Source: Massilicoli timonensis (GTDB taxonomy: Bacteria; Bacillota_I; Bacilli_A; Erysipelotrichales; Erysipelotrichaceae). From it: a DNA stretch of 32,000 nucleotides. The notes below the pieces were generated by a model that did not search any database, had not been told where the DNA came from, and was given only the letters and a program-made list of their open reading frames with translations. Below, in pieces: positions 1 through 32,000 of the stretch. A program made the translations under genes and the position numbers. The stretch is taken from NCBI RefSeq assembly GCF_900199515.1, contig NZ_LT963434.1:1083272-1115271 (forward strand), written 5' to 3'. How positions within the stretch are numbered: position 1 is the stretch's first letter; each line of letters starts with the position of its first letter.

Positions 1-8
1 GCAAGGAA

Positions 9-1115
9 ATGACCGAGTTAAAAGCGTCCCTTGAAACAATACAGACCACCGCAAAGGAACTCATTACCGAGATTGAGGGGCATTTTACCGAGTTGCAGCA
101 GCAGCGGCAAGCCGAGCAGGAGCAGGGCGATACCTTTTCCATTTATCAGTTAAAGCGCGGGGACGAAACAAGGGACTTGCGCTTTGAGCCTTATGACCGT
201 CTGCAAGCGGCTGGACTTACCATTGACCGGGTAAATTATGAACTCGTCTATACTGCACCGCTTACAAAGGATATGACGCTGGGCGACATTTGGGAAAGGT
301 TTAATATCGACCACCCCGCCGATTTCAAGGGGCATAGCCTTTCCGTTTCCGACATTGTTGTGCTTCATCAGAACGACGAGGACACCGCCCACTATGTAGA
401 CAGTATCGGTTTTCAGCAAGTGCCGGAGTTTTTGCAGGAGCAGCAGACCCCCGTATTTGACAAGCTGCCGCCCGAACAGCAGCAAGCCTTGTCCGACACC
501 GTACAAGACACTTTGCAAATGCTGGTTGACGCAGACAAGCGGATTTATGGCGACGTTACGGGCAAGACCCTTGAAGCAATCGCGGCGCAAGGATATTCCT
601 ACAAGGACGGGCAGCTTGAAAAGCAGCAGCCGGAAGCGACCCCCGACAGCCTTTTGACGGGTGAAACCGTCAGAACGCCGAGGGGCAATTTTCATATTAC
701 CGATATGAGCCGTGAACAGATCGAAGCGGCGGGATTTGGTTTTCACCATGCGTCGGAGGACGGGAAGTATCTCATTATGGGGAATGGCACACAGGCTTAT
801 GCCATAGCCGCCGAGCAGCCGCAGCGGGATAATCCCTTAAAGCACGTCGAGGACACCATAGAGCAGAACGACAACAATTTTGACGGGCTTATCAACAATA
901 CGCCGCAAACGCCCACCGTTGCAGATTTTGAGCAGCGGGCAAAGGCGGGGGAAGCGATTTCCGTTACCGACCTTGCAAAAGCGGTAAAAGCCGAGAAACG
1001 GGAACAGCCGCAGAAAAAACCGTCCATTTTGAAGAAGCTGGACGAATACAAGAAACAGGCAGCGCAGCAGCCGAAAGATAAACAGAAAGAGCATAAAAAG
1101 GATTTGGAGGTTTGA
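9..1115 (+). CDS. YodL-like / LPD28-like / DUF4316-like conjugative-element protein (possibly 5'-partial)
   Basis: 368-aa ORF whose frame stays open to nt 1. N-terminal FSIYQLK..LRFEPY..YELVY..LGDIWERFN (YodL-like), central RGNFHITDMS..GFGFHH..DGKYLIMG, and C-terminal EQNDNNFDGLINN (DUF4316-like). Families recalled from memory. Confidence 0.65.
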   Translation: MTELKASLETIQTTAKELITEIEGHFTELQQQRQAEQEQGDTFSIYQLKRGDETRDLRFEPYDRLQAAGLTIDRVNYELVYTAPLTKDMTLGDIWERFNIDHPADFKGHSLSVSDIVVLHQNDEDTAHYVDSIGFQQVPEFLQEQQTPVFDKLPPEQQQALSDTVQDTLQMLVDADKRIYGDVTGKTLEAIAAQGYSYKDGQLEKQQPEATPDSLLTGETVRTPRGNFHITDMSREQIEAAGFGFHHASEDGKYLIMGNGTQAYAIAAEQPQRDNPLKHVEDTIEQNDNNFDGLINNTPQTPTVADFEQRAKAGEAISVTDLAKAVKAEKREQPQKKPSILKKLDEYKKQAAQQPKDKQKEHKKDLEV

Positions 1116-1119
1116 TAGC

Positions 1120-1329
1120 ATGAATACCCGCTTTACCATTGAGGAAGAAAACATTGTTGCGATCTACGCCGAGGACAGCCGGGAAACAACGCTTGAAAAT
1201 ATCCTTGCCGCCATGCCCTACATGGACGAGGATATGCGCCAGCTTGCCGCCGCAGCGGTGAACAAGCTGCAAGCCATGACGGACAGCGAGTTTTCCGAAA
1301 GGGAGTTTATCTTGACCGACGAGGAATAG
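1120..1329 (+). CDS. transposon-transfer assisting protein (TTRAP family)
   Basis: 69 aa, starting 4 nt after the upstream stop. FTIEEENIVAIY...PYMDEDMRQLA pattern is typical of the small TTRAP proteins of Clostridia conjugative transposons. Confidence 0.6.
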   Translation: MNTRFTIEEENIVAIYAEDSRETTLENILAAMPYMDEDMRQLAAAAVNKLQAMTDSEFSEREFILTDEE

Positions 1330-1340
1330 CCCATAGAAAA

Positions 1341-1388
1341 CAGGGGCGCGGTTGCCGATTTCCGGCACCGCGCCCCTGTTCTTTTTTT
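1341..1388. terminator. Rho-independent terminator (bidirectional, between convergent genes)
   Basis: Perfect 12-bp stem CAGGGGCGCGGT (1341-1352) / ACCGCGCCCCTG (1367-1378), followed by TTCTTTTTTT. An A-run sits on the 5' side. Confidence 0.75.
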
Positions 1389-1530
1389 GTCCTTGCGTGG
1401 ACAATTAGAAAGCCGTTTTTGCGGGTTTGAATATACTTTATCGTCTATGCTGTTTCCCCGCGCTGGAAGCCGCAGAAACACAGGCGTTTTCAGCCCTTAA
1501 CGTTCCACTTGCCACCCCATGTTTTGCGCC

Positions 1531-2865
1531 TTATCGCTCCTGCTCCCGCGCCCTGCTTTGGGACGGGTAAAGAATACTATCGACGTTCTTTTTGACAATG
1601 CCGTATTCTTGCATTTGCTTTTTCGCTTGGCGGTAATCCTCATACAATTTGCTTTTTCTGTCGTTTAAGCTGCTATACTCCTTGCGCAGCGCGGCGAGAT
1701 CGGGCAGCTTCTTTATCTGCATTTCCTTTAATGCCCTTGCCGCAGCTTCAAACAGGATAATTTCGCTTTCATGCCCCCGCAGATACTTTTCCTTGTCCCG
1801 CGACTTCTTGTATTCCTCGTAAATCGGTTTTAATTGTCGGTATGTGGTCGTGTGCTTGATAAGCAGCGACAAATCAGACATACGCTGCTCTACGTCCTTA
1901 ACCGCCCTTGCCGCCGCGTCATGGGCGGTCATAATATCGGCTATCTTGCTTTCAAGTTCGCTATAATACTCAATCTTGTTTTCGGTTAGGAAGTTCATGC
2001 TTTTAGCAGCCTGTTTCAGATTATGGATTTTTGCCCACCGTTCATAGCCCGCCGACTGTTGGGCTTTGATACTGTTTTCAAGATCGACGACAATCCGGAT
2101 TTTCTTATCTTCCCGCAGCGTTTTTGTTTTGGCAACATACACGCCCTTGATACGCTCCTTTATCGCTTCTTCCGTATAGGCCGCGCCGAGCGTCTTTGTG
2201 CGGGTAAACCGTTCCTGTCCGGCAGCGCGAAAGGAAATGTATTTGCCCTGTTTGATTTCATACCCCATTTCCTGCAAGCGGCGCAGCAGTTCGTCAAAAT
2301 CTTTCACTTGGGGAATGAGAGTATCTATCGCCGTTTTCAGCTTTGCTTTGTAGCTTGTCCCTTGCTTTTCGGCGGTGTATTCTGCATAGCTTTTTCCCTT
2401 GTCCTGTCCCGGTACGACGACGGATAGCCCATGCTCTTTACATATCCTGTCGCTGGTGCGCCGGATAAAGTGATAGCTTTGCTTGTTGGAATGGTACTTT
2501 TTGTAGTCAACGAAGCTAACCGCGTTGAAAATCAAGTGATTATGCAGATGGTCTTTATCGACGTGAGTTGTCAAAACAAACTCATACTTGCCGCCTAATA
2601 CCGCCCCGGCAAGTTCCATGCCGATTTTGTGCGCTTCTTCCGGTGTGGTTTCTCCCACCGCAAAGGATTGTATCAAGTGCCGCCCTAAATGTGTGCCGCG
2701 ATCTCCGGCAGCTTCCCGCGTCCATGCAAACTCAATATCGGCGGTTTCCAGCCCGCAGCCGAAAGAGGACGCAAGCAGCTTCCCGTCTGTCTTTTCGGGA
2801 TTTAAGATATAGTCTATCGCAGCCTTTAAGGTTGATTTAATAGGGTGCGTCTTTGTAACCGCCAT
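1531..2865 (-). CDS. relaxase / mobilization nuclease (MobA/VirD2-type)
   Basis: 444 aa. N-terminal relaxase domain with the HVDKDHLHNHLIFN histidine triad. Sits immediately downstream of and overlapping mobC. C-terminal GYERWAKIHNLKQAAK motif is shared with the E2 relaxase. Confidence 0.85.
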   Translation of the reverse strand: MAVTKTHPIKSTLKAAIDYILNPEKTDGKLLASSFGCGLETADIEFAWTREAAGDRGTHLGRHLIQSFAVGETTPEEAHKIGMELAGAVLGGKYEFVLTTHVDKDHLHNHLIFNAVSFVDYKKYHSNKQSYHFIRRTSDRICKEHGLSVVVPGQDKGKSYAEYTAEKQGTSYKAKLKTAIDTLIPQVKDFDELLRRLQEMGYEIKQGKYISFRAAGQERFTRTKTLGAAYTEEAIKERIKGVYVAKTKTLREDKKIRIVVDLENSIKAQQSAGYERWAKIHNLKQAAKSMNFLTENKIEYYSELESKIADIMTAHDAAARAVKDVEQRMSDLSLLIKHTTTYRQLKPIYEEYKKSRDKEKYLRGHESEIILFEAAARALKEMQIKKLPDLAALRKEYSSLNDRKSKLYEDYRQAKKQMQEYGIVKKNVDSILYPSQSRAREQER

Positions 2866-3155
2866 ATCTCGTCCACCGCCTTTTTAATGTCCTCTATATC
2901 CTGCCTGTAAACCGTCCCCGTCGCATTGGCGCGTTTTGCAATCTGGTTGATGTTCCGGCTCACCGCTTGCAGTTCCCGGATATATGCTTTTGTGTCGCTT
3001 CGGTCAACGACAAGAATATACCCGTCTATCGCCATTTTACGGAAGTATGCCCCATACTGCTTTATGGGAAGCTGCTTCATCTTCTCGTCGATCAGCCGCT
3101 TTTCTTCTTCCGTAACGTAAAACTTCATCTGTATATTTCTCTTTCGGTTTTCCAT
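2826..3155 (-). CDS. mobC: MobC-family relaxosome accessory protein
   Basis: 109 aa. F.VTEEEK..I..K and the SRNINQIAKRAN motif are typical of MobC. The gene overlaps the relaxase start. Confidence 0.8.
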   Translation of the reverse strand: MENRKRNIQMKFYVTEEEKRLIDEKMKQLPIKQYGAYFRKMAIDGYILVVDRSDTKAYIRELQAVSRNINQIAKRANATGTVYRQDIEDIKKAVDEIWRLQRRTLLNQP

Positions 3156-3177
3156 TTCCGCACCGCCTTTCGGTATA

Positions 3178-3232
3178 AGGGTTTGGGATTATCCCAACAA
3201 GCACTTTTCGCAAACGGGTACTCGTTTGCTGT
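3178..3232. promoter_or_regulatory. candidate oriT / mobC control region of E1
   Basis: Inverted repeats TTGGGAT/ATCCCAA (3183-3197) and GCAAACG/CGTTTGC (3210-3229) lie just upstream of mobC. The motif AGGGTTTGGG..CCCAACAAG is repeated upstream of the E2 mobC (13549-13577). Confidence 0.35.
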
Positions 3233-3299
3233 GCTTGCTATCTACTCCTTATCCCGTTTCAAAGGCAGCGTTTGTTGCACTCTCTTTCTAATTTGGCGC

Positions 3300-3332
3300 A
3301 AAAAAAGATTGCAGCCCCTATGCGCTGCAATC
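3300..3332 (-). terminator. Rho-independent terminator after the XRE gene
   Basis: 9-bp stem GATTGCAGC (3307-3315) / GCTGCAATC (3324-3332). A 7-A run at 3300-3306 on the plus strand gives a U-tract on the minus strand. Confidence 0.65.
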
Positions 3333-3354
3333 TCCTGCTTCCCATATTGTGAGG

Positions 3355-3717
3355 TTAGTCCTCTGCTTGTTCGACTTCTGTTATCTCCCTTGCCGTTGCG
3401 GTTACAATCCGTATGCCTTTATCGCTCATACCGTCCAGCAGCGCGTCAAGCTGCCGCCGCCCGGTGGATTTCTCCGCATTGCTGTTCGGGAAGAAAAATT
3501 GATCTACCGAAATATGATACCGGGTTACAAGGTCATAGAATACCTGTAAACTCGGCTGTTGTCCCTTGTTCTCGATATTCGCAAGGTAGCGCGGGGAAAT
3601 ATATAACTCGTCGCTTACCTTTTTGCGGCTCTCGCCGTATTCATTTCTCGCGGCTTTTATAGCTGCCCCGAAAGCCTTAAAGTCGTACAATGGTACGGGT
3701 CTTTTTGCCATTTTCAT
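3355..3717 (-). CDS. XRE-family helix-turn-helix transcriptional regulator (Tn916 orf9-like position)
   Basis: 120 aa with an HTH_3-type core (SRKKVSDELYISPRYLANIENKGQQPSLQVFYDLV). Transcribed divergently from the cargo promoter. Confidence 0.85.
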   Translation of the reverse strand: MKMAKRPVPLYDFKAFGAAIKAARNEYGESRKKVSDELYISPRYLANIENKGQQPSLQVFYDLVTRYHISVDQFFFPNSNAEKSTGRRQLDALLDGMSDKGIRIVTATAREITEVEQAED

Positions 3718-3804
3718 TCACCCTGTTACATTTTACAGTTCACCTTTCTTTTTGGATATGTCCACACAATTCATATCATTAGGTTAAATACTTCCTGTTG
3801 TGTA

Positions 3805-3833
3805 TTGACAGTAGACTGATTTTCTTATAAAAT
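3805..3833 (+). promoter_or_regulatory. sigma-A type promoter of the cargo cassette
   Basis: TTGACA (3805-3810), a 17-nt spacer, then TAAAAT (3828-3833). Confidence 0.55.
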
Positions 3834-3861
3834 AAAATTTATGTAAAAGGAGGCGGCGTTT

Positions 3862-3888
3862 ATGTTGCATAGCATGCGTATTAGATAA
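3862..3888 (+). CDS. candidate leader peptide MLHSMRIR (8 codons)
   Basis: SD AAAGGAGG (3846-3853) lies 8 nt before the ATG. The ORF sits between the promoter and a strong terminator. Internal sequence is complementary to two downstream segments (3951-3957, 4002-4008). Confidence 0.4.
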   Translation: MLHSMRIR

Positions 3889-4040
3889 GCATTGAAAAAA
3901 AGGATTTTCCCATTTTCAACATGGGCTTTTTTGTCATGCTTATTTTGCGGATGCTATACAAAAAACTAACGACGTATAGATATAGTATAGACATAGTGCA
4001 AGCTATGCCTTAGTTTTGTTGTACTGCTCTGTGCATTATA

Positions 4041-4086
4041 AATGCAGGTCAATGCTCATGTTGAGGATTGACCTGCATTTTTTTGT
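4041..4086 (+). terminator. strong intrinsic terminator upstream of the KTR/radical-SAM genes (attenuator candidate)
   Basis: Perfect 13-bp stem AATGCAGGTCAAT (4041-4053) / ATTGACCTGCATT (4067-4079), followed by a T-run to 4086. It ends 23 nt before the KTR start codon. Confidence 0.75.
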
Positions 4087-4109
4087 GTAAAAAGGACGAG
4101 TGAAATATA

Positions 4110-4295
4110 ATGCTTAAAAAATATTGGATAAAATGTCCGATTTGTAACGGAAAGACGAGAGTTCAAGTATTTCATAATACTGTATTAAAAGATTTTCCTC
4201 TTTTCTGCCCTAAATGCAAATTGACGCATATCATTGATGTAGAAAAATTAGAGATTGTAATCAAAAATACAGAAAAACAAACTTTTATTATTTAG
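4110..4295 (+). CDS. cysteine-rich KTR domain protein (4-Cys zinc ribbon)
   Basis: 61 aa with CPICNGKTR and CPKC motifs. AT-rich codon usage. Stops 16 nt before the radical-SAM start. Confidence 0.8.
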   Translation: MLKKYWIKCPICNGKTRVQVFHNTVLKDFPLFCPKCKLTHIIDVEKLEIVIKNTEKQTFII

Positions 4296-4311
4296 AAGAA
4301 AGGATATAAAA

Positions 4312-5295
4312 ATGAAACGTTTACCTAAATATACGCCTGCGGAAGTACGGAATGATCCATACGGATTTACTTACAAAGAAATGTCGGAAGTTATTGGCGA
4401 GAATGAAGCAAAAGCCTTATATGAAGAATTATATAAGCAATTACCACGCAAAAAAAATCTATCAATGTTGGTAAAAAATATTTGCAAAAGCAGTGATACT
4501 GAAAAGTATGTTTACGAACTGAAAGACAACAAATACATTGAAACGGTTTTTATCAAGCGGCGAGATGGTGGAACTGTTTGCGTGAGCACACAAGTCGGTT
4601 GTCCTGTTGGTTGTATTTTTTGTGAGTCCGGGCGAAATGGCTTTGTTCGTAATCTAACATCGTCAGAAATCGTACAACAGATTATATTGTTGCGTCGAAA
4701 AGTAAACCGTATCGTTTTTATGGGTATGGGAGAGCCTTTATTCAATTATGACAACTTGATAAAAGCAATCCATATTCTCCGAGATAGATATGGGCTCAAC
4801 TTTCCAACCGACGGCATTACCATATCAACAGTTGGTCCGGTCGATCAATTAAAAAAATTGCGCGAGGAACATCTTAAAATTCAGTTGACAATATCTTTAC
4901 ACGCAGCAACACAATCTGCAAGAAATCGTATTATTCCTCACATGCGCATATATGCTATTGAAGATGTTGTTAAGCAAGCCTTATCCTATTCTGAAAGGCA
5001 TAATCGCAAAATTGTCTTTGCGTATTTGCTTTTACCGGGTATAAATGACCGGCCCTCAGATGTAAGACAACTTGCAAAATGGTTTCGGGGCAAAAAAGTT
5101 ATGATTAACGTGTTACAATACAACCCAACAAGCAATTCAAGAATTAAAGCACCACAGAAACGGGAAATAGTTGCATTCAAACATCAATTAGAGCAAGCAG
5201 GACTTGAAGTTACTATGAGAGTTTCTCATGGCAGAGAGATTAACGCGGCTTGTGGACAGTTAGCTAACACATATAATAAATTCAAAAAAAAATGA
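4312..5295 (+). CDS. RlmN/Cfr-family radical-SAM 23S rRNA (A2503) methyl synthase homologue
   Basis: 327 aa. TVCVSTQVGCPVGCIFC (Cys90 plus the Cys97/101/104 radical-SAM cluster), FMGMGEPL, ITISTVG, LTISLHA and C-terminal INAACGQL (Cys314) align block for block with E. coli RlmN and S. aureus Cfr as I remember them. SD GAAAGGA precedes the ATG. Confidence 0.9.
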   Translation: MKRLPKYTPAEVRNDPYGFTYKEMSEVIGENEAKALYEELYKQLPRKKNLSMLVKNICKSSDTEKYVYELKDNKYIETVFIKRRDGGTVCVSTQVGCPVGCIFCESGRNGFVRNLTSSEIVQQIILLRRKVNRIVFMGMGEPLFNYDNLIKAIHILRDRYGLNFPTDGITISTVGPVDQLKKLREEHLKIQLTISLHAATQSARNRIIPHMRIYAIEDVVKQALSYSERHNRKIVFAYLLLPGINDRPSDVRQLAKWFRGKKVMINVLQYNPTSNSRIKAPQKREIVAFKHQLEQAGLEVTMRVSHGREINAACGQLANTYNKFKKK

Positions 5296-5323
5296 TTAAA
5301 AGTGCCAGACGCATAGACGCAGA

Positions 5324-5370
5324 GCCGATAACGCATTAGGTCAAAAAACCTATGTGTTATCGGCTTTTTT
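5324..5370 (+). terminator. Rho-independent terminator after the radical-SAM gene
   Basis: Stem GCCGATAAC (5324-5332) / GTTATCGGC (5356-5364), followed by TTTTTT (5365-5370). Confidence 0.75.
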
Positions 5371-5448
5371 ATTTAATATTGCGCAAAAGCCGCTGTTCCC
5401 TATTATAGAATGGATTGCGGGTAGTGTATTAAAGTCGCCCTTTTTTAA

Positions 5449-5493
5449 GGATACGGCGGTATCGGGGAGGTATCGCCGTGTCCATTTTTATTT
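5449..5493 (+). terminator. terminator-like hairpin 2
   Basis: GGATACGGCGGTATC (5449-5463) / GTATCGCCGTGTCC (5470-5483) with two G-U pairs, followed by ATTTTTATTT. Confidence 0.5.
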
Positions 5494-5605
5494 ACTGTAA
5501 CCCGCCTAATGCTTTGCGGTCAAAAAAAGCTATGCTCCGCAAGCGGGATATTCCGGCTATGAGTATGAACTGTCAATACATCTAAATACTTCTTACATTT
5601 CCTTT

Positions 5606-5647
5606 GCGCTCGTCCGCGTCTTGCGGACGGGCGCATTTTGCTTTTTT
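5606..5647 (+). terminator. terminator-like hairpin 3 upstream of the sigma factor gene
   Basis: GCGCTCGTCCGC (5606-5617) / GCGGACGGGCGC (5623-5634), followed by ATTTTGCTTTTTT. Confidence 0.5.
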
Positions 5648-5768
5648 CAACTTTTTTCTGAAAAACGCACTCAAGAGCCATCTCCCGAACGGGTACGGAG
5701 CGAAAGGGGCAGAGAGGACAAGCCCTTAACTCCCGTCCTCTACTCCACGCGGGAAGGAGGTGAACTCT

Positions 5769-6206
5769 ATGGAGCTATCTTCTTCCGACAAGGAAAGAAT
5801 ACAACATCAGTACGACGCATTAGCAAAGAAAACTTTGGTTGGCGAAGCGAAAAGCCACCGCCGCACTCTTGCGAAACGCGCAGCACGCGAAGTACCTTTT
5901 TCGGATTTGAGCGAAAGCGAACTCGCGCAGCTTTTCACAACGGACGAATACAAAAGCGATTATTTCCGTTTTCAAGTGTCCGGCTTTGATGTACTCGTCA
6001 AAAATGAACTGCTTGCCGAAGCCCTTAACGCTTTGCCCGAAAGGAAACGCGACATTATCCTTTTGTCCTACTTCTTGGACATGAGCGACGCGGAAATTGC
6101 TGAACTGCTGAATGTTGTACGCACGACGGTTTTCCGGCACAGGAAATCCGCGCTTGCGAAAATCAAACAGTATTTGGAGGGAAAAGCAGATGATGAATAC
6201 CGTTAG
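5769..6206 (+). CDS. sigma-70 family RNA polymerase sigma factor (Tn916 orf7-like)
   Basis: The ORF track starts at GTG 5760, but ATG 5769 has SD GGAAGGAGG 8 nt upstream. Region-4 HTH present (LSYFLDMSDAEIAELLNVVRTTVFRHRKSAL). Confidence 0.8.
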   Translation: MELSSSDKERIQHQYDALAKKTLVGEAKSHRRTLAKRAAREVPFSDLSESELAQLFTTDEYKSDYFRFQVSGFDVLVKNELLAEALNALPERKRDIILLSYFLDMSDAEIAELLNVVRTTVFRHRKSALAKIKQYLEGKADDEYR

Positions 6207-6432
6207 GAAATCTGAAAATCTGTTGCCGTTCCCTGTCATTTCCGCAGCGGCAAACGGCGACACAACCGCCATGTGCGCGATCTTGAAGCATTACGAGGGT
6301 TACATAGCGAAACTTTGTACCCGCACGCTGAAAGACGACGCGGGCAATACCTATTCCTATGTGGACGAGGAAATGCGTAACAGGCTGCAAGTGCGCCTTA
6401 TTACCCGCACCCTTGCTTTTCATGTAGGATAA
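6190..6432 (+). CDS. HTH_16-type helix-turn-helix protein (Tn916 orf8-like)
   Basis: ATG 6190 follows SD GGAGGG and overlaps the sigma stop. AAANGDTTAMCAILKHYEGYI resembles the conjugative-transposon HTH family and parallels E2 ORF 14406-14609 (AHEGDPDAIDTILSHYAGYI). Confidence 0.7.
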   Translation: MMNTVRKSENLLPFPVISAAANGDTTAMCAILKHYEGYIAKLCTRTLKDDAGNTYSYVDEEMRNRLQVRLITRTLAFHVG

Positions 6433-6438
6433 TCTTTT

Positions 6439-6845
6439 AGCCCATGCGGGGAGCGTGTCCCCTTTCCACGCTTCCCGTTATGGGCTATTTGTCGTTCCGT
6501 AACAGCACATCGGAAACGGTGTACTGTTACAGGCCGACAAAGCCTATTGTTCCTTGACAAAGAAAGCGGCCTTTGGTGCGCAGCATAACAGGCAACGGGT
6601 ACATTCCGTCTGTACCGAGCCGGGCGGCGGGTACGCCATGACCGCTTTTCCCCGTTGGGGAAAAGTCGAGCGAGAACTACCGCGCCGTAAAACAAGTTTA
6701 GCAGCTTGTGGGCGACGACATACAAGGCGGCACAATGATACTCCCGCGTTGAACACCCTCAAAGTATTGCGCGGCGCACCCATAAGCATGGGCCGGGGTG
6801 AAACTCCCGTGAGGTTGCAGCTAACAACCGCCCGTTTTGCCTTTT
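6439..6845 (+). ncRNA. candidate structured RNA / structured 5' leader of the tnpW-recombinase operon (unclassified)
   Basis: 455-bp GC-rich gap with no convincing ORF. Nested 17-bp hairpin at 6439-6486; 13-bp hairpin capped by a GAAA tetraloop at 6499-6530; perfect 9-bp stem at 6645-6665. Long-range complements: 6575-6581 with 6774-6780, and 6621-6627 with 6828-6834. Confidence 0.3.
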
Positions 6846-6887
6846 GACGAATATAGTTTATCCATACAGGAAAAGGAGGTTTTTCTA

Positions 6888-7061
6888 ATGGATAAAAAAC
6901 AGACAATTACAACCGAACGCAAAATAGGGAAAATCACCTATCTTGTTCAAGCGTTGCCGAGTGAAAAGGCAACCGATACAATCCATAAAAAGATTGAAAA
7001 ACTCATTGTAAAGGATTTGCAGAAAAAGCCCGGAAATCCGGGCTTTTTAGCGTCCGAGTAG
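6888..7061 (+). CDS. TnpW-family small transposon protein
   Basis: ATG 6888 is preceded by SD AAAAGGAGG. 57 aa. ERKIGKITYLVQALPSEKATDTIHKKIEKLI parallels the E2 ORF (EIRMGNTVLVVSGFFKKDTTSTAADKMARVL). Both sit directly upstream of a serine recombinase gene. Confidence 0.6.
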   Translation: MDKKQTITTERKIGKITYLVQALPSEKATDTIHKKIEKLIVKDLQKKPGNPGFLASE

Positions 7062-7080
7062 TGCATTAGGCGGCGGGATA

Positions 7081-7089
7081 TGGTATAAT
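7081..7089 (+). promoter_or_regulatory. extended -10 promoter element (TGGTATAAT) upstream of the recombinase
   Basis: TGnTATAAT match located 50 nt before the recombinase ATG. Confidence 0.35.
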
Positions 7090-7138
7090 GATAGCAACAC
7101 ATTATACCTGTTTATTCGGCTGTCGGAAAGGAGGACTA

Positions 7139-9035
<1,897 letters not shown>

Positions 9036-9116
9036 CTATTCCGTGGTTTCATTGTACCACGGAACAGGGGCGGCTGTACAGCGGTAAAAGTGATAAATCT
9101 GCTTCTTTACAGCTTG

Positions 9117-9305
9117 TCAAATCGCCTTTTTTTGTGTAGCAGCGGCTTCCGCTTCCAGTACCCTCGCCATCTTGTCGGCGGCGGTGCTGGTGGTGTCTTT
9201 CTTGAAAAAGCCGGACACGACAAGAACGGTATTCCCCATGCGGATTTCCGTCACGCAGTCGGGGCGGCGGGTGGTACGGTGGTCGTGCTGCTTGATATTC
9301 TCCAT
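9117..9305 (-). CDS. TnpW-family small transposon protein
   Basis: ATG 9305 is preceded by SD GAAAGGAG. Similar to E1 ORF 6888-7061 and lies immediately upstream of the recombinase. Confidence 0.6.
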   Translation of the reverse strand: MENIKQHDHRTTRRPDCVTEIRMGNTVLVVSGFFKKDTTSTAADKMARVLEAEAAATQKKAI

Positions 9306-9319
9306 AGGCAATACTCCTT

Positions 9320-10159
9320 TCATTCAGCCAGCAGTTTCTTCATGGTTTCCATTTTCCGCTTTGCGGTTTCCTGCCGGAAGTTGACGCCAGTAAAGCGTAT
9401 CGGGACGCACATGGACAGCAGTCGGTCATAAATCCGGGAATGGGCCGTGTCTGTCGGCTTTTTCAACTCGTCCAGCGGGCGGTTGGTGGTGGCGATCAGC
9501 GGCTTGTTGCTGCGGTATCGGGTATCAATCACATGGAATACCTGTTCCAGTCCATAGTCGGTGCCACGCTCCATGCCGAAGTCGTCAATGATAAGCAGCG
9601 GATAGCGGCAAAGGCGGGAAATATACTCATTCCGGCCTGTAAAGCCGGGAGAGAGGTCGCCCAGGATAACGGCGAAGTTCGTCATATATACGGGGACTTC
9701 TTTCTCCATGAGGGCGTTTGCGATACAGCCCGCAAGGTAGCTTTTCCCGTTGCCGACGTTCCCCCAGAACAGGCAGCCGATGTTTTCGGCCTGCATTTCT
9801 TCCCAATGCTCCGCATACCGCCGGGCAATCCCGGTCTGCGGGTTTCTGCCGTTGTCGTTCTCGAATGTCCATTGCTGCATGGCTGAGTCGGCAAAAGCCC
9901 TCTGTTTCAGATTTTCCACGGCTTCCACATGGCGGCGGTGTTCCTCGGCGGCCTGCCGCTGCTCACGGGCGGCTCTCTGGCAGTCGCACTCTGCCGGGTG
10001 GCGGTCACGGCCAAACAGCTCCTTACCCTCCGGGAAGTAGGCTTCTTTCGGCGTATGGCACTTTCCGCAGTAAAGCAGTCCGTCCTCGCCGATATAGTCC
10101 TCCATCTCCGGGGCGGCGGTTGTCATGTTCTCCAAAATATCTTTGATTTCACTTGTCAT
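9320..10159 (-). CDS. DnaC/IstB-like AAA+ ATPase (helicase-loader-like)
   Basis: 279 aa. Walker A GNVGNGKSYLAGCIANAL and Walker B LLIIDDFG. N-terminal Cys-rich segment. Overlaps the upstream rep-like gene by 4 nt. Confidence 0.8.
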   Translation of the reverse strand: MTSEIKDILENMTTAAPEMEDYIGEDGLLYCGKCHTPKEAYFPEGKELFGRDRHPAECDCQRAAREQRQAAEEHRRHVEAVENLKQRAFADSAMQQWTFENDNGRNPQTGIARRYAEHWEEMQAENIGCLFWGNVGNGKSYLAGCIANALMEKEVPVYMTNFAVILGDLSPGFTGRNEYISRLCRYPLLIIDDFGMERGTDYGLEQVFHVIDTRYRSNKPLIATTNRPLDELKKPTDTAHSRIYDRLLSMCVPIRFTGVNFRQETAKRKMETMKKLLAE

Positions 10160-11007
10160 AAGCTTTCTCCCTCCATACAGGTATAGTCGGGGATGCCCTG
10201 TTTTACGGCTCCCTTTTTGTCATTGGCCGCCCATCTGTGCAAGGCGGCGGCATAATTCTGGTAGGCTTTCCCGCTGGCGGCAAGGTAATGGCTCATTTCC
10301 TCAATCAGCCGTTCCAGCCTGTCCGGGTATTCTGCCTGTAACTCGTCATATTCGTCCTTTGACAGAAAAATATTCTCATATCGGCCATAAGCTGTGGGCG
10401 GCTCCCCACTCGCTCTCATTGTTTGGTTCTCTATTAAGTTGTTTATATTAGTTTTGTTAGGGGTCGGTTTTCCGACCATCATAGGGTCGGTTTTCCGACC
10501 GTCATAAGGTCGCTTTTCCGACTGTATGAGGGTCGCTTTTCCGGCCATCAGTTGGTCGGAAAACCGTACCACTGGGACAGGCGGCACTTTCACATAAAGC
10601 CGATTGGGTGCGGAGAAGCCCCGCCGTTCCCGTTCTAAAAGCCCGGCTGCGTCCAGTTCTTTCAAGGCTCCCTTGATGGCGGTACAACCCTTGTCCAGCA
10701 TTTCCGCTATCTCCGCAACGGGGTAGACAATGAATATCCTGCCCTCGCCGTCCTGCCAGCCGTTCTTCTGTGACAGGGTGGAGCGGTCTAATAAAAGCGC
10801 ATACAGCAGCTTGGCGGTCTGTGAAATCTCCATTTTCAGCAGGAAACGGGGGTATGGAAGATAGGCGGGCAGCGTGGTGTCTGCCCTGATATAATCAGCG
10901 ATAGTATCACCTCCCTCTGTGTTGTGTCGTTTTTGGGCTTTGTCACGCATTAGGACGGCATTTCCGGGGGGAAAGGATAAATGTATCGCATACCCTTTGA
11001 CACCCAC
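10156..11007 (-). CDS. RepA_N-like replication initiator protein (start uncertain: GTG 11007 or ATG 10950)
   Basis: YLPYPRFLL..ISQTAKLLYALLLDRSTLSQKNGWQDGEGRIFIVYP..IAEML..TAIKGALKELDAAGLLERERRG..PNRLYV matches the RepA_N N-terminal pattern. Contains internal 23-bp repeats. Confidence 0.7.
   Translation of the reverse strand: MGVKGYAIHLSFPPGNAVLMRDKAQKRHNTEGGDTIADYIRADTTLPAYLPYPRFLLKMEISQTAKLLYALLLDRSTLSQKNGWQDGEGRIFIVYPVAEIAEMLDKGCTAIKGALKELDAAGLLERERRGFSAPNRLYVKVPPVPVVRFSDQLMAGKATLIQSEKRPYDGRKTDPMMVGKPTPNKTNINNLIENQTMRASGEPPTAYGRYENIFLSKDEYDELQAEYPDRLERLIEEMSHYLAASGKAYQNYAAALHRWAANDKKGAVKQGIPDYTCMEGESL
10462..10576. repeat. five tandem 23-bp repeats (iteron-like) inside the rep gene
   Basis: Units start at 10462, 10485, 10508, 10531 and 10554. 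The 16-bp core GGTCGGTTTTCCGACC is itself palindromic, and the fifth unit carries the AAAA version. A 23-bp period is not divisible by 3, so each unit is read in a different frame. Confidence 0.85.
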
Positions 11008-11022
11008 GAAAAAAGCCTTGAT

Positions 11023-11409
11023 TTATGCGGGTTTGAAAGGCTCTAAAGCGTGACATTTCTGCCTTTGTTTCCGCTTTCTCTCGGCGGCTTTGCGTTTCTT
11101 CATGCACCCGGCGCAGCCGGGGCAGTATTTCCCCCGGTTGGATTTGGGGACAAAGGCCGCCCCGCAGACCGCGCAGCGTTTCCGGCTCCCCCGGTACAAG
11201 AGGGCTGCGGCCAGCTCCCCGTCAAGGGGCAGGACAGCCACACGGAACCAGCGGCACATGAGGGAATAGGAAATGCTCTGGACGCACACGCAAGGCTCCC
11301 CGTCGTCTAACAGCAGGCAGTTCCCCTCGTCGTAGTTACAGCACTCATGCACAAGGCGGCGGGCTGCCTGGTGCTGGCGGTAGTCCATGCGGGACGGCTT
11401 ATCGTTCAT
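11023..11409 (-). CDS. cysteine-rich VLP domain protein
   Basis: 128 aa. CCNYDEGNCLLLDDGEPCVCVQ..., the VLP motif (AVLPLD) and CAVCG...CPGC. Basic C-terminus. Overlaps the relaxase stop. Confidence 0.7.
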   Translation of the reverse strand: MNDKPSRMDYRQHQAARRLVHECCNYDEGNCLLLDDGEPCVCVQSISYSLMCRWFRVAVLPLDGELAAALLYRGSRKRCAVCGAAFVPKSNRGKYCPGCAGCMKKRKAAERKRKQRQKCHALEPFKPA

Positions 11410-13075
11410 GGCTCTGCTCCTTTCTGCGGTGCGGCTCTTCCCGGCGCAAAATCTGGTCGATGTTCCGCTTGACGGTCTGCAACTCCCTGAACCGCTGCTT
11501 CTGTTCGTGATAGGTGTTGTACAGGCCGTCTTTCTCGGAGATAAGCTGCTCGATCTCGGCCTGCAACGCTTTTCGGCCGGGCAGCTTGGTAAGCCCCTGT
11601 GCCTTGAAATACCGGGCGGCGGCTTCGGCTATGATAAAATCGCTCTCGTTTGCCTGGCGGTATGCGGCGCGGGCTTTCTCGGATTTCTGCGCTTTCAGCC
11701 CCTCGCGGATGGGCTTGGTCTTGGCATAGGCAAGTACCTGTTGCCGCAACTCCCTTTTCCCTTGCAGCTTCGTTTCCAGTGCTTTCAGTTCGCCGCTGGT
11801 CTGGCGCATTTCCTGATAGGCGGTAGCAACGGCGGCTTCAAGCTGTTCCGGGGAAGAAAAGCCGTACTGTTGGTAGATGGTCAGGGTCTTGGCGGCCTGT
11901 TTCAGATTGTGTATCTTCGCCCATCGTTCATAGCCTTTGCCCTTGCCCTCGGCCATCTTCTGCTCAATGTCCACAAGCCGCTGCACACTGTCCTGTCTGG
12001 GGTCGATTTTCCCTGTCTTTTCGCCCTGTAAGCGGCCTTTCCCGGCGTGTAGGTATTCGGGTATGGCTGCGGTCTGTTCGGCGGCTCTGGCGGCTTGGTG
12101 CTGCGGGGTGTAGCGAACCGTTACGCCCCTCTGGGCGTTCTGCTCCAAAACGGCAAGGACGGCGGTGCGGTCAAAGTCGCCGCCCAGCTTCCGGGCGGTG
12201 ATAGGCTTCGTCCTGTCTGGCGTGAGGTAGGACAGCCGCCCCCGGCTCTCCTTGACGGTCACACCCTCCCGCAACAGCAGAGAGGAAAACTCGTCAAAGC
12301 TGGCAGCGGTGGCAAGGGCTTTCCGTAGGGTCTGCCGCAGCTTCTCCTTGTTCGTTTCAAACTTGGTCTGCCGGGGCGTGATACCGCCTGCAATCATGGG
12401 GGCGTTCTGCTTGTCCAGTGCGGCCTGTCCCTTTTTCTGCGCCCAATATTCCCGGTCTGTGACACGGTTCTTGCTGCCGTTCAAGAGGTCGATTTGGTAA
12501 AGTCCTTCCCGGTGGCACATCTCCATGACCTCGGACTTGAAGTAGCGTAGGGCTGCGTCGGTGCAGCGGTGCTTGCACCCGGCTTTCGTGTCCGCTGGCC
12601 TGTCCATGTAGGGCAGGAACGGCACTTCCTCTATCCGCAGGCTGTTAATGACGATATGCACATGGATGTTGCCGCTGTGGTTATGCCCGTCCGGGTGGGT
12701 GCAGACAAGGGCCTGATGGCCGGGGAAATGCTCTTTACAGAATTGCTCCCCCAACGCCTGCGCCCGGTCTACGGTCAGGCCGTTGTCCGGCCCGTCCCGT
12801 GGGTCAAAGCTGATGATATAGTGGTGGCTTTTCACATCCTCCCGCCGCTGATTTTTCTCATAGCGGAGATTGGAGCGCATACACGCAACGGCAAAATCCT
12901 CGCCGCCGCAGTTCAGCGTGGACAAGCGATAATCCTCACGGGGGATAAGCCTGCCGTTTTCATCAAGGACGGGCTTCATAGTAAATTCGTCATGCTCAAA
13001 GAGCAGGTATTGTTCGGCGGCTCCGTAGTCGGCGTTCTTAGAGCCTAAATGCTTGAGTGTTGCCAACGGCGTCAC
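11399..13075 (-). CDS. relaxase / mobilization nuclease (MobA/VirD2-type)
   Basis: 558 aa. HHYIISF, then the HPDGHNHSGNIHVHIVIN histidine motif. C-terminal GYERWAKIHNLKQAAK is shared with the E1 relaxase. Start (GTG 13075 or TTG 13066) is uncertain. Confidence 0.85.
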   Translation of the reverse strand: MTPLATLKHLGSKNADYGAAEQYLLFEHDEFTMKPVLDENGRLIPREDYRLSTLNCGGEDFAVACMRSNLRYEKNQRREDVKSHHYIISFDPRDGPDNGLTVDRAQALGEQFCKEHFPGHQALVCTHPDGHNHSGNIHVHIVINSLRIEEVPFLPYMDRPADTKAGCKHRCTDAALRYFKSEVMEMCHREGLYQIDLLNGSKNRVTDREYWAQKKGQAALDKQNAPMIAGGITPRQTKFETNKEKLRQTLRKALATAASFDEFSSLLLREGVTVKESRGRLSYLTPDRTKPITARKLGGDFDRTAVLAVLEQNAQRGVTVRYTPQHQAARAAEQTAAIPEYLHAGKGRLQGEKTGKIDPRQDSVQRLVDIEQKMAEGKGKGYERWAKIHNLKQAAKTLTIYQQYGFSSPEQLEAAVATAYQEMRQTSGELKALETKLQGKRELRQQVLAYAKTKPIREGLKAQKSEKARAAYRQANESDFIIAEAAARYFKAQGLTKLPGRKALQAEIEQLISEKDGLYNTYHEQKQRFRELQTVKRNIDQILRREEPHRRKEQSHER

Positions 13076-13436
13076 CTACTTTCTTTAGGACTTCATACTT
13101 GAGGGCGGCAAGGTCGGCGGCCGCTTCCCGCAATTCCTTTGCCATAGCCGGGTAGGGGCTATGCCACTCGTTGAGGGTGCGGGCAATCTGGTTGAGATTG
13201 CCGCCAATCCTGCCGTACTCGGCTGTGAGCTTCCCGACAGCGGAGAGCAGCTCGTCATTGACTGACGACACATGGAGTACGGGGCGTATGGTAGTGCGCC
13301 GGATGGCCTGCCGGAGAAATTCGGACTGACTGATACCATAGGGCGCAAGCCGTTCTGTGAAGTCGGCGTATTCTTCATCGGTCAGCCGGGTTTTCACAAC
13401 ATGGCTGCGGTGGGGGGTGTTGTATCGCTTCGGCAT
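13038..13436 (-). CDS. mobC: MobC-family relaxosome accessory protein
   Basis: The track ORF starts at GTG 13457, but ATG 13436 has SD AAAGGAGG 9 nt upstream. RLTDEEYADF and GGNLNQIARTLN motifs present. Confidence 0.8.
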   Translation of the reverse strand: MPKRYNTPHRSHVVKTRLTDEEYADFTERLAPYGISQSEFLRQAIRRTTIRPVLHVSSVNDELLSAVGKLTAEYGRIGGNLNQIARTLNEWHSPYPAMAKELREAAADLAALKYEVLKKVGDAVGNTQAFRL

Positions 13437-13504
13437 GGGCTGTAAACCTCCTTTCACTTATCACAAAAAATGGGCTGGTCTGTTAGCTATTTTCGGGGCA
13501 TTTC

Positions 13505-13610
13505 CTGTCTGCCGGACAGAAATATTTTTGCGGCGTAAGCCGCATAGCAGGGTTTGGGGAAGGCACTCCCCAACAAGTTTCCCGCGAGGGGCAAAACCGC
13601 AGAATTGCGG
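13505..13610. promoter_or_regulatory. candidate oriT / mobC control region of E2
   Basis: Cluster of inverted repeats: CTGTC..GACAG (13505-13519), GCGGC..GCCGC (13530-13543), TTGGGGA..TCCCCAA (13554-13573) and CCGCA..TGCGG (~13596-13609). Shares AGGGTTTGGG..CCCAACAAG with the E1 mobC upstream region. Confidence 0.3.
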
Positions 13611-13930
13611 ATTTTGGCACCGTGGTAGAAACTTGCTCTAAGTAAGCCGTAGATTTCCCCTTGCACTTACTACTCGTATAGCTGCCGCCTGTTTTGGCCG
13701 GATTTCTGCAAAAATCTTACGGCGTGGGGCGATTTTTACCCGCAGTTCTTTCTTTCCGCTAAAGATACATTTCAAAGGCCGCCAGCTACCCGCTTGCCGG
13801 GAATTTTCTCAAATTTTCCTTTGCCTTAGAAATACAGAAAATGCAGATTTGGCTACCGCCGCAGAAAATTTTTTGTTTCCGGCTTCACCTACCTACTACG
13901 GATGACTTTGCGATTTTGCCAAACGGATAA

Positions 13931-13966
13931 AGAAAAAAGCAGCAAATCTTTTTCAGACTTACTGCT
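13931..13966 (-). terminator. minus-strand Rho-independent terminator after the small membrane protein gene
   Basis: The 10-bp stem (13939-13948 / 13956-13965) is fully paired only as minus-strand RNA, where two positions form G-U pairs. The U-tract comes from the A-run at 13933-13938. Confidence 0.5.
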
Positions 13967-14082
13967 TTCGCTGGCCGCCGATGGGCGGTGGATATTCAGT
14001 TTTGAAAGTTCAGGTCAGGTTGGCCCGATGATGGATAGCACAATAAATTCCTGTTTTCCCTTTAAGGCATTGTGCATTTTTT

Positions 14083-14274
14083 CTATTTCTCTTGATGATT
14101 ATTTTTTTCATAATCAATCAATGTACCTATAACAATTCCAATCAACATTCCGATACCTGCACAAATAGAAATAGCAAAAAGATTTTGCAAAAACGCCCAT
14201 GCCAACACACCTATGCAACCACCGACAATAAATCCTGTTAATAAGCCAATAGTTAAGTATTTATTACTTTTCAT
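14083..14274 (-). CDS. small two-TM glycine-zipper membrane protein (function unknown)
   Basis: 63 aa with two hydrophobic helices rich in GxxxG (GLLTGFIVGGCIGVLAW; CAGIGMLIGIVIG). SD AGGGGAG and an upstream TATAAT. Located in an AT-rich islet. Confidence 0.55.
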   Translation of the reverse strand: MKSNKYLTIGLLTGFIVGGCIGVLAWAFLQNLFAISICAGIGMLIGIVIGTLIDYEKNNHQEK

Positions 14275-14405
14275 ATTGCTATATCTCCCCTAAAAGTATA
14301 TTTGTCGTTGGTTCTATTATACTATGACCTGCTTCCTTTAGGAATAGATGAATTGTAAACTGGCTGGAGTGAAACCGCTAATGACAGCCAGTGTTTGTTC
14401 TTTGT

Positions 14406-14609
14406 TTATCGGTCAAAGCGAAATTTGAACAGGGCGGCAATGAGCTGTTGCTTTATATGTTCCTCAACTTCGGCGTTGACTTTCCCGTGTACTTTGGAAC
14501 AGTAGCGGATATATCCGGCATAGTGGGAAAGAATGGTGTCGATTGCGTCCGGGTCGCCCTCATGGGCTTTGACGATTGTTTCATAGGGGAGAAGTTTACT
14601 CATAGTCAT
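14406..14609 (-). CDS. HTH_16-type helix-turn-helix protein (Tn916 orf8-like)
   Basis: 67 aa. ETIVKAHEGDPDAIDTILSHYAGYIRY parallels E1 ORF 6190-6432. Overlaps the end of the sigma reading frame. Confidence 0.7.
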   Translation of the reverse strand: MTMSKLLPYETIVKAHEGDPDAIDTILSHYAGYIRYCSKVHGKVNAEVEEHIKQQLIAALFKFRFDR

Positions 14610-15018
14610 TTCCCTCCATGAGCCGCCTTAACCGCTGCAAGGCAAGCCGGATATGCCGCCCCGCTGTGCTGCGTGTCCGGCCAATATGTACGCCGATCAC
14701 TCGCTGCGGCTGGCGCAGGAAATAGTAACGAAAAATTTCTTCCTGCGTCTGCTCCGGCAAAAGGGCAAGGGCGGCGGCAAGCTCCGCATGATACAGAACG
14801 GCGGTCTGGCCGCAGGCGGTAAAAAGATATTCTTCAAGCTACTCCGGCTCGGCAAGCTGGACAAACTTTTCACTCATCAGATAATCAAGGGAAACTTCCC
14901 GTTCCCACCTCCGGCGCAGCTTCAAGATTTTATCTATGGCTGCGTGACGAATGACTACCTTGCAAAAGGCATTGAATGTGTACTGGATATGCACCTTGTA
15001 GGCTTCATCTTCGGTCAT
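14596..15018 (-). pseudogene. sigma-70 family sigma factor (orf7-like) with an in-frame TAG at 14839-14841
   Basis: My own translation of the minus strand is MTEDEAYKVHIQYTFNAFCKVVIRHAAIDKILKLRRRWEREVSLDYLMSEKFVQLAEPE*LEEYLFTACGQTAVLYHAELAAALALLPEQTQEEIFRYYFLRQPQRVIGVHIGRTRSTAGRHIRLALQRLRRLMEGNDYE. Both halves align with the E1 sigma factor. Neither half reaches the 60-aa ORF-track cutoff. Confidence 0.7.
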
Positions 15019-15188
15019 GGAAATTCCCCCTCTCTGAATAATAGTGCGGGGCGGCAGTACTCCTTGCTGTCGCCCCTTGATTGCCTACCAGCAAAGACGG
15101 GCGGGGCTGTCAACGACGGCGCGAAGCGGCGTTCATTTTATCGTTGACTGGCTCGGCTGGGTTTGCTATTTACCCGACAAACTTGAAT

Positions 15189-15956
15189 TTATTTTAAGCT
15201 ATCACGTTTTACCTTCTTAAGCCTTACTATCATTACCATAGGAATTTCTTTGTTGGTTTTGAAACATTCTTCATAAAATCCATCAATGACAAATCCAGCT
15301 CTAAAACAAAGGTTAAAAATATCTTGTATGGAACGATGATAATAAATCTGCTCTTTCGGTTGCCCTTCAATCGCTATATCATAGTAACTGTGCGGTGTCA
15401 TATATTTTTCAGTCAACGTGACAAAACAAGGGTGTTGCGTTGCAAAGACAAAAATTCCGCTTTCCTGCAACAGTTCATAAACAGCCATAAGAAGTGGTTC
15501 AATGTCCGTAATATCCATAATTGCCATATTAGAAACTGCTTTCGTAAAGGCTCGATTTCTTTTTAATTCTAATATACTTTTTCTATCGGTCGCATCCGCC
15601 ACACAAAATTCAATTTGTTTTGCATATTGTGATTGCCGTCTTTTAGCCAATTCTATCATTTTTTTGCTGTAATCAAAAGCGACAACCGAAGCACCTCTTT
15701 GTGCAAGATACGAAGAATAATTTCCATTGCCACACGCAATATCCAAAATGTAATCCGCAGGATTAGGAGATAGAAGTTCCGTTACTTTGGGGCGCACTAC
15801 CTCTCTGTGAAATTCATTAGATTCGTCACCCATTGCATTATCCCAAAATTGTGCGTTCTCCTCCCAGATTTTTTTACTTTCCTCTGTTCCCATGTTCTCT
15901 CCCACTCCCAAAATTTGCTTTTTTGCTTCCATTAAATCTTCCTTACTATATTCCAT
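15189..15956 (-). CDS. class I SAM-dependent methyltransferase (substrate unknown)
   Basis: 255 aa. Motif I ILDIACGNGNYS, acidic loop VVAFDYS, and post-I/II motifs. AT-rich. Confidence 0.85.
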   Translation of the reverse strand: MEYSKEDLMEAKKQILGVGENMGTEESKKIWEENAQFWDNAMGDESNEFHREVVRPKVTELLSPNPADYILDIACGNGNYSSYLAQRGASVVAFDYSKKMIELAKRRQSQYAKQIEFCVADATDRKSILELKRNRAFTKAVSNMAIMDITDIEPLLMAVYELLQESGIFVFATQHPCFVTLTEKYMTPHSYYDIAIEGQPKEQIYYHRSIQDIFNLCFRAGFVIDGFYEECFKTNKEIPMVMIVRLKKVKRDSLK

Positions 15957-16187
15957 TGTTACCCTCCATAACTTCTGATTGTTGTCGTCTTGACTATTAT
16001 GTATCTTTTCTTTCCAAAATGGTATAGGCTTTTATTTTTGTAATGCTGCAAAACTTTTCTTCTGTAAGGTATTCAAAGGATATTTCCCTTTGCCGCCGCT
16101 TGCATTAAGCCGCCGCTATTGGAAAGCCAAAAGCAGCGGCTTTTTTTACTCGGTATTACCGAAAAGTATAGAAAGCAGGATATGTCA

Positions 16188-16643
16188 TCATTTGTCATTT
16201 CTTCTCAATGTAATAACTGCATGGCATATCAAGCCAAATACAAGAGAAAAACAGCCACCGCCAAATAGTGATGCTCCCCACCCTGCACCTGACATTGTCA
16301 TAAAACCGCCAACAAAGAAAATACCAATGCCAAGAAATATACCAACACCATAAAAAAGTCCAATTGCCATATCGTACTTATTAAATTGTCGTTTCTCCTT
16401 TTTTTCATATGTTTCCATCTTTGTTATTACCTCCTTCGCAAAATCGTCCATGTTGACTCCAAAAAGAAAGCAAATTTTTTTCAACATATTTAAATCGGGT
16501 TCATTAACATCTCTCTCCCAATTCGATAGTGCCTGCCGGGTAACATTCAATTCCCCGGCTAGTTCTTCCTGTGTCATTCCCAATTGTGTTCGCAGATGAC
16601 GTATTTGCTTTCCTGTTGTAATATTCGTCTGTTCCTGGTTCAA
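16188..16643 (-). CDS. membrane-anchored XRE-family HTH regulator
   Basis: 151 aa, TTG start with SD GAGGAG. N-terminal HTH_3 (IRHLRTQLGMTQEELAGELNVTRQALSNWERD). C-terminal pair of glycine-rich TM helices. Confidence 0.8.
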   Translation of the reverse strand: MNQEQTNITTGKQIRHLRTQLGMTQEELAGELNVTRQALSNWERDVNEPDLNMLKKICFLFGVNMDDFAKEVITKMETYEKKEKRQFNKYDMAIGLFYGVGIFLGIGIFFVGGFMTMSGAGWGASLFGGGCFSLVFGLICHAVITLRRNDK

Positions 16644-16724
16644 AATAGTTTCTCCTCTCTGATACTGATTTTATCAATGATATTTCGCAATAGCCAGCAA
16701 TGAACGCTTGCATTGCGCAAGACG

Positions 16725-18644
16725 TTACATTATCTTCTGAAACATATAGCGCACCTTGTCCAGGCGGCTGTTTGGACGGCGGGGCTGGATGACTGGCTTG
16801 CCGACAGCGGCCTGATACCCTTTCAGTTCTGTAAGGCATACGCTCTGCCCGTTGGTGTAAAAGGCCAGATCAGTACGGTATGCCTGTATACAGCGGGCGG
16901 GAATCTCGCCAGTAAAGACAACTTCATCCTTTTTTACCTGGACCGTTTCGATGGTGGCACAGTATTTCGGTGCATCATGATAAGCCCTGGAAAGATATTC
17001 CCGGGGCGCATAGAGGGTGAAGGAGAGATAAGGTTCCAGCAGTTGCGTCCCTGATTCCTTCAATGCCTGTTCCAATACAATCGGGGCCAATGAGCGGAAG
17101 TCCGCCGGCGTGCTGACCGGACTGTAATAAAGCCCGTATTCAAAGCAAATCTTACAGTCCGTTACGTTCCAGCCGAACAAGCCCTGCTCCAGCCCGTAAC
17201 GGATACCATCCCTGACAGCGTTTTGAAAACTCTGGTTCAAGTATCCCAGCGAAACCCGGCTCTCGTATTGTACACCGGAGCCAAGCGGGAGTGGTGTAAC
17301 AGACAGTCCGATGGATGCCCAAAACGGGTTGGGCGGCACCTCGATATGGATGGTGTGGCTGGCTGCTTTGAGCGGCCGCTCCATATAAATGACGGTGGGT
17401 TCCTTTACCACTGTTTCAAGCTTGTATTTTTCCGACAGCAAAGCGGAAACAACCTCCAACTGCACCCGGCCCAAAAAAGAAAGAATGATCTCATGGGTGA
17501 TGGAATCCACCTCGCAGCGCAAAAGCGGGTCAGTATCCGCAAGTTGCGTAAGAGCGTCCAGCAGCCGTTCTCTTTGCGCTGCCGTTTTCGGCGCAATCGA
17601 CGTCCGCAGCATGGGGAGGGGGTCCTCACGCCACCTTTTACGAGGGAGCCGGGTTGGGTCCCCTAATACATCGTTTAACCTCACGCTGTCGCTGGGAAGG
17701 ATAACAATTTCACCCGGATAAGCGGTGTCTGTCCGAACAATTTCCCCTTTGGATGGAATACGCATCTCTGTGATTTTCAGCTTTTCTCTCCCGGCCAGGG
17801 CCACCGTATCCCGCAGGCGCAGCGTTCCGCTGTATAGCCGTAGATAGACACGCCGCTGGCCGCAATCTGTATACTCCACCTTGAAAACGCTGCCGCATAG
17901 GGCGGCGCTCCCCTGTTCCCCAATCGGTTGGAACAGCCCTGTCACCGCATCCATCAACGGTTGAATGCCAAGGCCCTTTTTGGCGCTGCCATAATAGACC
18001 GGGAACAGGGAGGCGTCTTGAACCCGCCGCTGTTCCTCCCGCACAAGTTTTTCCCGGCTGATTGGTTCTCCTGCGATATACTTTTCCAATAATTTATCGT
18101 TATTTTCGATGACCGCATCCCATGCTTCTATGTCGGTATTTTCCTCCAGGACTATTTCCGGGGACAGCGACACCGTCTGCTTGATGATAATATCGGCGGA
18201 GAGCTTATCCCGAACAGACTGAACCACGCTCTGCAAATCAACGCCAGCCTGGTCGATCTTGTTGATAAAGATAACGGTGGGAATGTTCATTTTCCGCAGG
18301 GCATGGAACAGAATACGGGTCTGGGCCTGCACGCCATCTTTAGCGGAGATCACCAAGATGGCCCCATCTAAAACAGCCAAAGAGCGGTACACCTCCGCCA
18401 AAAAATCCATGTGGCCGGGCGTATCCACAATGTTGACTTTACATCTGTGCCACTGGAAGGAAGTGACTGCCGCTTGAATGGTAATCCCACGCTGCCGCTC
18501 CAAAAACATGGTGTCCGTCCTCGTTGTCCCTTTTTCGACGCTCCCCGGTTCTGAAATGGCTCCGCTGGCATATAGCAGGCTCTCCGTCAAGGTCGTCTTT
18601 CCAGCGTCTACATGGGCAAGAATTCCAATATTGATTATTTTCAT
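16725..18644 (-). CDS. tet(W): ribosomal protection tetracycline resistance protein, Tet(W)-type
   Basis: 639 aa. EF-G-like GTPase ([18 protein letters not shown]). N-terminal [53 protein letters not shown] and C-terminal ...[13 protein letters not shown] match Tet(W) as I remember it and differ from Tet(M)/Tet(O). A mosaic tet allele cannot be excluded by eye. Confidence 0.92.
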
Positions 18645-18948
18645 GTGATTGTCCTCCCTTTACTGCCCCGAAGGGCATAAAAATCCCCAGCAGTAAAATA
18701 CTTTTACCACTGGGGATGATAATTTGCGGACATACACATATACAGCATACACCTGTTTGTGAGTGCTGTTTTTGGGGATATGTCAAAATTGATAAGGCAA
18801 AAGTATTCTTAAATTGGGTACAAAAAACTAAGCCCCTACAAAAGGGACTATCATAATCCTTTGTTCCCACTATTTGATTATAGTTTTATTTAAGAATACC
18901 TTGCCGCATATTTTTTACTCCTTTTCTGGAATTGACTATATTATATCA
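18645..18948 (-). promoter_or_regulatory. tet(W) promoter and leader/attenuator
   Basis: All on the minus strand. Extended -10 TGATATAAT (18940-18948). SD AAGGAG plus sORF MRQGILK (18886-18909). Hairpin with U-tract at 18821-18849. Hairpin AUCCCCAG/CUGGGGAU (18683-18717) with UUUUUAU just upstream of the tet(W) SD AGGGAGGA. Confidence 0.6.
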
Positions 18949-19265
18949 CATCAGTTTTAGGAAAACAAGTATCTAAAAGAAATTTTTCTTCCCCTTATAT
19001 GTAACAATCATACCGGCTTCCTAACGTTCAGAATGGTTTCTACTGTCTGCTGCGGTGTTTGGTTGGAATTGTCCAGCCAAAAGCCGATCCGTGGTGTTGT
19101 CTGCATTTTACTAAATACAAATTCAATGTATACAGAAAGAAATATATAAGGAGTGGGAGGGATTCCGCCGTAGTCGGCATTGTAGGAAAATCCAAAAGTT
19201 TAGATTTTCTCAAAATGCTTATCTTTTGGTCTTTGGTTCGGAATAGTGTAGTGCTGGCGGTCTAT

Positions 19266-19829
19266 CTATTGTTTTCGGTTGCTTGCTTCTTTACCGTACA
19301 TGAGCATTAGCATTTCTTTGGAAACGATCATATTCAGATGATGCATCAAAACTTTCATCACTTCAGCTTCTTTATAACCCAAATGGATCGATTTACCATT
19401 ACAGGTCAGATTATGATTGGAAAGATGAAAGGTCAGATCATCAAACACCAGTTCTTCCAGCACCACTTCTCCCTGACGACGGGAAAGCGCACGAATACGC
19501 GCCAGCAGCTCTTCACTGGAAAACGGCTTTGTCATATAGTCATCCGCACCGCTGTCTAATCCCTGGATCTTATCCTGCACATCATCCTTTGCCGTTAACA
19601 TCAGCACCGGCACCTGATTGTGAAGCTGACGCAGTTCTCTGACGACATCAAATCCGTTTTTCCCCGGAAGCATGACATCTAAAAGCATGACATCATATTC
19701 CTGAAGCATGGCGTAAGTAACCGCATCATCGCCATTATCGATCAGATCGACCTGATATTTCTGTTCTTTTAACAATTCACAGATCGCACTGCCGAGGTTG
19801 ATCTCATCTTCTACTACCAGTATCCGCAT
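19266..19829 (-). pseudogene. OmpR/PhoB-family response regulator, 3'-truncated by insertion of E2
   Basis: ATG 19829 (SD GAGGTG) gives MRILVVEDE... The receiver domain is intact (DLIDNGDD, LLDVMLPG, LTAKD). The winged-helix domain stops 8 residues after the conserved MYG, and about 40 C-terminal residues are missing. Composition changes at this point. Confidence 0.75.
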
Positions 19830-20049
19830 TCCTCTCACCTCACTTTCTACATTAAAACACAAGGACCATGCCCTGTAAACAGTATAATGAGGAAAACTGA
19901 AAATAAACTGAAATCAGGATAAGAAAGCACAACCGTTTTACATCAAACACTTCCCAGTACAAGTTCCTACTATGTGAATGGTTTTGAGATACTTTCTCTT
20001 TTTAATTTACCTCTACCTTTCCCTAAATTAAAAAGCAGGCATTTGCCCG

Positions 20050-20907
20050 CTATTTCCCATATCGCTTAAAATACTGAATGGCCTGACAGCCCAGCCCCGT
20101 ATGCGCCGATACCACGCTCACTAACGGAATCAGCGTATGATGTGCATCAGGGAATGCCGCCTTTAATTTGTCTTGCAGAACATGTCCTTCCGCTTCACTG
20201 TCTACATGCGCAACGATGATTTCCCAGTTTTCGTCAATGCCGTCTTGCTTCATCAAATCGACGGACTGATCCATCGCTCGATGCAGCGTACGCACCTTCC
20301 CCACCACATCGATCTTTCCCGCTGTTTTCTGATTGATCTGCAAGATCGGCTTGATCTTTAATAAACCGCCTAAGGTTGCCGCAAGCGGTGTCAAACGCCC
20401 GCCGCGCTTCAAATGCTGAAGATCATCCGGCATCAGCAGCGTATTGGTAGAAGCCACGACTTCCTCTAAGATCGCTTTGATTTCCGCAATGCTCTTTTGT
20501 TCTTCTTCATACAGTCGCTTTGCCAGTACGATCAAATATTCTTCGACAACAGCTGTTACATGGCAGTCCACATAATCAAACGCAATGCCGACTTGCTCTG
20601 CCGTCATCTTCATTGCCTGTATCGTACCGGAAAGTCCGCTGCAGATCGGTACCGCAAAGATCATATCATAGCCTTCCTGTTTGAGCTGTGTAAACAGATC
20701 TTCGATCATTCCGGCTGCCGGTAAACTTGTTTTCAAATTGATCTGACGACGCATGAGCGCATTCACATCTTCTAATGTGATCTCAACCAAATCTAATTTA
20801 TTCTCCTCTTCATAACTGATCTGAAGCGGCAGGGAATAAACGCCCTGCGCTTTCATTTCTTCAATTGTTTTTCCGGTTCCGCTGTCGGTTACGAATGCTA
20901 CTTTCAT
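20050..20907 (-). CDS. DegV-family fatty-acid-binding protein
   Basis: 285 aa. MKVAFVTDSG..., SGLSGT and KRGGR motifs typical of DegV/FakB. Confidence 0.9.
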   Translation of the reverse strand: MKVAFVTDSGTGKTIEEMKAQGVYSLPLQISYEEENKLDLVEITLEDVNALMRRQINLKTSLPAAGMIEDLFTQLKQEGYDMIFAVPICSGLSGTIQAMKMTAEQVGIAFDYVDCHVTAVVEEYLIVLAKRLYEEEQKSIAEIKAILEEVVASTNTLLMPDDLQHLKRGGRLTPLAATLGGLLKIKPILQINQKTAGKIDVVGKVRTLHRAMDQSVDLMKQDGIDENWEIIVAHVDSEAEGHVLQDKLKAAFPDAHHTLIPLVSVVSAHTGLGCQAIQYFKRYGK

Positions 20908-20981
20908 TGCTGGTACCCCTCTTCATTTCTATTTGTCTCTATTTTATCACAGTTTATGCAATCCTGCATGATTTCCTGCTC

Positions 20982-21857
20982 TTAATCCCATTCACTTTTT
21001 CGAATCGTCTGTAAAGCGAGACAGCCATCGCCTGTATGGCAGCCAAGCACCGTCGGCAGTTCCATTTCACTGATTTCAAAATCTCCGACCTGCTTACGCA
21101 CCGCTTCAGCCAGACGCTTCGCCGCCTCTTGACTGTTGGCGTGTGGAATACATAGACGATGTGTTTCCGGCGTTACGCCATGTTCTTTCAGATCGTCGCA
21201 GATCATTTGAAACAGCTTGGTTTCTGTTCTTGCCATACCGAACTTATCCACGCATGAGCCATCCTCTGCCAGCTTCAGCAGCGGTTTGATCTTCAATAAA
21301 CCGGCTACCGCCGCGGCTGCCGGTGAGATTCGCCCGCCTCTTTTTAACTGTACCAAATCCTTGGGAATGGCATAAGTCATCGTATCATCCAGTTTTTCCG
21401 CTAATACGTTTAAGATCGTTTCCAGCGGCGCATTTGCTTCAGCCATCTTCTTTGCGCAGCACGCACAGTCCTGAAGCGGCGCTGCCAGCGTTCTGGTTTC
21501 GATCACATGCACTTCATCCATCTCAAGTGATTCTGCCGCAAACCGAAAGCCCTGATAGGTGCCTGATAGACCGGCTGCGATCGGCAGGACGATGATCGCA
21601 TCATAATGCGCTTCCTTCCACTGCTTCATGCAGTTTTCCAAATAACCGGGATTCGGCTGTGAAGTCGTCGGCAGTTTGCCTTCTGCCTGTGCCGCATATA
21701 ACTCATTTGCACGCATTTCGATCTGATCTTTATATTCCTTATCATCCAGTAAAACAGATAAGGCAACCAAAGCAACGCCTGCTTTTTGCGCATCCGCTTC
21801 ATTCCAGCCCGATGTCGTATCGGTTACCACTAATATTTTTGACTGTTCCATAAACAT
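20982..21857 (-). CDS. DegV-family fatty-acid-binding protein (paralogue)
   Basis: 291 aa. ILVVTDTTSG, AGLSGTYQ and LKRGGRISP motifs. Confidence 0.9.
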   Translation of the reverse strand: MFMEQSKILVVTDTTSGWNEADAQKAGVALVALSVLLDDKEYKDQIEMRANELYAAQAEGKLPTTSQPNPGYLENCMKQWKEAHYDAIIVLPIAAGLSGTYQGFRFAAESLEMDEVHVIETRTLAAPLQDCACCAKKMAEANAPLETILNVLAEKLDDTMTYAIPKDLVQLKRGGRISPAAAAVAGLLKIKPLLKLAEDGSCVDKFGMARTETKLFQMICDDLKEHGVTPETHRLCIPHANSQEAAKRLAEAVRKQVGDFEISEMELPTVLGCHTGDGCLALQTIRKSEWD

Positions 21858-22059
21858 CCTCTTTTCTTCTTTTCCCGCACATTATACACATGCTTTATTT
21901 GATTGTCAAACTATTTTCATTTCATTGCTGTTCTATGCAACTGCATTATACTATATCCTATTCTCATAGTAAAACAGATTTTCATTTCACTTATGATCAG
22001 ATTATGCTTGTATGTGTGATTTCTTTCTTTTATAATGAAAAACAAAGAGAGGTGAAGCC

Positions 22060-22668
22060 ATGTATCGCTTGCATGCAGACAGCCATTACGAAATCGAAAT
22101 CAAAAAATCCCGTTTTATCTGTTATCTGCATAAATGTGATACAGAAGCGGATGCCAAAGCATTTATTCAGCAGATCCGCAGGCAGCACCCGGATGCCAGA
22201 CATCACTGCTATGCGTTTATTATCGGTGAGCATCATGAGCTGATGCGAAGCAGCGATGACGGCGAACCGCATGGCACTGCCGGCGTACCGATGCTGGAGT
22301 GTTTGAAGAAACATGAGGTCGAGCAGATCGTCGCGGTAACCGTACGTTATTTCGGCGGTGTTTTATTAGGAGCAGGCGGCCTGGTGCGCGCTTACTCACA
22401 AAGTGTATCACAGGCGTTATCGCATGCGACGCTCACGACACCGACCTTGATGAAGCGTTACCGTCTGACTTTTTCTTACGCTTTGATCGGTAAGATCGAT
22501 CATTTATTAAAAGGACAGGCTGACATCATCGACAAGCAGTATGATGAAAAAGTAACGTATCTTTACCGCACCGATAATCCACATCTAAGCGAACAGATCG
22601 CCGAGCTGAGCGCCGGCAAAGAGCTGCCTCACTATTTAGAAGATGAGATCGTGGAAAAAGCGATCTGA
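22060..22668 (+). CDS. YigZ / IMPACT-family protein (UPF0029)
   Basis: 202 aa. EIKKSRFI, ARHHCYAF, SDDGEP.GTAG.PML and RYFGG..LG.GGLVRAY motifs. Confidence 0.85.
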   Translation: MYRLHADSHYEIEIKKSRFICYLHKCDTEADAKAFIQQIRRQHPDARHHCYAFIIGEHHELMRSSDDGEPHGTAGVPMLECLKKHEVEQIVAVTVRYFGGVLLGAGGLVRAYSQSVSQALSHATLTTPTLMKRYRLTFSYALIGKIDHLLKGQADIIDKQYDEKVTYLYRTDNPHLSEQIAELSAGKELPHYLEDEIVEKAI

Positions 22669-22679
22669 TGAAGTAGATC

Positions 22680-22705
22680 AAAACAGCCGAAAACGGCTGT
22701 TTTTC
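22680..22705. terminator. bidirectional Rho-independent terminator
   Basis: ACAGCCG (22683-22689), AAAA loop, CGGCTGT (22694-22700). Flanked by A-run and T-run, between convergent genes. Confidence 0.75.
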
Positions 22706-22760
22706 AATGTACACGATAAAAAAGAAACGCCCTAATCGCGCTCCTTTTTCGCTCTAATGA

Positions 22761-23012
22761 TCAAAACAAAAACAATTCACTGAGTTCAACGTCCAGCGCT
22801 TTGGCCAGCCGTTCAATGATCTTCAAAGAAACATTGCGTTCTCCTCTTTCCATATCCGATACATAATTGCGGTGGATACCGGAAAATTCCGCAAGTTTTT
22901 CTTGCGACCAGCCTTTTGCTTTACGCAGTTTTCTAACCCTCTTCCCAAATGCAATACAAATCGTGCTTTCATCCGTTTGGTCTATCATGTCGCTCGGTAG
23001 TAATCCATTCAT
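22761..23012 (-). CDS. XRE-family HTH transcriptional regulator
   Basis: 83 aa with the HTH_3 core FGKRVRKLRKAKGWSQEKLAEFSGIHRNYVSDMERGERNVSL. Confidence 0.8.
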   Translation of the reverse strand: MNGLLPSDMIDQTDESTICIAFGKRVRKLRKAKGWSQEKLAEFSGIHRNYVSDMERGERNVSLKIIERLAKALDVELSELFLF

Positions 23013-23093
23013 GATTTCACCCTACCCTTTCACACTTTTATTTATATGAAAATGATACCAATTACCTGATTGAACGTCTACCTATGATAAGTG

Positions 23094-23609
23094 TTAGTGG
23101 AATTTTTTGTAAAGAAAAAATACAAAAACAGAGGCCCAAACCATGCTGCTGAACCCTAAAATGAGATTTCCTCTGGTATGATCGGGGACATCTCGCTGTT
23201 TCACTGCCGTACTGATCGTTTCTTCGCTCTGCGTGGCATCCTGCATTTCTTTGGCATAACGATACTGTGGATTGCGTATTGCGACAGAGGCGATTTCTCG
23301 TTCCAATAGGATCGACTGCACCAATTTCCCATCTGCGAATACATACACATCAAGCGGCTCCTCAATAGCGGAAACCGCGTCTGCCTCAATCTCCAAGCGC
23401 TTTGCCTGTTCTAAGAGCGGACATACTTGTTTTTGTCCTTCCTCGCTGATCCATACATTAAACAACGTGATCGGAAAGACGCTTTCCTCATATTCTACAA
23501 GGATCTGTTCCTCGCTGCACGCATGCAAATTCACTTCGTATCTCGTCCCGTGTAAAAAAGGAAAAAAGGCAGCTATCCATGCCAGTATATACCTCATATA
23601 CATCACCAC
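23094..23609 (-). CDS. membrane-anchored protein with a degenerate staphylococcal-nuclease-like core (hypothetical)
   Basis: 171 aa with N-terminal and C-terminal hydrophobic segments. LEIEADAVSAIEEPLDVYVFADGKLVQSILLEREIASVAI resembles the SNase IEVEFDKG...[25 protein letters not shown], but the DTPE catalytic/Ca-binding motif is absent. Confidence 0.45.
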   Translation of the reverse strand: MVMYMRYILAWIAAFFPFLHGTRYEVNLHACSEEQILVEYEESVFPITLFNVWISEEGQKQVCPLLEQAKRLEIEADAVSAIEEPLDVYVFADGKLVQSILLEREIASVAIRNPQYRYAKEMQDATQSEETISTAVKQRDVPDHTRGNLILGFSSMVWASVFVFFLYKKFH

Positions 23610-23635
23610 TTCTAGTCTGCACTTTTCATTGCCTT

Positions 23636-24580
23636 TTATTCACTGCGGTATTGATTTGCGATTTCTCTGATCTTGCTGAGCCGATGTTTCATGCCGGATT
23701 TGGTGATCGTTGCCTGATATGCTTCATGGTACAGTTCACATAACTCATTCAACGAGCTTTCCGGATATGCTTTGCGCAGCAGCGCCACTTCCTTGATCTT
23801 TTCCGGCAGACTTTCCAATGACTGAAAGTTCTCGATCCAGGCGATGTCCTCCAGCTGCTTTGCCCCGGCCTTCAAAGAACGCATTTCATTGGCTACCTCG
23901 CAGTTGTCTAAACGCGTCAGCGAATTCATGAAATCACGCTGAATGCGGCTGTCCTCGAAGCTGAACAAAGCGTCGCTTGCCCCGATACAGCGCAGAAAAT
24001 CCGATATTTTATCGCTCGCCTTCAAATAGACGACATGCTGATGACGGCGAATGATATATTTGGCCGGCAGATGAAAGCGATTCATCAGCTTCTGGATAAA
24101 TTTTGCCAGTTCTTCACTGCCTGCAGTCAATTCCAGATGATAATTGCTCGTCTGCGGCGAATTGATCGAACCGCCTGCCAAAAACGCACCTGCCAGATAA
24201 GCTCTGGCACAGCACTCTTTTTTCACCATGGCGGCGCTTGGATGGGTCCGCAAGCCTTTTTCCGAAAAAAGCTCCAGATCCTCTAAGATTTCCTTGGCCT
24301 GTTTTACGATTCGAATCACATATACATTGTTTTTCTTTAATTTCATCTTGCGCAGCACGGACAGTTCGCTCTCCACATGATAGCGTTCCTTTACCAGTTT
24401 CCAGATACGCTTAGCCGTATTCACATTCTCGCTTTTTACGACGATATGAATGCCGCGGTTTGTAAAACTGAGGGTGGAACAGATTTGAATGAGCGCTGAC
24501 AGCTGTGCTTTTTCACAGCATGCATGCAATAGATTCTGCGCGACTTCCGCTTTGACTTCACTTGTGAAGGACATTTTCAT
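23636..24580 (-). CDS. whiA: DNA-binding sporulation/cell-division regulator WhiA
   Basis: 314 aa. MSFTSEVKAEV start, LAGAFLAGGSI (LAGLIDADG-like) and a C-terminal HTH (SGMKHRLSKI). Conserved yvcJ-yvcK-whiA order. Confidence 0.9.
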   Translation of the reverse strand: MKMSFTSEVKAEVAQNLLHACCEKAQLSALIQICSTLSFTNRGIHIVVKSENVNTAKRIWKLVKERYHVESELSVLRKMKLKKNNVYVIRIVKQAKEILEDLELFSEKGLRTHPSAAMVKKECCARAYLAGAFLAGGSINSPQTSNYHLELTAGSEELAKFIQKLMNRFHLPAKYIIRRHQHVVYLKASDKISDFLRCIGASDALFSFEDSRIQRDFMNSLTRLDNCEVANEMRSLKAGAKQLEDIAWIENFQSLESLPEKIKEVALLRKAYPESSLNELCELYHEAYQATITKSGMKHRLSKIREIANQYRSE

Positions 24581-25514
24581 CCTCCTTTAACAACTGCTCC
24601 AGCATTTCTTTGATCTTTTCGCTGTCATGACGGATCAACTGATTTTCAAAACTCAACATATCGCAGTAAAGCAAGCGATAATCATGGTTTTGTTCTTTTA
24701 CTAAGATCGGAAAGCTGCCCATTAATTCATAGCGTGCCAATATCTGCGGAGAAATGATGTTATTATGTGCGACCACAATGTCGATCGCTTCCGGGAAAGT
24801 ATGGTCGATGATCGCCTGCACATGATCTTCCAGCGAATAATAATCCGTTTCCCCGGACTGACTCATCGCATTGCAGATATAGATCTTCTTTGCCTCGCTT
24901 TGCTTTAATGCCTTTGCGATGCCTTCAATGATCAAGTTCGGCAGGATACTGGTATAAAGCGATCCGATTCCATAAATAATGTAGTCCGCTTCCAAAATGG
25001 CCTGCACCGCTTTCTCATTGGCAACGACATCTTCTTCATAAAATACGCGTTCGACCCGGTTCTTAAATTTGGGAATGTTGCTTTCACCGCGTACGATCGT
25101 GCCATCCTGCATCATCGCAAACAGCGTAATGACCTGTTCCGTCGATGGCAAGATCTGCCCTTTGATGTTCAAGACCTTGCAGCACTGCTCGATCGCATTC
25201 ATAAAGCTGCCTGATTCCTGTGCCAATGCCGTTAAGATCAGATTCCCCAAGTTATGTCCGCCGATATCGCTCTCACCGCTGAAGCGAAAATTCATAAGTG
25301 ATTTCAACATGCTTTCGCTTTCAGCAAGGGCGCACATGACATGGCGAATATCACCCATTGCCGGAATATGAAACTGCCGCCGCAAACGGCCGGTGCTGCC
25401 TCCGTCATCCGCAACGGTAACGATCGTCGTCAAAGCGATTCCTTCAATTTTCTTAAGCCCGCGCAGGATCGCCGACTGTCCCGTTCCTCCCCCGATCACG
25501 ACGACCTTTTTCAT
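24558..25514 (-). CDS. yvcK: YvcK-family gluconeogenesis/cell-shape factor (CofD-like)
   Basis: 318 aa. VVVIGGGTGQSAILRGLK, VADDGGSTGRLR and GHNLGNL motifs. Confidence 0.9.
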   Translation of the reverse strand: MKKVVVIGGGTGQSAILRGLKKIEGIALTTIVTVADDGGSTGRLRRQFHIPAMGDIRHVMCALAESESMLKSLMNFRFSGESDIGGHNLGNLILTALAQESGSFMNAIEQCCKVLNIKGQILPSTEQVITLFAMMQDGTIVRGESNIPKFKNRVERVFYEEDVVANEKAVQAILEADYIIYGIGSLYTSILPNLIIEGIAKALKQSEAKKIYICNAMSQSGETDYYSLEDHVQAIIDHTFPEAIDIVVAHNNIISPQILARYELMGSFPILVKEQNHDYRLLYCDMLSFENQLIRHDSEKIKEMLEQLLKEDENVLHK

Positions 25515-26377
25515 CTTGTTCCCTTCTTATCGCGATGCCCTTTATAGCAGTGATACTGATCGCGATAATGCGCATACAGCCAATTCGTAACGGATACCGA
25601 ACGATGCTGTCCGCCCGTACAGCCGATGCCGACCGTCAAATGCGTCTTGCCTTCCTGTTCATATTGTTCAAACAGATAATCCAAAAAATTGCGCAGGCGA
25701 ATCAAAAACTGCTGCGTCTGTTCAAACTGCATCACATAGTCATATACCGGCTGATCATCTCCGGTCAATCCTTTTAACGCTTCGATATAGTAGGGATTCG
25801 GCAGAAAACGGACATCAAAAAGCAGGTCCGCGTCCATCGGCACCCCATGCTTATAGCCAAACGATACAAAGCTGATCGCAAACACCGGTTTTTCCTGAAA
25901 AGACAGTTGATTGGTCAAAATGCCTTTTAAGCCTTTTTGATCCAGCTTGGTCGTATCAATGCGCAGGATCGCCCGTTCGATCAGACTGTCAAACATATCC
26001 CGTTCCATTTCGATCGCTTCTTCCAGCGTATTGGCCTTCGCATGCAGAAGCATCGGATGATGACGGCGCGTAAATTTATAACGTCTTAACAGTACCTCAT
26101 TAGACGCATCTAAAAAGACCACTCTTACTTTTACATCTATATTTTCAAAATAATTCAGAAATTTCGGGTAATCCATGGCGGTCGTCGCCAATGCCAAATG
26201 GCGATAGCGTTCATCCTGCGTATTGTGAATGATCTCGCCCAGATTTTTGATCAATTCTACCGGAAACTGGTCGATACAGTGATACCCCATATCTTCCAAA
26301 ATGCCGATTGCCGTCGTTTTCCCCGCACCTGACATGCCCGTGATCAGCAATACATCCGGCTGCTTTTCTTCTTTCAT
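25511..26377 (-). CDS. rapZ: RNase adapter / nucleotide-binding protein RapZ (YvcJ)
   Basis: The track start GTG 26413 is less likely than ATG 26377 (SD GAGGTG). Walker A GMSGAGKT. C-terminal GCTGGQHRSV. Confidence 0.9.
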   Translation of the reverse strand: MKEEKQPDVLLITGMSGAGKTTAIGILEDMGYHCIDQFPVELIKNLGEIIHNTQDERYRHLALATTAMDYPKFLNYFENIDVKVRVVFLDASNEVLLRRYKFTRRHHPMLLHAKANTLEEAIEMERDMFDSLIERAILRIDTTKLDQKGLKGILTNQLSFQEKPVFAISFVSFGYKHGVPMDADLLFDVRFLPNPYYIEALKGLTGDDQPVYDYVMQFEQTQQFLIRLRNFLDYLFEQYEQEGKTHLTVGIGCTGGQHRSVSVTNWLYAHYRDQYHCYKGHRDKKGTR

Positions 26378-26530
26378 CACATACACCTCATTTCTAGTCT
26401 TATAGTACCACACCCAAAGATGTCCTGCCAGCGTTTCTTTGATAAATGTCAGATGCGTTCCTGCCGCCTGTCCATCATATCCGCAAAGAAACGTATTTTT
26501 CCTAACCTTTTATGAAAACACGTATCGCAT

Positions 26531-26553
26531 CTAAAAAAGCCGGTTTCCCGGCT
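26531..26553 (-). terminator. Rho-independent terminator after trxB
   Basis: On the minus strand: AGCCGG-GAAA-CCGGCU followed by UUUUUUA. The stem overlaps the stop codon. Confidence 0.7.
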
Positions 26554-27476
26554 TAAATTCCTTTGATCTGATGAAATGCGTGCTGTGCCGCGATCGCTCC
26601 ATCGCTTACCGCCGTTACGACCTGCCGCAAGTTTTTGGCACATACATCGCCTGCACCATACAAGCCCTTCACTTTCGTTTCTTTGTTGGCATCGGTAAGC
26701 AGATAGCCGTTTTCATCACACACGCCGAGTTCTTTCACAAACTCCGTAACCGGGTCTAATCCGATATAAGGGAAAATGCCCGCTACTTCCAAAGTATGCT
26801 TTTCATGCGTATCCACATCTTCATATACCAGCGCGCTGACTCTGTTTCCATCATCGATCACTTCACTTGGTACGACTTTACGCAATACCTGAATATTGTC
26901 ATATTTCGCCAATTCTTCCTGAATGATCGTATCGGCACGGAACACATCACGGCGTATCAGCAAATACACTTTTTTTGCCATCTGGGCCAAATACATCGCT
27001 TCCTCCAGCGCCGAATTGCCGCCGCCGATGACCGCGACCTCTTTCCCTTTGAAAAAAGCGCCGTCACATACCGCACAAAAGGAAATGCCTTTGCCGATAT
27101 TCGCTTCTTCATTGGGAATGTGCATCATGCGCTCTCTTGTTCCGGTTGCCACGATGACCGCTTTGGCCTCATAGCTCGTGCCGTCTTCGCAAATCACTTT
27201 TTTCCATTCGCCATGATCTTCTACTTGTACGACATTTCCATACAGATAAGCGGCCCCAAAGGCTGTGGAATGTTCAAACATCTCATAAGCCAGCTGTGCG
27301 CCCGGTGTTTCCTTGATCCCCGGCCAGTTGGCGATCTCCGCTGTTTTCAACAGCTTGCCGCCCGGTGCACCGGCTTCGATCATTGCGGTCGTCAAACCTG
27401 CCCGGCTGCCGTAAATCGCCGCCGTCATACCTGCCGGCCCGGCACCGATCACTAATAAATCGTACGATCTTCCCAT
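26553..27476 (-). CDS. trxB: thioredoxin-disulfide reductase
   Basis: ATG 27476 with SD AAAGGAGG. GAGPAG FAD motif, redox-active CAVCDG and GGGNSALEEA NADPH motif. Confidence 0.9.
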   Translation of the reverse strand: MGRSYDLLVIGAGPAGMTAAIYGSRAGLTTAMIEAGAPGGKLLKTAEIANWPGIKETPGAQLAYEMFEHSTAFGAAYLYGNVVQVEDHGEWKKVICEDGTSYEAKAVIVATGTRERMMHIPNEEANIGKGISFCAVCDGAFFKGKEVAVIGGGNSALEEAMYLAQMAKKVYLLIRRDVFRADTIIQEELAKYDNIQVLRKVVPSEVIDDGNRVSALVYEDVDTHEKHTLEVAGIFPYIGLDPVTEFVKELGVCDENGYLLTDANKETKVKGLYGAGDVCAKNLRQVVTAVSDGAIAAQHAFHQIKGI

Positions 27477-28957
27477 TCTCGATCCTCCTTTACCAGTTCG
27501 ATCAGTTCTTCCATGTGATGAATCAATGCACACGGTTTGCTTTGTGTCAATTCCGCTTCCTTCGCCTCATCAAATACACAAGCTACCGAGAAGCCGCCCA
27601 TGTTTTTCGCCGCCTGCACATCAGACGCACTGTCGCCGACATAGATCACATTGTCATGCCCGCGATATAATGCCTTACATGCTTCTAAAATACCGCTTGG
27701 ATCAGGCTTTGGCTCTTTGATCTCCTCACAGCCGATGATGACCGGGAAATACTCCTCTAAGCCAAATTTCTCCAGCCCCATCGCCACCGTATGCTTCGTC
27801 TTATTCGATACCACCGCCATCGCATAGCCGTTGCTCCGCAGATAATCCAGCGTTTCTTTTACGCCCGCAAATTCCTTCACGTAGCGATCATGCTCACGAT
27901 GGTTGTATTCTCGATAGCAGGCAATCAGTTCATCGCTCATGCTCACATCGAAATAACGCGCAAACGACTGCTTCAGCGTCGGTCCTAAAAAAGACTGCAG
28001 TTCTTCTTCACTCAGCGTATGATCCGGTTTATACTGTGCAAACACATGGCGGAACGACTGAAAGATCAATTCTTTCGTATCCACCAAAGTACCATCCAGA
28101 TCGAAGAGCACGACCGGTTTTTCCTTGCGCCATGGATAGAACTTCGCAAACATTTTGTTCCATACACCTAATATACCACAAACCCCGAACAAAACGCCAA
28201 TGACAGACACTGCCTGCGCCACTCGAATACCGCCAAACATCAAGGAATCGGTACGCAGTCCTTCTACGAAAAAGCGCACCATGCCATACCACGCGATATA
28301 AGCATACGCCAGATCCCCGCGTTTCTTGCGTCCATATTTGCGATACACAAACATGATCAAGATAAAGCCGATGAGGTTGCCGATCCCTTCATACAAAAAC
28401 GTCGGCATATGATAATGACCGCTGATATACATCTGGTCTTTGATAAAAGCCGGAAAATGATCGAAATACGATTCCGGTACGATTTCCCCAAACGCTTCCT
28501 GATTCATAAAGTTGCCCCAGCGGCCGATCACCTGTGCCAACATCACATGAGGCAGCGCCACATCTGCGACACGCAAGCCATCTACGCCATGCCTGCGGAA
28601 ATAAAACCAGCCGAATCCGATCGCCGCCAATAAGCCGCCGTGAATCGCCAGACCGCCTTCCCAAACATAGAATACCTTGACCCAATTATCCGCATACTGT
28701 TCCCACTCAAACAGGACGTACCAGATCCTGGCACCGATGATCGCAATCGGAAACATCATCAAGAAATAGTTTTCAAAGATCTCATCGTCATAGCCCCATT
28801 TGCGAAAGATGCGCAGACTTAACAGATATGCCAAAAAAGCGCCGGTCAAGATCAAGACCGCATACCAGGTAATACTGAGACTACCAAATGACACAAATGT
28901 TTTCATATCGGGAAAAAACGCCAAATCAAAATTCATATGCCTCATCCTCTCTATCAT
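27452..28957 (-). CDS. lgt: fusion protein: prolipoprotein diacylglyceryl transferase (Lgt) plus a HAD-family phosphatase (PpaX-like)
   Basis: 501 aa. The N-terminal ~270 aa are polytopic Lgt (GGLAIHGG, GRWGNFMNQEAFG). The C-terminal ~215 aa are HAD (LFDLDGTLVDT, VVSNK, YVGDSASDVQAA). The likely true start is ATG 28936. Confidence 0.85.
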   Translation of the reverse strand: MIERMRHMNFDLAFFPDMKTFVSFGSLSITWYAVLILTGAFLAYLLSLRIFRKWGYDDEIFENYFLMMFPIAIIGARIWYVLFEWEQYADNWVKVFYVWEGGLAIHGGLLAAIGFGWFYFRRHGVDGLRVADVALPHVMLAQVIGRWGNFMNQEAFGEIVPESYFDHFPAFIKDQMYISGHYHMPTFLYEGIGNLIGFILIMFVYRKYGRKKRGDLAYAYIAWYGMVRFFVEGLRTDSLMFGGIRVAQAVSVIGVLFGVCGILGVWNKMFAKFYPWRKEKPVVLFDLDGTLVDTKELIFQSFRHVFAQYKPDHTLSEEELQSFLGPTLKQSFARYFDVSMSDELIACYREYNHREHDRYVKEFAGVKETLDYLRSNGYAMAVVSNKTKHTVAMGLEKFGLEEYFPVIIGCEEIKEPKPDPSGILEACKALYRGHDNVIYVGDSASDVQAAKNMGGFSVACVFDEAKEAELTQSKPCALIHHMEELIELVKEDREWEDRTIY

Positions 28958-28992
28958 AAAAAGCAGTTCACGTTGCTCATGAACCGCTTTGC

Positions 28993-29937
28993 TTAACGTG
29001 CTGTTTTCGCATTCTCTGCGATATATTCCAGAACCCGCGCCTCAAATTCCTTCGCACTGTTCATTCCCATTTCACTCAAGGTAAAATTGGTAACGGCAGA
29101 TTCGATGATCACCGCCATCGAACGTCCTTCACGCACCGGAATGACCAGTTTCGGTATCTGGATATCCAAGATGTCCTCATATTTCTTTTCTTCGATTCCC
29201 ACTCGGTCATAATCCGCACGATCATTCCACTTTTCCAGGTACACCTCAAAATCAATATCGACATTAGGCAATACATAACTGGCGCCAAACATTCGCGATA
29301 CATTGATGATCCCGATACCGCGGATCTCCAGCATCCCCTGCAGTAACTGCGGCGAACGACCATTGATATGGTTATGCACCCGATAGCAGTCGACCCGATC
29401 ATCCGCCACCAGCATATGGCCGCGGCGGATCAGCTCCAAGGCAATCTCGCTTTTTCCCATTCCGCTGGTTCCGCGGATCAAGACCCCTTTGCCATAGATG
29501 CTCATCAAAACGCCATGTACGCAGATCGCCGGCGCAAGTACCTCATCCAAATACGTGATCATCATGATGATCAAACGAAAGGTCGGCAGCGTCGAACGAA
29601 AGATCGGGAAGTTTTTTGCCTTTGCGATCTCCATTAAGATGGGCGGACACTGATGCCCTTTTGAGATCACCAGTCCCGGCGTGTTGTCATGCGTGATAAA
29701 ATCAAATGAAATACGCTGTTTTTCTTCACTCATCGTTGCAATATAAGCGATTTCCTTATCGCCTAGTACAACGATTCGCTTCGCCTGTGAATAATCGAAA
29801 AAGCCGGCCAGCTCCAACCCGGGACGATTGGTGTCCGCAATGACGATCTCACGATCCAAACTGCGCTCATCTCCGCACAGCTGTTCAAACTGAAACTTCT
29901 CCTGTAAGCATCTGACACTCGCTGTTTTTTCTTCCAT
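28993..29937 (-). CDS. hprK: HPr kinase/phosphorylase
   Basis: 314 aa. Walker A GTSGMGKSE, LVADD and LEIRGIGIINV signature. Confidence 0.9.
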   Translation of the reverse strand: MEEKTASVRCLQEKFQFEQLCGDERSLDREIVIADTNRPGLELAGFFDYSQAKRIVVLGDKEIAYIATMSEEKQRISFDFITHDNTPGLVISKGHQCPPILMEIAKAKNFPIFRSTLPTFRLIIMMITYLDEVLAPAICVHGVLMSIYGKGVLIRGTSGMGKSEIALELIRRGHMLVADDRVDCYRVHNHINGRSPQLLQGMLEIRGIGIINVSRMFGASYVLPNVDIDFEVYLEKWNDRADYDRVGIEEKKYEDILDIQIPKLVIPVREGRSMAVIIESAVTNFTLSEMGMNSAKEFEARVLEYIAENAKTAR

Positions 29938-30001
29938 AGCAGTTCCTTTCCATCTCGTTACTATGATTACAGACTACACTGAAATTAGTCTGAAACTACG
30001 A

Positions 30002-32000
30002 TCATTTCTTTAATACCTTCTGTAAATACTGACCCGTATAAGAGGCTTTCACCTGCGCAATTTCCTCCGGTGTTCCGCAGGCGACGATATTGCCGCCTTC
30101 ATCTCCGCCCTCCGGACCAATATCAATAATATAATCTGCACATTTGATAATGTCAAGATTATGCTCGATCACGATGACCGTATCGCCGTTATCCACAATG
30201 CGCTGCAATACCTCTAACAGCTTTGCCACATCGGCGGTATGCAAGCCCGTCGTCGGTTCATCTAGCAGAAACAGCGTTTTCCCGGTCGCCTTCTTCTGCA
30301 GCTCACTGGCAAGCTTCACTCGCTGTGCTTCGCCGCCGGATAAGGTGGTAGCGCTCTGTCCTAATTTGATATAGCCTAATCCGACATCTTTTAAGATCTG
30401 CAGTTTATGTTTGATCTTATGTACACTGGAAAAGAAGGAAATTCCTTCTTCCACGCTCATTTCCAGTACATCGTAAATATTTTTCCCTTTATAAGTAACC
30501 TGCAATGTCTCTTCATTATAGCGTTTTCCGCCGCATTCCTCGCAAGGTACGAATACATCCGGCAAAAAGTGCATGGAAATACGCAGGATCCCATCACCCT
30601 GACACGCTTCACAGCGGCCGCCTTTCACATTGAAGGAAAAACGCCCTTTTTCATAACCGCGCATTTTTGCTTCCGGCGTTTGCGCAAACAGATCGCGGAT
30701 ATCGTCAAATACACCGGTATAAGTTGCCGGATTGGAACGCGGCGTACGGCCGATCGGATCTTGGGAAATATCAATGATCTTATCAATATGCTCTAAGCCT
30801 TTGATCTTTTTATGCTTGCCCGGCTTGATTCGCACTCTGCCCAGCGCATGCGCAACGCCTTTGGAAAGCACTTCTGTGACCAAAGAGGATTTTCCGCTGC
30901 CGCTTACCCCGGTTACGACCGTAAAGGTGCCAAGGGGAATCGTCGCATTGACATGTTTTAAGTTGTTCTCATAAGCGTCAACGATCTGTAACTTCTTGCC
31001 GTTGCCTTTGCGGCGGTCTTTCGGCACTTCAATGCGTTTGCGCCCAGACAGATAAGCGCCGGTGATCGAATGTTCATTCGCCATCACTTCTTCCGGTGTA
31101 CCTGCCGCTACCACTTCTCCGCCATGCACGCCGGCACCCGGTCCGATGTCAATGATATAATCGCTGGCACGCATCGTGTCCTCATCATGTTCTACTACGA
31201 TCAAGGAGTTGCCTAAATCACGCATATTTTTCAAAGAGTTGATCAAGCGGTCATTATCGCGCTGATGCAAGCCGATGCTTGGTTCATCTAGCACATACAG
31301 CACTCCGCTTAAATGCGAACCGATCTGCGTAGCCAAACGAATACGCTGCGCTTCACCGCCTGATAACGTGCCGGCTAAACGATCCAGCGTCAAATATGCC
31401 AGCCCTACATCATTTAAGAAGCTCAGACGCTCCTTGATTTCCTTTAAGATCAATCGCGCAATATCCGTCTGCTGCTTCGTTAATTGCAGTTCCTCCATAA
31501 ACTGCAAAGCCTGCTTGACCGACATCTGCGTCCATTCATAAATATTCTTGCCGCCGACATACACTGCCAATGCCTGTTCATTCAAGCGTTTCCCGCCGCA
31601 GTCAGGACATGGCGCTTCCGCTAAAAAGCTCGCATACCACTCTCTTGCCATCGACGAGGTCGTTTCCAGATGGCGGCGTTCGATCAGCGTACAAACACCT
31701 TCGATCACTTCATATTTATCCATATAGCCGGAACGTGTCCTGATCTGATAGCGGATCGGCTCATCCGCACCATATAAAATATAGCGCATTTCTTTTTTGC
31801 TGAGCTCCTTGATCGGCTTATCCAGATCGATCTGATAATGCTCGCAAAGCGCACGAAACCGCTGCCATTCGATATTGTCCTTGGCAATGATGTTTTTATA
31901 ATACGTGATGCCGCCCTCGCGAATGCTGAGCGAACGGTTCGGAATCAGATAATCGACATCCACCTTCATCGTAATCCCAAGCCCCTTGCAGGTCGGACAT
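30002..32000 (-). CDS. uvrA: excinuclease ABC subunit UvrA (C-terminal ~665 aa; 5' end beyond window)
   Basis: The frame stays open to nt 32000 (upstream codons read ...[10 protein letters not shown]). Contains ABC signature LSGGEAQR twice, Walker [10 protein letters not shown] and the zinc finger CEACQGDG...CEECGG. Confidence 0.92.

Follow-up and report, generated by a model that had tools for sequence, protein, structure and literature searches.

The window analysed here, 32,000 nucleotides of Massilicoli timonensis DNA (contig NZ_LT963434.1, positions 1,083,272 to 1,115,271), carries a short operon in which a gene for a cysteine-rich KTR protein is followed by one for a radical-SAM rRNA methyltransferase. 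The segment in front of it (3805-4109) holds a promoter, a ribosome-binding site, a tiny open reading frame (ORF), a small hairpin and a terminator. A first-pass annotation had listed these elements together with three short complementarities; a script recovered all of them in place, the complementarities as exact matches. Coordinates are collected in Table 1.

Table 1. Features of the leader and its operon, in window coordinates
Feature	Position	Strand	Details
Sigma-70-type promoter	3805-3833	+	TTGACA 3805-3810, 17 nt, TAAAAT 3828-3833
Leader-ORF ribosome-binding site, AAGGAGG	3847-3853	+	8 nt upstream of the leader ATG
Long hairpin P1 (R1/R2 of mef(E))	3853-3975	+	-41 kcal/mol
Leader ORF ATGTTGCATAGCATGCGTATTAGATAA, MLHSMRIR-stop	3862-3888	+	8 codons; codon-for-codon alignment to MTASMRLR
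P1 apex	3896-3932	+	A-run:T-run pairing plus CCCAT/ATGGG (CCCAT...ATGGG then T6, 3909-3932)
Variable middle region, position of mef(E) R3/R4	3976-4036	+	CATAG 3992-3996, CTATG 4003-4007
Predicted intrinsic terminator	4040-4084	+	14-bp lower stem, apical CTCA/TGAG stem, T7 4078-4084
Proposed anti-terminator, downstream strand GCTCATGTTGAGGAT	4054-4068	+	Pairs with 3912-3926, ATTTTCAACATGGGC
KTR gene, first in operon	4110-4295	+	61-aa cysteine-rich zinc-ribbon protein; PF14205, 75.4 bits
mrmA, RlmN/Cfr-family radical-SAM rRNA methyltransferase	4312-5295	+	Published cloning primers
Two strong terminator-like hairpins	5449-5635	+	5449-5483 and 5605-5635; close the operon upstream of the sigma-factor gene at 5760

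The promoter is the sole 11/12 match on either strand within 3300-7200 (script scan), and its TTGACA and 17-nt spacing recur in three diverged relatives of the locus (the L001 type, the L015 type and L013 of Paenibacillus). The main variant, found in 17 genomes, reads TGATAAAAT and has an extended -10; in the window a T replaces that G. Transcription would start near 3840.

Published cloning primers for mrmA match exactly at both ends of the radical-SAM gene (4315-4334 on the plus strand and 5273-5295 on the minus strand; PMC11983580). By this match at the gene ends the gene is mrmA, as cloned from Tn6105 of C. difficile RT176. mrmA was first reported in 2025, as a macrolide-resistance gene of a new kind; it makes cells resistant to 14-membered macrolides and streptogramin B, with a 512-fold rise in the erythromycin MIC, a rise also in that of streptogramin B, and unchanged MICs of tylosin, clindamycin, tiamulin, chloramphenicol, linezolid and streptogramin A (PMC11983580). 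AMRFinderPlus missed the gene in C. difficile isolates that carry it (PMC11983580, PMC12409861). A leader is mentioned in neither of these two papers, the strings "leader" and "attenuat" being absent from the mrmA paper, and in the searchable literature we found no description of mrmA regulation; literature searches on "cysteine-rich KTR" and on the leader-peptide strings returned nothing useful.

The protein scores under the NCBIfam cut-offs of both RlmN and Cfr. An identity with Cfr was considered and rejected: three Cfr models give 193-200 bits against cut-offs of 468-550, and none of the seven Cfr-conserved active-site residues (Y97, W101, S103, S151, S153, Q329 and F330; PMC12887959) is present, the aligned positions of MrmA being R, G, T, R, V, S and H.

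The first-pass annotation had not recognised the leader as a described one. By covariance-model score it is a member, if a borderline one, of Rfam family RF02862 ("sRNA_1300"), the mef(A/E) leader family. The match (3864-4085) spans the full model (positions 1-231 of 231) and scores 49.5 bits, the curated threshold being 48.8, a margin of only 0.7 bits (E = 2e-8); the L001 type scores 45.0, L125 29.3 and the Paenibacillus leaders 53-57 bits. The start of the family consensus encodes Mef(E)L (MTASMRLR), and real mef(A) loci are 93-96% identical to that consensus. Blocks common to the consensus and the window leader are GATAAGC, the A-run, GGCTTTTTTG, TGCTTAT and ATGCAG...CTGCATTTTTT. For mef(E)/mel, the parts played in erythromycin induction by the leader ribosome-binding site, the ORF, R1/R2, R3/R4 and the terminator have each been proven by mutation (PMC4335068).

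The resemblance extends to the architecture. The leaders of mef(E)/mel and mef(A)/msr(D) (Mef(E)L/MefAL) likewise have a ribosome-binding site and an 8-codon ORF ending in Ser-Met-Arg-X-Arg-stop, a long hairpin that encloses this ORF and has an A-run/U-run apex, a middle region, and then an ATGCAG...CTGCA terminator with a U-tract near the first gene; we estimate from the alignment that about 55-60% of bases are common. They differ from the window leader in peptide (MTASMRLR versus MLHSMRIR), in terminator strength (-15 to -18 versus a much stronger -26 kcal/mol), in an extended dIR1/dIR2 pairing (GGCAATAAAAAA with TTTTTTATTGCC) and an R7/R8 hairpin that the window leader lacks, and in cargo, which is an efflux pump and an ABC-F protein rather than KTR and mrmA.

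Close to the end of the leader ORF, Arg6-Ile7-Arg8 corresponds to the +X+ macrolide arrest motif, defined by Arg or Lys at -1 and +1 around the P-site residue (PMC12583479, PMC10314930). MRLR is the shortest functional motif of this kind, in which X may be Leu or Cys; at the ErmDL stall X occupies the P site while Arg waits in the A site (PMC12583479). By likeness to these tested peptides Arg-Ile-Arg would be an arrest motif, and with the ErmDL geometry as model (PMC12583479) the predicted stall puts the P site at the Ile7 codon (3880-3882) and the A site at the Arg8 codon (3883-3885). Five of the eight residues (H3, S4, M5, R6 and R8) are common to MLHSMRIR and ErmDL. The peptide is unchanged in at least 50 species genomes, plus one copy without a start codon; because the genome scan pattern demanded ATG-MGN-NTN-MGN-TAA, conservation of Arg6 and Arg8 at the scanned loci is partly built in, whereas the leader of L125 does not depend on that pattern. 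The ORFs of the window type and the L001 type differ at two codons, TTG/TTA and AGA/CGA. Both are synonymous, which points to selection on the peptide.

These features bear on the identity of the inducer. The first-pass annotation had proposed that the attenuator senses drugs of the peptidyl-transferase centre (phenicols, oxazolidinones, lincosamides, pleuromutilins and streptogramin A) and turns on a Cfr-like methylase. Membership of the enzyme in the RlmN/Cfr family is in keeping with this, as is the placing of cat, cml and some ABC-F genes under short leader ORFs. However, the peptide is a homologue of ErmDL and Mef(E)L with their macrolide Arg-X-Arg motif (PMC4335068, PMC10314930, PMC12583479), and the enzyme is MrmA, not Cfr, by the scores and residues given above; it protects against erythromycin and streptogramin B, and chloramphenicol, linezolid, clindamycin, tiamulin and streptogramin A have the same MICs with it as without it (PMC11983580). 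Induction by a peptidyl-transferase-centre drug thus seems to us highly improbable. From the +X+ motif and the protection spectrum together, we would expect the inducer to be a macrolide or ketolide, and this is the likely class.

Folding of 3840-4090 gives -85.6 kcal/mol compared with -58.6 +/- 4.4 in 200 shuffles, none of which folds as well (z = -6.2). The dominant element is the long hairpin P1, whose 5' arm (3853-3903) contains the entire leader ORF and whose 3' arm is 3926-3975. Folded alone, all 15 diverged relatives form this hairpin, at -40 to -65 kcal/mol. In a structural alignment of the relatives, 10 pairs are changed on both sides, and covariation is 0.150, against 0.082 in shuffles (0/500 as good) and at most 0.084 with the partners slid; these counts come from an alignment fitted to a covariance model in which only 75% of cells are paired, since the three leader classes differ in register. 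RNAalifold on a plain MAFFT alignment recovered only fragments of the hairpin owing to indels, and the covariance model was used instead; a search with it at E = 0.01 drew antisense matches and was therefore redone at 1e-15.

Two of the elements first noted as separate features are absorbed by P1. The complementarity ATAGCAT (3869-3875)/ATGCTAT (3951-3957) belongs to the conserved part that buries the ORF, and the "weak hairpin with T-run" does exist, but as part of the P1 apex, which folded alone reaches only -6.8 kcal/mol. Within the 15 aligned leaders GGCTTTTTT is unchanged throughout, although it was included in the search pattern. A further complementarity, GCATAGC (3867-3873) with GCTATGC (4002-4008), fares less well, as both end pairs are lost in the L001 type and are uncompensated. 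It reaches into the variable middle region, where CATAG and CTATG could pair as candidates for R3/R4, which mef(E) induction needs (PMC4335068). The minimum-energy fold prefers other pairs there, and the region aligns poorly between classes; in one natural variant (L025) 23 nt of it are missing.

Mutually exclusive pairings had also been proposed, and here the idea survives in a different form. The anti-terminator originally suggested, TGCATT (4032-4037) with AATGCA (4041-4046), amounts to six A/U-rich pairs around a 3-nt loop, and TGCATT is missing from the 84%-identical L001 type, in which the terminator is kept. A conserved alternative lies between the P1 apex and the terminator, where 3912-3926 and 4054-4068 can form a duplex of 15 bp, 3 of them G-U, extended by 3901-3903 with 4072-4074 and by 3933-3940 with 4044-4051. 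Its energy is -21.8 to -25.2 kcal/mol, and 12/1000 and 3/300 shuffles are as good, in a control that loses the hairpin character of both segments. Equivalent apex-to-terminator complementarity is present in 15/15 relatives, with class-specific sequences and energies of -24 to -38 kcal/mol. From these models we propose 3912-3926:4054-4068 as the putative anti-terminator. The A-run begins 6 nt past the leader stop, as in mef(E), and pairing of the dIR1/dIR2 type is limited to A7:U7; the broader apex-to-terminator duplex is present and in other classes takes in the dIR1/dIR2-type pairing. The far 5' end of the leader (3851-3864) was also tried as a partner for the 5' arm of the terminator (4036-4051), a pairing set aside as being at chance level (530/1000 shuffles as good).

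Folding with the small ORF masked, which the first-pass annotation had put forward as a check, gives a divided answer. With the whole 3' arm present, the terminator wins at equilibrium even when the ORF is masked; any switch must therefore be kinetic, and hence truncated transcripts were analysed. In transcripts ending at 4062-4070, masking of the ORF (3865-3897) flips the predicted fold at the decision point, the probability of pair 3920:4060 being 0.82-1.0 with the mask and 0.0 without it. The same masking of the proven mef(E) leader produces the same switch; in mef(E) the anti-terminator is the equilibrium fold too.

The stem of the terminator is perfect over 13 bp (AATGCAGGTCAAT/ATTGACCTGCATT), or 14 bp counting A4040:U4080, and has an energy of -26.3 kcal/mol; the interval first assigned to it stops at 4086, 23 nt upstream of the ATG at 4110. 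It is predicted to act as a Rho-independent terminator just upstream of the first gene. Across classes there are compensatory changes (pair 232:256 is UA in 7 sequences and CG in 6). Natural variants include a precise deletion of the terminator in three species (L082, L086 and L124), which takes out 42 nt between two direct repeats of TGCATT (4032-4037 and 4074-4079), the first of these repeats being the strand of the discarded anti-terminator, and a larger deletion in two species. At two mef-type loci the leader is cut down to 118 nt. Constitutive erm leaders also arise by shortening. That terminator deletions arise and persist suggests that the terminator matters. In the predicted fold the KTR gene has an unpaired ribosome-binding region (4092-4100), and all of 4087-4109 is free of pairs in both the minimum-energy and the centroid fold, a different situation from the sequestered site of ermC/cat-type attenuators. 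The translational attenuators of ermC, cat and cmlA resemble the window leader in having a short leader ORF at which a drug-stalled ribosome remodels the RNA downstream; they free a sequestered ribosome-binding site, whereas the element controlled here would be an intrinsic terminator.

It might be argued that this leader is decayed or insensitive to drug, a leaky constitutive terminator inherited with the cassette. The terminator is stronger than that of mef(E), the anti-terminator loses at equilibrium, and mrmA-positive C. difficile show erythromycin MICs of >256 mg/L without reported pre-induction (PMC11983580). Against this, two leader types of 84% identity and the more distant L125 all retain the promoter, ribosome-binding site, peptide, hairpin and terminator, the alternative pairing tracks class-specific sequence, and the persisting deletions suggest, as noted, a terminator that matters. 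We regard a decayed leader as very unlikely.

Homology to RF02862, this conservation and the masked-fold switch bear out the original suggestion of a ribosome-sensing, leader-peptide transcription attenuator ahead of an rRNA-methylase operon. With good though not full confidence, we take 3805-4109 to be the promoter and leader of the KTR-mrmA operon, working as a transcription attenuator that depends on its leader peptide, as with mef(E)L and ErmDL. By analogy with those systems, a ribosome stalled by a macrolide is probably the signal that lets transcription through into mrmA. In the absence of drug, ribosomes would complete the 8-codon ORF and depart, the ORF-bearing 5' arm would pair with 3926-3975 to form the long hairpin, the terminator would fold, and transcription would stop short, giving a leader RNA some 245 nt long. 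When a 14- or 15-membered macrolide or a ketolide occupies the exit tunnel, the ribosome would arrest on Met-Arg-Ile while Arg-tRNA sits in the A site, and may cover roughly 3865-3897. The covered ORF would block the base of the long hairpin and the weak apex would open; 3912-3926 and its flanks, once freed, could pair with the apex and arms of the emerging terminator (4044-4074). RNA polymerase would then continue into KTR and mrmA, the product of which would shield the ribosome from those same drugs.

The leader is present in at least 52 species genomes. All 52 listed genome loci carry KTR-mrmA or a deletion derivative, except three that are cut by contig ends, and among the matches listed KTR accompanies the leader and mrmA at every intact genome locus. 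Gut commensals very commonly carry the cassette, and the exact protein occurs on at least 1000 contigs; a phage collection gave no match. Elsewhere in the leader family the cargo, among the matches listed, consists of macrolide-resistance genes only, with Mef and Msr(D) behind the leader at 57 or more loci. A relative of mrmA of 73% identity, reached by way of its protein rather than the DNA pattern, is preceded by a diverged leader with the peptide MLHSIRIRK, a hairpin and a terminator, and then KTR. MrmA-like proteins of 66-69% identity (L128 and L131) have neither KTR nor leader, so the linkage is limited to relatives of about 73% identity or more.

This distribution is relevant to whether the terminated leader might instead be a trans-acting small RNA as its main product, with any downstream control incidental. 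Rfam does class the family as an sRNA, a stable, terminated 230-nt RNA from a mef-type copy builds up in E. faecium on northern blots (PMC5593968), and a 2026 paper suggests that mef leaders may give trans-acting sRNAs (PMC13613805). Such an RNA is without any known target, however, and among the matches listed the leader always lies directly upstream of macrolide-resistance genes on the same strand; its ORF changes synonymously only, as expected of selection on the peptide, mutations in the mef(E) leader act in cis (PMC4335068), and the operon is retained in variants without the terminator. A main role in trans is, in our judgment, scarcely probable.

Two further sets of leaders are informative next to the mef family. 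ErmDL, the leader of erm(K)/erm(D) (MTHSMRLR...), has the H-S-M-R-x-R core and the +X+ motif in common with the window peptide. Its cargo is likewise an rRNA methyltransferase guarding against macrolides, and transcription attenuation governs erm(K) too (as cited in PMC4335068). ErmDL is longer, however, at 13-14 codons, the erm(K) leader RNA has no similarity to the mef leader (PMC4335068), and Erm enzymes methylate N6 of A2058, while MrmA belongs to the radical-SAM class. In Paenibacillus, leaders of the same RNA family (L013, L059, L072, L076, L081 and L112) precede an Msr-family ABC-F gene (707 bits against a cut-off of 680). They encode MLHAMRIR, MFHSMRLR or MIHSMRLR and have the hairpin, terminator and apex-to-terminator complementarity seen in the window; they differ in adding a second small ORF, also conserved (MRYMHWYFFI), and a hairpin over the ABC-F ribosome-binding site, and in having no KTR gene behind them. 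One sensing module of the ErmDL/MefAL type has been redeployed ahead of three unrelated mechanisms, namely efflux, ABC-F ribosome protection and radical-SAM methylation.

If the leader works like its mef(E) relative, mrmA would be macrolide-inducible. This would affect susceptibility testing, where inducible and constitutive phenotypes would be met, and the reading of genotypes, since the natural terminator deletions should be constitutive. It is also conceivable that the leader has an added role in transfer, in which drug-induced read-through past both terminators behind mrmA would reach the sigma-factor, HTH_16 and serine-recombinase genes and promote excision and spread among gut Firmicutes. 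Tetracycline is reported to stimulate transfer of Tn916 via the tet(M) leader, and a macrolide counterpart of this would result if the leader acted in this way. The gene order would allow it: an Xre-type HTH regulator (minus strand) comes first, followed on the plus strand by leader-KTR-mrmA, a sigma-70 region 4 protein, the HTH_16 protein, a pemK RNA motif and the serine recombinase, and L001 has the same order. Two strong terminator-like hairpins stand behind mrmA, however, and in L125 the cassette sits in another setting without those genes, so that we consider a role in transfer unlikely.

The KTR zinc-ribbon protein, which would be co-transcribed with mrmA, is flagged as a candidate partner. 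In E. coli, mrmA cloned alone gave resistance without KTR (PMC11983580). The exact KTR protein is also on record from C. difficile.

The leader in front of the KTR-mrmA operon is probably, by analogy, a macrolide-sensing transcription attenuator of the ErmDL/MefAL type; the inducer, stall site and anti-terminator given for it are inferences. By sequence it belongs to a described family, RF02862 ("Enterococcus sRNA_1300"), the full model of which matches window 3864-4085 (plus strand) at 49.5 bits, barely above the curated threshold of 48.8. The family consensus starts with ACAGCCTCAATGCGTTTAAGATAA, equivalent to codons 2-8 and the stop codon of MTASMRLR, the Mef(E)L leader peptide. A plasmid search with this consensus matched 18 records, including one from S. 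agalactiae immediately upstream of mef(A) and one from E. faecium upstream of a mel/msr(D) remnant. A 2026 paper reports that mef(A) upstream regions match RF02862 (PMC13613805), and sRNA_1300, which northern blotting has validated, is a 230-nt RNA from an E. faecium genomic island (PMC5593968). Macrolide-inducible transcription attenuation has been proven for the mef(E)/mel leader: inactivating the Mef(E)L ribosome-binding site abolished resistance, deleting the terminator raised uninduced expression 6.8-fold, the paired repeats R1/R2 and likewise R3/R4 were needed, and the stalled ribosome additionally stabilised the mRNA (PMC4335068).

MTASMRLR aligns codon for codon with the window peptide, MLHSMRIR, to which ErmDL (MTHSMRLR...) is nearer still. 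The +X+ macrolide arrest motif is present as Arg-X-Arg; its shortest functional version is MRLR, with Leu or Cys allowed at X (PMC12583479, PMC10314930). By analogy, ribosomes would arrest on the window ORF when the P site holds codon 3880-3882. The leader peptide strings did not occur in the literature searched.

Features of the leader and operon in window coordinates
Feature	Coordinates	Strand	Basis
Promoter, TTGACA-17 nt-TAAAAT	3805-3833	+	script on window sequence
AAGGAGG, 8 nt upstream of leader ORF		+	script on window sequence
Leader ORF, MLHSMRIR*	3862-3888	+	script on window sequence
Small hairpin and T-run	3909-3932	+	script on window sequence
Terminator, perfect 13-bp stem (14 bp counting A4040:U4080), then T7	T7, 4078-4084	+	sequence
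KTR gene, 61-aa cysteine-rich protein	4110-4295		PF14205
Radical-SAM enzyme, RlmN/Cfr family	4312-5295		profile search

The first-pass annotation had proposed each of the leader elements, from promoter to terminator, together with three complementarities, and all were recovered from the sequence. The promoter matches the consensus at 11 of 12 positions, as no other site does on either strand within 3300-7200. Transcript 3840-4090 folds at -85.6 kcal/mol (shuffles, -58.6 +/- 4.4; z = -6.2), and its complementary strand folds more weakly by 14 kcal/mol, as expected if G-U pairs of the plus strand matter. The 321-nt leader differs from the main variant, found in 17 genomes, at a single site, 3825-3827, which reads CTTATAAAAT in the window and CTGATAAAAT in the main variant; the latter creates an extended -10 (TG) that is absent from the window.

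The downstream methylase scored below the cut-offs for RlmN (277.6 versus 290) and Cfr (193-200 versus 468-550), and none of seven Cfr-conserved, activity-important residues was present in the alignment. Published mrmA cloning primers match exactly at 4315-4334 and 5273-5295; by sequence, therefore, this gene is mrmA. MrmA, which is carried on Tn6105 in C. difficile RT176, is described as an "RlmN-type" methyltransferase and forms a lineage separate from both RlmN and Cfr. In E. coli it raised the MIC of erythromycin 512-fold and that of pristinamycin IA approximately 8-fold or more, and left those of tylosin, clindamycin, tiamulin, chloramphenicol, linezolid and pristinamycin IIA unchanged (PMC11983580). 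The predicted sensing logic of the leader matches this spectrum. The words "leader" and "attenuat" appear nowhere in the text of that paper, and a follow-up paper reports the presence of the gene and nothing further.

Folded singly, 15 of 15 diverged leaders formed the same long hairpin (-40 to -65 kcal/mol), within which lie the spacer, start codon and entire leader ORF. Covariation among homologous leaders, a check suggested by the first-pass annotation, was evaluated by aligning 33 loci with a covariance model built for this hairpin: 75% of cells were paired, 10 pairs were altered on both sides, and the covariation score was 0.150 versus 0.082 for shuffles (0/500 as high) and at most 0.084 for slid partners, support that is only moderate because the alignment was fitted to the model. 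Compensatory changes also occur among terminator pairs.

The anti-terminator proposed previously, TGCATT/AATGCA, was not conserved. In every class, complementarity to the whole terminator begins at the A-run, spans the apex hairpin and reaches into the 3' arm, and the resulting duplexes have class-specific sequences and energies of -24 to -38 kcal/mol (0-3/300 shuffles as good). The candidate core in the window pairs 3912-3926 with 4054-4068 (15 bp, including 3 G-U). When a stalled ribosome was modelled as a mask over 3865-3897, pair 3920:4060 had a probability of 0.82-1.0 masked and 0.0 unmasked in transcripts ending at 4062-4070; the terminator won in both states once 4080 was available, so the choice must be kinetic. 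The apex hairpin alone has -6.8 kcal/mol and the whole hairpin -41 kcal/mol. The same procedure recovered the anti-terminator of the proven mef(E) leader in the masked state, indicating that it recognises a known switch; there, however, the anti-terminator wins even at full length, whereas the window terminator is tighter.

Scanning species-representative genomes for the ORF end plus GGCTTTTTT matched at least 120 loci; this pattern imposed the Arg codons, so Arg conservation among these loci is partly built in, and 4-5 of the loci listed are chance matches. The MLHSMRIR class comprises at least 52 loci; in 41 of the 52 listed, the leader is intact, with KTR and an MrmA of 327-329 aa behind it. 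Among the others, exactly the terminator is missing in three, the hairpin 3' arm through the KTR gene end in two, and 23 nt of the middle region in one; one lacks both promoter and start codon, one has an A-run shorter by one A, and three are cut by a contig edge. Another class, of at least 57 loci, has MTASMRLR ahead of Mef and, in most cases, Msr(D) after Mef. In Paenibacillus, the leader peptide at six or more loci reads MLHAMRIR, MFHSMRLR, MIHSMRLR, MVYFMRLR or a variant; the next long ORF encodes 469-487 aa in five of the six listed (the sixth, L081, is cut by a contig end), and the one protein scored clears the cut-off of the Msr-family ABC-F model. An MrmA relative with 73% identity, found via its protein, lies in a different element and retains the promoter, MLHSIRIRK, hairpin, terminator and KTR; at 66-69% identity, neither KTR nor an mrmA-type leader was found at the loci. 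The useful results are the link between leader and mrmA, the "constitutive" deletions that occur naturally, and the finding that a single sensor has been reused with three resistance mechanisms.

In L082, L086 and L124, from three species, a precise 42-nt terminator deletion (window equivalent 4032-4079) falls between two TGCATT direct repeats flanking the terminator, and constitutive expression of KTR-mrmA is predicted. Two loci, L029 (Collinsella) and L048 (Olsenella), carry a deletion that fuses leader GGGCTTTTTTG to the final KTR codons; the hairpin 3' arm, terminator and KTR gene are absent and mrmA follows directly, additionally frameshifted in L029 (69 + 260 aa). In L012 (3266-3400), the promoter and ORF start are replaced (ATG to GAG) and the hairpin and terminator are intact; this leader is expected to be uninducible. 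The leader ORFs of the window type and of the L001 type show two differences, both synonymous.

Five Paenibacillus loci (L013, L059, L072, L076 and L112) have a second conserved small ORF approximately 60-130 nt after the first terminator, encoding MRYMHWYFFI, MRGMHWYFFI or MTMRGMHWYFFI, and then a hairpin covering the ribosome-binding site of the Msr-type ABC-F gene, which by analogy suggests two-tier control like that of mefA/msrD.

At L131, an MrmA-like gene of 69% identity that lacks KTR follows a different leader of approximately 130 nt (2833-3000). This leader contains a promoter-like site of its own plus a terminator-like hairpin and T-run, had no Rfam match, and lies near a fluoride riboswitch (RF01734) on the other strand. 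Four more distant MrmA-like proteins (P0087, P0076, P0119 and P0113; 62-67% identity) have a long Lys/Arg-rich C-terminal tail and RESRG in place of the RVSHG of MrmA; gene context was inspected for P0087 alone, which has a tmRNA gene nearby in an apparently chromosomal region. A pemK RNA motif (RF02913; threshold, 34.8 bits) lies between the HTH_16 and serine-recombinase genes of the element at window 6732-6812 (plus strand; 49 bits) and at the same relative site in the Monoglobus relative, L001 (7913-8010; 60 bits). On the minus strand of the window, a TetM/W/O/S-family ribosomal protection gene (16725-18644; NF033148, 1285 bits) adjoins a class I SAM methyltransferase gene (15189-15956), and the two have the appearance of a second mobile insertion, bordering on chromosomal housekeeping genes that start at approximately 19000.

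Follow-up and report, generated by a model that had tools for sequence, protein, structure and literature searches.

A Copy of the Erythromycin-Resistance Gene mrmA Behind a Predicted ErmDL-Like Leader in a Tn1549-Like Element of Massilicoli timonensis

The Locus

The window analyzed here is a 32,000-nucleotide stretch of a Massilicoli timonensis contig. Its left part carries the cargo slot of a transposon, in which a radical-SAM gene is preceded by a small cysteine-rich gene and followed by the regulatory and integration genes of the element. The features of the slot and its right side are listed below, with positions counted from the first letter of the window.

3355–3717, minus strand: XRE/HTH_3 regulator, divergent, left border of the cargo slot (Pfam HTH_3, DBD_HTH)
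4110–4295, plus strand: Cys_rich_KTR (KTR) gene, 61 aa, zinc-ribbon-like (Pfam PF14205, 75.4 bits, E = 3e-21)
4312–5295, plus strand: mrmA, ATG to TGA, 327 aa, RlmN/Cfr-superfamily radical-SAM methyl synthase
5321–5372, plus strand: terminator-like hairpin and U-run, predicted to end the mrmA transcript (MFE −30.9 kcal/mol, z = −6.45)
5449–5483 and 5605–5635, plus strand: two further terminator-like hairpins, before the sigma gene
5769–8812, plus strand: module of the backbone for regulation and integration, to the right of the slot, containing the next five features
5769–6206, plus strand: sigma-70 region-4 protein
about 6190–6432, plus strand: HTH_16 protein
6732–6812, plus strand: pemK RNA motif
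within 6837–7061, plus strand: TnpW-like small ORF, labeled after the same module in homologous loci
7088–8812, plus strand: large serine recombinase

The GC content of the mrmA ORF is 0.373 and that of the KTR gene 0.269, against 0.49–0.50 in the flanks, so the AT-richness that an earlier note on this DNA had seen by eye is real. That note had also placed the gene in an accessory slot between the XRE regulator and the sigma/HTH_16 genes, likening it to the position of tet(M) in Tn916. The slot lies where it was described, and the analogy holds only approximately. In Tn916, tet(M) does not lie between orf9 and orf7 but upstream of orf9. Drug-induced transfer by Tn916-style read-through from mrmA into the sigma, HTH_16 and recombinase genes is not claimed here because three strong predicted terminators lie between them. 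In a separate search of plasmids with positions 19000–32000 of the window, the match was confined to the flank of tet(W).

Identity of the Gene

The product of ORF 4312–5295 is identical at 327/327 residues to MrmA (Table S4 of PMC11983580). The DNA is identical to the published sequence over 399/399 nt (the first 399 nt, which are the available part), and both published cloning primers have exact matches in the window. MrmA (WP_002584956.1) was reported in March 2025 from Clostridioides difficile, where its gene is carried by Tn6105 within Tn6110/Tn7806 (Emerg Microbes Infect; PMC11983580). The ORF is thus an exact copy of mrmA and a real gene, yet one already described. The earlier note was correct in regarding it as horizontally carried resistance cargo rather than a housekeeping rlmN, and wrong in calling it undescribed.

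The agreement with Tn6110 extends to the sigma-factor gene adjoining mrmA there, the product of which is identical to that of the window at 142/145 residues. The carriers differ upstream of mrmA. Here the XRE regulator, MobC, relaxase and ArdA/TTRAP genes of a Tn1549-like conjugative element are found, whereas Tn6110 has a LytTR response regulator and a hybrid ORF. Neither the leader described below nor the KTR gene is mentioned in the text or examined supplements of PMC11983580; an ErmDL-like leader, KTR co-transcription and copies of 99–100% identity across gut Bacillota and Bacteroidota are likewise absent from its text.

The Leader Region

Between the XRE regulator and the KTR gene lies a region with the organization of a transcription attenuator. 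The features below are all on the plus strand.

3805–3833: predicted sigma-70-type promoter TTGACA-17-TAAAAT, agreeing with the consensus at 11 of 12 positions, better than any other site of the region
3846–3853: Shine-Dalgarno (SD) sequence AAAGGAGG, then an 8-nt spacer and the ATG of the leader ORF
3862–3888: leader ORF of 8 codons, MLHSMRIR-stop, ErmDL-like, with the Arg6-X-Arg8 macrolide arrest motif
3864–4092: leader/attenuator RNA (from folding, Rfam and covariation)
leader codons with 3933–3958: predicted long hairpin
3909–3925: predicted hairpin T1 and U-run, followed by a middle hairpin
4041–4085: predicted intrinsic terminator T2, followed by U7
3918–3927 with 4054–4063: candidate antiterminator

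The leader peptide resembles ErmDL, which begins MTHSMRLR and has been shown to arrest at Arg6-Leu7-Arg8 (PMC8298421). The two agree at 6/8 residues in the same register. By its sequence, the leader belongs to the class of short SD-preceded uORFs with an Arg/Lys-X-Arg/Lys arrest motif. The peptide MLHS(M/I)RIR(K) is kept in loci in which the MrmA homologue is 73–100% identical, and in one of them (L001) the codons carry synonymous changes that preserve it. In another (L111) the peptide reads MLHSIRIWR, and the strict +X+ motif is broken.

Structure is conserved as well. The leader RNA folds with an MFE of −87.5 kcal/mol (z = −5.2), and a consensus structure holds over five variants. In a targeted register test, the T1:T2 pairing was found to be 10/10 in seven variants, with covariation at two positions; RNAalifold on five sequences gave covariation at one pair, a count for which codon-length misalignment is partly responsible. 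The conservation of the leader and the covariation in its RNA are direct observations of the present analysis. Folding with the leader blocked gives the T1:T2 antiterminator pairing. The completed T2 is the thermodynamic minimum even then, and an antiterminator must therefore act kinetically.

These elements suggest the following mode of regulation. The promoter at 3805–3833 is predicted to drive a leader-KTR-mrmA transcript and would yield a leader RNA encoding MLHSMRIR. When drug is absent, the leader would be translated and transcription would stop at T2, leaving an RNA of ~230–250 nt. A macrolide-bound ribosome stalled at Arg6-Ile7-Arg8 would release the 3′ strand of the long hairpin; 3918–3927 could then pair with 4054–4063, T2 would be blocked and the polymerase would proceed into KTR-mrmA. 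Induction of this kind may be self-limiting, as modified ribosomes would cease to bind the drug. The leader and its terminator thus predict macrolide-inducible expression of mrmA, and we infer that the leader acts in this way. Copies of mrmA in Bacteroidota are found without the leader, so induction is not obligatory.

The proposed switch resembles that of ermD in its short SD-preceded uORF, in the Arg-X-Arg at codons 6–8 and in the mutually exclusive RNA structures predicted downstream. It differs in several respects. The regulated gene encodes a radical-SAM enzyme instead of an Erm N6-methyltransferase, the uORF ends right after Arg8, the KTR gene intervenes, and control seems to be exerted through transcription termination at T2 and its U7. 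A macrolide-switched MLHSMRIR leader for mrmA was not found in the searchable literature.

The same RNA has a counterpart in Rfam. In a local search it matched RF02862 (sRNA_1300) over positions 1–231/231 with 49.5 bits, 0.7 above the gathering threshold of 48.8 (E = 2e-10). The Enterococcus faecium member of this family is a Northern-validated RNA of 230 nt, and the family shares the hairpin and terminator architecture of the leader. RF02862 is annotated as a stand-alone sRNA, and its sequence similarity to the leader is only moderate (49.5 bits). The leader could also be read as a free-standing sRNA of the sRNA_1300 type, or as a regulator of the transposon backbone, rather than as a macrolide sensor for mrmA. 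Such a reading would agree with the classification of the homologous E. faecium transcript and with the Bacteroidota copies that function without a leader. It is nevertheless unlikely, given that the uORF peptide is kept while its DNA diverges and that its likeness to ErmDL is in register; the RF02862 consensus itself encodes ...SMRLR-stop in the same register. Furthermore, the leader accompanies mrmA homologues outside the transposon backbone (L012, L102), and at another locus (L109) it stands ahead of a Mef(A)-like pump, a KTR gene and an mrmA-like gene. A terminated RNA of 230 nt is also the product that an uninduced attenuator would leave. Macrolide-responsive attenuation is accordingly the reading kept below. 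A blastn search of plasmids with the leader gave no further hosts beyond two records already known.

The KTR Gene

The KTR gene is co-oriented with mrmA, ends 16 nt before it and is predicted to be co-transcribed with it. It was called at the same position in 8/10 contexts of the exact MrmA protein and as a 59-aa version in L004, and it also accompanies mrmA variants of 73–85% identity. KTR is absent from L102 and from the Segatella copy (L024), and at L112 no gene was called between the leader and the mrmA homologue. The published work cloned the mrmA ORF alone (PMC11983580), and KTR is therefore dispensable for resistance in E. coli. Nothing informative on the role of Cys_rich_KTR was found in the literature.

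Active Site and Fold of MrmA

Pfam identifies a Radical_SAM domain (PF04055) in MrmA. The catalytic cysteines of the superfamily are all at the positions that the earlier note had assigned to them. TVCVSTQVGC starts at residue 88 and holds Cys90, CPVGCIFC starts at residue 97 and holds Cys97, Cys101 and Cys104, and AACGQL starts at residue 312 and holds Cys314. They are kept in 104–105/105 members of the MrmA clade. By analogy with RlmN and Cfr, Cys97/101/104 would form the CX3CX2C [4Fe-4S] site, with Cys314 as the probable methyl carrier and Cys90 as the probable resolving cysteine. The motif around Cys90 is indeed closer to RlmN (TVCVSCQVGC in 6fz6) than to Cfr (FCISSQCGC).

The N-terminus of MrmA is abbreviated. 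A HMMER alignment to Cfr (9p0p) pairs Cys90 with Cfr Cys105 and Cys97 with Cfr Cys112. The methyl-relay cysteine of E. coli RlmN that matches Cys90 is Cys118 (PDB entry titles), so that by residue equivalence the cluster motif of that enzyme begins at 125; the offset given in the earlier note (97 against 112 in Cfr and 125 in RlmN) is therefore correct. The alignment to the RlmN model begins only at MrmA residue 39 (profile position 55), and no RlmN_N Pfam domain was detected. In the AF2 model (pLDDT 90.6), three helices lie within residues 9–42, and the model overlays full-length RlmN at a TM-score of 0.84–0.87, RlmN structures being its best structural matches. Judged by this model, the N-terminal domain is still there in shortened form.

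RlmN, the methyl synthase for m2A2503 of 23S rRNA and m2A37 of tRNA, is the closest known system (TIGR00048; PDB 3RFA, 5HR7, 6FZ6). MrmA shares its fold, its Fe-S motif and its two mechanistic cysteines (C118 and C355 in E. coli), together with active-site Ile81, Thr88 and Val135, and Ser305 aligns with Thr/Ser. Identity is only ~37–45%, however, the N-terminal domain is shorter, and where RlmN has Glu/Tyr and Asn/His, MrmA has Arg83 and Arg133, respectively. Unlike a housekeeping RlmN, MrmA is encoded by a mobile, AT-rich gene and confers macrolide resistance. Like Cfr and Cfr(B–E) (m8A2503, PhLOPSA; NF000424, TIGR04432; PDB 9P0P), MrmA is the product of a mobile resistance gene for a radical-SAM rRNA methylase from this superfamily. 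Identity to Cfr is 33% over the core. Of the ten active-site positions at which Cfr is listed as distinct from RlmN, none is Cfr-like in MrmA, and Ser305 stands at Cfr Gln329, which is needed for C8 specificity.

A Separate Clade

MrmA scores 277.6 bits against the RlmN equivalog model TIGR00048, below its cut-off of 290, and seven relatives of 47–85% identity also stay below it with scores of 258–277. Scores against the Cfr-family models (NF000424/TIGR04432) are far from the cut-offs (199.5 vs 530, 192.9 vs 550 and 194.9 vs 468). In a neighbor-joining (NJ) tree, the MrmA clade and four intermediates were split from 53 RlmN-type sequences in 300/300 bootstraps when the chimeric representative P0201 was excluded; with P0201 the clade looked non-monophyletic. 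MrmA therefore falls outside housekeeping RlmN.

The clade is also set apart by a gap in identity. Among GTDB representatives, identity is at least 69% inside the clade and the next value is 43%, the nearest ordinary RlmN being at most 45% identical to MrmA. Only four representatives among 1.84 billion proteins bridge the gap at 47–59%, and these carry the Arg83/Arg133 signature, a pair that is near-invariant in the clade and specific to it (in RlmN, Asn or His stands in place of Arg133). MrmA thus forms a clade of its own that is neither RlmN nor Cfr, in agreement with PMC11983580. An uncharacterised clade had been suspected in the earlier note; the separateness stands, and MrmA itself has been characterized in print. 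The gap and the signature in the bridging sequences also eliminate a recently captured chromosomal rlmN. A Cfr(B/C/D/E) or other Cfr-like gene was dismissed on HMM scores, active-site residues and published MICs.

Resistance and the Likely Target

The phenotype of the identical protein has been determined. With MrmA, the erythromycin MIC of E. coli ΔtolC went up from 2 to 512–1024 μg/mL (512-fold) and that of pristinamycin IA from 64–128 to 1024 μg/mL (~8-fold), with no change in the MICs of chloramphenicol, clindamycin, linezolid, tiamulin, pristinamycin IIA or tylosin (PMC11983580). In C. difficile lacking ermB, mrmA tracks with erythromycin MICs >256 mg/L (PMC11983580), and the correlation of mrmA with erythromycin resistance recurs in RT955. 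The product of mrmA thus gives resistance to 14-membered macrolides and streptogramin B and is not a Cfr-type multidrug determinant. The spectra are opposite, erythromycin being unaffected by Cfr and the PhLOPSA drugs by MrmA.

Methylation of A2503 cannot explain this phenotype, because neither Cfr expression (m8A2503) nor rlmN deletion (loss of m2A2503) moves the erythromycin MIC from 2 μg/mL in a similar E. coli background. The target of MrmA is probably another nucleotide, and an adenine other than A2503 has already been proposed by the authors of the original report (PMC11983580). We infer that MrmA acts catalytically on rRNA, most likely methylating a ring carbon of a 23S rRNA adenine close to the macrolide site, a mark that would block the binding of 14-membered macrolides and, in part, of streptogramin B. 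Our favored guess is C2-type chemistry directed at a new target, as the active site (Thr88, Val135, Ser305) is RlmN-like rather than Cfr-like.

Taken jointly, a transferable resistance gene mrmA, an rRNA-methylating radical-SAM enzyme and a predicted leader attenuation are very probably the right explanation of the locus. We would give about an even chance to the more specific proposal that combines a C-methyl group on a 23S adenine other than A2503, as a new radical-SAM mark of the macrolide site, with induction by macrolide-stalled ribosomes through the MLHSMRIR leader and its terminator/antiterminator RNA, a type catalogued until now solely as an Enterococcus sRNA.

Resistance might also arise without methylation of rRNA, if MrmA modified tRNA, bound the ribosome or perturbed its assembly in a way that blunts macrolides. 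RlmN acts on both rRNA and tRNA (A37), RlmN-tRNA structures exist, and neither catalytic mutants nor modification mapping of MrmA were found in the searchable literature. A 512-fold, drug-class-specific shift is typical of target-site modification, however, the spectrum points to the binding site in the tunnel, and the catalytic cysteines are almost universally kept in the clade, all of which makes this very unlikely. A transferable A2503 methylase, whether Cfr-like (C8, PhLOPSA) or a second RlmN (C2), as the earlier note had proposed from the superfamily and its catalytic residues, would fit the top fold matches (RlmN and Cfr structures) and the PGAP label, but is hardly tenable and already largely refuted by the unchanged PhLOPSA MICs, the indifference of erythromycin to Cfr or rlmN deletion, the chromosomal rlmN that both hosts, E. 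coli and C. difficile, already have (PMC11983580), the scores below both sets of HMM cut-offs and the absence of Cfr-like active-site residues.

Spread and Significance

Once identified, the nucleotide methylated by MrmA would define a new rRNA resistance mark. If the leader senses macrolides, mrmA would be silent until drug exposure, which bears on the concordance of phenotype and genotype. As a recently recognised erythromycin-resistance gene, mrmA was not reported by AMRFinderPlus as of 2025, and a scan of NCBIfam release 20 met no model for MrmA. Merdibacter, Dysosmobacter and Segatella copri have copies of 99–100% identity, so that both gut Bacillota and Bacteroidota are represented, and the index lists the identical protein for 70,093 assembly blocks, in a wide variety of contexts. 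Because the gene is uncatalogued, present in two phyla and more than 70,000 blocks and labeled as housekeeping RlmN by PGAP, mrmA is probably a very common macrolide determinant that resistome surveys based on current catalogues miss.

Identity of mrmA and its published phenotype

The open reading frame at 4312-5295 (+) encodes a 327-aa radical-SAM protein, which the earlier note had put forward as a candidate undescribed A2503 methylase. The gene has already been described, since its protein, DNA and primer sites are those of mrmA. The name MrmA comes from a 2025 study of C. difficile ribotype 176, where it was given to an "RlmN-like" protein encoded on Tn6105/Tn6110 (PMC11983580). The product of the window is identical to the MrmA of Table S4 of that paper at 327/327 residues, both published cloning primers match exactly (4315-4334 and 5273-5295), and all 399 nt of mrmA DNA given there are identical to the window. 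The neighbouring sigma protein is identical at 142/145 residues to that beside mrmA in Tn6110.

The sequence observations of the earlier note were confirmed. The cysteines are present (Cys90 in TVCVSTQVGC, Cys97/101/104 in CPVGCIFC and Cys314 in AACGQL), and the cargo is AT-rich, with a GC fraction of 0.373 in the ORF and 0.36 over 3718-5520 against 0.49-0.50 in both flanks. The slot is bordered on one side by a divergent XRE gene (3355-3717); on the other follow the sigma-70 region-4 and HTH_16 genes and a large serine recombinase gene. Three strong terminator-like hairpins are stacked in the gap between mrmA and the sigma factor gene (5321-5372, 5449-5483 and 5605-5635, all +). These would insulate the transposon regulatory module from cargo transcription, or might possibly gate the one relative to the other.

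In E. coli ΔtolC, MrmA was shown to raise the MIC of erythromycin from 2 to 512-1024 µg/mL, that of pristinamycin IA from 64-128 to 1024 µg/mL and that of quinupristin-dalfopristin about 3-fold; MICs of tylosin, pristinamycin IIA, clindamycin, tiamulin, chloramphenicol and linezolid were unaltered (PMC11983580). In ermB-negative isolates, an erythromycin MIC >256 mg/L correlates with mrmA (PMC11983580). The correlation of mrmA with high erythromycin MIC recurs in RT955, for which AMRFinderPlus listed no determinant of erythromycin resistance. The authors proposed that MrmA targets an adenine other than A2503 (PMC11983580). In an independent Cfr study, neither Cfr expression nor rlmN deletion altered the erythromycin MIC of E. 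coli ΔbamBΔtolC, and thus neither m8A2503 nor m2A2503 explains the MrmA phenotype. Both this result and the MIC spectrum speak against the A2503 methylation and PhLOPSA resistance considered in the earlier note.

Family placement and active site

Against the RlmN equivalog model, MrmA reaches 277.6 bits, short of the cut-off of 290; against the Cfr model it reaches 199.5 bits (cut-off 530). The RlmN cut-off is also missed by seven MrmA relatives of 47-85% identity. When 1.84 billion representatives were searched exhaustively, the only full-length bridging sequences were four of 47-59% core identity, beyond which lie ordinary RlmN proteins at ≤45% identity to MrmA. In a neighbour-joining tree (75 sequences, 261 columns, 300 bootstraps), the MrmA clade and the four bridging sequences formed one group in 300/300 bootstraps, and Cfr was sister to this group in 5/300. 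The reading as mobile resistance cargo of a third clade stands; the novelty, target and phenotype proposed with it do not.

Alignment of the cysteines bears out that the N-terminus is shortened relative to both Cfr and RlmN. Cys97 of MrmA pairs with Cfr Cys112, and Cys90 corresponds to Cys118 of E. coli RlmN, in which published residue equivalences put the start of the cluster motif at 125. A three-helix N-terminal domain is still seen in the AlphaFold model (pLDDT 90.6), which overlays on RlmN with TM 0.84-0.87 and on Cfr with TM 0.70.

Ten active-site positions have been listed as differing between Cfr and RlmN in a 2026 Cfr structure paper. At these, MrmA has I81, R83, G87, T88, N132, R133, V135, V304, S305 and H306, which are Cfr-type at 0/10 and E. 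coli RlmN-type at 3/10. Arg83 and Arg133 are nearly invariant in the clade (102/105 and 103/105 members), whereas RlmN has Asn or His in place of Arg133. These residues support a distinct substrate pocket on what would be RlmN-like chemistry. By extrapolation from the RlmN-like active site, we infer that methylation by MrmA may be of the C2 type. The residual value of the mrmA case lies in its presumed rRNA target, its predicted inducible leader and its under-annotation as "RlmN".

A predicted macrolide-responsive leader

The region upstream of mrmA encodes a predicted leader RNA whose hairpins include T1 and T2, followed by a gene for a small zinc-ribbon protein of 61 aa, Cys_rich_KTR (KTR; 4110-4295, +). 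Two predicted features of the leader region are:
3805-3833 (+), near-consensus promoter, predicted by consensus match
4041-4092 (+), T2, intrinsic terminator hairpin of 13-14 bp with U7 in the predicted fold, directly ahead of the KTR ribosome-binding site

Downstream of the promoter lie AAAGGAGG and then an 8-codon ORF, MLHSMRIR-stop. The classic macrolide-sensing leader ErmDL starts MTHSMRLR and arrests at Arg6-Leu7-Arg8 (PMC8298421); 6/8 residues are alike in the same register. The peptide MLHS(M/I)RIR(K) is kept ahead of MrmA homologues of 73-100% identity, and synonymous codon changes occur in the leader ORF of one other locus (L001). The leader RNA folds at -87.5 kcal/mol (z = -5.2), and the leader codons are predicted to pair with 3933-3958, around the small hairpin and U-run of T1 (3909-3925). 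The T1 3' half, CAACAUGGGC, is complementary to the T2 apex, GCUCAUGUUG, at 10/10 positions in 7/7 leader variants, with covariation at two positions; in other registers, 2-5/10 positions are paired. When the leader was blocked in folding to mimic a stalled ribosome, T1:T2 pairing arose before transcription of the T2 3' arm. From these sequence features, macrolide-induced transcription antitermination is predicted, with good probability, upstream of KTR-mrmA.

Positions 3864-4085 match Rfam RF02862 (Enterococcus sRNA_1300) at the gathering threshold. In E. faecium, sRNA_1300 is a 230-nt RNA on a genomic island, validated by Northern, and a terminated, uninduced leader would resemble it. This suggests that the catalogued sRNA_1300 is in fact an attenuated leader transcript. 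Leader, attenuator and KTR are all absent from the text of the 2025 paper (PMC11983580), and the leader peptide matched no paper in the literature searched.

At two loci (L109 and L110, 1300-3984), the leader is followed by a Mef(A)-like MFS pump gene, KTR and an mrmA homologue (78% identical), an apparent operon. At L112 (5724-7004), an Lsa-family ABC-F gene lies downstream of a 93%-identical mrmA homologue. Resistance genes for tunnel and PTC drugs are grouped together at L109/L110 and L112.

The KTR gene

KTR ends 16 nt upstream of mrmA. It was called at the same position in 8/10 contexts of the exact MrmA protein, with a 59-aa version in L004, and was not called in L005, another of the ten. 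It is also present with MrmA variants of 73-85% identity, and is missing from L102 and the Segatella copy; in L112, no gene was called between leader and mrmA homologue. KTR is dispensable in E. coli, because the mrmA ORF was cloned alone (PMC11983580). In another element, a tet ribosomal-protection gene is directly followed by a KTR paralogue (45% identical; L002 2625-2798, -). There seems to be an association of KTR genes with cargo conferring resistance to ribosome-targeting drugs.

Spread and insertion contexts

The exact MrmA protein is indexed in 70,093 assembly blocks and in many different contexts. Among GTDB representatives, the copies of MrmA from Merdibacter and Dysosmobacter show 100% identity and that from Segatella copri 99%. 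In the Bacteroidota genome of S. copri (L024), a 1,088-bp mrmA segment (window 4262-5349), lacking leader and KTR, is inserted in-frame in a Ser/Thr protein kinase gene, giving a fusion ORF of 418 aa (L024 4728-5984; protein P0001). Proteins P0002 and P0006 have the same left junction, joined to other genes. In L004, an IS element lies upstream of mrmA. Distant MrmA relatives (≤69%) have no leader, no KTR and other contexts.

Other features of the window

A tet(W) gene is located at 16725-18644 (-). Its 639-aa product matches the TetM/W/O/S model with 1284.8 bits, and its DNA shares 99.7-99.8% identity with tet(W) regions from plasmids of Limosilactobacillus reuteri. Together with mrmA, this gives the window two ribosome-acting resistance determinants. 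In the element next to tet(W), an AT-rich gene (15189-15956, -) encodes a 255-aa class-I SAM-dependent methyltransferase with weak, generic family matches. At 6732-6812 (+), upstream of a TnpW-like ORF and serine recombinase, Rfam RF02913 (pemK RNA motif) is matched with 49 bits (gathering score 34.8); the motif is shared by the homologous loci L001, L007 and L025. By-eye labels place an N-terminal fragment of a second serine recombinase at 8805-9005 (-), abutting the end of the recombinase gene at 7088-8812. After it, at 9320-13457, are a DnaC-like ATPase, a replication-initiator-like ORF, a second relaxase (11399-13075) and a MobC-like ORF, again as labelled by eye. This arrangement points to putative nested or tandem mobile elements at 8805-13457.
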